Shown here: piece by piece, positions 1 through 64,000 of the stretch
How the letters are laid out: every line of letters starts with the position of its first letter
How positions within the stretch are numbered: the stretch's first letter is position 1
NCBI GenBank assembly: GCA_963783425.1
Contig: CAWANO010000004.1
Coordinates: 6,969 to 70,968 of the forward strand
Origin: an uncultured delta proteobacterium
GTDB lineage: Bacteria; Desulfobacterota; Desulfobacteria; Desulfobacterales; QNYZ01
Length of the DNA: 64,000 nucleotides
Direction: 5' to 3'
Translations under genes and position numbers: made by a program
Notes under the pieces: generated by a model
Told to the model about the DNA's origin: nothing
Databases searched by the model: none
What the model saw: the letters and a program-made list of their open reading frames with translations, nothing else

Positions 1-699
1 AACGGCGAAAATTGCCCGTTACGCGGTGTCTTCTCCAGGTGGTAAATTGGTTTAATATACGTGTCTCGCTGATGGCACGATTTCCAATGATCGACAGTTC
101 CGAAAGACGTGCGGGTTCGCCCTTTTGGATGGACACCACCAGCTCAATGAAGCCGTCGGACGGGCGTGTTTGGCCGACAATCTCGACCTTGGCGTCCGGG
201 AAACCCTGGCGCCGGTACACGGTCGCCACCAGTTCGGACTGTTTCGACAGGGCGGCCGGTTTGTAGGGATCTCCGGGCTGAATCGTCAATGCGTTGAGCA
301 CATCGCGTTCAAAAAGCGGTCGCTCGCCACGCACCTGGATATCGAAGATGAGTCTGAACGGTACCAGCTTGAAAAAGAGGGCAATCGTATTCTCCCGTTC
401 GCTGGAGTCGATTTCGATCTGCTCGAAACGTTGAGACATTTTCAGCGCCTGGATGGATTGCTCCAGCCGCTCTGGGGAAAATGGCTGCCCTTTCTTGAGA
501 AAGACGAGAGAAGCGGGCAGGATGTCCAGGTTTTCGCCTCCACCGGGAACCGATTCAATGGTGACCTGAATTTCCGAGACGATGGGTTGAATGACGGCGG
601 CTTCACCTTGCGCCCTGGCGGGCTTTGCGTTGAAAGCCAAGACCGGACCCGTAAGGAGGCAACAGACGATAGGAGGAAGCGGGCGCTTGTGGTGTTCAT
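1..699 (-). CDS. BamA/TamA-family outer-membrane assembly protein, N-terminal POTRA region (partial, runs off left edge)
   Basis: Not in the ORF track. Minus-strand translation reads KRPLPPIVCCLLTGPVLAFNAKPARA (signal-like), then AQGEAAVIQPIVSEIQVTIESVPGG...PFSPERLEQSIQALKMSQRFEQIEID...IFDIQVRGERPLFERDVLNALTIQPGDPYKPAALSKQSELVATVYRRQGFPDAKVEIVG...LSELSIIGNRAISETRILNQF, i.e. tandem POTRA-like repeats. The ATG at 699 is one frame off (apparent 1-nt indel near 680-690). Confidence 0.55.
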
Positions 700-3600
700 C
701 GAAACTCCAGCCGAAAAGTCAGGGCGCCGCCGAAAGCGCCGCTGTTTTCCTGAAACCCCGACAGGAAGATATTTTCCAGAAAACGATACTCGGCCCTGAC
801 CCGACCTTCGAACTCCCCCGCGCGGTCGGTCATGTCATATCTGACCTGCATCCGTTCGGTCAGGTTCTTGCCCAGTGTCACTTTCACGCCGACATTGCCG
901 TCGTCATCCGGTTCGTCCGGTACGGTTTCGATGATGTCGAGCCCGGTAACATTCCTGATGGTCTCACCGTACTGGGAGACAATCAGGTCCGCAAGCATGC
1001 GTGCCGTTGCCTGGGAGTTGCCGCCTTCGCCCTCGACCAACTCGCCAAAGGTTCTGCCCGAAAGCAGGAGCGACAAAATGTCCTGATCATCCAGGGGCGG
1101 GGTGGAGGAGAGCTCGAACTCAAGGGCCTCGGGTGGCCCGGTCACCCTGAGGGTGATCAGCCATTGACGCACGGTGACTTCACTTTCGATATCGAACTCG
1201 GGCGTGGTGCGCTGGGGGTTGATAAAATCAATGACGCCGCGTTTGATGATAAAGCGATTGTTCTGATAGTGGACCACGCCCTCTTCCACGGTGGCTCGCC
1301 CGGTGATGACCGGTTGGTGAACAGGCCCCCGGATTTGAAGATCCGGGGCGACGCTAAGCTGGGCCAGGTTGTTGTCCACCTCGATAGGGTTGCGGGAACC
1401 CACGCCGATATCGAGCCTTAGGTTTCTTAAAAAGGGATTGGCGGGGATCTCCACCGCTTGGGTCTGCGTGACGCGATCTCTCCGGATCAGTCCGGTGGCG
1501 ATTGCCGACAAGGTGTTTAAGACACTGATGTTGACATCTTTATAGTAGAGCCCTTCGATCAACTCAACCTGACCGTTCAGTTTGGCCTGTTGCCAGTCGC
1601 CCTGCAAGTTCAGGTCTGGCGTTGGCGGTGAGATCCATGGTGTCGACGATGGAAAAGGGCAACTGGTATCCGGCCAGCCTGAGATCGAGCTGGCTGGGTT
1701 TCAGGTCGGTCAGGGTCACATTTCCGGTGACCGCCAGTCGCCCCGCCTCCATTTTGGCCGTCAGCTCATCGACAACCGTCAAAGCTTTGTCGGTGATGCG
1801 CAAGGTGCCGTTGACCGACGAAATTTGCTGGTTGAGCTGGGGCAGCACAGCGCTGAGATTGTCGAGCCGTATCTCACCCGCCACCACCGGATTGGGGGCG
1901 GTTCCGGTCAACGGGCCGTAATGCGCAAGGTTCCTTTGGGTTCGGCGACCGCATCGGTGAAAATCTCCAGGGCGGCGAAGGGAAATTTGCCCTGGGCGCT
2001 GAAGTCGAGGGGGCCCTCCAGGCCGCCCTGGCCCTGGATGACCAGATCGCCCTGGTCGAGAAAGGAGACCTTTAAGTTGGGGATCGTCAAGCGGCCGTCG
2101 CGAAAACTGGCTTCGAAGGGCGCGGTGCGCAACAGCTCAAGCCGAGGGGTTGCCAGCTCGATGGTTTGGATGGCGATGTCGGCGCGCATCTGGGAAATGG
2201 CGTCGACTGTCACCGGAGACGGCCACCGTGCCGCTGAAACTGCCGGAGAGATCCTTTTTGCCAAAGGCGATGAAGTAGGGGGCCAGGTCGAGCCCACTGG
2301 CTTCGAGGGTGGCATGGAAGTGATGTTCAACCAAATGGTACGCGCCCGCCAGGGACAATTCCGCTTGCTGGCCATCGAGCTCAAGTTGTCCCTCCTTCAG
2401 GGCGACTTCCAAGCGGGTGTCGCTTAGCGGCAGGTCGTTGATGCGCGTCTGGCTGAGGTCAAAACGGCCGTTGACGGCGGGATTGGAGATTGACCCCTGA
2501 CCCTCCAGCCGGCCGCGCAATATGCCTTCGATGCGCTGGTTGAGCTGCAGCGGCTCAACGTCGGTCAGGTCCAGCGCTGCGGTTTCGATGGCGGCGTCGT
2601 AGCGGCCGTCAAAGGCGATCCAGCCGTGGGCCTTAAGTCGGCTTTGTTCAGAGAGCGAGACTTGGGCTTCATCGATGAAAACGGTGCTGTCGGCCAGGCG
2701 GACGGTGGTGGTCAGTGCGTCGATTTTTTGATAGCCAAAATCGATTGCTTCGGCTTGCAGGCTTCCCTCTCCTTCGAGCGCCGACCAGGGGCCGCGCACC
2801 TGGGCCTCGAGGTCGGCCTTGGCGGTCACTTGCGGCCAGAAGTCGGCCAACTGGATGTCGCGGCCGGACAATTCCAGATCGAAACGGGGGTCTTTCAGCA
2901 AGCGCCATTGGTCAGGCATCAACAGCCATACGTCACCGTTGATCTCCGCCCGGCCAGCGCCATCTTGAGCGACGAGCGGCGCTACATGCAGCCGGCCCTG
3001 CTCGAAACGCGCTTGGGTTCGTACCGCCCCTAGCCGGTAACCCATGGTGGTCATGTCACGCCCGGAGGCCGAGAGCGTAAGCGCCGGCTGGACGAGGCGC
3101 CCGTTGGCCGTCAGGCGCCCGTCGATGACGCCGGTGACGAATTCGGGCGGCACGAAGTCGCCAAGGTCCAGGTTGGTGAAATCCAGCGCCACCTCGCCCG
3201 TGGCATTGACCGGGTTACTGAAAAGGTCCTCACGCCAGGGCAGGTGGGCGCTACCGCTGACGCGCGTAGTTTGGCGCGTTGCCAAGAGGTTTGAAAGGCG
3301 CACGCCCTTTAGGGGGGAGATGGCAAGATCGGCCGTCAGCTGGTCGATGGCGTAGGACTTTATGTTCAGGTTCTTGCCCGTGATTGTGGCACGGGCGGCG
3401 GGTTCGGCGGTGGTGCCCTGGGCTTTGAGGTCTAAAAGGAGCTGGCCGGAGATGTCGTTGATGCCGACCAGCGACAGGGAGCGAGCCAGTTCCGGCGCAT
3501 CGATCTTGGCCAGGACGTCAAACGCGCCGCCATCCAGTGGATAGCGGCCGGATAGATCAACGCGGGTGTCGGCGATCAGACCCTTGATCCGATCGGCTTG

Positions 3601-4933
3601 GAGCGTGCCCTCCTGGAGGCGCGCACCACCGGAAAGGTCGGCCGTCATCGGGCTGGGCATTGCTGCGGTGGCGAGATTGGTGCCCGAAAGGTCGAAGGTT
3701 GCCTCAACCTGGGCGCGACGTGGGTCGATACCGGTGGCGGCCAATGCTAGGTCTCCGCTGAGGCTACCTTGAACGGGCAGCGCCAACCCTTGAGGGTGCC
3801 ATTGGTCGACGTTGAGTTTCAGGCGGTATGCGAGCTTGGAGAGGTCCTGGGGCGCCGTAACGAACCCATGCGGGAAAAGCGGCTCTAAATCGGCAGAGGC
3901 TTCAATCGTCAAAGTGCCGGTGCCGCCACCCGAGGCGTTCATCCGCATCGTTAGCTGTCGGGCCTTGAGGTGCGCCTCGGCCGTTAGCGGGGCTACCGGA
4001 TCACCGGCGATGCTGGCCTCGGTGACGGTGACGGCTAAATTGGCCAACGGTTCCGTCAAGCTCCCCTTGAGATCGAGACTGGCAGTCAGCGTCCCCTCAA
4101 TAGGCCGGTCGATATCCTATTATGGAGCGCAAGGTCGAAACGGAACTCTCGATGTGCGCCTCGAGATTAAATCGGGGCGCTTGGGCGGCGGCGAGGTCGA
4201 TCTCGCCAGTGATTGCCGTACTGGCTTGGTCAAGCGAGAGGGCGAGCGAATCGATGCTGAGACGATTGTCGGTAAACCCTGCCGCAAGCGCCATCGGGCG
4301 CAGCTCAAACGACCGATCGCCGTGGTTGACCATACCTTGGTCGGCGGATGCCTGGAGTGTCGCCGTCAAGGGGGCCGTGTTCATGCCGCCCTTGAGGTCG
4401 AGACTTTGGAGTTCGACACCCAGGGCGCCTGTAGCGTCGGTCCAGCGCAGGGCACCGTCACTCAATTGGATCTCATCGACGCGAACCTGAAATGTCGTTC
4501 CGGATGCCGGCGCTTTTTGGGCCGGCGTTTCGGCCACCTTAACGGGCGAAAAAGCCTCTGCAATGTTGATGGCACCCGATGCCGTATTGGCCAGATTCAG
4601 GTCGGGCCGGTCGATTTCGATGCGTTCCAGAACGAGCGCCTTGTCGCGCAAGGCCCATGGGTCGACGCGAACATGGAGTCGCGGCAGGATGAGAACGGGG
4701 TCGCCTTGGGCGTCGTCAATGCGTATCCCATGCAGGGTCAACTCCCGGCGTCGCAGGGAGAGGTCCAAGTTATCAAAGCTAAGATTGCCTTTGATACGGT
4801 CATTGACCAGCTGCTGCAGGCGTTGCCGGGCGTCGTGGGAATGGAGGTAGGCGACGCTCGCGGCCATAAGCAGTGCCGTCAGAAGGAGTATCGCGCCCAA
4901 TACAAGGCCGATTCGCTTTAGCGCTTTAGTCAT
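696..4933 (-). CDS. tamB: Translocation and assembly module protein TamB (DUF490 C-terminus), split by about 4 apparent frameshifts
   Basis: Five collinear minus-strand ORF pieces: 4097-4933, 2137-4059, 1908-2384, 1564-1911, 696-1607. It has an N-terminal anchor IGLVLGAILLLTALLMAA, a long beta-rich repetitive body, and a DUF490-like end ...GRVRAEYRFLENIFLSGFQENSGAFGGALTFRLEFR. Frame changes lie near 4090, 2215, 1910 and 1600. Confidence 0.75.
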
Positions 4934-4987
4934 GGGTTCAAGTCACCGTTAGAGGCCATTATCAGTGGCTTTTTCGAGAGGGGCCGT

Positions 4988-5683
4988 TTACACACAGAGG
5001 TACTTTTGCCGGGCGGTTTGGTCGGTGCGCAAGGCGTCACTGGTGCCATGGTAGCGAATGGCGCCGTTGTCGATGATGTAGGCCCGGTCGCTCAAATCCA
5101 ACGCCACCATCAAGTTTTGCTCGGCCAGCAAGACGGTGAGCCCCTCCTGCTTCAAGCGCAGGATGTTATCAATCAAGGCGCGTACGATCAATGGGGCCAA
5201 GCCTTCGGTGGGTTCATCGAGCAGCAGCAGGTCGGGGTTGGTCATCAAGGCCCGGGCGATGGTGAGCATCTGCTGCTCGCCCCCGCTGAGAAAACCGGCC
5301 CGGCGCTGGCGAATGTCCCCCAGGGCCGGGAAGAATTCAAAAACGCGCGCAACGTTCCAATCGGCACGGCGGTCGTAGCGGGCGGAGATCTCAAGGTTTT
5401 CCACCACGCTGAGATCGGCGAACACCCGCCGGTCGTCGGGTACATAGCCCACGCCCTTGCGGGCGATCTGGAAGGGCTTGCGGCCACGGCAGGTTTCGCC
5501 CTTGAACATGATTTGTCCCTGGCGGGGCGGCACCATGTTCATGATGCTCTTCATGGTGGTGCTCTTGCCGGCGCCGTTGCGGCCCAAAAGCGCCACCACT
5601 TCACCCGGGTTGACTTCCAGCGAAACACCAAAAAGGATGTGGCTGAGGCCGTAGTAGGTGTGAATCTCTTCTACACGAAGCAT
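4988..5683 (-). CDS. livF: Branched-chain amino acid-type ABC transporter ATP-binding protein LivF
   Basis: Intact 231 aa. Walker A GRNGAGKST, signature LSGGEQQML, Walker B LLLLDEP. Overlaps the upstream livG stop. Confidence 0.85.
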   Translation of the reverse strand: MLRVEEIHTYYGLSHILFGVSLEVNPGEVVALLGRNGAGKSTTMKSIMNMVPPRQGQIMFKGETCRGRKPFQIARKGVGYVPDDRRVFADLSVVENLEISARYDRRADWNVARVFEFFPALGDIRQRRAGFLSGGEQQMLTIARALMTNPDLLLLDEPTEGLAPLIVRALIDNILRLKQEGLTVLLAEQNLMVALDLSDRAYIIDNGAIRYHGTSDALRTDQTARQKYLCV

Positions 5684-6426
5684 TGGTCGGCGCCTCCCAG
5701 GTAGGCCTCCTGAACACGGCGCGTGTTGTGCGCTAACGGTTTCGCGGGTCGGCCTGAATCAAGCGTTCGTCCCTGGTGCATCACCATGATGCGGTCGGCG
5801 ATGGCAAATACCAGGTTCATGTCGTGTTCGCAAAAGAGCACGGTCAGCCCCATCTGCCCGGAGAGTCGCTTCATCAAGGCCAGGGTGGTGGCTGTTTCTT
5901 CGGGCGACATGCCGGCCGTGGGTTCATCGAGGATCAGCAGTTGAGGATCGCTTCCCAAGGCAACGGCGATCTCCAGCACTTTTTGATCGCCGTGGGAGAG
6001 CGATCCGCTGACATGGTCGGCTTTGCCGGCCAGACCGATGCTGTCGAGAATGGCCATGGTCGGTCCAACGGCCTGTTTTCGAGCGGCCGAGAAGATCTGG
6101 CGGGTTATACCCTGCCTGGCCATCACCGCGATTTGCACATTTTCAAACACACTCAGGCGGTTGAAGATGTTGACCACCTGGTAGGAGCGGGCCATGCCGC
6201 GGCGGCAAATGAGATGCGGTGCCAGAGTGGTGATCTCTCTGCCCTTGAACACTACCCGGCCGGCATCGGGCCTGAGTTGGCCGGTGATCAGATTGAACAA
6301 GGTGGTCTTGCCGGCGCCGTTTGGCCCGATGACGGCCACCACCTCGTTGGCCTCCACCGTCAGGTGGGCTTCCTGGACGGCCTGAAAGCCGTCGAACGAT
6401 TTCTGAAGATTCTCCACCAGGAGCAT
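5671..6426 (-). CDS. livG: Branched-chain amino acid-type ABC transporter ATP-binding protein LivG
   Basis: MLLVENLQKSFDGFQAV..GPNGAGKTTLFNLITG..LSHGDQKVLEIAVAL..LILDEPTAGM...EAYLG. The start is set at MLLVENL (6426), one base from the livM stop codon; the track ORF extends to 6477. Confidence 0.85.
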   Translation of the reverse strand: MLLVENLQKSFDGFQAVQEAHLTVEANEVVAVIGPNGAGKTTLFNLITGQLRPDAGRVVFKGREITTLAPHLICRRGMARSYQVVNIFNRLSVFENVQIAVMARQGITRQIFSAARKQAVGPTMAILDSIGLAGKADHVSGSLSHGDQKVLEIAVALGSDPQLLILDEPTAGMSPEETATTLALMKRLSGQMGLTVLFCEHDMNLVFAIADRIMVMHQGRTLDSGRPAKPLAHNTRRVQEAYLGGADQCFV

Positions 6427-6427
6427 T

Positions 6428-7374
6428 TTATGTCTGCCTCTTCTTGCCGCGGGGTTTAAACAAAAACCCCAAAACACCTTCGGGCAGGAAAAAGATCAGC
6501 AGCATCAACACCACCCCCAGAATCAGGGTCCAGTATTCGGTGTAGATGCCGACAAAGGTGCGCAGCAGCACGATAATGGCCGCACCCAGCATGGGGCCCA
6601 TGAAAACAAACCATCCGCCCAGCAGGCACATGATCAGAATTTCCAGCGAGAGGGTCCAGAAGATCAGTTCCGGAAAGACGCTGCCTTCCACGGTGACAAA
6701 GAGGGAGCCGGCCACCCCGGCGAAGGACCCGGCCAGCACCAGCCCCAGCAGTTGATGGCGGCGGACGTTTACCCCCACGGCGGCGGTGCGCTCGGGGTTG
6801 TCGCGAATGCCTTGAAAGGTGCGTCCGAAGGGCGATTGCACGATGCGGTACATCAGGGTCATGCAGACCACACACACCGCCAGGGTAAAATAGTAGGCGC
6901 CGCTGGTGGCGGCCACGGCGACCGGCATGGCCACCCCGTGGATACCGTCATCGCCGCCGGTGAATCCATACCAGCGGTATACCACCGCCCAAACCAGCGA
7001 GCCCAGCGATATCTGCAGCATGCCGAAGTAGAGCTTGGAGAGGCGCAGGGTGATCAGCCCCATAGCCAGCTCAACAGGGCCGCGGCCAGCGGCGCGGCCA
7101 GGTATCCCAGCCAGGGGGAGAGGCGGTTTTGGTGATCAGCAGGGTAAAGGCGTAGGCGCCGACGCCGTAAAAGACGGCATGATGAAACTGGTACATCCCG
7201 CCAAACCCAAGCACCAGGTTCAAACTGGTGGCCAGCAGCCCGGTCACCAGGACCAGCGAGGTCAGGTAAACATAGTAGCGCGATGTGAACTGCGGCCAAT
7301 ACCAACAAGCCCAGCACCATCGCCGCCATGATCCAGGCGTGGAGGTTTTTTACGTTATGACTCCTCGACAACAC
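6428..7374 (-). CDS. livM: ABC transporter permease LivM family, apparent frameshifts
   Basis: The C-terminal 211 aa (6428-7063) are a typical LivM permease (GDDGIHG.., multiple TM helices). The N-terminus MLSRSHNVKNLHAWIMAAMVLGLLVLAAV sits in the 7054-7374 ORF. The frame is lost between about 7060 and 7270. Confidence 0.7.
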
Positions 7375-7418
7375 GTTCTCCTCAGTGTGGATCAGTTATC
7401 CATTGGGCCGCAGGATGA

Positions 7419-8313
7419 CTACCAGGTCGACTTCAACAACCCCTTGGGCCGAAAGAGCAGTACCGTCACCACCGCCATGTAGGGAAACACAATGGCGAAC
7501 TGGGGCCAGACCAGGATCCCGATGGCATCGGTCAATCCAAAGATCAGCGCCCCCAGAAGAGCCCCCCAGATGTTGCCCAGCCCGCCGATGATGACGATCA
7601 AAAAGGCCTCGATGATAATGGCGTGATCCATGCCCTGGGTGATGTTCTGGGTCGGGGCCACCAGGGCGCCGCCCAGCCCGGCCAGAAAGCAGCCGATCAC
7701 AAATACCCAGGCGAATACCCAGCTGACGTTGATTCCCAACGGCCGAGACCATCTCGCGGTCCACGGCCGCCGCCCGGGCGATTTTGCCGATGTTGGTTTT
7801 GTTGGTCAACAGCCACAACCCCAAGGCCACCAGGGGGCCGACGATCAGCAGAAACAGGTTGTAGCGGGGAAAGGGCAGGCCAAAAATGGAAAAAGACCCC
7901 TGCAGCAAGGGCGGCGCCGAAAGGCTGCGGTAATCCGAGCCCCACACCAACTTGACCAGATCGCCGAACACCAGCGTAAAAGCGAAGGTGAACAGCAGCA
8001 GCATCAAGTGTTCACGCTCGTAGAGGTGGCAAAAGAGGCCCCGCTCCACGACAAAGCTGATCAGGGCCACGCCCAAGGGCGCCAGCATCAGGGCCAGCCA
8101 GAACCCCGCCGTGCCGCCGATGGCCGTGGCCACGGCGTGGGTCAAAAAGGCGCCGATCATGTAGAGCGACCCGTGGGCCACGTTGGGGATGCGCAGCACC
8201 CCCAGGACCAAGCTCAGCCCCGAGGCCACGATGAACAGGATCGTGGTCCGGCTGAGGCCCACCAGGATCTGCTGCAACAAAGCGACCAGGGTGATGTTGG
8301 CGGCAAACTCCAT
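7419..8313 (-). CDS. livH: ABC transporter permease LivH family, one apparent frameshift near 7735
   Basis: 7396-8313 is LivH-like for about 195 aa (MEFAANITLVALLQQILVGLSRTTILFIVASGLSLVLGVLRIPNVAHGSLYMIGAF...AAAVDREMVSAVG). It continues in ORF 7419-7739 (GINVSWVFAWVFVIGCFLAGLGGALVAP...LLFRPKGLL). Confidence 0.75.
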
Positions 8314-8319
8314 GAGCGA

Positions 8320-9539
8320 CTACTCACCCCGTGCTTTTTTGATCTCCTCGATGGTGGGCATGACCTCATCGCCGGGTATGGTGACGATATCGGTGGCGAT
8401 CAGAAAATCATGGTCAGGGCTCTTTTTGGTGGCGCCCATGAACATGGGCAGCATGGCCTGGTGATCGTAGGCCCGCATGGTGACCGGGCCCACGGGGGTT
8501 TCCACGGTCAAGCCCTCCAGGGCGTCGATGAACTTCTCCGTGTCGACCTCGCCCGCTTTTTCATAGGCGTCCTTGATGAAATCGGCCGCCATGGAGCCGT
8601 AGACCGCGCCCACGGCCGGGTAGCGGTCGTAGGCCTTCTGGAAGTTCGCCACGAAGGCTTTGTTTTCGGGGGTTTCCGGATAATAGAAGTAGTAGTTGGA
8701 GGTGCCGATCACCCCTTCGGGGGCATCCAGCCCCAAGGGCTTCAAGGTGGACAGTTCGGTGGCCGTGTGCATGTAGAAGGGCACTCTTTCATTGAAGCCG
8801 GTGGCTTTGGCGGCCTTGAGAAACGGCACGCAATCGCGGCCGCCGGTGGCCACGATGACCGCATCCGGTTTGGCGGCCAGAATGGCGGTGATGTAAGGCG
8901 TGAAGTCGGGTTCGCCCACTTTCCACCAGGACTGCCCCAGCAGCTCCACCTCGGGTTTGAGGGCCTTTAGGTTTTCCCAGACACCGTCGGCAATGGCATG
9001 GCCGTATTCATAGTCGTCACCGGCGATCCAGTACTTGACAAACGGTTTTTTGGCCAGGCCCACCGCGGCGGCCTTGCCGGCCAGGGCGGTGTTTTCGGTA
9101 ATGGAGAAGACGTAGCGGTGCCCGTTTTCACCGGTGATCTTGGCGCTCTTGGAAAAGGTGACCAGGAAGGGGATCTTTTCCTTTTTGGCCAGATCGGAAA
9201 TGGCCAGGGCCAGGGAGCTGTTGATGGTGCCCATGAGGATGTCGACTTCCTCCCGCAGCACCAGCTCCTTGGCGGCGGCCAGCCCCAGATCGACCTTGAA
9301 CTTACTGTCGCGGGTGACGAACTCGATCTGTTGGCCCAGCACGCCGCCCTGCGGCGTTGATCTCGTCCACGGCCAGCTTGAAGGCGTCGCGGACATCGTT
9401 GGTGTAGGTGCTGGGGGGGCCGCTGTAGCAGTCCACGATCCCCACCTTGATCACATTTTCAGCCAGAAGCGGTCCGGCCAGGCAAAAGCATGGCCAGCAA
9501 GGTAAGCATTGAAATACGCCCGAATACATGATGTTTCAT
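8320..9539 (-). CDS. ABC transporter periplasmic substrate-binding protein (LivK/LivJ family), two apparent frameshifts
   Basis: The body is 8320-9396 (GVLGQQIEFVTRDSKFKVDLGLAAAKELV...). The mature N-terminus AENVIKVGIVDCYSGPPSTYTNDVRDAFKLAVDEINAAG is in the 9302-9529 frame. The signal peptide MKHHVFGRISMLTLLAML starts at 9539 behind an AAGGAGG RBS and loses frame at the A-run 9484-9487. Confidence 0.75.
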
Positions 9540-10349
9540 GACCAACCTCCTTTGTTTAGGTTTCAGGGTCGATGGTTCAAGACGGATAACGGTTTTTTGT
9601 CCCTGTCTATCAAGCACGAGGATATGTAGCGCCCGCGGTCCATGGGCGCCGTGCACCATGGTGGCCTCGATATCGGCCGTTTTGCTGGGGCCGGTGATCA
9701 TCGTTAGGCTGTTGCCCAGCGGGTCAGCCGCCGTCACGAATGTCGCTATCCAGCAGACGATAAAGACGTTTTCAAGTCGGGGATGATTTGACTCTGACGG
9801 ACGACGGCGACGTGAATCGACGGTAACAAAGAGGTTGCGCGGGGCTGTCCGGGGGCGGTTTGACAGCACCAGCGTGGCCGTGTCGGCCAGGCAGTAAAGG
9901 GCCGAGGTGATGCCGATGTAGGCGTCGGCCATCATCTGTCGCCATGCTTCTTTTGGGGGCGCCGACCCAATAGGAAGGGCGTCGCTGCCGAGATTGTGGA
10001 CAGCGATTTTCTCTGCCGCCAGTCGCTCCTTGAGCTGCAAGGCGTTCACCAGAGGGTGGTCCCAGCAGACGATCTGCTTGGTGTCGCTCCACTCGGGTTG
10101 ACTTTCGACGGCCAGGCGAGCGATGGCCGTCGCCGCTGTTGCGGGATCCGACACAGCCGTAACCGGGGTTTGCATGGCGGCACCAGCCGCTGAGAGTTGT
10201 TCCAGTATAGAACCGTCCGGCGGGAGCGTCTGCGCTGATGGCTCCGGGGTGACAAAGAGGGCCGCGGCGCCACGGCTTTTTACAGGGTCATGGCCCAGGG
10301 CCCGGCGGATTTTAGCCAGAAAGGCTTGGCGGTCGCGCATGGCACTCAT
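9459..10349 (-). CDS. lutC: Lactate utilization protein C (LutC, LUD domain); internal frameshifts, 3' end uncertain
   Basis: MSAMRDRQAFLAKIRRALG...IGITSALYCLADTATLVLS...MITGPSKTADIEATMVHGAHGPRALHILVL. The middle segment GQPRATSLLPSIHVAVVRQSQIIPDL is only readable in another frame (about 9790-9870). The track ORF reads through into the next gene's start, so the true stop is unclear. Confidence 0.6.
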   Translation of the reverse strand: MSAMRDRQAFLAKIRRALGHDPVKSRGAAALFVTPEPSAQTLPPDGSILEQLSAAGAAMQTPVTAVSDPATAATAIARLAVESQPEWSDTKQIVCWDHPLVNALQLKERLAAEKIAVHNLGSDALPIGSAPPKEAWRQMMADAYIGITSALYCLADTATLVLSNRPRTAPRNLFVTVDSRRRRPSESNHPRLENVFIVCWIATFVTAADPLGNSLTMITGPSKTADIEATMVHGAHGPRALHILVLDRQGQKTVIRLEPSTLKPKQRRLVMKHHVFGRISMLTLLAMLLPGRTASG

Positions 10350-11798
10350 GATTTTTTGGCTCGTCGCTCGCGCCAGCGGCGGTTAAAGGTTCTGGTTGCC
10401 AAGGGTTTCAAGTCGCGCTGTTCGGTCCAGCCGGAAAAAGGGGGCGGAAGCCGGCGCAGCATACCGTCCGAGCGGGGCAGAGCGGTTTGTCCGGCGGCGG
10501 CCAGGCGTAGCATTAGGTCGTAGATCCGGCGGCTGGCAGTCGCGCGTGACCAACCTTTAAAAACCACGCGTTCCAGCGGGTTAGCGGCTTTGACCTCCCA
10601 GCGCGCATCGCCCTGGGCTAGCTTGACCCGCAAGGCATGCAGCATGCGCGGCAGATCGACGTCCACCGGGCAGGCCTCCTTGCAGGCCCCGCAGAGGGTT
10701 TCGCCCAGGCAGAGGTCCTTGGCTTGGTTTATGCCGACAAGAAGAGGCGTAACCACCGCGCCGATGGGGCCGCTGTAAGCCGAACCGTAGGCATGGCCGC
10801 CGATTTTGGCATAAACCGGGCAGATGTTGAGGCAGGCGCCACAGCGGATGCAGCACAGCGCTTCGCGAAATTCGGGGTCGGCCAGGATGCGCGAGCGTCC
10901 ATTGTCGATGATAATGACGTGAAAGGCCTCCGGGCCGTCGATTTGATCGGCCCGCCGCGGGCCGCCCACGTAGCTGACGTAGCCGGCCATGTTCTGGGCC
11001 GCGGCACCCAGCGCCAGCAGCCGAAAGAGCATGTCATGATCGGCGAGGCGGGCCGTGATGCGCTCCATGCCCATCAGCACCACATGCACCCGGGGGCAGG
11101 GTGGCGGCCATGCGGATATTGCCCTCGTTGGAAAGGGTGGTGATATGCCCCGTTTGCGCGCAGGCAACGTTACAGCCGGTAATACCCATGTCGGCTGCCA
11201 GAAATTTGGCCCGCAGGACTTTACGGGCCGCCTGAGTCAAGGTGGATGGATCCTCGCTGTAGGCGATGCCCAGTTTGGTGGCAAAAAGGCGACCGATCTC
11301 CTGGCGGGTTTTATGGATGGCCGGGGCGATGATATGCGAGGGATGCTCGGCGGCCAACTGCACGATATACTCGCCCATGTCGGTTTCCACTGTTTCGATG
11401 CCGTGGCGTTGAAAATAGGGGTTGAGACCGATCTCCTCGCTGACCATGGACTTGCCCTTGACGGCCAGTGCGACTCCGTGGCGGCGGGCGATGCCTAAGC
11501 AGGCCTGCAGGGCGGCATGGGCATCGACGGCAAAGTGGATTTGGCCGCCATTGGCTTCGATACGCTCGGCGAAACGCTCGAGCAGAATATCGAGATTTTC
11601 AATGGCCGCCATGCGCCGCTGATGGGCGATCTGGCGTAGCTGCGGCCCCTCGGGCAAGTTCAGATACCCGCGGGCCGTCCCGCGGCCGAAGCGCTCCTGT
11701 AAGTTGACCAGGGCGCGCTGCAGGACCGGGTTGGCAATGCCTAAACTGGCGTTTTGTTTGTAATGCTCGGGCGTCATGAAGCCTTCGGTCATCGGCAT
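10346..11798 (-). CDS. lutB: Lactate utilization iron-sulfur protein LutB, one apparent frameshift near 11100
   Basis: The N-terminal piece is 11034-11798 (...GITGCNVACAQTGHITTLSNEGNIRMAATLP). The C-terminal piece is 10346-11167, carrying the ferredoxin motifs CIRCGACLNICPVY and CGACKEACPV. Confidence 0.8.
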
Positions 11799-11827
11799 TT
11801 TTGTTCAATAACTAATATCATCTCCAT

Positions 11828-12601
11828 CTACCGCTGTGCCAGGAGTTGGGCGATGTGGCGCACTTTCACGGCTGATCCCCGCCGGTGCAGCGCCCCTTCG
11901 ATATTCATCAAGCAGCCCATGTCGCAACCGGTGACCACATCGGCACCGCTGGCCAGCACGTGGCCCACCTTGTCGCTGACCATGGCGGCTGAAATCTGGG
12001 GGTATTTAACGGCAAAGGTGCCGCCGAATCCGCAACAGTAATCGGAATTGTGCATTTCCACCAGGCTTGCCCCGTTAATATGCTCAATTAAAATGCGTGG
12101 TTGGGCGGATACATTCAAATTTCTAAGAAGGTGGCAAGAGTCGTGGTAGGTGATGCGGCCATCGAAACGGGCGCCAAGATCGACCACCTGCAACACATCC
12201 ACCAGATATTCGGTCAGCTCATAGATCTTTTCGCTCACCCGCCGGGCGCGCCGCAGCCAATCGGGGCTGGCCTTGAAAAGATGGGCGTAGTGGTGTCGTA
12301 CCATGTGAACGCAGGACCCCGATGGGCAGACGATCACCTCGGCCGCCTCGAAGGTTTCGATGAAGTGGCGCGCCGCCCGGCGGGCTTCGTCAAGGTATCC
12401 GGCATTGTAGGCCGGCTGTCCGCAGCAGGTTTGATCGAGCGGGTAGTCGATGGGACGCTTGAGCCGCTCAAAGATCGTAACTACCGCTTCGCCCACTTCG
12501 GGGTAGAGCCCGTCGATCAGGCATTGAAGGAAGAGGGTGATTTTGTGACTGACGACCCTGCGATTTGCCATCTGTTTGGCCATTGGGGGTTTTAGGATCA
12601 C
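11828..12601 (-). CDS. lutA: Lactate utilization protein LutA (CCG-domain Fe-S oxidoreductase)
   Basis: Intact. KITLFLQCLIDGLYPEVGEAVVTIFERL...DQTCCGQPAYNAGY...CPSGSCVHMV...YHDSCHLLR...SDYCCGFGGTF. The real start may be an internal Met (MAKQ/MANRR). Confidence 0.8.
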   Translation of the reverse strand: MILKPPMAKQMANRRVVSHKITLFLQCLIDGLYPEVGEAVVTIFERLKRPIDYPLDQTCCGQPAYNAGYLDEARRAARHFIETFEAAEVIVCPSGSCVHMVRHHYAHLFKASPDWLRRARRVSEKIYELTEYLVDVLQVVDLGARFDGRITYHDSCHLLRNLNVSAQPRILIEHINGASLVEMHNSDYCCGFGGTFAVKYPQISAAMVSDKVGHVLASGADVVTGCDMGCLMNIEGALHRRGSAVKVRHIAQLLAQR

Positions 12602-12774
12602 GCGATCTCACCGGCTTTGGCGCCGGCGGGGTGTTGGGGATGATTATTAAGCTATCGCGTTGGTTTGCGCAAGGGCCGAGATGATGGCATCTTGGGGGCG
12701 GGGTTGCCATGATGGCGTAATTAAACGCTATGATTTAAGGTAGATGGGGCTACGAGCAAGAAGGCCTGGCGGAA

Positions 12775-13278
12775 CTATTTATTGGGGTCTTTGACCATTT
12801 CTCGGTAGCTTTCCAAAAGCTGTGTGAACTGACGGGCCTGTTTGTCCACCAGTTGCGCAAATTCGGCTGTAAAGGCGGCCTGGTCGTTCTCGCCGCGACC
12901 TTTGTTCAATTGAGCCGCCAGCCGGGCCACGGTGGCCTTGCACGCCATCATCTCCGTTTGCAGCTTATCGTAGCGTTTTTCCAATGCTTGATGGGTGCTG
13001 CGTGGGACCACATCGAGTAGTTTCAGGAACTGCAGGAAAGCGTGCTGATAGCGCTCCATGGCCTGCTGCCAGGCGTTGTCGTCTTCAGTTTCGGTGCGGG
13101 TGTCATTGGTCGGGGGAGTGAAGCCGTAGGCGCGTTGAAACTGCTCTGAAAGTTCACCCATGGCGCTGAAACCCTGCTGCATCCAGTCGGCCGCTGCTTG
13201 GCCGGCACGCTGGCTTTTGGCGGCGTTGAGCAGCAGATTGCCCCAGAATTCCAATAAATCGGCATCGATGGGTTTCAT
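12775..13278 (-). CDS. Hypothetical coiled-coil protein, possible small partner subunit of the upstream PhaC-like protein
   Basis: Intact 167 aa with no motif I recognise. It is helical and Gln/Glu-rich. The segment LLDVVPRSTHQALEKRYDKLQTEMMACKATVARLAAQL resembles the C-terminal LPIPDQKEMDELYKEIYLLKRRVRKLEKQL of the PhaE in this window. It lies 40 nt downstream of 13318-14934 on the same strand. Confidence 0.45.
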   Translation of the reverse strand: MKPIDADLLEFWGNLLLNAAKSQRAGQAAADWMQQGFSAMGELSEQFQRAYGFTPPTNDTRTETEDDNAWQQAMERYQHAFLQFLKLLDVVPRSTHQALEKRYDKLQTEMMACKATVARLAAQLNKGRGENDQAAFTAEFAQLVDKQARQFTQLLESYREMVKDPNK

Positions 13279-13317
13279 CTTCGGATCCTCTCCGGAAGGT
13301 TTCAGGCGGTTCGCCGA

Positions 13318-14934
13318 TCACGCTTCGGCATCCAAATCAAGCTGAAAGCGTACCGGGCCGCGGTAATTGCCCTCGCCAAAACGCGACTGCAGGGCGCAGG
13401 CCGATTGGGGATTGGACCACGAAGTGGCGATGGCCACATGCCCTTTGGGAAAGGGGGTTACTTCGGCCTCGGCCCACCGCAACGGTGCCAGGGCGGTCTC
13501 TTTTTCGACCAGGTCGTCATTTTCACCGTAACAGATCAGCCATTTGAGCCCCATCTCCTTCAGGCGATCGAGCTTCAGGGGCTGGTTGAAGAGACGGACC
13601 GGCAAGGTACCGTCGCTGGTAATGGGGGTGTTATAGCTGGCAAAACTCATGCGGGTTATGGCCATGGGCAGATCGGTGCGTTCGTAATTGAGCCAGTAGT
13701 TAAGGGCGGCCGCCGTTTTTGAGACCGCCATGGCGTCGGCGTCGGTTCGGCTGAACATGGAAAGATCCCTGAAATAGGCCGCCAGGGGCGCTTCGCTTTC
13801 AATGCTTTTCAATTTGTAAACCCAGCCCATCAGCGTGCCGTCGGCCACCGTGTTGCCACTGGGCAAGCGTTTGACACCGTAAGCCAAGTCGTTGAAGCGT
13901 TGCGGTAGCGACTGCAGAAAGTAGGCCAGCCCTTCGCTGTTCGTGCCGTCCATGGGCGAAACACAGGTGATCAGGGCGTCAACCACGCCGTCCAGTTGAC
14001 CGGTGAGCAGGTTGCACAGGGCTGAAAACCCGCCTTGACAGTAGCCGTTGAGGGTGACGGGCCGGCCGTGCCGCTCGACGATCCGTCGGCAGAAGGCGGC
14101 AGTGTCCAGGGTGTCATCCTCGCCGGTCATGGTCTGCACGGCCTCGTTTTGGCCGATAGGTTTCATCACCCGGATGTAGGTGGGCACTCCCTGGTTGGCG
14201 AAGGCGTGGGCGTAGCTTTTATTCTCTCCGGGCAAAAAGGCCAAAATATTGGATCCCAGCACATAGGGCGGCACGATCATCAACGGTTTGGCATCGGGCC
14301 GGGGGGAGACGGTTTTGTCGGTTGGCGTCACCCGGTAGAGGATGAATCGATCGGTTTCGGCGATTTTGGCCTGCCCGTCGCGCTCGAAGTGAAACCCGTA
14401 TTCGGGGATCACATCGGCAATGGCCCGAGGCAATCCGTTGGACACCATGTCAGCCATGCGGGCCTGACGGTGGACGAAAGTGGTCAGGGCGTTCCAGGCC
14501 TCGGCCAGGTCGGCCGGGTTTTCCGGGGTTTGTTTGTCGCCGAAAAGCCGCTCAAGCTCCTGGACCTGAAAGTTTTGCACCGCATCAAGACTGCCCTTGG
14601 CGGCACGCAAAAAGAGGTCGTTGCAGAAGCGGTTCAATTTCAGGTAGGCCTCGAGGTTCTCGTGCCAGGGCTGGCTTATGACGCGTTGCTGTTCGACGTC
14701 GCTCACGTATTGCATGGAGAGCATCTGCGGGATCATGAAATCGACCGCATATTTAGAAAATCCGGCCCAGAAATTCTGGGTGGCCGCCAGCGCCTCTTGA
14801 AAGGTATTGATACCGGCCAAAACCGCATAGGGGGCGTCAGTGTTTTTGGGCGTCATGGGGCCATCCTTTGTCAGGTCAAGGGTATTGGGGTGGATCGCTT
14901 TGATAGTGAGCGGCTGGGAAAAACATAGAATCAA
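13318..14934 (-). CDS. PhaC-like alpha/beta hydrolase (second, divergent PHA synthase candidate)
   Basis: Intact 538 aa. Has a PHA-synthase-type lipase box with Cys (LNGYCQGGFSAL), a later ICYGENDDLV and FPKGHVAIA (candidate Asp/His), and a long N-terminal extension. The start may be the internal Met at 14856 (MTPKNTD). Confidence 0.6.
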   Translation of the reverse strand: MILCFSQPLTIKAIHPNTLDLTKDGPMTPKNTDAPYAVLAGINTFQEALAATQNFWAGFSKYAVDFMIPQMLSMQYVSDVEQQRVISQPWHENLEAYLKLNRFCNDLFLRAAKGSLDAVQNFQVQELERLFGDKQTPENPADLAEAWNALTTFVHRQARMADMVSNGLPRAIADVIPEYGFHFERDGQAKIAETDRFILYRVTPTDKTVSPRPDAKPLMIVPPYVLGSNILAFLPGENKSYAHAFANQGVPTYIRVMKPIGQNEAVQTMTGEDDTLDTAAFCRRIVERHGRPVTLNGYCQGGFSALCNLLTGQLDGVVDALITCVSPMDGTNSEGLAYFLQSLPQRFNDLAYGVKRLPSGNTVADGTLMGWVYKLKSIESEAPLAAYFRDLSMFSRTDADAMAVSKTAAALNYWLNYERTDLPMAITRMSFASYNTPITSDGTLPVRLFNQPLKLDRLKEMGLKWLICYGENDDLVEKETALAPLRWAEAEVTPFPKGHVAIATSWSNPQSACALQSRFGEGNYRGPVRFQLDLDAEA

Positions 14935-15012
14935 GTGTGTTACGATACCAAGCTTGGGGTGACATGTCTATTTAAGAATTTCGTTGAAAAACTTTTATAA
15001 CAACCGCAAAGT

Positions 15013-15050
15013 GAAAAGCCAGTGCCGGATGCAGGGTCGGCACTGGCTTT
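15013..15050 (-). terminator. Rho-independent terminator downstream of the phasin gene
   Basis: An 11-bp perfect stem agccagtgccg / cggcactggct (15017-15027 and 15038-15048) with a 10-nt loop. It is followed on the minus strand by TTTT. Confidence 0.55.
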
Positions 15051-15093
15051 CGAGTTGCCATTTTACACTTCGGCCGTGAGGCCAATTCAACGG

Positions 15094-15381
15094 TTACTTG
15101 CCGCCCTTGGTGGCTTTTTGGGTCTCTTCGAAGAAACTTTCCACCTTGGCAAAGTTCTCATCGACCATGCCTTTGAAATCTTCGCGGCCCTTTTTGTAGG
15201 CTTCCACCCAGTCGGTGATGGCCTTGCGGCCTTCTTCGGGCAGCCAGGTGGCTTGGTCGAGCAGGGTGCTGGACATGCGCTCAGCCTGCTCCTGAAGCAT
15301 GGTGAGGGCGCTGAAGGTGTTGTCGAATGTGGCTTTGTTGAAGTCGATCATCTGTTTGACCAGTTTTTGGGAATCCATCAT
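15094..15381 (-). CDS. Phasin-family PHA granule protein
   Basis: Intact 95 aa, helical: MMDSQKLVKQMIDFNKATFDNTFSALTMLQEQAERM... It is divergent from phaR and sits in the PHA cluster. Confidence 0.6.
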   Translation of the reverse strand: MMDSQKLVKQMIDFNKATFDNTFSALTMLQEQAERMSSTLLDQATWLPEEGRKAITDWVEAYKKGREDFKGMVDENFAKVESFFEETQKATKGGK

Positions 15382-15492
15382 TGTTTACCTCCTTGTGTTG
15401 GTGCGGTTATACTGGTTTGCGTTAACCGAAATGGTCATGTCCGTTTGTGACCTCTATGTTAGGGGCCGGAAAACGCTTTGTCAAGGAAAAAA

Positions 15493-15507
15493 TGTTGCAA
15501 TGCAACA
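15493..15507. promoter_or_regulatory. Perfect 7-1-7 palindrome TGTTGCA-A-TGCAACA in the phasin/phaR divergent intergenic region (candidate PhaR operator)
   Basis: Read directly from the sequence. It lies in an AT-rich 265-bp divergent promoter region. TGC-containing palindromes are reported PhaR operators in other bacteria. Confidence 0.35.
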
Positions 15508-15646
15508 ATATTATTTTAACGCACTTGACACATTCCGCTACCAATAGTAAAATTAAGAAAAAATTAAGCTTTCTTAAATATTTTATTCCGACCTATTAAA
15601 ATATTAAATCGAAAAATGACGCAATAGCACAACTCGGGAGGAAGCG

Positions 15647-16096
15647 GTGAGCGCCAAAACGCTGATCATTAAGAAGTATGCCAATCGCCGGCTGTACGAT
15701 ACCGAAAAAAGCGCCTATGTGACCCTGGAAGCGGTGGCCGATCAAGTGCGCAAGGGGCGTTGGGTGGAAGTGCGCGACGCCAAAACGGGCGAGGATGTCA
15801 CCGCCATGATCCTCACCCAGGTGCTCTTGGAAAAAGCCCGCGGGAAAAATTTTCTTTTCCCCCCGGCGGTGTTGCATCTAATGATTCGATACGGCGATAC
15901 GGCGCTGGAGGAGTTTTTTCAGAGCTACCTGGAACCGATTATCGAGAATTATCTGAACACCAAAAGTGCGGTAGACGAGCAATTTCAACAGTGGCTGAAG
16001 ATGGGGATGGGGTTTTCGGACTTTTCTAAAAACCCGTTTTCGGGCATGGGGCCGCTTTTTCCGAAACCCCCTAAAAAACCGCCTTCAGGCCAGTAG
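15647..16096 (+). CDS. phaR: PHA synthesis repressor PhaR
   Basis: GTG start behind GGGAGGAAG. The N-terminus IIKKYANRRLYDTEKSAYVTLEAVADQV is the PHB/PHA accumulation regulator DNA-binding domain signature. Confidence 0.85.
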   Translation: MSAKTLIIKKYANRRLYDTEKSAYVTLEAVADQVRKGRWVEVRDAKTGEDVTAMILTQVLLEKARGKNFLFPPAVLHLMIRYGDTALEEFFQSYLEPIIENYLNTKSAVDEQFQQWLKMGMGFSDFSKNPFSGMGPLFPKPPKKPPSGQ

Positions 16097-16139
16097 CGGG
16101 ACCTTTTTAGGCCCCGACGACGGGCTGTGGGTGGCCCGT

Positions 16140-16559
16140 TTATTTCTTGACCGGTGACACCAAGGCAAAGCCGTCTAATACCAGGTTACCGGATTGATTG
16201 CTGCAGGTGGTTGAAAGACGCACGCGGTTTCGATCCGTATCGATTTCAGTGACCTCTACCCGGGCGGTGATGGTATCGCCGATGCGCACGGGCGCCTTGA
16301 AATTGAGCTCCTGTTTCATGTAGATGGCCCCGTTGCCCGGCAACTGGTTGCCGATCACGGCCGAGATCAAGCCGGCCGAGAGCATGCCATGGGCGATACG
16401 GGTCTCAAAGAAGGTACCGGCGGCGTAGACCTCGTCGATATGGGCGGGGTTGAAGTCACCGGTAACCCCGGCGAACTGATAGACGTCGCACTCACTGATG
16501 GTTTTGGAAAATTGTGCGCTTTCACCGATGGTCATTTCATCGACCGATTTGCCGGGCAT
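16140..16559 (-). CDS. phaJ: MaoC-like (R)-specific enoyl-CoA hydratase (PhaJ-type)
   Basis: Intact 139 aa. Hot-dog fold motif GDFNPAHIDEVYA...IAHGMLSAGLISAVIG. Confidence 0.8.
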   Translation of the reverse strand: MPGKSVDEMTIGESAQFSKTISECDVYQFAGVTGDFNPAHIDEVYAAGTFFETRIAHGMLSAGLISAVIGNQLPGNGAIYMKQELNFKAPVRIGDTITARVEVTEIDTDRNRVRLSTTCSNQSGNLVLDGFALVSPVKK

Positions 16560-16597
16560 ATCGTCTTACCTCTCCTGATGAATAAAATAAACAGCGC

Positions 16598-17644
16598 TTA
16601 AAACCACTGCCGGTGGCTCCAGATATCCTCCTCCAGGGCCTTTTTGTCTTCGGCCAGGCGGATATAGAGCGACGCGTTCTGGATAGCCAGGGCGCCCTGG
16701 TGAGCCAGCGTTTTGAGTAAAAGCAGATCTTCTGGGGTAAAACGTCGCTTTTTCCCACTGTAGAGACGCAATACGCCGATCACCGCCTCTTTAGATTTGA
16801 TGGGCACTGCCACCAGGGTTACGATTCCCTCGTTTTGCATCTCCTTTTTGTACTGCACGCGCTCGTCCGTGGTGGCATCTTCGATCACCACGGTTTTGCC
16901 CTTGAGCGCCTGAATGGCGCTTTTGGTGGAAGAGACGGGGCCCTTGTTCAAAAAAGTTTCGCTGAGGCCGTAGCTGGCCACCAGATCCAATGTAGCGGCG
17001 TCTTCGTTGACCAGGCGGATGGTGGCCCCTTTCAGGTCCATGCGTTCACTGATCTGTTCGGTCAGAATGTGCAATATCTGCTTGATGTCGAGGCTGCTGT
17101 TGATGCTCGAGGAGAGATCGAGGAAGAGCCTGGTATTTTCACGGATTTGCTGCATCAGTTTGGTTTGAACGATGGCCATGCCGCCCTGATCGGCCAGGGC
17201 TCTTAAAAAGCCGATTTCATCCTCGTCAAACACCCGGCGCCGGGCGGTGTAGAGCGACAAGACGCCGATCACTTCGTTATCCACCGTGACCGGCACTGTC
17301 AGGATCGAGGCGATGCCTTCGGCCTTCTTAGCCTCGTGGTGTTCGAGGCGGGGGTCGCTGGTGGCGTCCTCGAAACTCAGATAGCCCGCCTTTTTAATGC
17401 CGTCCACGAGACCGCGGGCATGAAACACGTTGGCGTGCAGGTAGTTCTCGGAGAGGCCCTTTTGGGAGACGGGGTAGAACACATCCTCGACTTCGTCGGC
17501 AAGGTAGAGGCAAGCGGCTTTGGCTTCCATGGTTTCGATCACGCTGTTGACGATCAACTCCAAAAGCGTTGCCTGGTTCCGAGTGGCGCCGAACGTCTTG
17601 CTGATATTGCAGAACGTTTTGAAATAATCTTCCTTCTTGGTCAT
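16598..17644 (-). CDS. Tandem GAF-domain protein without recognisable output domain
   Basis: Intact 348 aa made of two similar halves. The halves are ...AKAACLYLADEVEDVFYPV...ILTVPVTVDNEVIGVLSLYTARRRVFDEDEIGFLRALADQGGMAI and ...GATIRLVNEDAATLDLVAS...LVAVPIKSKEAVIGVLRLYSGKKRRFTPEDLLLLKTLAHQGALAI. Confidence 0.7.
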   Translation of the reverse strand: MTKKEDYFKTFCNISKTFGATRNQATLLELIVNSVIETMEAKAACLYLADEVEDVFYPVSQKGLSENYLHANVFHARGLVDGIKKAGYLSFEDATSDPRLEHHEAKKAEGIASILTVPVTVDNEVIGVLSLYTARRRVFDEDEIGFLRALADQGGMAIVQTKLMQQIRENTRLFLDLSSSINSSLDIKQILHILTEQISERMDLKGATIRLVNEDAATLDLVASYGLSETFLNKGPVSSTKSAIQALKGKTVVIEDATTDERVQYKKEMQNEGIVTLVAVPIKSKEAVIGVLRLYSGKKRRFTPEDLLLLKTLAHQGALAIQNASLYIRLAEDKKALEEDIWSHRQWF

Positions 17645-17679
17645 CTTGTCGATCTCCTTGCCGGTTCAAATGGGGGCAT

Positions 17680-18906
17680 TTAGTTCTTGGCAGGGCGGCT
17701 CTTAGCCGGAGCGACCCGTTTGGCGGGGGCCCGTCTGGGGCGCGCTTTGGGGGCGGTACCGGATTTGCGAGGGGCGGCCTTGCGCGTTGTTTTGTCAGTG
17801 GTTTTAGGGGTTTTCGGGGGCGCTGTTTCGCGTTGCCTTAGCCAATTGGCGATCTTGGGGGCGAACTCCTGCTGGTAGCGCGAACTGACATAGATGCCGA
17901 TGTGGCCTGTTTTCAGGCAGAGGTCCTCGGTGTCCTTGCTGCCCACGCTACCAGTGAGTCGCTCGCAGGCGGCCGGCGGCACAAGGTGATCGTACTGGCC
18001 ATAGATGTTGAGAAGCGGCATGGTGAGCTTCTTCAGATCCACGCGCTGGCCGCCGACAACCATCTTGCTCTGGATGAGCAGGTTCTTCTGGTAGCAATCC
18101 TTGACGAACTGGCGAAAGGTATCGCCGGGAACGTCGGGGCTGTCGAAAATCCATTTTTCCATGCGGATGAAGTTTTCCACGAAATTTTTGTTGTCAATAT
18201 TTTCGAGAAATCCGACGTATTTGTCGATCATCAAGCGGGCCGGGTTGAGCAGCAGAAACCCGAAATTGAGAAAGTCTCCGGGAATGTTGGCGAAGGTATC
18301 CACCATCTTGTCGGCGTCGACGTGCCGCATCCACAGGTGCAGCAGGCCCTGGTCGGTGTCGAAGTTGGTGGGCGTGACCGTGGTCACCAGGTTCTGGATC
18401 TTGTGGGGATGCAGGGCGCTGTAAATGACACTGAATGTGCCGCCCATACAGATGCCCATCAAGTTGACCTTGTCGATGCCGTGGCGCTGGCGGATAAAAT
18501 CGACCACGTTGTCCATGTAGCCGTTGACATGGTCATCGATGGTCAGGTAGCGATCCTTGCGGCCCGGATAGCCCCAGTCGATCATGTAGATGTCGAGCCC
18601 GTCGGCCAGCATGCGTTCCACCACGCTGCGGCCCGGTTGAAGGTCGAGCATGGTCTCACGGTTGATCAGGGCATAGACCACCAGCAGGGGGGTGGGCACC
18701 TTTTTCTCCTCCGGGGCGGTGCTTTTGTAGTACTTCAGCCGAACCCGATCCTCTTCGTAGACCATTTCGTAAGGGGTGGTGGCCAGATCGGTCTGCATGG
18801 GTTCGAGCAATACATCGGAGGCTTTGCTGGCACGTTCGCCCACGCGTTGGGCGTCTTCGGCCAGCTTGGACAGGATGAGATCGACAGGAATTTTGGGCGA
18901 TGTCAT
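17680..18906 (-). CDS. phaC: Class III PHA synthase catalytic subunit PhaC with a basic K/R/P/A-rich C-terminal tail
   Basis: Lipase box with Cys NLMGICMGGTFSV and a conserved class III body. The start is set at ATG 18906 behind GAGGGGGAAG. The last ~52 aa are TAPPKTPKTTDKTTRKAAPRKSGTAPKARPRRAPAKRVAPAKSRPAKN. Confidence 0.85.
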   Translation of the reverse strand: MTSPKIPVDLILSKLAEDAQRVGERASKASDVLLEPMQTDLATTPYEMVYEEDRVRLKYYKSTAPEEKKVPTPLLVVYALINRETMLDLQPGRSVVERMLADGLDIYMIDWGYPGRKDRYLTIDDHVNGYMDNVVDFIRQRHGIDKVNLMGICMGGTFSVIYSALHPHKIQNLVTTVTPTNFDTDQGLLHLWMRHVDADKMVDTFANIPGDFLNFGFLLLNPARLMIDKYVGFLENIDNKNFVENFIRMEKWIFDSPDVPGDTFRQFVKDCYQKNLLIQSKMVVGGQRVDLKKLTMPLLNIYGQYDHLVPPAACERLTGSVGSKDTEDLCLKTGHIGIYVSSRYQQEFAPKIANWLRQRETAPPKTPKTTDKTTRKAAPRKSGTAPKARPRRAPAKRVAPAKSRPAKN

Positions 18907-18975
18907 GATCTTCCCCCTCAACAGTCGTTGACCCGCAGGTTAAAGGCGCGTCTTCAAGATGTGAACGGCTTGTGG

Positions 18976-19872
18976 CTACTTGGTTCCGGCCAGTTGTTTT
19001 TCAAGCTTTCGGACCCGGCGTTTCAACAGATAGATCTCCTTGTAGAGCTCATCCATCTCTTTTTGATCCGGGATCGGTAGCGATTGCAGTGCATCGAGGA
19101 TCACCTCATTGCGCGCCGCCACGAACGCCTCCAGGCCCGCCAGGGTGCGCGCCATCACATCGGCAAAGTGGTCCGATTGATAGAGCCGCATGTAATGGCC
19201 TTCGAGGATTTTGATCCAGCGCTGATAATATTCGCGGCTGGTGCCGGGCAGTTCATTTTTTTCAGATAGGTCGTTGATCTCCGCGTGCAGCACCTGGATC
19301 GATTTTTCTATGGGCAGGTGCAGCACTTGGATAAATTCAGCCATGACGGTCTGGAAGCGAAAAAAACGGTCCAGGCTCTGTCCCATTCGTTCCTGGTAAA
19401 AGCGGGTCAGCCCCACCTGGGGTACGTTTAAAAACTGGCGGAACTCTTTTTCGTAAAGATCGCTCCAGATGCGCAGGGCCTCGCGGTCCAGGTTCTCGAA
19501 ATTATACGCCTGGCCGGACTGTTGCATCTGGTTGGTTTTCTCAAGCCACTGGGTTTGCAGCTTGAAGAAGGTGTTCCAACCCGATTCCACCATACGCAGC
19601 ATCACCTCGGGCACGGCCCGCAGGCCGCTGGTGAGCCGCTCCATGGTTTCGGGGTTTTCCATGGCCGTGGCCAGGGTCTGAAAGCTTTTCAAGGAGGCTT
19701 CCCAGGCCATCTTGGTATCGGGGCGCCGGGTGTTTTCCTTGGCCGGGTCATCGGAATCTTGCGAAGGCCGCTGTTGCAGGGCCGCCATGCTATTGTAGAA
19801 TCGGTTGGCCGTCTCCAGCCAGGCCGAAAGCAGGTTTTGGGCGCTTTGTTGCGATCTGTCGTCGGACGCCAT
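18976..19872 (-). CDS. phaE: Class III PHA synthase subunit PhaE
   Basis: Lies immediately upstream of phaC on the same strand, at a size typical of PhaE. It has a coiled-coil C-terminus LPIPDQKEMDELYKEIYLLKRRVRKLEKQL. The start is taken at MASDDRS (the track ORF begins at 19923). Confidence 0.6.
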   Translation of the reverse strand: MASDDRSQQSAQNLLSAWLETANRFYNSMAALQQRPSQDSDDPAKENTRRPDTKMAWEASLKSFQTLATAMENPETMERLTSGLRAVPEVMLRMVESGWNTFFKLQTQWLEKTNQMQQSGQAYNFENLDREALRIWSDLYEKEFRQFLNVPQVGLTRFYQERMGQSLDRFFRFQTVMAEFIQVLHLPIEKSIQVLHAEINDLSEKNELPGTSREYYQRWIKILEGHYMRLYQSDHFADVMARTLAGLEAFVAARNEVILDALQSLPIPDQKEMDELYKEIYLLKRRVRKLEKQLAGTK

Positions 19873-20029
19873 CGGGCACCTCTGGCTTGTTATCTGTCGA
19901 TGGAAGAGCTGCGCTCGAGTCAATAAGTGTTAACCATTACTATGCCCATGGCTGCAAAAAATATCAAGAGCAGCCACAAGCCCGGCCTGGCGGCTGGTGA
20001 TTGTGCTTACCGGTTGCTGGGCGATCAGT

Positions 20030-20641
20030 TCAACCGGCCGCTATCAAACGGCGATACACCAGGGCGCCCAACACGGCCAGTGACTCGGCATCCAGGTATA
20101 TTTCTGCTGATTTTCGTAACAATACCAAGCAGTTGCCTGGAAACTCCTCTTCCGCCTCATTAAACAGCAGCCGCACGGGAATACGCGGCAGGGCCGGTAT
20201 GATCAGGTCCACATCGTAGGCCAGGGGTTCGGCCGGTGGCACGCCCCCCAGGGTAGCCGCCGCGTTTTCGAGGCGCTGCGCCGAACCTTGGAAGCGCTTT
20301 ACGATGGCACCTTCCACATTGTTAGCCCAGTAGACGGTCAAAGGGCCAGCGTCTTTCATATCACGATAGTGCGACCACTGCCCGGTCGCAGGTGGCACTT
20401 CGGGAAACATCAAAAGGTGCTTGGCCAGGATCACGCACACCTCGAACGCGGGTCGCTTGCCGGCGCTGTTAAAGAAACCTTCGGGGGAGATCTGATAGGT
20501 TCTTCCCAATAGGGGGACCGCCCAGCACTGCTTGTGAAGATGGGCCCCCAGCTTGGGGGCGATGGTCTTCAGATCCAGCGTTTGAATCTGATCCAGGTAG
20601 TGACGATAGGTCTGGTCGAAAATGGACTCGTCGGATGGCAA
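20030..20641 (-). CDS. DUF3786 domain-containing protein
   Basis: Intact 203 aa. The C-terminal pattern IIPALPRIPVRLLFNEAEEEFPGNCLVLLRKSAEIYLDAESLAVLGALV matches my memory of the DUF3786 consensus. Confidence 0.55.
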   Translation of the reverse strand: MPSDESIFDQTYRHYLDQIQTLDLKTIAPKLGAHLHKQCWAVPLLGRTYQISPEGFFNSAGKRPAFEVCVILAKHLLMFPEVPPATGQWSHYRDMKDAGPLTVYWANNVEGAIVKRFQGSAQRLENAAATLGGVPPAEPLAYDVDLIIPALPRIPVRLLFNEAEEEFPGNCLVLLRKSAEIYLDAESLAVLGALVYRRLIAAG

Positions 20642-20802
20642 GCATGGCTCCTTTCATTGGAGTGGCGGTTTGCTGAAGATAGCACATTTGTGATGGTCGT
20701 TAAATGGGCCTTGGCGAAAGGGTTGTGCTCGATGGCGGCTTGACATCATCGGCAGGGGGTACAACTCTAGATAAATACCGGAATTTAACCAAGGAGCATA
20801 AC

Positions 20803-21150
20803 ATGATCGTCGCAAGCGAGCACGGTGTAGAGGCCACGCCAATTCAAAATCCGGAGGTTAAAAATGCCGCCATGAAAGTGCTCATTTCACCGGCTGAAGG
20901 GTGGCAGGGGCATGTCATGCGTATCATCGAACTGGGGGCCGAGGGCTATACCCCCAAACACGTGCATGACTGGCCGCACATCAATTACATTTTGGAGGGA
21001 GAGGGCGTGCTGCACGTGGCGGGCAAGGACCAGAGCGTGTCGGCGGGAAGTTACGCCTACGTGCCGGCCGGCAGCGAGCACCAGTTCCGCAACGCGTCCC
21101 CGCTGCCCTTTCGCTTCATCTGCATCGTGCCCGAGGAGGGGCACGTGTGA
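20803..21150 (+). CDS. Cupin domain protein
   Basis: ATG behind AAGGAG. Cupin metal motifs are GYTPKHVHDWPHINYILEG and VPAGSEHQFRN. Confidence 0.75.
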   Translation: MIVASEHGVEATPIQNPEVKNAAMKVLISPAEGWQGHVMRIIELGAEGYTPKHVHDWPHINYILEGEGVLHVAGKDQSVSAGSYAYVPAGSEHQFRNASPLPFRFICIVPEEGHV

Positions 21151-21491
21151 AAATCGACAGCTACCAGTTCGGGCGTATCACTATTGACGGGCACCCCTAC
21201 GCCAACGATATCATCATTCTCCCGGACAACCGCGTTCAGGATGGGTGGTGGCGCCGGCACGGCCACCACCTGCGCGTGGAGGACATTGAAAATCTGGTCG
21301 AGGAGGCTCCGCAAATCATCATCGCCGGTACCGGCGCCTACGGACGCATGACCATCGACGCCGCGGTGGAACGTCTATTGCGCAGCAAAAAGATTGAACT
21401 GGTGGCCGAACCCACGCCCAAGGCCGTTGACGTGTTCAATCAACTGGTCGGGCAGCGGCGCATTGGGGCCGGATTCCACCTGACCTGCTAA
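21147..21491 (+). CDS. Mth938-like (DUF498) domain protein
   Basis: Has a 4-nt overlap with the cupin stop. Sequence: IDSYQFGRITIDGHPYANDIIILPD...WWRRHGHHLRVEDIENLVEEAPQIIIAGTGAYGRM. Confidence 0.6.
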   Translation: MKIDSYQFGRITIDGHPYANDIIILPDNRVQDGWWRRHGHHLRVEDIENLVEEAPQIIIAGTGAYGRMTIDAAVERLLRSKKIELVAEPTPKAVDVFNQLVGQRRIGAGFHLTC

Positions 21492-21553
21492 AAAAATGCG
21501 TTGTTGCTCAAGCCAGGCGCCGATTCTGCCGAAGCGGCTGCGTTCGCACCCCG

Positions 21554-22456
21554 CTACAGCATCGATTTTTCAAAACGGGCGTTTGTATACATGCCCCAGA
21601 GCTGCGAGAGCAGCATGCCGGTCAACATCAGCAGGCAGCCCATGAGACCGCGCACCGACAACACCTCACCCAGCAGCCACCAGCCGCCCAGGGCCGCGAA
21701 AACCGCCTCCAGGCTCAATATGATGGCCGCCGGGGCCGGGGTGGCGTGTTTCTGGGCCACCACCTGCAATGTGTAGGCAATGCCCACACTCATGAACCCT
21801 CCGTACAATATGGGCAGCGCCGCGGCGCGGATACCGGCCAGGGCAATGGTTTCAATCATCGCGGCCGTGATCAGGCTCAACAATGAACAGACGCCGAATT
21901 GAACGGCGGCGATCTTGATGGGGTTCATGCGCGGGGAGAGCCACCCGATCACGTGCACATGAAGGGCCCAAAAAAAGGCCCCCACCAGCACGAGTAAATC
22001 ACCCGTCTGAATGGTTAAGCGGTCGGTGACGCAGAGCAGGTACATGCCCACCGCCGCCAGAAAGGCGCCCACCCAGGTGCCGGCGTCGCTGCGCAGGCCC
22101 AGGGCGATGCCGAGTATAGGGACGAGCACCACATAGAGTCCGGTGATAAAACCGGCCTTTCCGGCCGTGGTGTAAACCAAACCCACCTGCTGCAGGGAAG
22201 CCCCGCAAAACAAGGCCACACCGGCGGCGACGCAACCCCAAAAGGCCTTTTTGCCGTTTAAAACTGGATCCCGCTGACGCCGCTCGCTCCACACCAAAAG
22301 GGGAATGAGTGATATTGTGCCCAGGCCGAAGCGTACCCCGTTGAAAGTGAAGGGGCCCACGTGGGTCATGCCCGCCCGCTGGGCCACAAAGGCGAACCCC
22401 CATATGGCGGCGGTAACGAACAGGAGGCTGTTGGCGGCGGTGGTTTTTTTATCCAT
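21554..22456 (-). CDS. EamA/DMT-family transporter
   Basis: Intact 300 aa. About 10 hydrophobic helices in two EamA-like halves. Confidence 0.8.
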   Translation of the reverse strand: MDKKTTAANSLLFVTAAIWGFAFVAQRAGMTHVGPFTFNGVRFGLGTISLIPLLVWSERRQRDPVLNGKKAFWGCVAAGVALFCGASLQQVGLVYTTAGKAGFITGLYVVLVPILGIALGLRSDAGTWVGAFLAAVGMYLLCVTDRLTIQTGDLLVLVGAFFWALHVHVIGWLSPRMNPIKIAAVQFGVCSLLSLITAAMIETIALAGIRAAALPILYGGFMSVGIAYTLQVVAQKHATPAPAAIILSLEAVFAALGGWWLLGEVLSVRGLMGCLLMLTGMLLSQLWGMYTNARFEKSML

Positions 22457-22472
22457 GGCAAATCGTACAGGT

Positions 22473-23405
22473 CTAACCCCGGTAGAGCAGAATCGGTGCG
22501 GCCGGTCGTTTGGCGTGCAGGTGAATGACCAAAAGCCCCAGGCAGATCAGCAGCAGTGCCAGAAGGATCTTTAGGGTGATGGGTTCGGAGAGCAGCGCAC
22601 CGCCCAGGATCACCCCCGAGACGGGCATGATAAAGATAAATGAGTGCAGGGCCACGGCGCCGTAACGCTGCAGCAACTGATTCCAGGCCACAAAACCGAA
22701 AGCGGCGGTCACCAGTCCCTGGTAGAGCAAGGCCAGCACCACCGTGGGCGTGATGTTGAAAACCATCTCGCCGTCCCAGATCACGGCGCCGGCCAAAAAA
22801 CAGGGTACGGCGACGATCATGGGATACAAAATCACCTGATGGGGCTCAAAATCGTCGATGATGCGTTTGACGTAAACCCCGTTGGCGGCCCACAGAAATG
22901 CGGCGCAAGTGATGAGCAAGTCACCGGTCCGCAACTGGCCCCCCCCGCCGTGCTGCTCCCAGTAGACGCAGGCCACGCCGCCAAAACCCAGGGCCAGACC
23001 GATCAGCTTGCGGGCCGTGATACGGTCGTTGGCGATAAAAAAATGGGCCAGAAAGAGCGTGAAAAAGGGCTGCAGGTTGGCCAGCAGCGTGCCGCGCGAG
23101 GCGTGGGTTTTGGAGAGCCCCAGATAAAAGAGCGTCAACTGGGCGGTAAAGAGTACAGCGATAAAGAGCAGGTGATGCCACTGCCCGGGTTGAAGCGGCC
23201 GGCTGCGACCGGTGAAATGGGCCCACAGCGATATGGCCACGGCCGCCATACTAAAGCGCATGGCCGCCATGGTGAGCGGGCCGATGCCGGCCATGGTGAC
23301 CTTGATGGCTACGGCATTGGCGCCGAAAAGTGCGCATAAAAAGACGGTGAACAAAATCGTCAGCGGTGGCATGGGGCTGTTTTGGGGAGGGCGGTTTTCG
23401 GTCAT
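22473..23405 (-). CDS. EamA/DMT-family transporter
   Basis: A polytopic membrane protein with two EamA-like halves. The start is taken at MTENRPPQ (the track ORF begins at 23477). Confidence 0.75.
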   Translation of the reverse strand: MTENRPPQNSPMPPLTILFTVFLCALFGANAVAIKVTMAGIGPLTMAAMRFSMAAVAISLWAHFTGRSRPLQPGQWHHLLFIAVLFTAQLTLFYLGLSKTHASRGTLLANLQPFFTLFLAHFFIANDRITARKLIGLALGFGGVACVYWEQHGGGGQLRTGDLLITCAAFLWAANGVYVKRIIDDFEPHQVILYPMIVAVPCFLAGAVIWDGEMVFNITPTVVLALLYQGLVTAAFGFVAWNQLLQRYGAVALHSFIFIMPVSGVILGGALLSEPITLKILLALLLICLGLLVIHLHAKRPAAPILLYRG

Positions 23406-23755
23406 GGCGGTGATACTCTTTTCCGACGGGGCGTCGTGTCTGCCGGCAATTGAGTCCTGTCGCGTCAGAACCGGCATCCGAGGCCCGCATGTCGAACCGG
23501 TTCTAGTCCACCGCAGCGGCCGGTGTCAATCAATTTGTCTCGGATAAGTGGGGAATCGGCCCTCTCCATCTGAAGGGGGCTTGGTCGCAGTTTGATCAGT
23601 CGGCTGATGCCGTCACGCCACGCCAGCCTTGACAGCCGCCCGGCGGCCGCTAAGTTACGGCATGGGTATTGACCATCCGGCGGTCGGCTGGGGTATCTAT
23701 TTCAGCACGCCAGCTCGGCTTCAAATCGACACAAACACGGCGCACGACAACCAAA

Positions 23756-24754
23756 ATGGCTCGACCGAAAGATCAAAAAACACGCGCCCTGGGGCTTTGT
23801 TCGGGTGGCCTCGACAGCATGTTGGCGGCGCTGGTATTGCGCGAACAGGGTGTTGAGGTGCAATGGATCTGTTTTGAAACCCCTTTCTTCAGTGCCGACA
23901 AGGCGCGCCAGGCCGCCCGGCAAACCGGCGTTGCCTTGGCGGTTGAAGATATCACCCCCGTCTATCTTGACATGCTGCGTAACCCCCCGGCCGGGTACGG
24001 CAAGTACATGAACCCCTGCATGGATTGCCACACCCTGATGTTCAAGCTGGCTGGAGAGCGCATGAAAAGGGATGGGTATGATTTTTTATTCAGTGGCGAA
24101 GTGCTTGGCCAGCGTCCCATGTCCCAAACCACCTCGTCTTTGAGCTATGTGGAAAAACACTCCGGCTTGCGTGGGTACATCCTAAGGCCTTTGAGCGCTC
24201 GCTTGCTGGCCGAAACGCTGCCGGAACAGCAGAAGATGGTGGATCGCCAGCGACTGTTGGGTTTGAGCGGGCGGGGGCGTAAGGATCAGATTCGGCTGGC
24301 CGCCCAGTTCGGAATCACCACCTATCCCACCCCGGCCGGCGGCTGTCTCCTGACCGACCGCGGCTACTCCAGGCGCCTGCGCGATCTCTTCGAGCATCAG
24401 GATCGCTGCACCGAATCCGAGCTGAACCTGCTCAAGTTCGGCCGCCACCTACGCCTAAGCCCCTCGGTCAAGTTGATCGTGGGGCGCAACCAGCTGGAAA
24501 ATGAGCAGATCAGCGCCCATATCGACCTGGCTGGCCACATTACCCTCAAAGTGATCGAGCACGCCGGCCCTCAGACGGTTCTGGTAGGCCGCCACAGGCA
24601 AGCGGTCATTCCCCAGGCCGCCGCCATATGCGCCGGCTACAGCAAGGCCTCCGGCCTGGAGCGCGTCAGCGTTTTGGTAACGTTCAATAACGGTGAGCGA
24701 ACGGTGCAGGTGACGCCGATGCGGCCGGCTGCGGTAGCTGATCTTCTGTTGTAA
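23756..24754 (+). CDS. PP-loop ATPase of the ThiI/MnmA tRNA-thiolation superfamily
   Basis: PP-loop LCSGGLDSMLAA, plus CMDCH and PAGGCLLTD motifs. The start is taken at MARPKDQ. Confidence 0.6.
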   Translation: MARPKDQKTRALGLCSGGLDSMLAALVLREQGVEVQWICFETPFFSADKARQAARQTGVALAVEDITPVYLDMLRNPPAGYGKYMNPCMDCHTLMFKLAGERMKRDGYDFLFSGEVLGQRPMSQTTSSLSYVEKHSGLRGYILRPLSARLLAETLPEQQKMVDRQRLLGLSGRGRKDQIRLAAQFGITTYPTPAGGCLLTDRGYSRRLRDLFEHQDRCTESELNLLKFGRHLRLSPSVKLIVGRNQLENEQISAHIDLAGHITLKVIEHAGPQTVLVGRHRQAVIPQAAAICAGYSKASGLERVSVLVTFNNGERTVQVTPMRPAAVADLLL

Positions 24755-24810
24755 CTTTATCTATGTAACTATTTGAATTATTAGTTTAACAACTGTGATT
24801 GGTTCCGCAT

Positions 24811-25872
24811 TCAGCCGGTAATGCCCTGGCGGATTTGGCGGACACGCAGCTGGCCGCAGGCGGCGCCGATGTCCTGACCTTTGCTGTAGCGTACGATGGT
24901 GGTGTAGTGTTTGGCGTGCAGCTGATCCTGAAAGGCGGTGACGGCGCCCTGGTCGGGTCGCTGGAAATCGCAGCCTTCAAAGGGGTTAAAGGGGATCAGG
25001 TTGATCTTGGCGGGGATGGGGTGCAAGAGGCGCGCCAGGCGGCGGGCGTGGTCGGGGCTGTCGTTAAGCCCTTTGATCAGAATGTATTCGAAGGTGATGC
25101 TGCTGCGCGGCTTAAGGGGAAAGGATCGGCAGGCCGCCAGCAGACGCTCGAGAGGATAGCGGCGATTGATGGGCATCAAATCGGCTGCGGGTGGCGTTGT
25201 CCACGGCGTTTAACGACACCGCCAGGCTGATGGCGGTCTCCTGGCCCAAGGGCACGATTTGCGGGGCGACCCCTGCCGTGGAGAGCGTGACACGACGGCC
25301 GGAGACGGACAAGCCGTAGCTGGCGTCGGTCAGGATTCCGATGGCCGAGACCACTTGACGGTAATTGGCCAGGGGTTCGCCCATGCCCATAAGGACAATG
25401 TTGAGGCGTTGGTCGGGATCGGGCAACTCCCGCCGAATATCGCGGACCTGGGCAGAATTTCGCCCCTGGTGAGGTTGCGTACAAAGCCGCCCCTGCCGGT
25501 CATGCAGAAGCGGCACCCTTGGGCGCAGCCCACCTGGCTGGAAATACAGAATGTATGTGACCCCTTTCAGGGATCAGAACACTTTCGATGAAAATGCCGT
25601 CCATCAGCCGGAACAGGTATTTGCAGGAGCCATCGCGCGGATCGGGCCAGGCGCACTTTTCGAGCCGGCCATGCTAAAATGGCTCAGCAGCAGCGCGAGA
25701 TGTTTGCCGATGTCGGTCATGGCCTCGAAATCGTCACCTGGCGTTGCTAGATCCACCTGAATATCTGACTGGCGTGAAAGGCTTGATGCCCTGGTCCTCA
25801 AGCCACTGGGCAGTTCTTCCAAGGATCAGGTCTTTGATGTCACTTTTAGGGCAGGTCTTGAGATGACGACAT
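24811..25872 (-). CDS. rlmN: 23S rRNA/tRNA adenine-C2 methyltransferase RlmN (radical SAM), about 5 apparent frameshifts
   Basis: The radical-SAM motif [24 protein letters not shown] is in the 25330-25533 frame. [14 protein letters not shown] is in 25112-25516. The C-terminus [11 protein letters not shown]...[14 protein letters not shown] is in 24811-25179. The N-terminus [19 protein letters not shown] starts at ATG 25872. Confidence 0.75.
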
Positions 25873-26012
25873 AACCTTTGGGTTAAACGTAAAAGAGAGT
25901 AGGTGAAAATAACCAATAAGCCATGCTAAATATTACCCCATTAATTCTACTTCAATAATTTTTTTGTTGCCAACTGAAAGGCTCGTTTGGATTTAAAAAG
26001 GGACCATTCAGG

Positions 26013-27347
26013 TATGTTTGAAGCTTGAGCGACAAACTAAACGGCGTGTTTAAACAGCTCAAGGGCCACGGCAAGCTGTCGGAAAAAAATATCGACCGAT
26101 GGACTAAAGCAGGTGCGCTTGGCCCTGCTGGAGGCTGATGTTCACTACAGGGTGGCCAAACAACTGATCGCCGATATCCGTGAACGGGCGCTGGGCCAGG
26201 AAGTGATGGGCAGCTTGACGCCCGGTCAGCAGGTCGTAAAGATCGTCAATGAAGAGCTGACCGAGCTGATGGGCTCCCGGCACGAAGAACTTGACCTGAG
26301 CGGGTCCGACCCGGTTTCGGTAATGCTCGTCGGGCTGCAGGGATCCGGTAAAACGACCACAGCAGGCAAACTGTCCGTCTTTTTGAGCAAAGAGGGCGAG
26401 CGTCCATATCTTGTTCCGGCCGATGTTTACCGGCCCGGCCGCCATTGACCAACTGGTCAAGCTGGGCGGCAGATTGACCGTGCCGGTATTTCCATCGTCC
26501 ACGCGATATGGACCCGGTTGAGATCTGCCGACAGGCGCGCACGGGGGCCCAGCAGGCCGCATATGATGTGATGCTGCTTTGACACGGCCGGCCGGCTGCA
26601 TGTCGACGAGGCCTTGATGGATGAACTGGGCCGCATCAAGGCGGCCGTCAACCTTCCGACATCCTGCTGGTGGCCGATGCCATGACCGGCCAGGATGCCG
26701 TCAACATCGCCAAGGCCTTTGACGACGCGCTGGATATCGGCGGCGTGGTGCTGACCAAGATGGATGGTGATGCCCGCGGTGGCGCTGCCATTTCCATCAA
26801 GGCGGTAACCGGCAAGCCGATTAAGTTTATCGGTGTGGGGGAAAAGCTCACCGATCTGGAGTCCTTTCATCCCGGATCGGATGGCTTCCCGTATTCTGGG
26901 AATGGGCGACATGCTGACCATGATTGAAAAGGCCCAGGCGGCCGTCGACGAAAAAAAGGCTGCCGAGCTGAAGAAAAAGCTCAAAAAAACCAGCTTCACC
27001 CTGGAGGATTTTCGCGATCAGATGGTGCAGATTCGCAAGATGGGGTCCCTTTCGGATCTCATCGGCATGATCCCCGGTCTGAACAAGCATAAACAGCTTA
27101 AAAACCTGAAAGTCGACGATCGGGAACTGGTCAGAATAGAGGCTATCATCAACTCCATGACGCCGAGGAACGCCGTAAGCACACGATCATCAACGGCAGC
27201 CGCCGTAAACGGATTGCCAGGGGCAGCGGCACCCGCATCCAGGACGTCAACAAGCTGCTGAAAAATTATGTCCAGATCATGAAGATGATGAAGAAAATGA
27301 ACAAAGGCGGCATGCGTGGCGCTATGCGCGGCATGATGCCATTCTAA
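26013..27347 (+). CDS. ffh: Signal recognition particle protein Ffh, about 6 apparent frameshifts
   Basis: MFE(S)[46 protein letters not shown]...[15 protein letters not shown]...[31 protein letters not shown]...[15 protein letters not shown]...[11 protein letters not shown]. The first frame loss is already at codon 4 (gaa-gc at 26019-26024). Confidence 0.85.
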
Positions 27348-27433
27348 CAAGCACCCCCGGCGATGTGTTGCCCTTGGGTTTGCGGTAGCGAATCATTGAA
27401 ACAGCTTTACAATGGCGTTCATAAGGAGAGCAA

Positions 27434-27687
27434 ATGTCAGTAAAAATTCGCCTGTCCCGACACGGGGCCAAAAAACGGCCGTTTACCGGATCGTAGCGGC
27501 AGATATCGAGAGCCCGCGTGACGGGAGGTTCATCGAAACACTCGGCACCTACAACCCGCTCAAAGATCCGGCCGAGGTGACGCTTGACAAGGAGAGGGTC
27601 GATTACTGGATCCAACAGGGTGCAACCCCGTCGGATACGGTCAGAAGCATTCTGAAACGTGAGGATTCCGTCGGCCAGGAGCAATAA
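27434..27687 (+). CDS. rpsP: 30S ribosomal protein S16, one apparent frameshift at T-run 27482-27484
   Basis: [28 protein letters not shown] is followed in the next frame by [26 protein letters not shown]... Confidence 0.85.
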
Positions 27688-27756
27688 GATCATTTCGTCG
27701 CCATTCATCCAGCGCACGTCGGTCAGTTTGAACGGAGCACCCGAGGAGCTTGTGCC

Positions 27757-27987
27757 ATGAAAGATCTGATCATTCACATCGCTCAGTCACTGGTTGACTA
27801 TCCGGAGCAGGTCGAGGTTAACGAAATCGAGGGGAGCCAAACCTCCGTGCTGGAACTCAGGGTGGCCAAGGAAGATCTCGGTAAAGTGATCGGCAAACAG
27901 GGTCGCACGGCGCGGGCCATCCGTACAATTCTCAGTGCGGCATCGGCCAAAATCAAAAAACGCTCTGTGTTGGAAATCATCGAATAG
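27757..27987 (+). CDS. KH-domain RNA-binding protein (UPF0109/YlqC family)
   Basis: Intact 76 aa with the GxxG motif [16 protein letters not shown]. It holds the conserved position between rpsP and rimM. Confidence 0.8.
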
Positions 27988-27997
27988 CCGGGTGCCC

Positions 27998-28507
27998 ATG
28001 GCGACCGCGCACCTCATCGAGCTGGGAATAATCGTTGACGCGCACGGTGTTGCCGGCGTGGTCAAGGTGAAGATGTTCTCGGTATCCACTTGGGCCTTCA
28101 GGCCAAAGACGGTGTTGCACCTTTCCGACAACCCGCTTTTTCTGCAGACTCTAGAAGTCGAGCATGCCCAACCCTACCGGCAATCAGTTCGCCTGAAGCT
28201 CAAAGAGGTCAACGACCGCAATCGGGCCGAAGCCCTGGTGGGGGTCACGCTGTTGGCGCGGCGGGAGCAGTTGCCACCCACGGATGAAGATGAGTATTAC
28301 TGGTTCGAGCTTATCGGATTGAATGTTTTCGATAGTGACGATCGCCGCCTGGGGGTGCTCGAGGAGATTATCACCACCGGCGCCAACGACGTTTACGTGG
28401 TTCGCAACCAAAACGCGGAGGTGTTGATTCCGGCCATCAGATCGGTGGTCAAGCGGATTGATCTTCAACAAGGGGTCATGCGGGTCGATTTGCCCGAAGG
28501 GCTGTAG
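27998..28507 (+). CDS. rimM: 16S rRNA processing protein RimM
   Basis: MATAHLIELGIIVDAHGVAGVVKVKMFS...EYYWFELIGLNVF. Conserved context. Confidence 0.85.
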   Translation: MATAHLIELGIIVDAHGVAGVVKVKMFSVSTWAFRPKTVLHLSDNPLFLQTLEVEHAQPYRQSVRLKLKEVNDRNRAEALVGVTLLARREQLPPTDEDEYYWFELIGLNVFDSDDRRLGVLEEIITTGANDVYVVRNQNAEVLIPAIRSVVKRIDLQQGVMRVDLPEGL

Positions 28508-28628
28508 CCTCCCGGTAAGATTTGATCGCCAAGCTGATATCTCGGCGGCGAGTAGGGGTGTCAAAAGTCATCAAATGTTGGTCTGCGAGCCGGTCTATGC
28601 CGGCTTTTTCGTGCCTGGGCAGTGTGAG

Positions 28629-29396
28629 ATGCGGTTTTCGGTTTTGACAATTTTTCCCGACATGTTTGGGGATTTCATGCGCCACGGCATCGTGCGTCGC
28701 GCCATTGAAAAAGGCCTCATTCAGGTCGAGACCACCGATCTGCGCCGGTTTGCCGAGGGACGTCACCGGGTGACTGATGATCGGCCTTACGGCGGCGGTT
28801 GCGGCATGGTGATGAAACCAGAACCGCTGATTCGAGCCATCCAGTCCGCCAAGGCGCAACTGCCGGATGCCATGACCATTTTATTAACGCCCCAGGGCAG
28901 AACACTCGATCAGCCCCTTGCGGCGGATCTGGCGCGACAGCCGGCCCTGGTCCTGGTGTGCGGGCGTTACGAAGGGGTCGACGAACGGGTCAAGCAGGAC
29001 CACGTGGACACCGAAATGTCCATTGGTGATTTTGTGATGACCGGCGGCGAGCTGGCCGCCATGGTGGTGGTCGATGCCGTGACGCGCCTGTTGCCCGATG
29101 CGCTGGGCGATGAGGATTCGGCCCATTGCGATTCGTTCAGCCAGGATCTGCTCGACCATGCCCATTATACGCGGCCACCTGAGTATGACGCGGCCGCCGT
29201 GCCCGCGGTGCTGCGCTCGGGTGACCATCAGGCCGTGGCGCAGTGGCGCATGGAGTCCGCCCTGGTGCGAACATTGCTGAAACGGCCGGACCTGCTGATC
29301 GACAGAGCCCTGACCCGGGAAGAACTGACGGTGCTGGCGCGGTTTCATGATCACCTGAGGCGTATTTTGGAAAAGGCCGGGCGGCTAGCGCAATGA
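28629..29396 (+). CDS. trmD: tRNA (guanine37-N1)-methyltransferase TrmD
   Basis: MRFSVLTIFPDMFGDFM..DDRPYGGGCGMVMKPEP...CGRYEGVDERV...SIGDFVMTGGELAAMVVVDAV. Confidence 0.9.
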   Translation: MRFSVLTIFPDMFGDFMRHGIVRRAIEKGLIQVETTDLRRFAEGRHRVTDDRPYGGGCGMVMKPEPLIRAIQSAKAQLPDAMTILLTPQGRTLDQPLAADLARQPALVLVCGRYEGVDERVKQDHVDTEMSIGDFVMTGGELAAMVVVDAVTRLLPDALGDEDSAHCDSFSQDLLDHAHYTRPPEYDAAAVPAVLRSGDHQAVAQWRMESALVRTLLKRPDLLIDRALTREELTVLARFHDHLRRILEKAGRLAQ

Positions 29397-30004
29397 GTGC
29401 CGCCGCAACACGGGAGCCATCCGGACTCGCGGCGGCGGTCTCGCTCTATCTGGCGCTGGTGCATTATCCGGTGACCGATAAGAACGGCGCCACCATTGCC
29501 TCGGCGGTGACCCCTATCGATGTGCACGATCTGGCGCGGGTGGCCAAAACCTACGGCCTCAAAGGCGTGTTTGTGGTGACGCCGCTGGAAGATCAACGGC
29601 AGATCATCAAGCATTTGGTGGCACACTGGACCAAGGGTTACGGCGCCCAATACAATCCAAAACGGCGTGAAGCGCTCGAATTGATTGTTCTCGAGGCTAC
29701 CTTTGAAGCGGCCAAGGCGCGTATCACCCAAAGCGAGGGCGCGGTCCCACGGGTGGTCACCACCAGCGCCAAGGCCGGCCCCGAGACGGTGACCTTCAGC
29801 GATCTGAAGCAAGGGCTTGCGGGCGGCAGACCGCACCTGCTGGTGTTGGGAACGGCCTGGGGGTTGGCGTCGCAATTCATGGACGGCGCCGACGCGCGGC
29901 TGGAGCCGCTGGCCGGACCCGCGCGCTACAATCACCTGTCGGTGCGGGCAGCGGCGGCCATCATCGTTGACCGTCTGATGACCGGCTCGAATAAAATAGG
30001 TTGA
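29393..30004 (+). CDS. Predicted SAM-dependent RNA methyltransferase-like protein (Methyltrn_RNA_4-like)
   Basis: Has a 4-nt overlap with trmD. Sequence LALVHYPVTDKNGATIASAVTPIDVHDLARVAKTYG...GTAWGL...YNHLSVRAAAAIIVDRL; the family assignment is from memory of the PF09936 consensus. Confidence 0.55.
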   Translation: MSAAATREPSGLAAAVSLYLALVHYPVTDKNGATIASAVTPIDVHDLARVAKTYGLKGVFVVTPLEDQRQIIKHLVAHWTKGYGAQYNPKRREALELIVLEATFEAAKARITQSEGAVPRVVTTSAKAGPETVTFSDLKQGLAGGRPHLLVLGTAWGLASQFMDGADARLEPLAGPARYNHLSVRAAAAIIVDRLMTGSNKIG

Positions 30005-30068
30005 CAGTTCGATAATATTATCGTGAAAATATTCGGTTAAACGATTAATTTGGAAAAGCGGGGATGAC

Positions 30069-30413
30069 ATGGAACAAATCAATCAGATAAATTTTGAGAA
30101 CATGCGAATGGACGTGCCGGATTTCGATGCTGGCGATACCGTCAAAGTCCACGTGAAAATCAAAGAGGGCGGCAAGGAGCGGCTGCAGGTGTTCCAAGGC
30201 GTGGTGATCAGCAAGCGCAAGGGTACCTCCAATGCTTCTTTCACCGTTCGCAAGATCTCCTACGGTGTTGGCGTGGAGCGGGTCTTCCCGTTGCATTCAC
30301 CCAGCGTGGACCGCGTGGAAGTGGTCTCGCGCGGCCAGGTGCGCCGCTCGAAAATCTACTACCTTCGCAAGCTCAGGGGCAAGGCCGCGCGGATCCGCGA
30401 ACGCCGCGTATAG
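30069..30413 (+). CDS. rplS: 50S ribosomal protein L19
   Basis: Intact 114 aa: [60 protein letters not shown]. Confidence 0.95.
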
Positions 30414-30516
30414 CCGCCAAGCAAGCGTGAACCGGGTTGCGGGCAAAAGCCGCCTTTTCGCCGCATTTTCCAGCCTTTGCCGTGACAGCGGGCCAAATCG
30501 CCGAACCAGGTTGGCC

Positions 30517-31131
30517 ATGGAAACGACGCTGAGCCAAGACCACTGGCACTTCGAACAACGGGCGATGGCCGAGGGGTACGACGCCATCGCCGGGGTCGAT
30601 GAAGTGGGCCGCGGCCCCTTGGCCGGGCCGGTGGTTTCAGCGGCGGTGGTGTTGCCCATAGGGTTCCGGGATCTCCGAATCACCGATTCCAAACGGCTTA
30701 CGCCCCGTCAAAGATTAGCGCTCTACCAGCACATCTACGACCACGCTGAAAGCATCGGGATCGGTATTGTCGACGCGGTCGAGATCGACCGGCGCAACAT
30801 CCTGCAGGCTGCCTTGGCCAGCATGGCCATGGCCGTCGCCAATCTGAGTCCGCAGCCGGGCTACCTCCTTATCGACGGGAAGTTCACCATTGCTAGCCCA
30901 ACCGCCCAGAGGGCCGTTATCAAGGGCGATTTGCGCAGTATCTCCATCGCGGCGGCCTCCATCGTGGCCAAAGTGACCCGCGATCGCATGATGGCCAGCT
31001 ATGACCTGCAGTACCCCCAATACGGATTTGCGCGTCACAAGGGCTACCCCACCCAGGCCCACCGCCAGGCCTTGATCAACCACGGGTGCTGTCCCATTCA
31101 TCGCCGTAGCTTCCGGGGCGTTGCGCCATGA
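30517..31131 (+). CDS. rnhB: Ribonuclease HII
   Basis: IAGVDEVGRGPLAGPVVSAAVVLP...DSKRLTP...ASIVAKVTRDRMM...GYPT. The start is taken at METTLSQ. Confidence 0.9.
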   Translation: METTLSQDHWHFEQRAMAEGYDAIAGVDEVGRGPLAGPVVSAAVVLPIGFRDLRITDSKRLTPRQRLALYQHIYDHAESIGIGIVDAVEIDRRNILQAALASMAMAVANLSPQPGYLLIDGKFTIASPTAQRAVIKGDLRSISIAAASIVAKVTRDRMMASYDLQYPQYGFARHKGYPTQAHRQALINHGCCPIHRRSFRGVAP

Positions 31132-31499
31132 GCCACCATGCCCAGCGATTGGGCCAAGCCAGTGAATCGATTGCCGTGGCCTATCTCAAGCGGCGGGGCT
31201 ATCGCATCCTCGAACGCAACTACCGCACGCCCTACGGCGAGGTTGACATCGTGGCCATCGAAAATGGCCGCATCGTCTTTGTCGAGGTCAAGGCGCGGCG
31301 CAGCCGGCGCTTCGGCGATCCTCGCTGGGCAGTCTCCACTCAAAAGCAGCGCCACCTGTCCAAGGCCGCCCTGACCTACCTGAAAACCAAGGCCGCCGCC
31401 GGCGCCAGAGCTCGTTTCGACGTGATTGCCATCGAGTACCTGGGCGACCTGCCCGAAGTAAAGTTGATTAAAAATGCCTTCGACCTCGCCTATGGCTGA
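31128..31499 (+). CDS. yraN: YraN-family (UPF0102) endonuclease-like protein
   Basis: GQASESIAVAYLKRRGYRILERNYRTPYGEVDIVAIENGRIVFVEVKAR. Has a 4-nt overlap with rnhB. Confidence 0.8.
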   Translation: MSHHAQRLGQASESIAVAYLKRRGYRILERNYRTPYGEVDIVAIENGRIVFVEVKARRSRRFGDPRWAVSTQKQRHLSKAALTYLKTKAAAGARARFDVIAIEYLGDLPEVKLIKNAFDLAYG

Positions 31500-32364
31500 T
31501 ACCGCTGCTGGTGGCCCCGCGGGCGTGCTCTATGTGGTGGCAACGCCCATCGGCAACCTGGAAGACATTACCCTGCGCGCCCTGAAAATCCTGAAAACGG
31601 TGGATTTGATTGCCGCCGAGGATACCCGCCACAGCGGTCGCCTGCTGCGGCACTATGACATCAAGCGCCCCTTGCAGGCGTATCATGAACACAACGAGGC
31701 CCGGATCACCCCCCAAATCGTCCAATCGCTTCAAGCCGGCCGCAGCGTTGCCCTGATCAGCGATGCCGGTACTCCGTGCATCTCCGACCCCGGATATCGG
31801 CTGGTGCGCGCGGCCGCGCAGGCAGGGATCGAGGTGGTGCCTATTCCGGGTGTTTCAGCGGCGGTGACGGCGCTCAGCGCTTCAGGCCTGCCGACGGACG
31901 GGTTCGTTTTTGCGGGCTTTTTGCCCAAAAAGGGCGGGCACCGCAAAGCGGCCTTGGAGGCATTGACCAAAGAGCCGTGCACGCTGATATTTTATGAATC
32001 GCCCAAGCGCATCGAACGCTTGGTGGCCGATTTACACGCCGCCTTGGGAGACAGGCCGGCGGCTCTGGCCCGGGAGCTGACAAAGCTCAACGAGGAGTTC
32101 CTGCGCGGTTCGCTCTCGACCATGTCCCAAGCCCTGGCTGAGCGTGACACCATCAAGGGCGAGTGCACACTGTTGGTGGCTGGGTGCAGTGATGCGCCGG
32201 ATGAGGATCAATGGCCCGAAGCCCGGTGCGCCCTGCGCGAGGGATTGGCATCGGAAGGGCAGCCGTTGGCGGAGCTGGTGCGACAGGTCGCTGAACAGAG
32301 CGGGATAGCCCGCAATAAGATTTATACGGAAGCGCTGCGCATCAAACAAGAACTTGAAAGCTAA
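31492..32364 (+). CDS. rsmI: 16S rRNA (cytidine1402-2'-O)-methyltransferase RsmI
   Basis: LYVVATPIGNLEDITLRALKILKTVDLIAAEDTRHSGRLL...ISDAGTPCISDPGYRLV. Confidence 0.85.
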   Translation: MADTAAGGPAGVLYVVATPIGNLEDITLRALKILKTVDLIAAEDTRHSGRLLRHYDIKRPLQAYHEHNEARITPQIVQSLQAGRSVALISDAGTPCISDPGYRLVRAAAQAGIEVVPIPGVSAAVTALSASGLPTDGFVFAGFLPKKGGHRKAALEALTKEPCTLIFYESPKRIERLVADLHAALGDRPAALARELTKLNEEFLRGSLSTMSQALAERDTIKGECTLLVAGCSDAPDEDQWPEARCALREGLASEGQPLAELVRQVAEQSGIARNKIYTEALRIKQELES

Positions 32365-32400
32365 GCTGCGCGCAATATTCAATCAACAAGGTGAATCGAA

Positions 32401-34562
32401 ATGGATAAACTGGACGCCATCTTCTGCCCCCGATCCGTCGCCGTGGTGGGTGCTTCCACCACAGCGGGCAAGGTGGGGCACGATATTTTCGCCAACATCC
32501 TGCATGGCGGCTACACCGGGGTGCTCTATCCGGTCAATCCCGGGGCCAGATCGGTCTTGAGCGTGCGCGCTTTCGCGCGTATCACCGATATTCCCGACGA
32601 GATCGACCTGGCGATGATCATCCTGCCGCCCCGCCTGGCCGAGAGAGCCGTCAAGGAGGCCATCGAAAAAGGGGTCAAGGGGCTCGTGATCGTATCGGCC
32701 GGGTTCAGGGAAGTGGGCGGCGAAGGGGTTGAGATCGAAGACGCGACTCGTGGCCATGTGCCGCGAGGCCGGGGTGCGCCTGGTGGGGCCCAACTGCCTG
32801 GGGGTGATCAACCCGCTGCCCGCTGTCCGGCTCAACGCCAGTTTTTCGGCGCGCATGCCCAAGGCCGGCAACATCTCTTTCATCTCCCAGAGCGGCGCCC
32901 TGTGCACGGCGGTGCTGGACTTTGCCGCCGATCGCGAATTCGGTTTTTCCAAGTTCATCTCCATCGGCAACAAGGCCGACGTGGACGAACTGGACCTGCT
33001 GCGCTACCTGCACAGGGATCGTGAAACCGAAGTGATCATGATCTACCTGGAGGAGCTGCGGCGCGGTCCCGAGTTCATCGAGGCGGTCAAGGAGATCACT
33101 TCCGGCGACCGTCCCACGCCGGTACTGGTGATCAAGTCCGGGCGCACCAGCGCCGGCGCCGAGGCGGCAGCTTCGCACACCGGGGCCCTGGCCGGTTCCG
33201 AGGCGGTTTACGACTGCCATTTTCAAGCAGTCTGGCATCATCCGGGTGGAGACCATCGATGAACTGTTCGACTTCGCCACCGCTTTTTCCTACAAGAACG
33301 AAGTCGCAGTTGGGCAAGTTGCGCAAAAAGGTGCCCGAGGGCAACCGCGTGGCCATCATCACCAACGCCGGCGGACCGGGAATCGTGGCCACGGACATGA
33401 CCATCTCTTCGGGCCTGGAACTGGCCCGCTTTCACCCCGGAGACCGTGGAGGTGCTGGCCAGCCACCTGCCCCGACCGCCAACCTGCAACAACCCGGTGG
33501 ACGTGATCGGTGACGCCTCGCAGGAGCGTTACGAAAACGCCCTGTCGGCCGTGATCAAGGATGAAGGCGTGGACGGCGCCCTGGTGATTCTGACGCCCCA
33601 GTCCATGACCAACGCCCTCGGCACGGCCGAAGCCATCGTCCGGATCGCCCGGCGCTCCGCCAAGCCCATCGTGTGCTGTTTCATGGGCATCATGGACGTT
33701 TCGGCCGGGGTGAAGTATCTGCAGGAAAACGGCATCCCGGTCTATCAAGTTCCCCGAAAACGCGCGCCAAGGCCTTCGGGGCACTTTACCGTTACTCGCG
33801 CTGGCTCAACCGCCAGATCTTGCGCCCGTTCGAGTTCAAGCATGACAGCGCGGGCGCGGCCAAGATCATCGCCGACTGCCTGGCCGCCGGGCCGCACCTA
33901 TCTGGGCGAAGCTCGAAGGGCTCGAGTTGCTGGCGTGTTATGGCTTCAACGTGCTGCCCACCCGCGCTGGCCGACAGCGCCGAGGCGGCCGTGGCTCTCG
34001 CCGAGGAGATCGGCTATCCGGTGGTGATGAAGATCGTATCGCCCCAGATCGTCCACAAATCGGACGCCGGCGGGGTGAAGGTCGGCCTTGAGGACGCCGC
34101 CGCGGTGCGGGAGGCCTTCGACGACATCGTCGCCAATGCCCGGCGTTCAAGGCCGGAGCCGAAATCAGCGGGGTGCTGGTGCAGCAGATGGCCCCACCGG
34201 GCGAGGAGGTGATTCTGGGCATGAACCGCTATCCCGATCTTCGGCCCGCTGCTGATGTTCGGCACCGGCGGCATCTTCGTGGAGGTGTTTCAGGATGTGC
34301 TTTCCGGCTGGCGCCCATCGGCCGCAACGAGGCGCGGAGGATGATCCGGAGCATCAAGGGCTACCGCATGCTGACAGGCTTTCCGCGGGCCGCCGGCGCG
34401 CGATATCGAGGCCATCGAAACGGCTTCTGGTGAGCCTGTCGGAGATGGTGCTGGCCCACCCGGAGATCCAGGAGACTGGACATCAACCCCTTGCGGGTGC
34501 ACGCGGCCGGCCAGGGCGCCACGGTGGCCGATTGCCGCATTATCCTTAAAGCGGGGGCCTGA
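32401..34562 (+). CDS. ADP-forming acetyl-CoA synthetase / acetate-CoA ligase family protein (CoA-binding + ATP-grasp), about 6 apparent frameshifts
   Basis: MDKLDAIFCPRSVAVVGAST..GKVGHDIFANIL..GVLYPVNP (CoA-binding), then GPNCLGVINP...SQSGALCTAVLD, PVLVIKSGRTSAGAEAAASHTGALAGSEAVYD, ITNAGGPGIVATD and an ATP-grasp part YPVVMKIVSPQIVHKSDAGGVKVGL. These are spread over all three forward frames. Confidence 0.75.
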
Positions 34563-35140
34563 TGTCCGGGGCTGATACGGGGGACTTGTTTCCAGTGGTA
34601 CTGGCGGTTCCTGAAGATCAGCGCCTGCCGCGCGGCCGTGAGCAGGTAAAAAATTTGAGTGCTCTGGCCCGACAGGCCCTTCAAATTTCAGCCGACAGGA
34701 GCGGCCACGTTCTCGGCGAGCTGCAAAAAGAGGCCAATGGCCGGCCGCTTCCCTGCCGGGGGATCTATTGGTCGCTGACCCACAAACCGTGCTACGTGGC
34801 CGCGGTGTGCGCGCCCTTTGCGGTGGGAATCGACATCGAGCAGATCAAGCCGGTCAAGCCCGCGTTGTTTGCCAGGGTGGCTGGCGAAGCGGAGTGGCAG
34901 ATGATGGGCCGCTCGGAGGCGGCCTTTTTCAGAGCCTGGACCGCCAAGGAGGCGGTGGTCAAAGCCGAGGGGGTGGGGTTTGCCGGGTTTAGCCGTTGCC
35001 GGATAGTGGACTTGATCTCAGAGGATCAGATGCAGCTTACCTTCGATGAACGACGATATTACATTCACTTTTCCCACCGCGACGGCCATCTGACGGCCGT
35101 TACCGTCCGAAATGGCTGTTGCCATTGGATCTATCTGTAG
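34562..35140 (+). CDS. 4'-phosphopantetheinyl transferase (Sfp-type)
   Basis: The ATG overlaps the preceding TGA (ATGA). Motifs are GIDIEQIKP and FFRAWTAKEAVVKAEG. Confidence 0.75.
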   Translation: MSGADTGDLFPVVLAVPEDQRLPRGREQVKNLSALARQALQISADRSGHVLGELQKEANGRPLPCRGIYWSLTHKPCYVAAVCAPFAVGIDIEQIKPVKPALFARVAGEAEWQMMGRSEAAFFRAWTAKEAVVKAEGVGFAGFSRCRIVDLISEDQMQLTFDERRYYIHFSHRDGHLTAVTVRNGCCHWIYL

Positions 35141-35207
35141 AAACGAGAGAGATCGTTCCAGCCCACGATAGTAAAAAATTATCAAGAAACGGGGAAGAAT
35201 CGCAGCC

Positions 35208-36186
35208 ATGATGAGCCAGAAAGAGCGCTTTCTGAAGACCATGCTGGGAGATGGGGCGGACAGATTCCCCTTTTTCGATCTTGAGCCGGCTGACGACACG
35301 GTAATGCGGTGGCGGCGGGAAGGCCTGCCGCCAGGTATATCCGTAGCCGCATATTTCAACCTGGAACACCACCATTCGGTGGGACTGACCATTCGCAGCT
35401 TTCCCTATTACCAAAAAGCATCCCAACTGCTCACGGACCCCGCTTCTTTCTCCCGCTACTATGACCCCGATGAACCCTCCCGCTACGCGAAAAATTTTGT
35501 GGCCCGCGGCAGACGACTGGCACAAGAGGGTCGCGTTATCTATGTTGATGCTTCCGGCGGCGGCCTGCTGCAGATGCTGGGCGTAGGGGACTGGGAGTCG
35601 CTGGTGACCGCCTGTCGGGCGCTCATGGAACAACCACGTTTGGTGGAAGATCTGCTGAACCGAACCACCGATTTCTATTGCATCTGCCTTGAGCGGGTGC
35701 TTTCCAGGGTGCCCGTGGATTATGCCAGTTTTTATGAGCCCATCGCCGCCAATATCGGACCTGTGATTTCCCCGGCCATGTTCGAACGCTTTGCCATGCC
35801 GGGTTACCGGAAGGTGCTGGCACTGTTGGAGAAATTCGAAGTTCCTTTGCGAATCTTCTGTACCACCGGCGGTGACTTGACCGCCTTGTTGCCGCCCTTG
35901 ATCGAAGCTGGCATCAACGTTCTCTGGGTAAGCAATATCAAGAACGCCGGAATGGCATATGCCGCACTGCGCCGCACCTACGGGCCGGAAGTGGCCCTGA
36001 TCGGCGGGATCGATTCGAGTGCATTGAGCCGGGATCAGAGAGCCGTACACCGGGTCGGTGGCGGAAACCGTTCCGCCCTTGCTCGAAAGCGGCCGCTATC
36101 TTCCCTGCCTCGACGACCGGCCACGGAGCAACGTCGCTTTCAAACAGTATAGGCTATTCAGGGAAACGCTTGCCGAATACGCTTAG
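35208..36186 (+). CDS. Uroporphyrinogen decarboxylase (URO-D) family protein, one apparent frameshift near 36050
   Basis: MSQKERFLKTMLGDGADRFPFFDLEP... The body is URO-D/MtaA-like. The C-terminus VAETVPPLLESGRYLPCLDDRPRSNVAFKQYRLFRETLAEYA is only readable after a frame change, with the stop at 36184-36186. Confidence 0.55.
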
Positions 36187-36549
36187 CCAAGAACTGCGTT
36201 GGATAATTTTTACACATGTACCGTCAGGAATTTTCAGACAGGCGCACTCCATTCCGCGCGGTATGGAGTCTCGCGCCCTCTTGTTTTATCTTGAAAATCA
36301 TCTCCAATTTTCGATAATCAGGACGCGTTTGAGCGTCATCGTAAGGGCAAGCTAAGTACGCAGGCCTCGGCTATAGAATCCTGCGATGACGATCGTTTTA
36401 CACCTATAGGTGTACACCTCCGCACATTTCGGCTGAGTAATACTGGATGCGGAATGGTCCAAAAACAGGTCAGCCATCACAAGTCAAAAACCAAAGCAAC
36501 AATTTTAGCGGCAACCTGGTCTAATCCGGCGATTTCGTATGTATTATGG

Positions 36550-37151
36550 TCATTCCTTTATAAGTATATAATTATTGCCGCCCGTACTAACAAAAATCCT
36601 ATCATCGTTGCAATTTATCCTGCCACTGATACATGGGTAAGCATCATTCCCGTGAAGGGGTAATTAAAGATCCAGGTGTTCCCTTGAGGAGAGCAAAGCC
36701 ATCACCAGTGGCATAATTGCCATCACCAGGATTTATAAAAGTAGTATACCTATCTACGTGCACATAGGCCAGTCTAACGAAAATCAAATTAGGCAGCATT
36801 AGAATATCATGTTTATAAGTACCCATCAAGAGTAGAAAAGTCACAGCCCACCTCAGTGGTGGTTGGTGTTGCGGTTGTGGTCGGTGACGCAGTGGTGTTT
36901 GGTGACGCAGTGGTGTTTGGTGACGCAGTGGTGTTTGGTGACGCAGTGGTGTTTGGCCCTGGGGGGCTTGTTTGCGCATGCGCAGGCAGGATGACTTTTT
37001 CGACCATCGGTCTCATCCACTGCGGAGGTAATGCGGACACCGTTGCAGCGGCCGTACCGCCAAAAACGATTTTTTTAAGCGCCTTGCGGCGGGATTCACC
37101 TTTTTCCACTTCGTCACTGTTTATCTGGTTGTAATCAAAATTTCTCCCCAT
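36550..37151 (-). CDS. Leader-family protein P1: Tat-like conserved leader, Thr/Pro tandem-repeat linker, small Cys-bounded domain; at least 3 frame breaks
   Basis: GGAGGAAG RBS. MGRNFDYNQINSDEVEKGESRRKALKKIVFGGTAAATVSALPPQWMRPMVEKVILPAHAQTSPPGP(NTTASP)x4 TTTATPTTTEVGCDFSTLD continues in other frames as GTYKHDILMLPNLIFVRLAYVHVDRYTTFINPGDGNYATGDGFALLK / QGNTWIFNYPF / GNDAYPCISGRINCNDDRIFVSTGGNNYILIKE. It is collinear with paralog P2. Confidence 0.55.
36883..36954. repeat. Four perfect tandem copies of the 18-bp unit ggtgacgcagtggtgttt (encodes NTTASP on the minus strand)
   Basis: Counted directly: units at 36883-36900, 36901-36918, 36919-36936 and 36937-36954. Confidence 0.95.
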
Positions 37152-38046
37152 TTTACTTCCTCCGCTGTTGATATGAATAGCAATAAGCGATTGGGTTTGC
37201 CCATAAAACGAAAACGGGCAGGAAAAAATTACTGATATCATAGCCTGCTAAACAGGCTGTCGCTTCATTGGCCAAAACCGCTGTAGCATCTTTCGCGGGA
37301 GTTAAATACAACCATCGGCCAGATCATTTGTGTGCTGAATCCGAGCCGGCTAGTACCAACAGGCCCATTGCACCGGTTCAAGGCGCATGTCAGTCAGCGC
37401 TTTGACCCTGGATTTCAAACAAAAACAAATCGATCGCAACATGTGGGCTATTGACACCCGTTTGATGAACTCTGTTTAACCCTGGGGTTGCCACGCAAAG
37501 AAAATCCGCAAACATGCCGAGGTTGCGGCACAGCGGCACAAGCCGGCCATACAGCAGGTTCGAATCTTTAAGCAGGATCTTTATCATCATCGCCAGGTGA
37601 CAGGACCATTGCCTCGCTCGGCACTTTTCTGATGAGCCATGTCAAGTTCAATTCATTGGTAACGTTCAAAAGTTGTGGCATCCATAAAAAACCAAGTCGG
37701 ATAGCCTTCATCATCTGGGAGGTCAAGGGTCAAGATAAACGGCTACGCCGCCCTTGACATCCCAAATTATTCCGGCTTGTTGGCAGTTAAGGGATGAATG
37801 AATTCACCTTATCAAAAGATGAGATTCTTATCGAACCCAAAGACTGCGTAAACATCGTATCAAAAATTTGGAATAATATTAATACATTTGATAAATTATT
37901 TCAAGTTTCTATTGATATTTACGGTCCCGGTTTTGTTTTATTTTTGGTTCATCCGGAAAATGCGTACTTAAAGCTTGAAAAAGAGTGGACAAGCAGGTTT
38001 CTCTTTTTAGAGTTTGCGCAAACATCCAAAAAGAAGGGAGCCCATC

Positions 38047-38400
38047 ATGTCCACCAGCCTCTTGTATCATGGATTCGGTATCCGCGGCTATCAGTACCTT
38101 CGTACACGTTTCCAAAAGGGCCAAGTGATTTTCACGGTCAAAAAGAAACCCTTGAGCGGCAGGTACTCAAAGGCACCCGCTGGTTGCTACTGAAAAACCC
38201 CGAAAACCTCGATCCGGATCCTGAAAAAAGAGAAAAAGAGCGTCTACAGCAAGCCTTGGAACTTAATGTGCCGCTTGCCAAAGCCTACTATCGCAAAGAT
38301 GAATTGCGTGAGTTCTGAAAATTCTCCACGAAACAAGAGGCCACCACGTGGCTCGATCAATGGATCAACACGGCCCGCGAGACCAAAATATCGATGCTCA
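38047..38400 (+). pseudogene. ISL3-family transposase remnant (internally deleted, nonsense codon)
   Basis: MSTSLLYHGFGIRGYQYLRTRFQKGQVIFTV (ISL3 N-terminus) jumps to ...VLKGTRWLLLKNPENLDPDPEKREKERLQQALELNVPLAKAYYRKDELREF-TGA-KFSTKQEATTWLDQWINTARETKISML (ISL3 C-terminal region). The TGA at 38316-38318 sits where ISL3 transposases have Trp. Confidence 0.65.
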
Positions 38401-38695
38401 TCAAAGGTGAGAGTCCCTTGTGCCATTCGACCTTATTTTTCAACCAAGCTATCTGGTCGTAGAACCCGACTCGTGCTGGCTTGTAGGGCAGACTTTCTTC
38501 ACTTCAAAAAATGCGAATCCGACTTGCAGATGACGCCTTGAAGCCGCCCACGCCCTTACTTGCTGACATTTTCATTCAACAGCATTGAACACATCTTATG
38601 GGTGTACCGCCTCAACATACTTCTGGCAGAGATAATACTGGATGCGGAGATGATCCAATAATCTGTAAGGCACCAGCAGGTCAAACTAAAGGCAA

Positions 38696-39273
38696 CTATT
38701 TTAGCGGTACCAAATCTTTCGTAAGTATATAATTATTGCCTCCAGTTCTAATGAAAATTCTATCATCGTTGCAATTTATGCTGCCACTTATAGATGGGTA
38801 AGCATCATTACCTTGAAGAGCGTAATCAAAGTAAAAGGTGTTCCCTTGAAAAGAGCCAACACCATCACCATAAGCATAGTTACCATCACCAGGATTTATA
38901 AAAGAATATACTTCATTTATGCCATGTAGTCTGACTAATATAGTCTGAGGAGGAGCATTAGGAGAATAATGTTTATAATTACCAGTAAGAGTATCAAAGT
39001 TGCAGCCCACCGTAGTGGTGGTTGGTGTTGCAGTGGTGGTTGGTGTTGCAGTGGTGGTGGTGTTGCAGTAGTGGTTGGCCCTGGGGGACTTGTTTGCGAA
39101 TGCGCAGGCAGAACAACTTTTTCGACTACCGGCCTTACCCACTGGGGAGGTAATGCAGATACCGCTGTCACGATCGTGCTACCAAAAACGATTTTTTTTA
39201 GAGCTTTGCGGCGGGACTCACTTTTTTCTACCTCGTTACTGTGTGTCTGGCTGGAATCATTTTTTCTCCCCAT
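38696..39273 (-). CDS. Leader-family protein P2 (paralog of P1), one frame break inside its tandem repeat
   Basis: GGAGGAGGAAAA RBS. MGRKNDSSQTHSNEVEKSESRRKALKKIVFGSTIVTAVSALPPQWVRPVVEKVVLPAHSQTSPPGPTTTATP.. then TTTATPTTTATPTTTTVGCNFDTLTGNYKHYSPNAPPQTILVRLHGINEVYSFINPGDGNYAYGDGVGSFQGNTFYFDYALQGNDAYPSISGSINCNDDRIFIRTGGNNYILTKDLVPLK. Confidence 0.6.
39015..39067. repeat. Tandem 18-bp unit gtggtggttggtgttgca x2 plus a 17-nt third unit (one T missing)
   Basis: Units are at 39015-39032, 39033-39050 and 39051-39067. The 17-nt unit coincides with the P2 frame break. Confidence 0.9.
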
Positions 39274-39550
39274 TTTTCCTCCTCCACTAGTGGTGGGAAT
39301 AGATATCTGCGATTGGGTTCGCCCAAAAAATTGAACACGGATCAAAACAAACTGCTGATATCATAGCCAATTAAAATCTGAATCGTACGATTAAAACTCC
39401 CAGGGCTGTCACGTACCTTATTTTTCCCGCTTTCAATACCTTTGTCTTGCTTTGGGGTCCCGAAACTGTAATGAAATCGTTTAACACTTTACAGATAAAT
39501 TAAAATTATCGTTCCCTAAAGGATATAAATACTCTTACCAATTATAATAT

Positions 39551-39577
39551 CGCGGTTATCCATAAAGCTCCAGTAGG
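39551..39577 (+). repeat. 27-nt motif cgcggttatccataaagctccagtagg (third copy of the motif at 41644 and 41791)
   Basis: Has 2 mismatches to the reverse complement of 41791-41817. Flanking bases also resemble the sequence around 41635-41700. Confidence 0.7.
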
Positions 39578-40060
39578 CGAAATCACGACCTCTGTGAAGC
39601 TTAAAACACGACCATATCAGAATCAATTTTTCCAATTTTACAATTGGTTATCTAAAATGCTCCGATTTAGTGCCAATGCAAATCTGGTAACATTTTGCCC
39701 AACTAGAGTTTTATTGATAATCGCGTATAATATTTCAGTTTGTCCAAGTTCAATGCTTGCTCGCATTTTAGCACCAGAAGTATTCCTTGTATTTCGAGGG
39801 CTAAAATTGGCGCCAGACACAGAAATTGGGAAAAGCGGTCATCCAGAAAGCTCGAGTTGAAACCATTTGCATCACAGGTGATCATCTTAGATTTGACTGG
39901 TAAATTGCAGTTTCTTATTGAAATATCAATAAATTGAATCAGGATTGAAAATGTTGACTCAGATCCCATTGGGTGCCTACTTGAGCTTTCTGAATAACCG
40001 CATTGGGAAATATGTGGCGCTTTAAGAAAAAGATAATTGAAGCTACCCGCCGCAAGCCGG

Positions 40061-41245
40061 CTAGGTATCAAACTGAATGATAAAGCACCCCTTTTTCTGT
40101 AATTTAACTCGCGGGGTCGATTTCTCCTTCAGGTTCAGATAGATTTTACCCGTTTCCCATTCCTCACTGATTTCCATTAATACAGCACTGACCAGGCGAA
40201 GTAGCGACGTTTCGTTTGGGAATAACGTTGCCACTCGTGTGCGGCGTTTGACCTCACGGTTCACCCGCTCCAACATGTTGGTGGTGCGCATTCGTCGGCG
40301 ATGACCCATGGGTAGCGAAAAGACCGCAAAACCTTCGGGCAGAGCCGTCTCCATCCAGCGGGACAGATGCGACGCCGACTGCCGATACTTCTCCACCGCC
40401 TGCTCCAAAAGACTCTTGGCCTCTTTATCGTCCGGCGCCGCCAAGATACGGTCAATCTTCCGGTTAACGGGTTTTAGCATCTCTCTTTTGGGTACATACG
40501 CGGCGGCATTACGCTGAAGATGAAAATGGCAGCGATTCCAGGCCGCCCCACTAAAGGTCGCCTTGATAGCAGTCTTCAAGCCTTCGTGGTCGTCGCTGGT
40601 GATCAGTTCAACACCATGCAAACCGCGCTTTTTCAAGCCGGATAAAAAGGTGCGCCAATGCACCTCTGCCTCACTCAACGAACAACTGACACCCAACAGG
40701 GTGCGTTTACCATCATCCCGCACCCCGGCGGCAATTAATACTGCACAGCAACGAATCGCCCCATCTACACGAACATCTTCATAACGAGCGTCCAGTAACA
40801 AATAGGGGCAGTGACCCAAAGAGCGGTTGCGCCACTGTTCCAGCTGTTTATCCAACAGCTTGGCGCAACGGCTCACCTCCGTGGTGGTCACCTCCAGGCC
40901 GCCCAGGCTCTCCATCACTTTGGTTACCTTGCGCGCGGAGACTCCGTTGACATACATCTCGCCTATGGCCAGCTTCATGGCTCTTTCACTACGCAACCCC
41001 CGCTCCAAAGCAGACGGGTAAAATTTCACACCGCCGCGAACCTGGGGGACTCTAAGGGGGAGAGACCCCACTCGGGATTTGAAGGGTTTGTCCCTATAGC
41101 CGTTGCCATGCCCCTTACGCGAAGCGGTTCGCTGCCACGGATCGGCGCCCAGGATGCGGCTGCACGCGACTTTCATCGCTTCATTGATCAAAACCGAGAC
41201 AACGTCGGCCAGGCCATCCATACCGTTTTCAATTAAGGCTTCCAA
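40061..41245 (-). CDS. IS256-family (Mutator-type) transposase
   Basis: Intact 394 aa: ...YLLLDARYEDVRVDG...LLGVSCSLSEAEVHWRTFLSGLKKRGLHGVELITSDDHEGLKTAIKATFSGAAWNRCHFHLQRNA...TTNMLERVNREVKRRTRV. The ORF runs through the left IR. Confidence 0.9.
   Translation of the reverse strand: MEALIENGMDGLADVVSVLINEAMKVACSRILGADPWQRTASRKGHGNGYRDKPFKSRVGSLPLRVPQVRGGVKFYPSALERGLRSERAMKLAIGEMYVNGVSARKVTKVMESLGGLEVTTTEVSRCAKLLDKQLEQWRNRSLGHCPYLLLDARYEDVRVDGAIRCCAVLIAAGVRDDGKRTLLGVSCSLSEAEVHWRTFLSGLKKRGLHGVELITSDDHEGLKTAIKATFSGAAWNRCHFHLQRNAAAYVPKREMLKPVNRKIDRILAAPDDKEAKSLLEQAVEKYRQSASHLSRWMETALPEGFAVFSLPMGHRRRMRTTNMLERVNREVKRRTRVATLFPNETSLLRLVSAVLMEISEEWETGKIYLNLKEKSTPRVKLQKKGCFIIQFDT
40070..40078. repeat. 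Left copy of the 9-bp target-site duplication AAACTGAAT of the IS256-family element
   Basis: Identical 9-mers directly abut both ends of the element (40070-40078 and 41443-41451). Confidence 0.85.
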
Positions 41246-41442
41246 TGCATGCTCATTTTTTGTAGATTAAACACAGTGGGTCATTTAAGTTCCTCCTTTT
41301 TTGGTTTCAGCGAACCTAAGGAGTATTGATTAGACCCACGTTTTCAAGTTTTCGATTGAGCTTGCCTCCCAGGGGGATTTTTAGGCCCCCTTGGGTACAA
41401 ACTCTAACCCTCGACAAAAAATTACAGAAAACGGTACACTAA
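40079..41442 (-). mobile_element. Intact IS256-family insertion sequence (1364 bp)
   Basis: Imperfect terminal inverted repeats: gataaagcacccctttttctgtaattt.. at the left, versus the reverse complement of the right end ttagtgtaccgttttctgtaattt... It has a single Mutator-type transposase ORF and a 9-bp TSD. Confidence 0.85.
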
Positions 41443-41451
41443 AAACTGAAT
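41443..41451. repeat. Right copy of the 9-bp target-site duplication AAACTGAAT
   Basis: See 40070-40078. Confidence 0.85.
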
Positions 41452-41643
41452 TGGTATCTAATCTATATTGTGGGGACACGTAATATCCCCTCAAACCCCT
41501 TTTATGCATCTTTACACCACCGTAAGCGGATGGGGTATTAAATACCACAGTTGAAACAATGCAAAAAAAATGCCCGTTGGAATATATTGGAAAAAATAGC
41601 TTAGATATGGGATCTCATTGGTGTCCGGTTAAGAATCGAATAA

Positions 41644-41817
41644 CGCGGTTATGCACAAAGCTCCAGTTAGAAAAGTATGGCCCGATCTGAAGTTCGATAA
41701 AATCAAGCATATTGTATAACACCCCGGAAAATCAGTAAAGTTGGATTTCAATAAAATCATGTTTGATGCCATAATGATTTCATAAATCAGCCTACTGGAG
41801 CTTTGTGCATAACCGCG
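41644..41817. repeat. About 24-bp inverted repeat pair (cgcggttatgcacaaagctccagt / actggagctttgtgcataaccgcg) enclosing about 125 bp at the transposase 3' end
   Basis: Read directly. The right arm encodes the last residues of the IS4 transposase (..AVMHKAPVG). Confidence 0.8.
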
Positions 41818-42980
41818 TCGAATAATTTCAATTGGATATGGCCGGTAGTAATTTCGTTTTTGTAATAGTTTTCTGTGAACACCCATGAAATAAGGGTTTT
41901 CTCAAAAAGGGTTATGCTTAAAATCTGTAAAATTGTGTAGAGGCTCTGTTCCAGCTTCAAGCGTTTTTTCACGATGGCAACCAGCACATAAACGCAGATG
42001 GCAATCCAAATTTGAGTCTTAACAGCGGTTTCAGAAATACCGAAAAATTTCTTTATCCGTAGGTGCTGTTTGATCCATTTAAAAAACAGCTCCACTTGCC
42101 ATCGGCACTTGTACAAATCCGCTACGGTTCGAGCCTCTAAAGAAAAATTGTTGGTTAGAAACGTTAGTCGTTTTTTTGTTCCTGTGTCGTAATACTTTAT
42201 CCGCCTGAGTTTATCCGGATAAGCATTTGCCGATTTTGTTATGACCGGCCGTACGGTCTGATCACAAATGATACCGGTGGATTTATCCACTGGTGCCGAG
42301 TACAAACGGCGCAGTTGCGTATTCTTCTTGGTTCTCAAAATGAAAAAGGCTAAACCACTGTGCAGGCTATAGAGCCTTTCAAAATCGAGATAGGCGCGAT
42401 CCATAACATAAATTGAACCGGGCTCTGGTAACAGCTCATCAACGATGTTGACATCATGAACCTTGGCGTCGGTTATAGAAACAAACGAAGGGATGCTACC
42501 CCTCAGGTCAAGCAGCGTATGGAGCTTTATCCCGCTTTTTGTTGATCGGAACCGCGCCCATGGAAAAACAGACCGACACAGATCAATAGTGGATGCATCC
42601 AATGCGTACACCGTTTCATCGAGCTGGAGGCCAAAGTCATCATCAGCATAAAGTTCTCGGGCCCAGCCAATCAGAACTTGTGCAAAGTCACAGTAAATGC
42701 GCCAATCTCGCTTTTCGTTTGCATCAGCAAGCGTACTTTTGGCAATTTCGGTCTGAATGCCAACGTGGTGAAGCTTGCCTTGCATGGCGCGCAAACATAG
42801 CACCGTATCGCGGAGGCTTTCACGATAGGTCAACTGGGCGAACGCCATGCAAAGAAACTGTTCATAGCATGTAAAAGAACGAATCCGGTAGTTGCCTTTA
42901 TATCGTTTAACGCATGTGCGAAAGCTCTTTTTGGGTAGAAAATCTAACAGTTGTGAAAAACCGATCCGCCCCTCATACAT
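41787..42980 (-). CDS. IS4-family DDE transposase (DUF4372 + DDE_Tnp_1 type)
   Basis: Intact 397 aa: FSQLLDFLPKKSFRTCVKRYKGNYRIRSFTCYEQFLCMAFAQLTYRESLRD...YALDASTIDL...YVMDRAYLDFERL...YKCRWQVELFFKWIKQHLRIK. Confidence 0.85.
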   Translation of the reverse strand: MYEGRIGFSQLLDFLPKKSFRTCVKRYKGNYRIRSFTCYEQFLCMAFAQLTYRESLRDTVLCLRAMQGKLHHVGIQTEIAKSTLADANEKRDWRIYCDFAQVLIGWARELYADDDFGLQLDETVYALDASTIDLCRSVFPWARFRSTKSGIKLHTLLDLRGSIPSFVSITDAKVHDVNIVDELLPEPGSIYVMDRAYLDFERLYSLHSGLAFFILRTKKNTQLRRLYSAPVDKSTGIICDQTVRPVITKSANAYPDKLRRIKYYDTGTKKRLTFLTNNFSLEARTVADLYKCRWQVELFFKWIKQHLRIKKFFGISETAVKTQIWIAICVYVLVAIVKKRLKLEQSLYTILQILSITLFEKTLISWVFTENYYKNEITTGHIQLKLFDAVMHKAPVG

Positions 42981-43766
42981 CGCCGCCTCCCTTCGCTATT
43001 GTGTCCTACGAAGGGTTGTAAGGGGCAATTTTTACGATTCCAAGAGGTTGCCCATGTGAAAATCGCAATATATCCAGTATTAACAACAAGATACAACAAA
43101 ATATGGCAATCTTAACCGGACACTAGTGGACAATAATATATATTTCTATTTGTACCGATCCAAACTCACGCCGAGCGTTAAATCTGTAGAAAATGCAACT
43201 GCCAGCACTCATTAACAGCCCGGACGGTCATCGATAGCTCGAAGAAACCGATTACATACTGGCGTAAAGCGATGTTGTTTTTCACACACGCAAATCCGGC
43301 ATCAATGCCGTTAGTCTCAAAGAACTATTGGCCCTGGTTAGCTACCACAGCGCCTTTTGATAGCTGAAAACCAAGACGATGCACCATATAAAATGGGACG
43401 AAATCAAGTGGGATGTCGACCCAATTTCCATTTTTTTCTCATTTGTGCTTTCTATAAAACCACGGAAAATATTCTTCACGTGATTAAAAGTTGGCAAACC
43501 TACTGGATGATACCATTTCCGAAACTAGGAATAAAATTACAGGATATTGGGGAAAATATTACATAATTATCTATGGAAAATTTTTATCGATCACTTTTTG
43601 TTTCATTTTCTGACTTCGACAATGATAGGCATATTATCCAGGCTATCCATTGAATTAAAGTGGATTTGACAAGAATTCACATTACTATCAAATTGAAAGG
43701 GCTCAAATAGACCCTACCAGCAGTGCCTCCGAATCCCTATTTTCGATTTAAACAATCTGTTCTCAT

Positions 43767-44685
43767 TCATTCAAGAAGAAGATGCATTGAATTTATCCAG
43801 CCAGCATCTGGTCGTACAGGTCCAGCATCGAGGTCAGGACGCATCATCAATAGCGCCTTTGCCGCTCCCAATACTGTGTTTTCCGCATCCTCAGGAACAT
43901 AGGTCAGCGAGCTTGTCCCGAACGTATAGTTGGCAGGAGAGAATATAAATTGGTCACTTTTCATCCATCCTTTTGGCAGATCGGGATTTTCCTCATAGAC
44001 GATCTGGGCCAATTTGGTAACCCAATAGGTGAAATTGTCTTCATCCGGCAGAGGCGGCATAAGAAACATGAGGATTTTATCGTTGCCATAAGCCCACTTG
44101 GCAAACGGAGCCACATGCGCGGCAACATTGGACCGGGTATTATGGGGAAAATATTCGATACAGACGCCATCGAGAAGGTTTTTAACGGATTCGACGTGAT
44201 CATGATCTTGAACCCAGGAATGGCTGTTCATTATGATCTTCTTGTCCGGAAATCTGTCCCTGACCCGCTGCAACTCATCCCTGGTCAGCATCGAATTCCC
44301 AGCCGTGCCGTCGAGCACAAATACATAGGGCACGGACAAGCCGAAGCTTTCAATAAAGGCGATATCGGGTTGGGTGCTGTCCCAGTGAATCCCATCATAT
44401 GGCAATTCGGTAATTGCGCGGCGCTGTTTAAAGTTATTGAAAACGGCTTCTTGCTGACTTCGTGTTAGTCGCCCGATAGGAACTAGATTTCGCCAAAGGC
44501 CCCCAGCTCAGGTCTGCCACAACGGGCCATTTGCTTCGATCTCCCATAGCTATGGTGGCACTTGGGTCAGCTGTGGAGCCAAGGCCGACGGCGACCTCAT
44601 ATGCTAAAGCGCATGGTACCAAGAATAGCATTAAGGTCATAACAATAGCTATGGTGAATATTTTTTGACCGGTATCCATCATCAA
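43767..44685 (-). CDS. Secreted hypothetical protein, one apparent frameshift at a G-run near 44500
   Basis: The signal peptide MMMDTGQKIFTIAIVMTLMLFLVPCALA and about 40 aa lie in 44434-44685. The protein continues in the 43767-44405 frame (NLVPIGRLTRSQQEAVFNNFKQRRAITELPYDGIHWDSTQPD...). I recognise no family. Confidence 0.5.
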
Positions 44686-44929
44686 TCTCCTTCAAATTAG
44701 GGTTTGCTGAAAAATTTTTATCGTCTTTTCTCAGCAGGGCTTGCTAAGGGAGTCCTCTCGCACCGCACACTCAGTCTTGGTAAACTCTGTCAATAAGGCG
44801 TTCATGGCATTTCTATTCCGGGTGGCTTTTTCCCAATTAGTATAAGGATAAATGTGCCTTTGGGATGTAAAATACCCGCTGCGCCAAAAGCATTCTCGCT
44901 CTTTGAAGAAGGAAAAAAAGATGACGACC

Positions 44930-45159
44930 AGCCACCGCTTCAGGTTCATCACAACAAAGGCCAACATGATGGCCATCTCACTGGTGCCCGCCAACTTGGT
45001 CATGATTCGATTCAGACTGTAACGACGCTTAACCTGGCCGAATTTACCTTCAACGGCATTGCGCTCGATCTCATCTTGTCGGGCCTGATACCGGGCTACT
45101 TCGTGTTGACGGGCATTTGCCGCAGTTTGTTTCGGTGGTCGACCTGCTAAGGGGTACAT
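44930..45159 (-). pseudogene. IS5-like DDE transposase C-terminal fragment
   Basis: AGRPPKQTAANARQHEVARYQARQDEIERNAVEGKFGQVKRRYSLNRIMTKLAGTSEMAIMLAFVVMNLKRWL matches the conserved C-terminal block of IS5-type transposases. No N-terminal part is present. Confidence 0.55.
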
Positions 45160-45184
45160 TACTTACCCGACATTTATGATATGA

Positions 45185-45460
45185 TATATCGAACGTGTTT
45201 ACTTTAAAGAAGCCGATGATTTTCTCTGGCATCTTTTGTAATGCTCTCAAACTCGAAAGGACTTTTCTTTTCAAATCATCTGGACCGGTAACGATGCGTC
45301 TACCAATTCGATGGTTCATCACATTGTTCCAGACCAATTCATCAGGATTGAGTTCCGGAGAATAGGGCGGTAATATGAAAAGACGCAAATTATACCCTCT
45401 GTGGCCTTAATAAAATCTCTGACCTTTATGGCTTTGTGGGTTGGATGACCATCGACTGTA
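45185..45460 (-). pseudogene. IS630-family (DDE_3) transposase C-terminal fragment
   Basis: VDGHPTHKAIKVRDFIKATEG.. then (after a frame change) RLFILPPYSPELNPDELVWNNVMNHRIG... Confidence 0.7.
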
Positions 45461-45495
45461 TATCTTCAGACCCTTTGGGACAAGGTTGGCATTTG

Positions 45496-46108
45496 TTAAC
45501 AGACACCTTCCCTGAGAATTGCCGGTTTAATCAGCTCATCAATTAGGGGCTCCAGCCCCATGTTCATGCGCCTTTTGTTGCGCATGGTCTGTTCTTTGAC
45601 CGAGTTTCTCGCTTTGGTGATTTTTTCTGCCCTGCCGTGGTATACATCGGCCGGTGTTAGGTTGTCCAGCGACTCGTGCACGCGCTGGTGGTTGTAGTAT
45701 TGCACATACTCGCCGAGCTTGTGCTCCAACTTCCAGGGCAGATAATAGTGCTCCAAATTGATCACGTTTTTCATGGAGCGGTGATAGCGCTCGATCTTGC
45801 CCTGGGTCATGGGTGATCTGGCCTGCCCCTGGTGTGCATCATGCCGTGCTCTTCAAGATAAGTTCCCAATTCTCCCGAAAGATAACAGGGGCCGTTGTCA
45901 CTAAGCAACCTGGGACGATGCCGGACCTCCACACCCCTGATCCCGGTTTTGTTGATGGCAAAGTCCAGGGTGTTTTTCACATCATCAGCGGCCATGGTCT
46001 CAGTCAATAGCCAGGCGATGAAATAACGGCTGAAATCATCGAGCACCGTAGACAGGTAATACCAACCCCAACCGATGATTTTGAAATACGTGAAATCTCT
46101 GAATGGAT
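45496..46108 (-). pseudogene. rve (integrase-core) DDE transposase fragment, N-terminally truncated and frame-broken at 45807-45810
   Basis: DFTYFKIIGWGWYYLSTVLDDFSRYFIAWLLTETMAADDV...LLSDNGPCYLSGEL..TRGRPDHP / MTQGKIERYHRSMKNVINLEHYYLPWKLEHKLGEYVQYYNHQRVHESLDNLTPADVYHGR. Confidence 0.7.
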
Positions 46109-46163
46109 AGTATTTTGCAAACTATTTCAACAAGCCGTTGTGAAGTGCCCCCTGTTTGAGCAT

Positions 46164-47684
46164 TCAGCTACCGCCGTAGCACTGCTTAACGGCGGTGCGG
46201 TCGGGCGTGCCATCTTCCAAAAGTGGCATCTCGGTTACAAACTCCACGTACTGGGGTTTTTTGTAGCGGGCGATGCGCGTGCCCACGAAATCGATCAGCG
46301 CTTTGGCGGTGAGGTTTTCACCTGTTTTCAGGCGGCAGACGGCCTTGATGCCCTCTTTCCATTTGGGATCGGGTACGCCGAATACCACTACCGCCTTAAC
46401 GGCGGGATGATCGAGGATCACTTTTTCCACTTCGGCCGGATAGACATTCTCGCCGCCCGGTTTAATCAACTCCTTGTCGGCCTTGCGCCCCTCGTACCAG
46501 AGAAAGCCGTCGGCGTCGAAACGCCCCAGGTCGCCGGTGTGGTGCCAGCCGGCGCGAAAGGTTTTGCGGTTGTCTTCGGGGCGGCGCCAGTAGCCCTTGA
46601 ACACCATGGGCCCGCGCATGACGATCTCGCCGATCTCACCGGTGGCCACGTGCCTGTCGTGGTTGTTGAAGAGCGCCACCAGGCCGTTGGTGACGGGGCG
46701 ACCGGCGGCGCCGGGGCAATCGTCGTAGGCGGCCGTGGTGGTGAGTAGGCTGGTTTCGGTTTGGCCGAAAAGGCAGTAAAAACGGCCGCCGCTAACTTTT
46801 TGGTAGCGCTCGATCGTCTCGGGGGCTTCGATGCCCAGCACGCCCCTCAGGCCGCTGATGTCGGCGCCGGTCTCCTGCTGGCGGTTGAGGATTGTGCCAA
46901 GGATTGGTGCAAAATCGAACATGATGGTGCTATCGCCCGCGGCGATCTGGTCCATGGCGGTGGCGGCGTCAAAGCGTTTTAGATTGACATTGAGCGCTCC
47001 GGCGTGAAAGGCGTGCAAGGCCATGAAAAGACCGGCCACGTGAAAAAGCGGCAGCAAGTTGAGGTGGCTATCGTCGGGCCGCGTGTCAAAGAGCGTCTTG
47101 ATGTGCATGTTTGCACAAACCACATTGGTGTGGCTCATTACGGCGCCCCGTGGCTTCCCCTCCACGGCAGCGGTATGGATGATGATAAAATCGTTCTGAC
47201 CTTCCACCACGGGCAATGTCAGGGTGCCGTCGTGGGTCATCAGACGCGAGATGTGGCCCTCGGCCTGATCAGGGCCATCGAGCCGGTAGATGTGTTTAAC
47301 CGATTCGAGGCGCGCACGATTTTCCTCGAGCAGGGCGTGGTAGTCGCTATCACAAAAGAGCACTTTGGGGGTTGTGTCGTTGAAATTGAAGACCACCTCA
47401 TCGGCCGAAAGGCGCCAGTTGACGGGTACCACAATAGCGCCCAGGGCCGCCGCCGCGCCGAAGATCTCGAAAAAAGGCAGGCTGTTTTGCGCCAGCACCC
47501 CGATGCGGTCACCGTGTTCCACGCCCAGCGATTGCAGGCCGGCGGCCAGGCGGTCGACCTCGCGGCGGTACTGGGCAAAGGTGACCGAGTGTCCGCCGTC
47601 GACATCGCGCCAAGCTTCGGCCGGGCCGATGAGGCGGTCGTTTTGAACGATGATATCGTAAAAGGTCAGATCGTATAGGCCCAT
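46164..47684 (-). CDS. AMP-dependent acyl-CoA synthetase/ligase
   Basis: Intact. IIIHTAAVEGKPRGAVMSH (AMP-binding motif), GQTETS, GWHHTGDLG, RKADKELIKPGGENVYPAEVE. The start is taken at MGLYDL. Confidence 0.8.
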   Translation of the reverse strand: MGLYDLTFYDIIVQNDRLIGPAEAWRDVDGGHSVTFAQYRREVDRLAAGLQSLGVEHGDRIGVLAQNSLPFFEIFGAAAALGAIVVPVNWRLSADEVVFNFNDTTPKVLFCDSDYHALLEENRARLESVKHIYRLDGPDQAEGHISRLMTHDGTLTLPVVEGQNDFIIIHTAAVEGKPRGAVMSHTNVVCANMHIKTLFDTRPDDSHLNLLPLFHVAGLFMALHAFHAGALNVNLKRFDAATAMDQIAAGDSTIMFDFAPILGTILNRQQETGADISGLRGVLGIEAPETIERYQKVSGGRFYCLFGQTETSLLTTTAAYDDCPGAAGRPVTNGLVALFNNHDRHVATGEIGEIVMRGPMVFKGYWRRPEDNRKTFRAGWHHTGDLGRFDADGFLWYEGRKADKELIKPGGENVYPAEVEKVILDHPAVKAVVVFGVPDPKWKEGIKAVCRLKTGENLTAKALIDFVGTRIARYKKPQYVEFVTEMPLLEDGTPDRTAVKQCYGGS

Positions 47685-47700
47685 AGTTGTGCTCCTTGTG

Positions 47701-48730
47701 TTAGGCTGCAAAATCCGCCTTGAGGATCGTGTTGATCTCCTCGGGAAAGGCCATGCAAAGGGTTTCGTTGTAGAGGTTTCGCAGCGCGCCCACATCAGGC
47801 GTGGCCAGGGCCTGGTTGAAAAAGGTGCGCGGCGAAAAAAGTAGGTGAAAACGGGTGTGGTCGTCCTGTTTGCGACCGGGAAAAAGGTTCATATTAAAGC
47901 TGTAGATGCCCATGCGGTCGTAGGCCTTCATCAGGCGCGTGAGGCCGGTGGCGATGTCGAGCAAGTCCTGGGCGGTCAGATCGAGGGTGCAGACCGTCCC
48001 TTCGACCACGGCCAGCACGTCGCCGGCAACGCCCATGGGGGCCCAGGCGGTCATCCACTCGGTGCGGCCGATGCGGTCCAGGTAGCGCTCGCCTGCGCTT
48101 TTTTCGTGAGCTACGAAATCGTCCCAAAAGTTCGTTGCCGTTTTTCTCGGTGTAGGCCCGGCTGGCGGCCAGCTCCTGGGCCAGCAGGTTGGGGGGCGAA
48201 CTGGTGGCAAACACCTGCAGGTGAGGGTGGATCAGAGAGCTGCCCGCCGGCGGCATGTAGTTCCAGTTGATGAGGTGATAGACAGATTCGGGATGTTCCA
48301 GCGCCTCCAGCCGCTGAAAATAATCAAAGGCCAGGCCGAACGCGCCCGCGATGCGCTGGGGCGCGAAGTCGGTCATGGGGATGTAGTGCCGGGCGCTGAT
48401 GGTGGCCACGGCCCCCAGGGCGTCGTAGGGCGCGATGTTGGGAAAAAGTACCATGTCCTCTGACACCATACGCCCGTCAGGGACGATCTCTTCGGGAAAG
48501 CAGGGGGTGATCTGCATCACCCGCTGGCCGCAAAAGGGGCACATTTTGTCGGTTCCCGCTACCAGGGCCTCAAAATCAGGCTGCTCCCACTTGAGGGCCA
48601 TGAAGTGACAAATGCGGGCAGTGCGACCGGTAAGCGGGTCGGTTCGTATCTCGCTTTTAATGCTACGCGTCTCCATCCCCTTGGCGGGATTGCGCATGAC
48701 GGTCTCTTTGGGCAGGGCGTGTAGTTGCAT
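47701..48730 (-). CDS. Galactose-1-phosphate uridylyltransferase-like (GalT/HIT superfamily) protein, one apparent frameshift near 48130
   Basis: A Cys cluster CPFCG and the HxHxQ-type motif SLIHPHLQVF lie in 47894-48790. The C-terminal half (NFWDDFVAHEKSAGERYLDRIGRTEWMTAWAPMG...FHLLFSPR) lies in 47701-48210. The start is taken at MQLHALPKE behind AAGGAG. Confidence 0.6.
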
Positions 48731-48903
48731 GGGCATCTCCTTATGTTCGGTGATGATGCCATCATAATAATTAGGAGACCGCACGGTCAAGGTGAAACAT
48801 GCCTGCCGCCCTGCCTTGACGCTGAGCGGCTTTTTGCCTATTGTGGCACTCGTTGTTCATTTTCCTCCGCTGCACGTCGAATCTATACCACAAGGAGATT
48901 GCG

Positions 48904-50484
48904 ATGAAGGTTACTTTTCACGGTGCCACCCGGCAGGTTACCGGATCGATGCACATGCTCGACACGGGCCAGGACCGGCTGATGCTCGACTGCGGCCTGT
49001 TTCAGGGGCGGCGTAAGGAGAGTGCCGAGCACAACCAAGTGATGCCCGTCGATCTTGAGCGCGTAACCAACATCATCTTGTCGCATGCCCATATCGATCA
49101 CTCGGGGCGCATTCCCATGACGGTCAAACAGGGCTTTAACGGGCGGGTGATCTGCACGCGGCCCACGGCTGATGCCTGTGACTTTCTGCTGCCCGATTCA
49201 GCGCGCATCCAGGAGTCCGACGCCCTCTACCTCAACTACAAAATTGTGCGCACCGCCCTGGTGAAGGTGAAAGCGGAGGCATCGGGTCGCCACCTGACCA
49301 ACCGTGACGTCAAGGAGATCAAGGCTGTTTTGAAAAAGGGCCGCCACGAACTCGATTTCGAGTCCATCCAGGGGTTGATCGACCAATACCGGCTCGAAGG
49401 CGTGACTCCGCTCTACACCGCCGAGGATGCCGAGCAAGCCCTGTCACTTTTTCGCAGTCAGCCCTACCGGCATCCAGTGACCGTGGGCCACGGCGCCACC
49501 TGCACCTTTTACGATGCCGGCCACATCATCGGATCGGCCGTGTCGATTCTGCGGTTCACCCACAACGGGCGTGCGCTCAGTGTTGGCTTCAGCGGTGATC
49601 TGGGGCGCTACGACACGCCCATCATCCGAAATCCCGCGGCTGATTTCGCCGAAGCGGACCGGGATCTGGATCTGCTGATCATGGAGAGCACCTACGGTGA
49701 CCGACTGCACGAACCCGTAGCCGACATGCAGCCAGCCTTGAAGAAAGTGATCACCGGGACGCTGGATCGGGGCGGGTGCGTGATTGTGCCGGCGTTTGCT
49801 TTCGGTCGAACCCAGGAGTTGCTCTATCACCTGCACGAGCTTTACGACAAGGGCGAGGTGCCGCGCATTCCCGTCTATGTCGACAGCCCGCTGGCCACCC
49901 GGTTGACGCGGGTTTACGGCGAGCATCCCGAGGTTTACGACAAGGATACGCACGCCATGTTTCTCAACAACGGTAAAAACCCCTTCTCATTCAAGCAGGT
50001 TCATTTCATCAAATCGGTGGAGGAGTCTATCGCCCTCAACAAGAACGAGCAGCCCCACATAGTGATCTCCGCATCGGGGATGTGTGAAGGCGGCCGCATC
50101 CTACACCACCTACGCCATAAGATTCACAATCCCAAACACACCATTCTGATTGTGGGTTTCATGGCTCAAAACACGCTGGGCAGACGGATTTTGGACGAGG
50201 GCATGGCCTATGCCGAACGGGGCAGGGAGGGTGAAGCGCCGGTGGTGCGCTTTTTCAACAAGGAGTATCCGCTCAAGGCCCATGTGACCAGGTTGGGCGG
50301 CTTCAGCGCCCATGCAGACCGGGATGAACTGCTGCGATTTCTGAAAAGCGGCAACCTGCGGCCTAAAAAGATCGCCGTGGTGCACGGCGAGGAGGATCAG
50401 TCGCTCAAATTTGCCGACACCCTGCACGCCGAGGGATACGACGCCTTCGTTCCCCATCCGGGGGAGTCATTCAAGTTGGCGTAG
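48904..50484 (+). CDS. MBL-fold beta-CASP family hydrolase (RNA-metabolising type)
   Basis: Intact. MKVTFHGATRQVTGSMHMLD..., metallo-beta-lactamase motif SHAHIDHSGR, ESTYGDR, and a C-terminal GFSAHADRDELL. Confidence 0.75.
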   Translation: MKVTFHGATRQVTGSMHMLDTGQDRLMLDCGLFQGRRKESAEHNQVMPVDLERVTNIILSHAHIDHSGRIPMTVKQGFNGRVICTRPTADACDFLLPDSARIQESDALYLNYKIVRTALVKVKAEASGRHLTNRDVKEIKAVLKKGRHELDFESIQGLIDQYRLEGVTPLYTAEDAEQALSLFRSQPYRHPVTVGHGATCTFYDAGHIIGSAVSILRFTHNGRALSVGFSGDLGRYDTPIIRNPAADFAEADRDLDLLIMESTYGDRLHEPVADMQPALKKVITGTLDRGGCVIVPAFAFGRTQELLYHLHELYDKGEVPRIPVYVDSPLATRLTRVYGEHPEVYDKDTHAMFLNNGKNPFSFKQVHFIKSVEESIALNKNEQPHIVISASGMCEGGRILHHLRHKIHNPKHTILIVGFMAQNTLGRRILDEGMAYAERGREGEAPVVRFFNKEYPLKAHVTRLGGFSAHADRDELLRFLKSGNLRPKKIAVVHGEEDQSLKFADTLHAEGYDAFVPHPGESFKLA

Positions 50485-50549
50485 GTGAGCAACCGTCGCA
50501 GCCGGCGCTGGACTGGATTTGATCGGTGAGTATCTCTCTGAGGTGTGCG

Positions 50550-50723
50550 CTATTCGCTGACACTGTAGTAGCAGCGCTTGGGCGAGATCACCTTGCCATC
50601 TTTTTTCAGCTTGGCAATGGTCTTGGAGACCTCCTTGCTGTCCATCCCCAGCGTTTTGGCGAGGTCGCCCGGACGTACCGGTTTATCGGCCGCGCGCATG
50701 GCCTCGAGCACTTTCGCTTCCAT
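50550..50723 (-). CDS. Small winged-helix-like DNA-binding protein (57 aa), absent from the ORF track
   Basis: Manual minus-strand translation gives MEAKVLEAMRAADKPVRPGDLAKTLGMDSKEVSKTIAKLKKDGKVISPKRCYYSVSE. The codon usage looks like the surrounding genes. Confidence 0.5.
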   Translation of the reverse strand: MEAKVLEAMRAADKPVRPGDLAKTLGMDSKEVSKTIAKLKKDGKVISPKRCYYSVSE

Positions 50724-50858
50724 CTCTATCTCCTTGTTGCGATGTTGTCGGTTGGCATTTTGGACGATTAAGGTTTGCGGTATGCCATCATAATAAGCGC
50801 TCTATCGTTAAGTGCAAGGTGGCTGGGGCAATGCCACGATAGAGAGGCGTCTGCCGCC

Positions 50859-53081
50859 TCAATTCAAAAGACGTTCCAGCCGGCGTTGTAGCAGGCTGTA
50901 GCGTTGCCGCACCTTGTTGTTCTTCACCGCCATGGCCAAGGCTTTGCGCGACCCCACCAGCACCACCAATTTTTGCCCCCGCGTTACCGCGGTGTAGAGC
51001 AGGTTGCGCTGCAGCAGCATGTAGTGCTGGGTCAGTAGCGGCATAACCACCGCCGGGTACTCGCGAACCCTGGGATTTGTGCACCGAGATGGCGTAGGCC
51101 AGCACGATCTCGTCGAGCTCGGTTGAATTCGTAGACCACCGGACGACCGTCGAAGTTGATGGTGGCTTCCTGCCTCACGGCGTCAAATTTCACGATGGTG
51201 CCCGATGTCGCCGTTGAACACCTCCTTGTCGTAGTTGTTGCGGATCTGCATCACCTTGTCGCCGTTCTCAGAAGGCGGCCCCCGCGCTCCAGCTGTGTTT
51301 CACTGCGGGTTCAGCACCCCCTGGAGCACATCGTTGAGGTTTTCGGCCCCGGCCAGGCCGCGGTGCATGGGCGTAAGCACCTGGATGTCGCGCTTGGAGT
51401 GAAAGCCGAAAAGGCGTGGGATGTGGTCGCTGACAAGCGCCACGATAAATTCCAGGGCAGCCTCGGGAGTCTCCCGATCGCGGAAGTAGAAATCGGTGCG
51501 CTGGCTGCTGGGCGCGATTTCGGGCATGTCGCCCCGGCAGATGCGGTGAGCGTTGACGACGATGCGGCTCTCGCGGGACTGGCGAAAGATCTCGGTCAGA
51601 TGAACCACGGCAAAGCGGTGTGAGGCGATGATATCGGCCAGCACATTGCCGGGGCCCACCGAAGGCAGTTGATTGATATCACCCATTAGAATCAGGGCCG
51701 CGTCGGGCGGCACGGCCTGCAGCAGGTGGTGCATCAGGGCCGTGTCGATCATGGAGGCTTCATCGACAATCACCATTTGTGAGCCGAGCGGCCGCTGGGC
51801 GTTTCGTTGAAAGCCACCCTGGTGGAAACGAAACTCCAGCAGGCGGTGCAGGGTCTTGGCATCGTGGCCGGTGGCTTCCTGCATGCGCTTGGCGGCCCGT
51901 CCGGTGGGCGCGGCAAGGCTGGTTTTAAGCTGAAGTTGCCGGCAGATGGCGATGATCGTATTGATGATGGTGGTTTTGCCGGTACCGGGACCGCCCGTTA
52001 TCACCACCACATTGTGCTTAAACGCGCTGCCAACGGCATCGATCTGGGCCGGCGCAAGAGAGCGCGCGCTGCGTTGTTGGGCCTGCTCAACCAGGCGATC
52101 GATCTCCGCGGCGCCTCCGGGTGAGGGGTGCTTTTTCAGCGCCGCCAATTTTTTCGCGACGTGCTGTTCGCACTGATGAAGATTGGATAGGAAGACCGCC
52201 TCGGGCAGCGCTTCAGACGCCGGTGGCGCTGCAGTCTCCAGCGGTTCGATCACGACCTTGCGTGACAATGCCAGCTGCGTGAGGGCCTCGCCAACGGTGG
52301 CGACGGGCATCTCCAGAATCTCGGCGCACTTCGCGATCAGCGCCGGGCGGGGAAAGTAGACATGCCCCTTTTCGGCCAGTTGGCCCAGCACGAATAAAAT
52401 GCCCGACTCGGCCCGCAAGGGGTGGTCGCTCTTAAAACCCAGCTTGCCGGCGATCTGGTCAGCCGTGGCGAAGCCGATGCCGGTGATCTCCGAGGCCAGG
52501 CGGTAGGGGTTCTCCTTGACCGCGGCGATGGCCCGCTCCTTGTAATGGTCATGAATTTTTAGCGCGTAGGCGGTGCCGATGCCGTGGGACTGCAAAAAGA
52601 GCAGGGTCTGGCGGGCGTGCTGTTGCTCCTTCCAGGCGGCCTGAATCACCGCCAGCCGCTTGTCGCCGATGCCCGGAACCGCGCGCAGTTTTTCAGGATC
52701 CTTTTCGATCACGGCCAGGGTGTCGGGACCGAAATGGTCAACGATGCGCTCGGCCATCTTGGGCCCGATGCCCCGAATCAGTCCGGCCCCCAGGTAGCGG
52801 CGAACGCCGGCCAGGGTGGTAGGCGCCACGGTTTCGTAACGGCTGAGCTGAAATTGCCGGCCATATTTGGGGTGGCTGACCCATTGCCCCTCGGCCCGCA
52901 GGGTTTCGCCCACCTGGGGCGCTGGAAAGCTGCCCACCACCACCACCGGATCGTAACGACCCTCAACCTGAACCATGGCCACGGTGTAACCGCTCTCTTC
53001 GCTTTGGAAAGTGATGCGCTCGACAACGCCCGTAAGCGATTCAAGCGGGGTGTTGGGATGGCCTGGAGATTGGTTTGGCAT
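50859..53081 (-). CDS. recD2: RecD2-type ATP-dependent DNA helicase, apparent frameshifts between 51050 and 51300
   Basis: 51300-53081 carries Walker A VITGGPGTGKTT, IVDEASMID and HhH-like repeats. The C-terminal piece 50859-51050 (LLYTAVTRGQKLVVLVGSRKAL) is the conserved helicase end. Confidence 0.8.
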
Positions 53082-53124
53082 GATTTTCAGAAGGCCGTCG
53101 CCCTGGATGAACGCTTGGATGTCT

Positions 53125-54138
53125 TCAATATTGCCAGAAAAGAATGACGCCCATCAGCAGCATCAAAACCGCAATCCATATGATGAGCGCATTGCGGGTG
53201 GCTTTTTGGGCGCGGTCGCTCTCCCACCACATGCGCGGACTGATGCCCTGGATCAAAAAGGTGGCCAACCCGGCGATGTTGACGCAAATTACGTTGGTGC
53301 CAAAGAGCACGAAAGCCGCCATGGCCTCGGGATAGAAACCGGCGCCGAGCAGCAAACCGCAGGCGGTAAGGGGCGGCAGCAGTGCCACGGCCACCATTAC
53401 GCCGATGACCACGGCGGATATGCCGGTGGTAAAGGCCAACACGCCGGCGCAGCCCGAGGCCAGGGCCAGAATGACATCCGACAGTCCGGCCTGGGTGCGG
53501 TTGGCGATCTCCGGCGTGCGCGGATCGACATCGAGCATCCATCCCATGCTGATCGACAGCACCATGGCGATGACCATGCCGGCCAAAAGGGTTTTCAGGG
53601 CGTCGCTCCCCAACTTCCAGTCGGCCAGACAGGTGGCCAGGGCCAGGGCTACGTTGGGGCCCAGCAGGGGTGCAATCACCATGGCGCCGATGATCACGGC
53701 CACGTTGGAGTGCACCAGTCCGATGGCGGCGACGATGGCGGCAAGAATCAACATGGCCACAAAGACGCCCGACAGCTTGGCGTTGTCAACCAGGTCGGCC
53801 TGAAGCTCCTCGCGGCTGATACGGGCGCCGATGCGCAGATTGATACGCTTCTTGTCGGGCTTTTCCGGCTCGGGCGGCGGTTTCGGCACTTCGGGCCGCG
53901 GCAAGGAGGCCTCCACGGGCAGCAGGATCAGGCGAAAGCCCTTGGTGAGCGAAAAGGAGCGCTGAAAGATGTCCATGATGCGCTCGCTTTGATCCATGTC
54001 GGTTAGTACGCTGAGCACGAAATGCCCATCGGCTGACTCCTCCTGCCAATAGGTCAGCTCTTGCTCTTTTTCCATCAGGGCGATGGCTTCCTTACCCTGG
54101 CTCTGGGGCAAAACAATGGTGATCAGGCGTTCGGGCAT
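53125..54138 (-). CDS. DUF389 / TIGR00341-family membrane protein
   Basis: Intact 337 aa. It has an N-terminal soluble domain and then repeated glycine-rich TM helices (VIIGAMVIAPLLGP..., VVIGVMVAVALLPPL...). Confidence 0.7.
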   Translation of the reverse strand: MPERLITIVLPQSQGKEAIALMEKEQELTYWQEESADGHFVLSVLTDMDQSERIMDIFQRSFSLTKGFRLILLPVEASLPRPEVPKPPPEPEKPDKKRINLRIGARISREELQADLVDNAKLSGVFVAMLILAAIVAAIGLVHSNVAVIIGAMVIAPLLGPNVALALATCLADWKLGSDALKTLLAGMVIAMVLSISMGWMLDVDPRTPEIANRTQAGLSDVILALASGCAGVLAFTTGISAVVIGVMVAVALLPPLTACGLLLGAGFYPEAMAAFVLFGTNVICVNIAGLATFLIQGISPRMWWESDRAQKATRNALIIWIAVLMLLMGVILFWQY

Positions 54139-54522
54139 TGGCTTTGTGTGCCAGGCTGGTAGTGGCCACGATGGTGTCGGGGTTGCGGTGGCTTGCCGCC
54201 GGTTATGATCGTGGTTAGCATATCGGCGTTGACGCTATGAAGATAAAGTCGCGTGTCATGATCTTTAATTCACTTGTTGTTCCCGACGGTTGGACGAAAC
54301 CGCTTCGCGGTAGTTTTCTGTTCAATAAACTTACTCTATAGCCCTTGCTGACCGCCTTGAGCGATGAAGCATGATTGATAATAATGAATCGCTTCGCTCT
54401 GCCTTCCATAAAAAGCCAATAGAATCCCACCGCTAATAAATCAACCCTCCACTATTTCGGTCTATTGCTGATCGTATAAAATACCTCCGTGTTTTTTTAA
54501 CCCCAAAGCAAGGAGGTATGAA

Positions 54523-55404
54523 GTGACTAAGTTGCGTGAAAAAATGATCAGGGCAATGGACTTGAAGAACCTCTCGGATCACACCAAACGCTCTTACCTG
54601 GGAGCGGTCACCGCACTGGCCAAGCACTATCGGCAATCTCCGGAAACAATCTCCGATAAAATGATCGACGATTACCTGCTCTATCTGAAAAACGAAAAAG
54701 GCAATGCGCCCGCTACTTGCTGCAGCGCTTTAAACGCACTTCGCTTTTTCTACACCCACGTGCTCGACAAGCAGATATCAGTTGATTTCAGCCTCTCAAA
54801 AAAGCCCCGCAGACTGCCCACCGTGCTCACCAAAGAGCAGATCTGGAAGATAATCTGCGCCCCGGCCAATCTAAAACACCGCCTTGTCCTGATGACCACC
54901 TATGCCGCTGGATTAAGAGCCGGTGAGGTGATGCGATTAAGGCCCGAGCATATTGACAGCAAACGCATGTTGATCAAAGTGGTCGACGGTAAAGGCCGCA
55001 AGGACCGCTACACCATGCTGTCACCAAAGCTTCTGGGCGAGCTGCGTGGCTATTATAAAAAGTGCCGCCCACAAACCTACCTGTTCCCATCGAATTATAA
55101 AAAGCACAACGATAAACCACTGTGCTACGAAACGGTGCGATCCATCTACGAAAAGGCCCGTAAAAAGGCCGGGATTAAAAACGGGCGGGGGCTGCACACG
55201 TTGCGTCACAGCTTCGCCACGCATCTGCTGGAAGCCGGTTACGATATCCGTAAAATACAAGTGTTGATGGGCCATGCGAGACTGACCACCACCATGATCT
55301 ACCTGCATGTGAGCCGCGAAACTCTGTCAAAAGTCCCCAGTCCCTTGGATCTTATTGACACTGAGCAGTCACACAGAAAGGACAGCCCCGATGGCCCAAA
55401 TTAA
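54523..55404 (+). CDS. Tyrosine recombinase (phage-integrase family) forming a pair with the IS91 transposase
   Basis: GTG start 6 nt after AGGAGG. Catalytic-region motifs are AGLRAGEVMRLRPEHID, LHTLRHSFATHLLEAGYDIRKIQVLMGHARLTTTMIYLHV. Confidence 0.85.
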   Translation: MTKLREKMIRAMDLKNLSDHTKRSYLGAVTALAKHYRQSPETISDKMIDDYLLYLKNEKGNAPATCCSALNALRFFYTHVLDKQISVDFSLSKKPRRLPTVLTKEQIWKIICAPANLKHRLVLMTTYAAGLRAGEVMRLRPEHIDSKRMLIKVVDGKGRKDRYTMLSPKLLGELRGYYKKCRPQTYLFPSNYKKHNDKPLCYETVRSIYEKARKKAGIKNGRGLHTLRHSFATHLLEAGYDIRKIQVLMGHARLTTTMIYLHVSRETLSKVPSPLDLIDTEQSHRKDSPDGPN

Positions 55405-56560
55405 ACAACACCGACTGGAGCTGGCCGTCGTTCTGAGAAAACATATCGCCGATTACCAAAACCAATACCCGCTGTGGCCCGAGCATCGCAAAATCGTATC
55501 TGACCTGCTAAACTGCCGCACCGTGCGTCTTGGCGGGCATATCGATCGGTGCAACCGCTGCGCCGCGCTGCGCATTGTCTATCATTCATGCCGCAATCGG
55601 CATTGTCCCAAATGCCAGCACATGCCGCGCGAACGATGGCTGGCGAAAAGAAAAGAAGAAATTCTATCGGCCAGCTACTTCCACGTCGTCTTTACCGTGC
55701 CCCATGAACTCAACGCTGCCATTTTAAACAATAAGAAAGTGATGCTCAATATCCTTTTTAAAGCCGCCTCCGCGACGCTTTTGACTTTCGGCGAAAATGA
55801 GCTCGGCGGTAAATTGGGCTTTATTGCGACCTTACATACCTGGGACCAGAAGCTCAACGCGCATTTTCATCTGCACTGCCTGGTGGCCGGCGGGGCGGTA
55901 TCTAAAGACGGTTCATCATGGATAGCTTGTAAAGGCGACTATCTTTTTAACATGCGGGCATTGTCTTTGGTTTTTCGCGGTAAGTTCATGGCGCTGATGA
56001 CCAATGCCAGCAAACGCGAGGATCTCAAGTTCGCCGCTGGCCAATACAAAAACCTTAAGGCCAGGCTGTATAAGAAAAATTGGATTGTCGATGTGCGCGA
56101 TCCGGTCAAAAGACCCGATCACGTTCTTGAATATATGGCGCGCTACACCCACCGGGTGGCCATTGCCAACAGCCGTATCACCGCCCTTAAAGACGCCATG
56201 GTGACCTTCAGCATTAAAAACCGAAAGAAAAATCGGACTCAACCGCTGACCATCACCGCCGTGGAGTTCATCCGGCGGTTTTTGCTCCACAGCCTACCGT
56301 CCGGTTTTGTCAGAATCCGGCATTACGGGTTTTTGGCCAATCGAAACCGATCGGCAAACATCAATGCCATCCGTAAATTGATGGGTTTGTCGGTACCGGC
56401 TGAAAAACCCATCGCTACGGCACAGCAGGTGATCCAGGAGCTGACCGGCACTGACATTACCGCCTGTCCATGCTGCCAGAAAGGTCGGATGGAATTGTAT
56501 CTGGAGATACCCAAAGTCTTGGCACGGCCACCCAACGCCCTTGCTTTTGGGGCCGCTTAG
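55391..56560 (+). CDS. tnpA: IS91-family (Y2 HUH, rolling-circle) transposase
   Basis: An N-terminal zinc-binding region (CNRCAALRIVYHSCRNRHCPKCQ), HFHLHCLV, and YMARYTHRVAIANSRI (tandem Tyr region). It overlaps the recombinase stop by 14 nt. Confidence 0.85.
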   Translation: MAQIKQHRLELAVVLRKHIADYQNQYPLWPEHRKIVSDLLNCRTVRLGGHIDRCNRCAALRIVYHSCRNRHCPKCQHMPRERWLAKRKEEILSASYFHVVFTVPHELNAAILNNKKVMLNILFKAASATLLTFGENELGGKLGFIATLHTWDQKLNAHFHLHCLVAGGAVSKDGSSWIACKGDYLFNMRALSLVFRGKFMALMTNASKREDLKFAAGQYKNLKARLYKKNWIVDVRDPVKRPDHVLEYMARYTHRVAIANSRITALKDAMVTFSIKNRKKNRTQPLTITAVEFIRRFLLHSLPSGFVRIRHYGFLANRNRSANINAIRKLMGLSVPAEKPIATAQQVIQELTGTDITACPCCQKGRMELYLEIPKVLARPPNALAFGAA

Positions 56561-57057
56561 GCGTCTTATCTGGTATTTGAATCGTTATTGTAGAAAACCA
56601 TAGGTGAATTACGCCCTAACTTGTCTGAAAGACTTTCAGTTGATGCAAAAATAGAGTGCAAATGGTGTTTTATGGCATCTAATCTCGTAAATAGTAATCC
56701 AACCCGCCTCTTATCAAAACCAGATCGTGGCATCTCGCCTGCAACTGGTCAAAAGCATCATGATTACAATACCCATATAAAAATATCATGCCAACACCGC
56801 CTCACCGCGGCTTCGCCCATCATCGTTTTATCAATCATCCCGCCCTTTAAAATCTCATCGTAAATTTTTCCCGCGACCAAACTGGAAAACCAATATCCTC
56901 AGTATTATGCTGCTGCGGGACAATAGATAAAACGCTTATTAGATATCACAGGTCGGGGACGCTTTCAAGCGAGCATGGATAACCCGCCCGGGGGGTGAGG
57001 GCGTCAAATGGATCGATTGGTAACCCCGACACCAAAATTATATTAAGGAGGAATGGC

Positions 57058-57531
57058 ATGACTGAAAAACCAGAAGCCGGCGATATCGCGCCGGCGTTTG
57101 AACTCAGTGACCAGGACGGTAAGACAGTGAAGCTGTCCGATTTCAAGGGCCAGCGGGTGGTGCTCTTTTTTTACCCCAAAGACAACACTTCGGGCTGAAC
57201 GTTGGAAGCCAAGGCTTTCAGCGCTCAGTTGAGCGAATTCGACAAACTGGATGCGGTGGTGCTGGGGGTGAGTCCCGACTCTAAGGCCTCGCACGTGCAC
57301 TTTATCGAACAACAGGATCTCAAGGTGCGCCTGCTCAGCGATCCTTGGCACGCGGCCATGGAGGTCTACGGTGTGTGGCAGCTGAAAAAGATGTACGGCC
57401 GGGAGTTCATGGGCGTGGTGCGCAGTACCTTTATCATCGACCGCAAGGGAAAGGTGACCGAGGTCTGGCGCAAGGTGACGGTGAAGGGGCACGTGGACGA
57501 GGTGCTCGAGCGCCTGAAAGAAGCCCGCTGA
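57058..57531 (+). CDS. bcp: Bcp-type peroxiredoxin with in-frame TGA (57196-57198) at the peroxidatic Cys position: candidate selenoprotein
   Basis: [87 protein letters not shown]... Track ORFs 56995-57198 and 57202-57531 are in the same frame. The TGA replaces the Cys of the PxDxTxxC motif, and there is no Cys codon anywhere else in the frame. Confidence 0.7.
57222..57235 (+). promoter_or_regulatory. Small hairpin cgctc-aguu-gagcg 23 nt downstream of the in-frame UGA (candidate SECIS apex)
   Basis: A 5-bp stem with a 4-nt loop containing GU. The loop lies about 29-32 nt after the UGA, inside the spacing range reported for bacterial SECIS elements. I could not fold a convincing extended stem by eye. 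Confidence 0.3.
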
Positions 57532-57819
57532 TAAGGAAAAAGTTTCGCCCAGTGGAAGCACACGGGGTGAATCAACAACCAAAATGACGCCTGACGGCCA
57601 GTTCTAATTTGGCCGTTGATCTTGTCAATGCGATAGTTCAACCGATGCCAAACCTGTTTTTCCCACTGCGCATGGTTCACTCTCCGTAGGCCTAGAAGAT
57701 CATATCGGACAGATAAATAACCCTGATCTCCTTAGCTATAGCGTGCGGGTGTGTGGCGGTGAGATCCTGCGTCATCATGCCCACATAGGGGCTGCCGCGA
57801 AGCATTATCGATGTAGCGT

Positions 57820-58444
57820 TAGTAATGATCTAAACCCTCCACCTCTGGTGGAGGACCCGGATAGGTTCTACCGATCCGGTGAGAAATAAAATAGGCTCAT
57901 TCTCCAAAGCCCCAACGGAGCCCAAAGGAGAATGAACCTATGCACGATTGGACGAGTTTATCGCACGTGCGATGGGATTGTAAATACCATGTGGTATTTG
58001 TTCCCAAGTATCGCCAAAAGAGATTATACGGCAAATTTCGGCGTAAAGTCGGTGACATATTCAAAGACCTATGTCGCCAAAAGGATATTGAACTGTTGGA
58101 AGGGCACTTGATGTCTGACCATGTGCACATGTGTTTGAGAGTGCCGCCGAAGTTCAGTATCGCGTTTGTAGTCGGATTCATAAAGGGTAAAAGCGCGGTG
58201 TTGATCCACCGTAAGATATTATCAACACGTCGCGTAAGCGGATTGCATTTCTGGGCCAGAGGTTATTGTGTGAGCACCGTCGGTTTGGATGAAAAGACCA
58301 TCCGCCAGTACATACGCGACCAAGAAAAGAGTGAAAAAGCACAGCTGGAATTAGATTTTAGCTAACTCGGATATCCGTTGGGGCTTTTTCCAGCCCCCCT
58401 CGGGGGGGCCACCTGATGCCTCCCGCTATGCGGGAGGAGAATCA
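57820..58444 (+). mobile_element. IS200-type (IS200/IS605 family) element; boundaries approximate
   Basis: The left-end hairpin is cctccacc-tct-ggtggagg (57836-57854) and the right-end hairpin is cctcccg-ctatg-cgggagg (57419+1000: 58419-58437). Both are CCTCC...GGAGG and they flank a Y1 transposase gene. A second hairpin ccggat..atccgg lies at 57857-57878. Confidence 0.7.
57940..58365 (+). CDS. tnpA: IS200/IS605-family Y1 (HUH) transposase TnpA
   Basis: Intact 141 aa: HVRWDCKYHVVFVPKYRQK...LLEGHLMSDHVHMCLRVPP...WARGYCVSTVG. Confidence 0.9.
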   Translation: MHDWTSLSHVRWDCKYHVVFVPKYRQKRLYGKFRRKVGDIFKDLCRQKDIELLEGHLMSDHVHMCLRVPPKFSIAFVVGFIKGKSAVLIHRKILSTRRVSGLHFWARGYCVSTVGLDEKTIRQYIRDQEKSEKAQLELDFS

Positions 58445-60324
58445 CGTGTGCCCGGCATGGGTAACGGCTTGGGGGTTAAAGTCCCCTGCGAGACCTGATG
58501 GCGGTAACCGCTAGCCAATGGCAAGGGCGTCCAGCGCGAGTTGGGGTCTGAAGGAAGCCGGCGGCAAAACTCCGATCCGAGGGACACGAACCGTATATAA
58601 GGCTGCGGCATTGGGGTAAGTCTACGTGACAAGACAAAGCCCATAGCCATCAAGCGGTGTCGTAGTAAATACGGCGGATGTGGAGTGGAGGCAGTTATCC
58701 TTACCCGGGGAGATCTGCAGCGCCGTCCTTAAAAAGGACGATGGGATCCGTAAGGAGACCAGATGGGGTTGCAGAAGTCAGCAGAGGTCATATTAGGGCC
58801 GCGGATCGGCCTGAAGGACCGAACATGTAGCCAGGGTAAGAACCCTTTGGATTCGTTAACATGATGATGCAGCAACTCCAATTAGAATTTTCATGGAACC
58901 GCGCTTTGAAGCCCAAGGGTGAAGCCCGTAGGGCAAAGGCAGCGGTGCATCAAGTGCCGGCGGCATCGGAGGCAGACGACCCGTTAAACCAAGTGACGAT
59001 GGAAGAGGTGATCCGCACAAAGAACCTCATGATCGCACTGAAACGAGTGCTGGCCAACAAGGGCAGCAGCGGCGTAGACGGCATGTCTGTGGAAGCGCTG
59101 GAGGATCATCTGAAGCGGCACTGGCCACAGATGCGCGAACAGCTCATCACTGGTGGATATAAGCCACAGCCGGTTATGCGGGTCTTAATACCGAAACCGG
59201 GCGGAGGAACCCGGGAGCTTGGGGTTCCGACCGTAATTGATCGCTTTATCCAGCAAGCCTTACACCAGGTGCTCAGTCCCTTTTATGATGAAACGTTTTC
59301 GGCCTCAAGCTTCGGCTTTCGGCCTGGCCGCAGTGCCCATCAAGCGGTTCGGCAGGCCAAACGTTACATTGAACAAGGGCATGAGTGGGTCGTGGACATC
59401 GATCTTGAGAAATACTTTGATCGAATTAACCATGACATTCTCATGAGCCGCCTGGCTCGTAGAATTTTGGACAAACGCATCTTGAAGCTGATCCGTTTGT
59501 ATCTACAAGCCGGAGTAATGGTGGATGGTGTTGTGATCAGGCGCCACCTGGGAACCCCGCAAGGTGGGCCACTTTCACCATTGCTCAGTAACGTTCTTTT
59601 GGATGAACTGGACAAAGAGTTGGAGCGGCGGGGTCACAAGTTCTGTCGCTACGCTGACGATGCCAATGTGTACGTTCGATCCGAGCGCGCCGGCCAGCGC
59701 GTCATGGAATCGGTGGAACGGTTTTTATGGAAGCGGCTAAAGCTCAGAATAAACCGCCACAAAAGTGCTGTGGACAGACCACAGCATCGGCAGTTTCTTG
59801 GCTTTAGCTTCACTTCTGGAAAACGGCTCAAGATCAAATTGTCGGATAAGGCATTGCAGTATGTGAAATACCGTATTCGACAGATCACGCGCCGTTCCAG
59901 AGGAGTTTCACTTTTGCAGGTTGTCAAAGAACTCAACATATATCTTACCGGCTGGATCGGTTATTATCGTCTGATCGAAACATCGACCACGCTAAGGGAT
60001 CTGGATAGTTGGATCCGAAGGCGGCTGCGATGTTTTGTGATGAAAAAGTGGATCAATAACTGTCACACCCGGCTCAAGAACCTTTGCCAGCTGGGTGTAA
60101 GCGAGACAAATGCCGCACCAGTAGCGTATTCTCGCAAAGGCCCTTGGGTTATGTCGAACTTCAAACCTGTTAAAGTTGCGATGCCCAACAGTTTCTTTGT
60201 ATCAAAGGGGCTTTTGTTCCTCAACGGTCGTCACACGTGTTTAATCAAATCTACATGAACCGCCATGTACGGACCCGTATGCATGGTGGTGTGGGAGGGC
60301 GAAGGCTGTGAGGCCTTCCCCTAT
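58445..60324 (+). mobile_element. Group II intron, class C-like (about 1.88 kb)
   Basis: The 5' end is GUGUG at 58445. Domain V candidate 60258-60291 (ccgccaugUAcg..cguaUGcauggugg) has a CGC rather than AGC triad. Domain VI stem gggagggc/gccuuccc (60293-60320) ends ..cuau. The RT ORF lies in domain IV, and the intron starts 7 nt after a stem-loop. Confidence 0.8.
58861..60258 (+). CDS. Group II intron reverse transcriptase/maturase (no endonuclease domain)
   Basis: Intact 465 aa. RT motifs are IPKPGGGTRELGVPTVIDRFIQQA, DIDLEKYFDRINHD, TPQGGPLSPLLSNVLLDELD, CRYADDANVY. A maturase X region follows (LTGWIGYY) and there is no HNH motif at the C-terminus. Confidence 0.9.
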   Translation: MMMQQLQLEFSWNRALKPKGEARRAKAAVHQVPAASEADDPLNQVTMEEVIRTKNLMIALKRVLANKGSSGVDGMSVEALEDHLKRHWPQMREQLITGGYKPQPVMRVLIPKPGGGTRELGVPTVIDRFIQQALHQVLSPFYDETFSASSFGFRPGRSAHQAVRQAKRYIEQGHEWVVDIDLEKYFDRINHDILMSRLARRILDKRILKLIRLYLQAGVMVDGVVIRRHLGTPQGGPLSPLLSNVLLDELDKELERRGHKFCRYADDANVYVRSERAGQRVMESVERFLWKRLKLRINRHKSAVDRPQHRQFLGFSFTSGKRLKIKLSDKALQYVKYRIRQITRRSRGVSLLQVVKELNIYLTGWIGYYRLIETSTTLRDLDSWIRRRLRCFVMKKWINNCHTRLKNLCQLGVSETNAAPVAYSRKGPWVMSNFKPVKVAMPNSFFVSKGLLFLNGRHTCLIKST

Positions 60325-60398
60325 CCCGATTGGTCAGCGTAAACCCGTTGCACAGGAGCCCTATTGGCCTAAGGTTTTCGTGTGGTTCTCGACAGAGG

Positions 60399-60971
60399 CT
60401 ACGTTGGAGCGTTACACGCAGCGGTTGTAGCAGTGTAGCTATAGGATTGAGACCCCTGTTCAGGTATGGAAACTTCAACCGTACCAGCGATCGAGTCGCT
60501 GTTGCAGATCACGGTGCCGGAAACCGTTACGGAGGTCTGGTCAAATGTGAAATCCACGCTGAAGTCGCCGCCCGTAACAGGCACGCTGGTCGATTGAGTT
60601 TGTGATGGAGGTGCACCTTCTCCCACCGGGATTGCAGTAACATCGACGCTGCCATCCGCGTCGACTTCGATCTCTACCCTACCTCCCTCGACGCCACCAC
60701 AATAAGTGCCGGCAATGTCGCAGGGTGTCGTGGTTGGCGCCGGTGTGGTTGCGGGCGGTGGTTGTGGGCTGGTTTGGGCGTGGGCCGGCACCTGCACGCG
60801 GTCCACAACCGGCTTGGCCCAGCGTTCGGGCAGTAATGCTACGCCAGTGGCCACGCCCGTGCCCACGATCATCTTTTTCAGAGCGGCACGCCGCGCACGG
60901 GAATCCGGGGTGTTTGACGGTAATTGAGGATTCGCCTCTTCGGTGGATGATTCGTGTTCTGATGCCATCAT
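60399..60971 (-). CDS. Leader-family protein P3: same conserved leader as P1/P2, unrelated C-terminal domain
   Basis: Intact 190 aa: MMASEHESSTEEANPQLPSNTPDSRARRAALKKMIVGTGVATGVALLPERWAKPVVDRVQVPAHAQTSPQPPPATTPAPTTTPCDIAGTYCGG...beta-rich...TTAACNAPT. Confidence 0.65.
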   Translation of the reverse strand: MMASEHESSTEEANPQLPSNTPDSRARRAALKKMIVGTGVATGVALLPERWAKPVVDRVQVPAHAQTSPQPPPATTPAPTTTPCDIAGTYCGGVEGGRVEIEVDADGSVDVTAIPVGEGAPPSQTQSTSVPVTGGDFSVDFTFDQTSVTVSGTVICNSDSIAGTVEVSIPEQGSQSYSYTATTAACNAPT

Positions 60972-61217
60972 TGGGTTCCTTTGCTGAGGGTCAAGTTAGG
61001 TTCGAGCTGGGTCATTACAATTCCGCTCTTACCATCGATAGATGCACTCCTGAAACGGGGGGAACCGAGTTCCGATTAACGGTGTAGTTCCAAGAAAAGA
61101 AAGTGAGATTTCAAATCGGCTACTATTAAAAAACGGTTCTGTCAAGAAATATTCATCCTTGGGTATTAATGAGACCTTATTAGGGTTTCACGGCGCCACT
61201 TAAATCCCGGTTTGGTA

Positions 61218-63190
<1,973 letters not shown>

Positions 63191-63233
63191 AAGACAATTG
63201 CGTCTATCGGTAGTAATTGATCACCACTTGAAT

Positions 63234-64000
63234 TTAGTGCTTGAAGCTCCGCTGGCCGGTGAAGACCATGGTGACGCCGGCCTCGTTGCAGGCCTCGATG
63301 GACTGGTAGTCGTTGGCCGAGCCGCCCGGCTGGATCACGGCCGTGACCCCTTCGCGCAGACCCACGTCGACGCCGTCGCGGAAGGGGAAGAAGGCGTCGG
63401 TGACCATGGCAGCGCCGATCAGACCGCCCTTTTCCGCGGCCACGCGCGCGTCGATGGCCGCTTTTGGGCCTCCGTCCTTCAGGTCGTTGTAGGGCGTCCG
63501 GTGCTGCTCGAAGCAGTAGCGGTCGGCCAGCTTGCGGTAGGCCTTGTCGCGGGCGATCTCGGCCACGCCGACGCGGTCCTGCTCGCCGGTGCCGATGCCC
63601 ACGGTGACCCGTCCTTGACGTAGATCACCGAGTTGGAGGTGATGCCGGCCTCCACCAGCCAGCCGAAGAGCAGGTCGTCGTATCTCCGCGTCGGTGGGCT
63701 CGCGTTCGATGCGGTAGGTCTTGCCCTGATACTCGCAGCTGCGGCCAGGCAGCAGGTCCTCGGGCTGCGCGGCTGGCGGGCACGAAGGACCACTGGGCGA
63801 TGAGGCCGCCGTCGATCAGGCACTTGAACTCCACGCAGCGCTGGCCCACGAAGTCCTGCAGGCGATCGATGTTGCCGATGCGGATCACGCGCAGGTTCTT
63901 CGCCGGCCAGAATCTCCATGACGCCCTCCTCGAACTCCGGCGCCACCACCACCTCGGCGTACTGGGCCGACGATCGGCTCGGCCGTGGCCTTGTCCACGG
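63234..64000 (-). CDS. purH: AICAR transformylase-domain protein (PurH family), partial at right edge, apparent frameshifts
   Basis: The C-terminus is [60 protein letters not shown]. Upstream pieces lie in other frames (..NSVIYVKDG..). Confidence 0.7.

Follow-up and report, generated by a model that had tools for sequence, protein, structure and literature searches.

A Tat-like leader that may guide glycosylation in a large family of threonine-rich bacterial proteins

Three family genes in the window

The window, which here means the whole stretch of 64 kb of DNA that was analysed, carries three minus-strand genes (P1, P2 and P3; Table 1). They were described in an earlier note made from the sequence alone, and renewed reading of the sequence and its open reading frames showed that the coordinates and peptides given there are exact. 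The leader of P3 is composed of an acidic N-terminal tail, the twin-arginine motif SRARRAALKK, a weakly hydrophobic stretch of G, A, T and V, and the block LPERWAKPVVDRVQVPAHA, which terminates at a predicted AHA/Q cleavage site (the slash marking the cut). All residues that are invariant in the family profile (R, W, P and P-A-H) are found in it.

Table 1 Features of the three family genes (positions in the window)
Feature	Position	Strand	State or basis
P3 whole gene	60399-60971	-	Intact 190-aa ORF
P3 leader, residues 1-65	60777..60971	-	ORF translation, pattern match, family invariant residues
P3 Q-T-S and Thr/Pro tract (QTSPQPPPATTPAPTTTP), candidate modification site	60723..60776	-	Family conservation, in-cassette relatives
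P3 cargo, residues 84-190, 4 Cys, and stop codon; predicted eight-stranded up-and-down beta-barrel	60399..60722	-	AF2
P2 whole gene	38696-39273	-	One 1-bp frameshift within TTTATP repeat
P2 leader, residues 1-59, ESRRKALKK ... LPPQWVRPVVEKVVLPAHS	39097..39273	-	Translation, leader comparison
P2 QTS and TTTATP repeat tract, with frame-shifting 1-bp deletion inside	39011..39096	-	Two-frame reading, P1 alignment
P2 cargo, about 104 aa, 2 Cys, beta-rich, and stop codon	38696..39010	-	ORF 38696-39142, AF2
P1 whole gene	36550-37151	-	Several indels relative to P2
P1 leader, residues 1-59, ESRRKALKK ... LPPQWMRPMVEKVILPAHA	36975..37151	-	Translation, pattern match
P1 Thr-rich tract: TSPPGP, PNTTAS x4, PTTTATPTTT	36855..36971	-	Sequence reading
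P1 degenerate cargo, frameshifted several times relative to P2	36550..36854	-	DNA alignment

The window contains only dispersed 'orphan' substrate genes, and P3 is the sole intact copy, both P1 and P2 being damaged. The two parts of P2 are read in different frames, the leader in 38935-39345 and the cargo in 38696-39142. Pairwise alignment of P1 and P2 gave a DNA identity of 83%, with the upstream region included, and the two genes are recent duplicates. Their repeats differ in length by 37 bp, and the cargo part shows one 2-bp and several 1-bp indels, the indels of 1-2 bp being located at alignment columns 435, 454-455, 520, 565 and 604. The P1 cargo is readable only by switching among three reading frames. 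Judged from these indels relative to P2, P1 would be a pseudogene or the bearer of assembly errors.

Since P1 and P2 are located in an IS-rich island and are so similar at the DNA level, it could be argued that the resemblance of the leaders is due to local, recent duplication, or even to chance, and has no wider meaning. This explanation has a negligible probability and is refuted by the genome-wide pattern matches and leader-profile matches in many phyla: homologous leaders occur by the thousands, P3 has a diverged leader and surroundings of a different GC content, and zero pattern matches are expected from shuffled sequences. The similarity thus extends well beyond recent duplicates, and the link to mobile elements that was suggested earlier looks incidental to this window.

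Family size and conservation of the leader

A search with a leader HMM, as proposed in the earlier note, yielded thousands of members as well as the co-occurring gene set that is discussed below. The profile matches 4,632 protein clusters (clustered at 50% identity) at E <= 1e-3 and 1,940 at E <= 1e-10, and the match is at the N-terminus in every cluster. A search of genomes with a degenerate DNA pattern gave at least 119 loci in many taxa, some genomes carrying as many as 11 copies or more. Members of the family occur in Arenicellales, sponge symbionts, cable bacteria, Chromatiales, Acidobacteriota and other groups. A plasmid collection that was searched with the consensus leader gave no match. 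By their sequence, P1-P3 are members of a bacterial family of putatively secreted threonine-rich proteins that is very large and has no name. In databases, family members are presently annotated as 'hypothetical' or as generic 'Tat signal' proteins.

The claim that the genes share a leader of about 45 residues that is strongly conserved was well founded: the P2 leader is 74% and the P3 leader 38% identical to that of P1, and 23 alignment columns are invariant. The degenerate DNA pattern W..P(7)PAHAQ matches P1 (36972-37019) and P3 (60774-60821), where shuffles lead to an expectation of 0.00, and misses P2 due to the presence of AHS at that position. In the family, W, P and P-A-H are invariant and A-H-A nearly so, a K or R is found two residues past the W in 81% of the members, and among 279 members position +1 is Q in 96% and position +3 is S or T in 100%. 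Leader and cargo differ in this respect: in 46 of the 146 family representatives, the leader core of 43 aa is at least 85% identical, whereas the median identity of their mature parts is only 9%. Conservation of the leader appears to exceed what a cleavage site needs, and the cargos are indeed interchangeable, as was proposed earlier.

Tat features of the first half and the nature of the c-region

The first half of the leader reads as a Tat signal of the kind already described, in agreement with the earlier view that its start is Tat-like. An RR pair is present in 265 of 286 members (93%), at a fixed distance upstream within the leader, and 14 more have RK, KR or KK. The sequences follow the twin-arginine consensus S/T-R-R-x-F-L-K (SRRKLLK in the family, ESRRKALKK in P1 and P2, ARRAALKK in P3). 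The rest of the layout also corresponds to that of Tat signals, with a weak h-region (about 12 residues, mean KD 0.80; the most hydrophobic 19-mer has a median KD of 1.16), a basic residue in the c-region and an AxA cleavage site. However, at about 20 residues the c-region is atypically long, as was already noticed in the window, with about 20-25 residues between the hydrophobic stretch and AHA, and throughout the family it is conserved beyond what is usual for a Tat signal.

Among 119 members, 71 have a match to the NCBIfam model TIGR01409 (TAT_signal_seq) at E <= 1 (best E 3.5e-5) and 75 to TIGR02811 (formate_TAT), whereas none has a match to a Pfam Tat model at E <= 0.01. A stray match to TIGR04224 was seen in one of these 119 members (E 0.059). 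Among the NCBIfam Tat models, P1 matches TIGR02811 alone (E 0.052); with TIGR01409, P3 gave nothing at E <= 1, and neither Pfam nor NCBIfam gave a meaningful match with P1-P3. The earlier statement that the module could not be placed in a known family thus holds for the module as a whole, which is modelled by neither Pfam nor NCBIfam, but not for its first half, in view of the TIGR01409 matches. For the second half, LPxxWxKPVVDxVxLPAHA/QTS, no description was found in the literature and databases searched. We consider the chances about even that the leader consists of two functional parts, a Tat export signal followed by the sequence LPxxWx(K/R)PVV(D/E)xVx(L/V)PAHA/Q-T-S.

The main alternative to such a division is that the whole module is a plain Tat signal of an expanded gene family, with a c-region that serves export through TatBC contact, Sec avoidance or spacing of the signal peptidase site. 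The glycosylation cassette described below would then act on other targets or on the Thr tract alone, and the leader would remain unread. Tat models match about 60% of the members and the naming by NCBI, which calls two of them 'twin-arginine translocation signal domain-containing protein', agrees with this; moreover, AHA is a good signal-peptidase site and the c-region carries the expected basic residue. Nevertheless, we find this explanation unlikely, since conservation between phyla and on unrelated cargos, and conservation at positions +1 to +3, is not a property of ordinary Tat signals, and since a second, internal copy of the c-region motif occurs without RR and without a hydrophobic stretch.

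Alternatively, in line with the sorting or anchoring role suggested in the earlier note, the leader could be an uncleaved N-terminal anchor or sorting signal that tethers the Thr-rich stalk and the cargo to the inner membrane or hands them over to a surface-anchoring machine. The distance between the hydrophobic stretch and AHA is long for signal peptidase I, and a Thr/Pro stalk with a globular head resembles the architecture of surface-displayed proteins. The probability of this is low: with a length of about 12 residues and a KD of about 0.8-1.2, the hydrophobic stretch is short and weak and would make a poor membrane anchor, no sortase-like or exosortase-like gene co-occurs with the family, and P-A-H-A-Q is nearly invariant, as a processing site would be. 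Two other types of signal were rejected as well, a lipoprotein signal due to the lack of a lipobox Cys at +1, and a double-glycine/PCAT leader due to the lack of a GG motif and a transporter.

Threonine-rich tract and cargo domains

The Thr/Pro tract after the leader, recognised correctly in the earlier note, was regarded there as a linker. It is probably a modification site, and the 'business end' of the protein, since precursors that are encoded inside the cassette described below often consist only of leader and poly-Thr. In loci that lack the leader, the protein encoded next to the glycosyltransferase is likewise marked by poly-Thr. Of 263 members, 117 have a T/S/P-rich 12-mer that begins at the predicted cleavage site; that an obvious tract of this composition is present in only 44% of the members counts against the mechanism proposed below.

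The median mature length is 141 aa, with a range that extends beyond 250 aa, and the cargo domains are of extracytoplasmic types (FAS1, CHRD, collagen-like, LTD, Lcl_C). An even number of Cys residues is present in 167 members, and an odd number in 22. Cargos that are rich in Cys and depend on periplasmic disulfides are atypical Tat clients, which counts against the Tat model. The cargos of P1/P2 and P3, considered unrelated before, are probably remote relatives: they align in register around G..F...SG.I.CN.D.I (BLASTP E 0.007) and a one-to-one profile test of P2 against P3 gave E 1.5e-4, so that homology is weakly supported. Cargos homologous to that of P3 are present in family members P0051, P0075, P0076 and P0097. 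The AF2 model of the P3 cargo is a confident beta meander (pLDDT about 90 across residues 85-190), with avidin, streptavidin and lipocalin as the best PDB matches (TM 0.50-0.57), all of which are weaker than E 1e-3 (E >= 6.5e-3). For the P2 cargo, a single-sequence AF2 model is all-beta with 7 strands, at low confidence (pLDDT 59).

A co-occurring PqqD / HprK-GT2 / NTP_transf_5 cassette

No processing enzyme had been noticed near the genes. This holds for the 64-kb window, which contains no PqqD / HprK-GT2 / NTP_transf_5 cassette, but elsewhere, in many phyla, such a cassette adjoins family genes. Its products are a peptide chaperone of the PqqD type, a fusion of an HprK-like kinase with a GT2 glycosyltransferase, and a nucleotidyltransferase of the NTP_transf_5 family. 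In 26 of 119 genome blocks (8 kb), originating from Desulfobulbaceae/cable bacteria, Chromatiales, Azoarcus, Hyphomicrobiales, Vicinamibacterales, Arenicellales and sponge symbionts, NTP_transf_5, PqqD, HprK-like or GT2 genes are located near a family gene and usually adjoin it. An independent, precomputed annotation of one locus (L126) shows the order family gene, PqqD, GT2, NTP_transf_5, PqqD. About 78% of the blocks lack any cassette part, most family copies being dispersed, and the association thus rests on a minority of loci. An apparent NTP_transf_5-leader fusion at locus L051 seems to be read-through of a truncated gene and was not used.

A reciprocal search that started from the GT2 domain yielded 80 metagenome loci, 64 of which have other cassette parts. 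A leader gene is present in 25 of the 80 loci, at a median distance of 351 bp; where both flanks measure 1.5 kb or more, it is present in 10 of 16 loci. PqqD was found in 23 of the 25 loci with a leader and in 23 of the 55 others (Fisher p = 2e-5), in a set that is biased, the query being derived from family-adjacent genes, and confounded by how long each contig is. The association of the family with the cassette is thus observed in both search directions, and the precursors inside the cassette are mostly leader plus poly-Thr proteins of 60-120 aa.

The specific co-occurrence of leader and PqqD gene argues against a plain Tat signal, for which it can be brought forward that most copies are far away from any cassette and that the glycosyltransferase also adjoins a leaderless poly-Thr protein. 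The latter, found in the leaderless loci, is of the Sec type, which is awkward for a strict model of cytoplasmic modification followed by Tat export.

The cassette genes match PF14907 (E 1e-35 to 1e-44), PF00535 and PqqD models (E 1e-7 to 1e-10). For the kinase-like domain, the best named model is TIGR04352 (HprK-related kinase A) of the HPr-rel-A system (E 2e-23; 37.6-82.8 bits against a cutoff of 200), and one PqqD protein matches TIGR04353, the PqqD family chaperone of that system (E 2e-5; 25.3 bits against a cutoff of 35). With scores so far below the curated cutoffs, the cassette is related to HPr-rel-A rather than the same. No paper on HPr-rel-A was found in a literature search, and we know of no substrate that has been described for it. 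A Walker-A motif is retained in 41 of 56 HprK-like domains, the kinase P-loop being lost in the fusions of cable bacteria. In most cassette enzymes, no 19-mer is hydrophobic enough to span a membrane (median KD < 1.6; 1.6 is exceeded by 16 of 48 HprK-GT2 and 10 of 32 NTP_transf_5 ORFs).

The composition of the cassette, which is of the RiPP-tailoring type, the small size of the minimal precursors and the resemblance of WxxPxV in the family to YxxPxL, the RRE-binding element of lasso leaders, raise the question whether the leader could be of the RiPP type only. The RR and the G/A-rich stretch would then serve enzyme recognition, and the products would stay in the cytoplasm or be exported by a non-Tat route. 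This is improbable, since RR is conserved in 93% of the members at a fixed upstream distance and Tat HMMs match, since the cargos have extracellular domain types and even Cys counts but no other signal peptide, and since the cassettes have no conserved transporter or leader protease. Neighbour clustering in both the genome and the GT2-retrieved locus sets revealed no dedicated protease, sortase or transporter, which is consistent with reliance on Tat and signal peptidase as general machinery.

Proposed mechanism

Because family genes elsewhere adjoin the chaperone, kinase and glycosyltransferase genes, the leader probably guides attachment of sugars within the cell, followed by export through Tat. 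That one leader would serve both purposes we regard as a proposition with equal chances of being right or wrong. In the scheme that we infer, from binding by the chaperone, through the site and chemistry of the modification, its timing before export and the dependence on Tat, to the site of cleavage, the second part of the leader would most likely be a RiPP-style recognition sequence for the PqqD-family chaperone, a protein class of which the known job is leader-peptide binding. In the cytoplasm, the chaperone would dock on the leader and present the adjacent Thr/Ser/Pro-rich tract to the HprK-related kinase domain, the fused GT2 domain and NTP_transf_5, which may O-glycosylate or phospho-glycosylate it. 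Related chemistry is known from lasso peptides, where HPr-kinase homologs phosphorylate a Ser of the precursor and an NTP-transferase then links hexoses to the phosphate group (PMC8498205). Once modified, and possibly folded, the protein would leave through Tat, the one general pathway known to accept bulky, pre-modified substrates, with cleavage by signal peptidase I after AHA and an N-terminal Gln as the result. The C-terminal cargo would be optional and freely swapped, in the window being a small disulfide-bonded beta-barrel, and the modifying cassette for the window's copies would have to be elsewhere in the genome.

A more explicit version, in which a PqqD/RRE protein masks the Tat c-region, the kinase-GT2 and nucleotidyltransferase meanwhile build (phospho)glycans on poly-Thr, and release of the chaperone licenses Tat export of a mucin-like glycoprotein and the final cut at AHA/Q, is tentative and has a less than even probability. 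In the literature searched, no description of a single dual-purpose leader, i.e. a Tat leader bound by a RiPP chaperone, was found, nor any connection between RiPP leader recognition and Tat proofreading/export.

Prospects

If the dual-purpose leader exists, it would give a name and a testable function to the N-terminal module of at least 4,600 protein clusters, and show on which proteins an orphan PqqD / HprK-like / nucleotidyltransferase / GT2 cassette may act. Furthermore, it would join RiPP leader recognition with Tat proofreading and export, extend leader-guided modification ('RiPP-logic') to full-size proteins, and constitute a natural cytoplasmic route of O-glycosylation that is coupled to Tat export and has spread to hypervariable cargo genes by the thousands. 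Three ecologically prominent but poorly cultured groups, sponge symbionts, Arenicellales and cable bacteria, would possess a large, hypervariable repertoire of proteins that are secreted or located at the surface and probably carry glycans. A compact leader that brings about first glycosylation and then export through Tat would also be an attractive tool for engineering Gram-negative hosts to secrete glycoproteins.

Comparison with known systems

REMPs such as TorD, DmsD and NapD are proofreading chaperones that bind Tat signals. These signals likewise combine a twin-arginine motif with an h-region of weak hydrophobicity, a c-region of basic character and an AxA site, and a dedicated cytoplasmic binder, as proposed here, holds the substrate until maturation ends. 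The binder is of the TorD or NapD family there and a putative PqqD/RRE-type protein here, and maturation is cofactor insertion instead of the proposed glycosylation of a Thr tract. Furthermore, the c-region of about 20 residues that is conserved across unrelated cargos sets the present family apart.

In the tailoring of the lasso peptides paeninodin and pseudomycoidin, the same trio of PqqD, HprK homolog and NTP_transf_5 occurs next to a gene whose leader is conserved and whose 'core' varies (PMC8498205). An aromatic-x-x-Pro-x-aliphatic motif is common to the family and to the YxxPxL of lasso leaders, which is conserved at positions -17 to -12 (PMC10368454). However, the family is not one of lasso peptides, as neither a B2 (transglutaminase-like) protease nor a C (asparagine-synthetase-like) cyclase is a conserved neighbour in either locus set. 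The 'cores' are Thr-rich tracts, often followed by folded domains of 100-250 aa, the leader carries a Tat signal, and the conserved GT2 is fused to a kinase-like domain. As in RiPPs in general, a conserved leader precedes a variable core, and precursor genes cluster with PqqD and modifying enzymes, at the level of the family rather than in the window. Typical RiPP precursors are small (< 100 aa), which the family proteins are not, apart from the in-cassette poly-Thr forms.

The serine-rich repeat glycoproteins GspB and Fap1 of Gram-positive bacteria, exported by accessory Sec, likewise have an unusually long, conserved N-terminal signal and hydroxy-amino-acid-rich repeats that are glycosylated in the cytoplasm before export, as proposed here, with a special export need. 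They are restricted to Gram-positive bacteria and have a KxYKxGKxW signal, a SecA2/SecY2 translocase and GtfA/B, but no RRE; the leader studied here has a different sequence, and no SecA2, SecY2 or Asp neighbours were found in the locus sets. In glycocins such as sublancin, a GT2-family enzyme (SunS) also glycosylates a leader-bearing ribosomal precursor (SunA), but these are small two-helix peptides with a double-glycine leader, a peptidase-ABC exporter, no PqqD, and S- or O-linked sugars at single sites. Prochlorosins, which have Nif11/NHLP-type leaders and hypervariable cores, differ from the family in leader, enzymes (LanM), export (C39 peptidase-transporter) and product size, but similarly comprise many paralogs per genome that combine a near-identical leader with unrelated downstream sequence, most of them far from a single maturation locus.

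Distribution and variety of the leader family

The leader of about 45 residues that P1, P2 and P3, the three minus-strand genes of the window, have in common is shared with a large family. A profile built from the three leaders retrieved 27 metagenomic proteins with the block RRxxLK...LPxKWxKPVVDxVxVPAHAQTSP, followed in each by Thr/Pro-rich sequence. A leader profile of 26 sequences was run against 1.84 billion cluster representatives and matched 4,632 proteins with E <= 1e-3, of which 1,940 had E <= 1e-10; the match lies without exception at the N-terminus, and the proteins are mostly 150-320 aa long. The leader HMM search proposed in an earlier note on this DNA thus recovered thousands of proteins, together with a co-occurring gene set. 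A DNA pattern scan that covered a single genome from each species gave at least 119 loci. Among the loci listed, the majority belong to Arenicellales, Ca. Poriferihabitaceae/Spongiihabitans and unclassified Gammaproteobacteria; Desulfobulbaceae are frequent, among them Ca. Electronema and Ca. Electrothrix, which are cable bacteria, and Thiocystis, Thiohalocapsa, Azoarcus, Hyphomicrobiales, Vicinamibacteria and others are represented by one genome each. Some genomes carry at least 11 copies. Cultured carriers include Thiohalocapsa marina DSM 19078 and Arenicella sp.

The C-terminal cargo is extremely varied and includes Lamin-tail, Lcl_C, Peptidase_S74 and many novel beta-rich domains, as well as FAS1-like, CHRD-like, collagen-like and Gly-rich cargos that were identified by eye rather than by a family-model scan. 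Any Pfam hit at all was obtained for about 10 of 119 members among the matches listed, and P1, P2 and P3 were not recognised by Pfam or NCBIfam. The 43-aa leader core is at least 85% identical in 46 of 146 representatives, the mature parts of which are 9% identical (median). Peptidase_S74, a self-cleaving intramolecular chaperone of the kind typically seen in phage tail fibres, forms the C-terminus ('SDIRLK', endosialidase-chaperone) of P0070, P0075, P0143, P0152, P0167 and L139:6282-6906; in P0075 it is joined to a P3-like barrel.

Anatomy of the leader

Statistics on 286 members show an RR pair in 93%, located 16-23 residues upstream of an invariant Trp, and an essentially invariant W-x-(K/R)-P-h-h...P-A-H-A. 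After the predicted cleavage site (AHA|Q), position +1 is Q in 96%, +2 is T in 75% and +3 is S/T in 100%. Hydrophobicity from RRxxLK to the Trp is weak (mean KD 0.8), with a short uncharged core that spans about 12 residues of the consensus leader; for the best 19-mer the median KD is 1.16. The mature part (median 141 aa) has an even number of Cys residues in 167 members and an odd number in 22, the last Cys lying a median of 7 residues before the C-terminus.

The view that the leader belongs to no known family holds in part. Its first half represents a signal type already known, since NCBIfam Tat models fit about 60% of the members (TIGR01409 71/119 and TIGR02811 75/119, among the matches listed) and NCBI applies the name 'twin-arginine translocation signal domain-containing protein' to the members from Thiohalocapsa and Thiocystis; those of Arenicella and Electronema are named 'hypothetical protein'. 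For the second half, and for the module taken as one unit, no description was found in the libraries searched.

In roughly 62 of 213 full-length members the motif formed by the final 12 residues of the leader, hh[D/E]xhhxPxAHA, recurs inside the protein, 33-68 aa past the first AHA|Q (e.g. L074:5574-6120, L150:385-1132, P0068 and P0130). This repeat comes without RR motif, hydrophobic stretch or WxxP, and could serve either for another cleavage or for another docking event.

A putative modification cassette beside family genes

Clustering of ORFs from the 119 listed 8-kb genome blocks around family genes gave one dominant set of non-family clusters, mostly adjoining the family gene. This cassette has four parts. 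One is a nucleotidyltransferase of the NTP_transf_5 type (PF14907, E 1e-35 to 1e-44), and another is a small protein of the PqqD family (E 1e-7 to 1e-10 with PqqD models, TIGR04353 at 2e-5). The third, an HprK-related-kinase-A-like domain (TIGR04352, E 2e-23, under cutoff), is in most cases fused to the fourth, a GT2 glycosyltransferase domain of high conservation. At least one part is found in 26 of the 119 blocks among the matches listed, covering at least five phyla or classes; the chance that a once-per-genome cassette falls in a random 8-kb block is well under 1%. In Thiocystis (L074), Azoarcus, Thiohalocapsa and Hyphomicrobiales the sole locus among the matches listed is a family gene inside a cassette, and an independent locus (L126) has the precomputed Pfam order family gene, PqqD, GT2, NTP_transf_5, PqqD. 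No conserved transporter or protease was found in the cassettes. Strongly hydrophobic segments are mostly absent from the cassette enzymes (median best 19-mer below KD 1.6, a value exceeded by 16 of 48 HprK-GT2 and 10 of 32 NTP_transf_5 ORFs). The Walker-A motif (GxGK[ST]) is kept in 41 of 56 HprK-like domains of metagenome cassettes; this P-loop is lost in GT2-fused domains of Ca. Electronema and Ca. Electrothrix.

Some loci carry extra glycosyltransferases (GT2/GT7C-like, O-fucosyltransferase, GlcNAc-transferase-2OG-oxygenase fusion). At a Pseudomonadales MAG locus (L053; 1-2835, 3876-5163), a 945-aa PF11397 GlcNAc-transferase-2OG-Fe(II) oxygenase fusion and a PF10250 GDP-fucose protein O-fucosyltransferase adjoin the family gene. 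Such enzymes of protein glycosylation are eukaryote-like and hint at glycosylation of hydroxyproline or Thr.

The association was also examined reciprocally, by searching metagenome contigs with the cassette GT2 domain (alignment A5). HprK-like, PqqD or NTP_transf_5 parts were also present in 64 of the 80 loci obtained, and 25 had a leader-HMM match, separated from the closest cassette gene by a median of 351 bp and usually with the family gene preceding HprK-GT2 on the same strand. Where at least 1.5 kb of flank was available on each side, the leader was found in 10 of 16 loci. PqqD occurs in 23 of the 25 leader loci versus 23 of the 55 others (Fisher p = 2e-5), and for loci of at least 5 kb in 20/22 with versus 9/26 without leader (p = 8e-5).

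The majority of the in-cassette precursors consist of the leader and a poly-Thr or Thr/Pro tract alone (60-120 aa). Examples of such minimal precursors are the 80-aa protein at L162 and WP_150091049.1 of Thiohalocapsa marina. At three cassette-like loci without PqqD, NTP_transf_5 and leader, the protein upstream of HprK-GT2 combines a Sec-like signal of the ordinary kind with a poly-Thr tail at its C-terminus, and therefore the cassette glycosyltransferase family may act on a different substrate class at leaderless loci. Since poly-Thr is the common denominator of both kinds of locus, the Thr/Pro tract, earlier regarded as a linker, is the likely modification site. In 117 of 263 members, among them P1 (four PNTTAS repeats), P2 (TTTATP repeats) and P3 (PATTPAPTTTP), the predicted cleavage site is where a T/S/P-rich 12-mer starts.

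The three copies in the window

When checked against the sequence, the three genes lie where the earlier note had placed them and the peptides it quoted are exact. Their leaders align with 23 invariant columns, and the back-translated pattern W..P(7)PAHAQ matches P1 and P3 in the window DNA, at a chance expectation of 0.00.

Coordinates of features in the window and at metagenome or genome loci
Feature	Position	Strand	Remarks
PhaR-like PHB_acc_N protein	15647-16096		polyhydroxyalkanoate group
MaoC dehydratase	16140-16559		polyhydroxyalkanoate group
GAF-domain protein	16598-17644		polyhydroxyalkanoate group
P1	36550-37151	-	versus P2, one 2-bp and several 1-bp indels in cargo part (36550-36854)
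ISL3 transposase fragment	37794-38318	+	low-GC island
P2	38696-39273	-	one frame change, within TTTATP repeat (39011-39096)
Mutator/IS256-family transposase	40061-41245	-	low-GC island
DDE_Tnp_1/DUF4372 transposase	41787-42980	-	low-GC island
Phage-type integrase and IS91 Y2 transposase	54523-56560	+
IS200-like Y1 transposase	57940-58365	+
Group II intron reverse transcriptase/maturase	58861-60258	+	140 bp between its end and P3
P3	60399-60971	-	intact ORF, 190 aa
AMP-binding gene, probably acetoacetyl-CoA or acyl-CoA synthetase	61218-63078	-	split, at least three overlapping frames
HprK-GT2 fusions lacking Walker-A	L007:5236-7047, L058:1865-3692		PGHLGGEHSL and PGRTENSRL at motif
Sec-type poly-Thr proteins, about 314 aa	L140:3441-4464, L154:2-920, L155:308-1268

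P1 and P2 are 83% identical in a DNA alignment, with repeats differing in length by 37 bp, and P1 is either a pseudogene or a bearer of assembly errors. The split AMP-binding gene shows that frameshifts are not limited to P1 and P2, so that indel errors in these two are possible; its own state reflects either widespread pseudogenisation or assembly indel errors.

In a high-confidence model (pLDDT about 90) the P3 cargo forms an up-and-down beta-barrel of eight strands, for which avidin, streptavidin and lipocalin are the best, though weak, PDB matches (TM 0.50-0.57, E >= 6.5e-3). Because the P2 cargo aligns weakly but in register with that of P3, and is itself modelled, at low confidence, as a beta meander, it is doubtful that the P1/P2 and P3 cargos are unrelated, as had been proposed. 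The nearest relative of P3 is P0051 (45% identity), the source assembly of which, RCNE01, also bears a cassette (L198).

No cassette homologs were detected by tblastn within the 64-kb window, and P1-P3 look like the dispersed substrate genes of other multi-copy genomes. P1 and P2 lie in a low-GC island (36200-44500; GC 0.45 versus about 0.60 elsewhere) that was probably acquired horizontally or inserted by IS. Positions 54523-60258 are a run of mobile elements. The polyhydroxyalkanoate-related gene group at 12700-19900 bears no relation to the leader.

Proposed mechanism and relation to known systems

Going beyond gene neighbourhood, we infer that a PqqD-like chaperone would dock on the leader c-region, and that the kinase-GT2 fusion and the NTP-transferase would (phospho)glycosylate the downstream Thr/Ser tract in the cytoplasm. 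The bulky modified product would then be exported via Tat and cleaved by signal peptidase I at AHA|Q. The first half of the leader would work as a Tat signal and the second half as a RiPP leader. Tat proofreading chaperones stay bound to signal peptides until maturation is complete, and the proposed docking of PqqD would parallel them by analogy.

In lasso systems, the RRE reads the YxxPxL motif of the leader. This motif is conserved at -17 to -12 (PMC10368454), and the invariant W-x-x-P-x-V of the family, at -15 to -10, resembles it, which is a lead rather than a test. In lasso clusters, a precursor Ser is phosphorylated by HPr-kinase homologs, after which an NTP-transferase adds hexoses to the phosphate (PMC8498205). 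A lasso system was rejected, because a cyclase and a B2 protease are absent, and the cassette differs from the HPr-rel-A models in scoring under their cutoffs. In the literature, which was covered incompletely, nothing was found that ties an RRE to a Tat signal or the cassette to such substrates. The nearest functional analogue is the signal of accessory-Sec serine-rich glycoproteins, which is unrelated in sequence.

Follow-up and report, generated by a model that had tools for sequence, protein, structure and literature searches.

A single intact gene for a Bcp/PrxQ-type peroxiredoxin (bcp) was found in the window, that is, the whole 64,000-nucleotide stretch of DNA analysed here, and its in-frame UGA is predicted, with a probability of about 0.93, to be a selenocysteine (Sec) codon. 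A first-pass annotation had proposed a selenoprotein at this place, and the proposal is now supported by the Sec-decoding machinery of the genome, by a conserved TGA in related genes and by Cys-type sister genes. Coordinates of the features, and accessions of the contigs with close relatives of the gene, are collected in Table 1.

Table 1. Features of the bcp locus, other Sec sites of the genome and contigs carrying close relatives of bcp
Feature	Position or accession	Strand	Remarks
Shine-Dalgarno AAGGAGG	57045-57051	+	6 nt before ATG 57058; read from sequence
bcp/prxQ-type peroxiredoxin gene, complete	57058-57531	+	157 codons + TGA stop (57529-57531), TAA right behind; P40-x3-T44-x2-U47, Arg122
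In-frame TGA, predicted Sec, residue 47	57196-57198	+	peroxidatic-Cys column
Hairpin 1	57200-57223	+	10-bp stem, loop CAAG (57210-57213); -13.5 kcal/mol, pair probabilities near 1
Hairpin 2	57222-57235	+	CGCUC-AGUU-GAGCG, loop 57227-57230; 5 bp, -6.2 kcal/mol
Left block	54292-56943		tyrosine recombinase + IS91 transposase; inside inverted repeat CCCGACGGTT^ATCACAGGTCGGG; absent from L164
Right block	~57824-60330		IS200 + group II intron (Rfam 58530-58819); absent from L164
Other Sec sites, window's genome	C15:3371-4297, C12:13670-14587, C13:9431, C1:137439, C1:1076134, C10:925369
Other Sec sites, continued	C10:558604, C1:370356, C1:361532, C10:802140, C9:90265, C6:20564
L164	ENA ERZ23498836
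L165	ENA ERZ23877991		sequence same as L164
L166	ENA ERZ1688200
L167	ENA ERZ1688198
L168	Logan ERR11523668
L185	ENA ERZ1689013
L186	ENA ERZ23498704
L187	ENA ERZ1689009		k141_1566922

One reading frame across a TGA in the peroxidatic-cysteine column

The bcp gene is one 157-codon frame, and its Sec codon lies 138 nt from the ATG. As the first-pass annotation had stated, two listed ORFs, 56995-57198 (ending with the TGA) and 57202-57531 (starting with TTG), lie in the same frame and are parted by TGA-ACG alone, the joined frame contains no Cys codon at all, and the TGA sits on the Cys of the PxxxTxxC motif; the first two points were confirmed in the sequence, and the third by comparison with orthologs and solved Bcp structures. 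Promoter and terminator scans provided evidence neither way, as the one promoter-like match at bcp (0.7 expected by chance) is too near the ribosome-binding site and no terminator was found 3′ of the gene.

Public gene calls split bcp into exactly 46 + 109 aa, as would be expected if the locus made two products, one a 46-residue peptide that stops at the TGA, the other a protein of 109 residues begun at TTG 57202. Such a split would cut the PxxxTxxC/U loop at its last residue and leave neither piece a functional peroxiredoxin. Moreover, each of the 29 Sec-type sequences checked has the two pieces in one frame with a gap of three bases, the Cys-type sisters are single ORFs, and no ribosome-binding site was seen before TTG 57202 when the sequence was read by eye. 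Two separate products are thus extremely improbable.

Orthologs were then collected by a search that reads through stops, with a sample of 301 Desulfobacterales genomes (E <= 1e-30) for the order-wide survey. Of the ten top-scoring orthologs from related genomes, seven had a single TGA and three had none, and order-wide 52 other genomes had an ortholog, 40 of them flagged with a TGA (~39 after dropping L141). The flagged TGA of L141 is its normal stop and its peroxidatic codon is TGC, so it was rejected as a Sec form. When the column was checked directly, 21 orthologs had TGA and 20 had TGC/TGT, at exactly the same codon (22 Sec-type vs. 20 Cys-type sequences with the window's own included), and the orthologs ran on in frame past either codon, with no truncation. 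Three Sec-type orthologs, L145 (G167), G295 and G136, showed another stop (TAG or TAA) later in the match, which could reflect decay, an assembly error or a match extending past the true stop.

A contig homolog search with tblastn confirmation retrieved Cys-type sequences only (TGC in 43 and TGT in 27 of the 70 with a recognisable motif); since tblastn confirmation penalises in-frame stops, this Cys-only list reflects the bias of the method and does not speak against Sec forms. In the maximum-likelihood tree, about five switches between Sec and Cys were needed, and the well-supported branches force at least three; the window protein stands alone on a branch of length 0.34. Among species-representative genomes, the nearest protein is at most 67% identical to it, and the nearest Sec form 59%.

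Six other samples yielded closer relatives on seven additional contigs, which carry the same gene at 84.4–99.8% nucleotide identity, keep the TGA in all cases and have a reading frame open on both sides of it. Gene calls in these relatives place a 46-aa N-terminal product next to a 100–109-aa C-terminal one wherever the contig reaches far enough, and the protein database holds products of 98–110 residues (78–98% identity) that cover the part after the TGA only. The 3′ end of the L187 contig is a Nextera adapter (translated tail CLLYTSDAADD), by which its bcp call is falsely shortened. JGI metagenome contigs gave no match to a degenerate back-translation of a 16-residue bcp segment. Many of the substitutions 3′ of the TGA are synonymous (in L186, 30 synonymous vs. 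22 non-synonymous codons), so the downstream part has been selected as coding sequence.

Alternatively, a TGA could have entered what would then be a Cys-type bcp or a pseudogene, through an error in sequencing or assembly or through a recent nonsense mutation. The assembly does have frame problems elsewhere, as noted in the first-pass annotation: an FdhA gene (C10:557201-559211) is spread over several frames, and extra selD copies on small contigs (C13:24928-25848 and C14:3041-3746) contain up to seven stops or are split, which looks like error-prone contigs or decayed duplicates. However, an error of this kind would have to recur with an intact flanking frame in the seven further contigs, drawn from ENA and Logan and up to 16% diverged, and in the same column of the 21 more distant orthologs, and it does not account for the synonymous character of many substitutions after the TGA. 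On these sequence comparisons, an error or nonsense mutation appears close to refuted.

Family assignment and predicted enzyme chemistry

Family searches were run with Cys substituted for Sec. The bcp product matched Pfam AhpC-TSA (PF00578) with E = 1.5e-39 over residues 8-135 and Pfam Redoxin with E = 9e-22, and scored 146 bits against the NCBIfam Bcp equivalog NF006960, barely over the cut-off of 140. The best solved relatives are the Bcp/PrxQ structures 5enu, 3gkk and 5iiz, matched over nearly the full length with E values of 5.5e-34 to 5e-32. In the alignments, the TGA falls on the peroxidatic Cys of FYPKDNTPGC, and Arg122 (RSTF) on the Arg of ERSTF in 5enu and 5iox. The window protein thus shares with Xanthomonas campestris PrxQ (3gkk, 5iiz) and the Burkholderia protein (5enu) the FYPKDNTxGC segment, the Arg of RSTF and a C-terminal VKGH, while the peroxidatic Cys of these Cys-type structures is replaced by the predicted Sec.

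Resolving Cys residues of the atypical 2-Cys Bcp/PrxQ type are lacking in the window protein, both at +5 and in helix alpha-3. The +5 position after the peroxidatic residue, the resolving Cys site of E. coli BCP, is occupied by Lys52, and the second Cys of X. campestris PrxQ (NFCAKQ) corresponds to an Ile (HFIEQQ). Cys is likewise absent from the homologous region in all eight close variants. Because no resolving Cys is present, the window Bcp would be expected to work like a 1-Cys, here 1-Sec, enzyme.

The full-length Sec product would be a cytoplasmic enzyme of ~17.5 kDa. Its Sec47 selenolate, activated by Thr44 and Arg122, would attack the peroxide and be converted to a selenenic acid. An external partner (thioredoxin, glutaredoxin or a small thiol) would then reduce this acid in a one-Sec mechanism; recycling would have to come from outside, because there is no Cys anywhere in the protein.

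PrxU of Eubacterium acidaminophilum is the biochemically characterised Sec peroxiredoxin (Sohling et al. 2001, cited in PMC13188914). Similar to the window protein, PrxU has Sec in place of the peroxidatic Cys in a peroxidase of AhpC/TSA fold from an anaerobe. However, it belongs to another Prx subfamily; the window protein scored 54.6 bits against the PrxU model NF040737, below the equivalog cut-off of 270, and passed the Bcp equivalog model instead.

Selenocysteine decoding and the hairpins after the UGA

The window's genome (4.09 Mb in 19 contigs, 94% complete) contains all four of selA, selB, selC and selD, the genes whose presence the first-pass annotation had proposed to check. tRNA-Sec scored 76 bits, with the anticodon TCA assigned by ARAGORN, selA (614 bits) and selB (370 bits) have no internal stops, and two selD genes are present, each with one in-frame TGA (Sec-type). 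At least 12 other Sec sites, and at least 13 Sec codons with bcp included, were counted. They lie in the two selD, three Prx-like/thioredoxin-fold (motifs W-U-PYC, FTFV-U and FQ-U-PFC), three FdhA and four MvhD/FlpD genes, with one in-frame TGA each, at the expected active-site positions in the last three groups. The genome is selenoprotein-rich.

At the bcp UGA, SelB carrying Sec-tRNA(Sec) would be recruited by an mRNA hairpin just 3′ of the codon, so that this UGA would be decoded as Sec47; the UGA at 57529 lacks such a signal and would terminate translation. Two hairpins follow the Sec codon. The stem of hairpin 1 starts one base after the UGA and its loop 11 nt after it; this hairpin dominates the fold of the free mRNA, and the minimum-energy fold pairs the UGA too. 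The loop of hairpin 2 starts 28 nt after the UGA. The two hairpins overlap by two bases. Hairpin 2 is weak, with a predicted probability of 0.02 in free RNA and of 0.19 with 12 nt after the UGA occluded; for it to be the minimum-energy fold, ~12 nt behind the UGA have to be masked as ribosome-bound. The AGUU hairpin would form once the ribosome opens the stronger hairpin 1.

For comparison, the genome's 12 other Sec sites have a stem of 4–8 bp with a GGA, GGC, GUC, GGUC, GUU or AGUU loop 17–27 nt after the UGA, for example UUUCGGC-AGUU-GCCGAAA, GCGC-AGUU-GCGC and CUGGA-GUU-UCCAG. In detail, the AGUU loops lie at 17 and 25 nt, the GUU loop at 27 nt, and the GGA, GGC and GUC loops at 19–23 nt, which places the 28 nt of hairpin 2 at the far end of the range in this genome. 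Of random TGA triplets in the same genome, 1.1% are followed at 15–30 nt by any of these loops on a stem of 5 bp or more, and 0.05% if AGUU alone is counted. Since its loop type and position match and the background is low, hairpin 2 fits what the organism's SelB evidently recognises.

In the bSECISearch model, the apical loop lies 16–37 nt after the UGA and contains a G. Hairpin 2 resembles this model and the E. coli fdhF-type SECIS in its short G-U-containing loop and in a distance (28 nt) within the range. The fdhF-type element has a coaxial lower stem, whereas here a separate 10-bp hairpin stands between the UGA and the 5-bp stem. An extended lower stem for hairpin 2 (57214-57254) was considered and rejected, as it is broken in L186 by GG -> AA at offsets 53-54. 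Rfam gave no match to a SECIS family at gathering thresholds.

The rest of the family was also inspected, and every Sec clade has a hairpin with an apical loop starting 16–29 nt after the UGA. The clade of L027 and L145 has GAUUUCA-CGGGAU-UGAAAUC, and the KANTSGU clade has stems of ~5–8 bp of the type GUGCG-GGA-CGCAC; the L027 and KANTSGU clades share the loop CGGGA at the same place on different stems. In L154, a Cys member of the KANTSGU clade, the hairpin is lost. The best hairpin energy averaged -11.6 kcal/mol in Sec forms vs. -7.6 kcal/mol in Cys forms (Mann-Whitney p = 0.03, with relatives treated as independent).

Hairpin 2 is invariant in all eight variants, and offsets 21-46 are unchanged; as specific evidence for a SECIS this invariance was rejected, because the 5′ 40% of the gene varies little at synonymous sites. 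Third positions vary among the eight variants in 5 of the 46 codons before the Sec codon, in 3 of the 16 after it and in 56 of the 96 in the rest. The uneven synonymous variation has its boundary between 57058-57243 and 57244-57531 of the window, and L167 shows 0 differences over the first 224 nt and 21 over the remaining 250 nt. Recombination or RNA-level constraint could explain this pattern.

The only informative changes among the eight variants fall in hairpin 1. Four variants have A-U at its pair 57207/57216 and the other four G-C; in L185, a change at 57202 replaces U.G by C-G, and one variant change opens the apical pair. In a shuffle control, this covariation was not significant (85/500, with five distinct rows), so as a sign of selection it is suggestive. 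The A-U/G-C change hints that hairpin 1 may itself be selected, e.g., for ribosome pausing or for hiding the UGA from release factor 2.

Based on the SECIS spacing rule and the ribosome footprint, hairpin 1 would be unwound at decoding and hence should not be the SelB site at that moment; it is probably an accessory or competing structure. The putative SelB-binding (SECIS) apical hairpin is most likely hairpin 2. The first-pass annotation had named this same AGUU hairpin and called its distance SECIS-compatible, which holds; with the stronger, overlapping hairpin 1 in competition, its identity as the SECIS is probable. A two-state Sec signal, in which the AGUU site would form only after the ribosome melts hairpin 1, is a doubtful proposition on the present folding analysis.

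The UGA might also be read through without selenium, by a near-cognate Trp or Cys tRNA, or by Cys on tRNA-Sec if selenium is scarce, and the working enzyme would then be a Cys or Trp form in part or in full. Under selenium limitation, Cys can replace Sec at UGA in some systems, which speaks for such decoding in general terms. This genome, however, retains the complete Sec pathway and has at least 12 further genes that use it. A SECIS-like hairpin resembling those at its other Sec sites stands where one would be expected, and a Trp in place of the catalytic residue would leave the enzyme inactive. Selenium-free decoding is thus very unlikely, and incorporation of selenium at residue 47 would be expected.

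Genomic setting and place in the selenoprotein family

The surroundings of bcp were compared with those of its close relatives. The L164 contig is collinear with the window's genome except for two blocks present only in the latter, one on each side of bcp (Table 1), and the right block is also absent from L168 (99.3–99.8% identical). Because relatives that are collinear or near-identical lack them, the flanking blocks are insertions that arose recently, at the strain level, and whose empty sites can be recognised. Upstream of bcp, 114 nt have been preserved. In L185 and a JGI contig, the order is a DUF389 gene, bcp and an acetoacetyl-CoA synthetase-like gene, and as relatives keep this order without the elements, bcp as cargo of a mobile element was rejected. 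Judged from gene order, bcp is a native chromosomal gene with mobile elements inserted on both sides. In L187, bcp is immediately preceded by a gene for an IS200-type Y1 transposase (PF01797); IS200-family elements have therefore inserted at this locus at least twice.

Sec-type peroxiredoxins are a known class that includes Deltaproteobacteria, as the first-pass annotation had stated and three publications bear out. The Sargasso Sea analysis ranked ‘Peroxiredoxin (Prx), COG1225, TXXU’ second in abundance among the known selenoprotein families (Zhang, Fomenko, Gladyshev 2005, PMC1088965). A 2006 survey counted 12 Prx selenoproteins and five Cys-to-Sec events, with Syntrophobacter, Syntrophus, Anaeromyxobacter and Geobacter metallireducens among the hosts (Zhang et al. 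2006, PMC1794560), and a 2026 review lists a Prx family with PF00578 and PxxxTxxU (PMC13188914).

The window gene resembles this family (COG1225/Bcp) in its domain, in its PxxxTxxU motif, whose UGA occupies the column of the peroxidatic Cys, and in its host range, which is that of anaerobic Deltaproteobacteria. The AhpC/TSA domain, the UGA column, the catalytic Arg and selABCD were all found. The mixture of Sec and Cys forms within lineages is also alike, with ~5 switches estimated here vs. five events in the 2006 paper. The window gene differs in coming from an uncultured Desulfobacterales lineage and in standing on its own branch; nothing essential differs. It is a previously unannotated member of a selenoprotein family known since 2005, and it stands out, mildly, only in having two hairpins that compete downstream of the UGA. 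Which of them SelB uses is the sole new question, a minor one, that bcp raises for selenoprotein biology.

For annotation, the finding means that bcp, its relatives in at least six other metagenome samples and ~39 Desulfobacterales orthologs are split or truncated by standard gene callers, and because the genes are cut in this way, an antioxidant enzyme is missed. For the organism, bcp adds one Sec site to a selenoprotein-rich genome of the sulfate-reducer type, and its predicted product would be a clear case of a one-Sec peroxiredoxin devoid of Cys.
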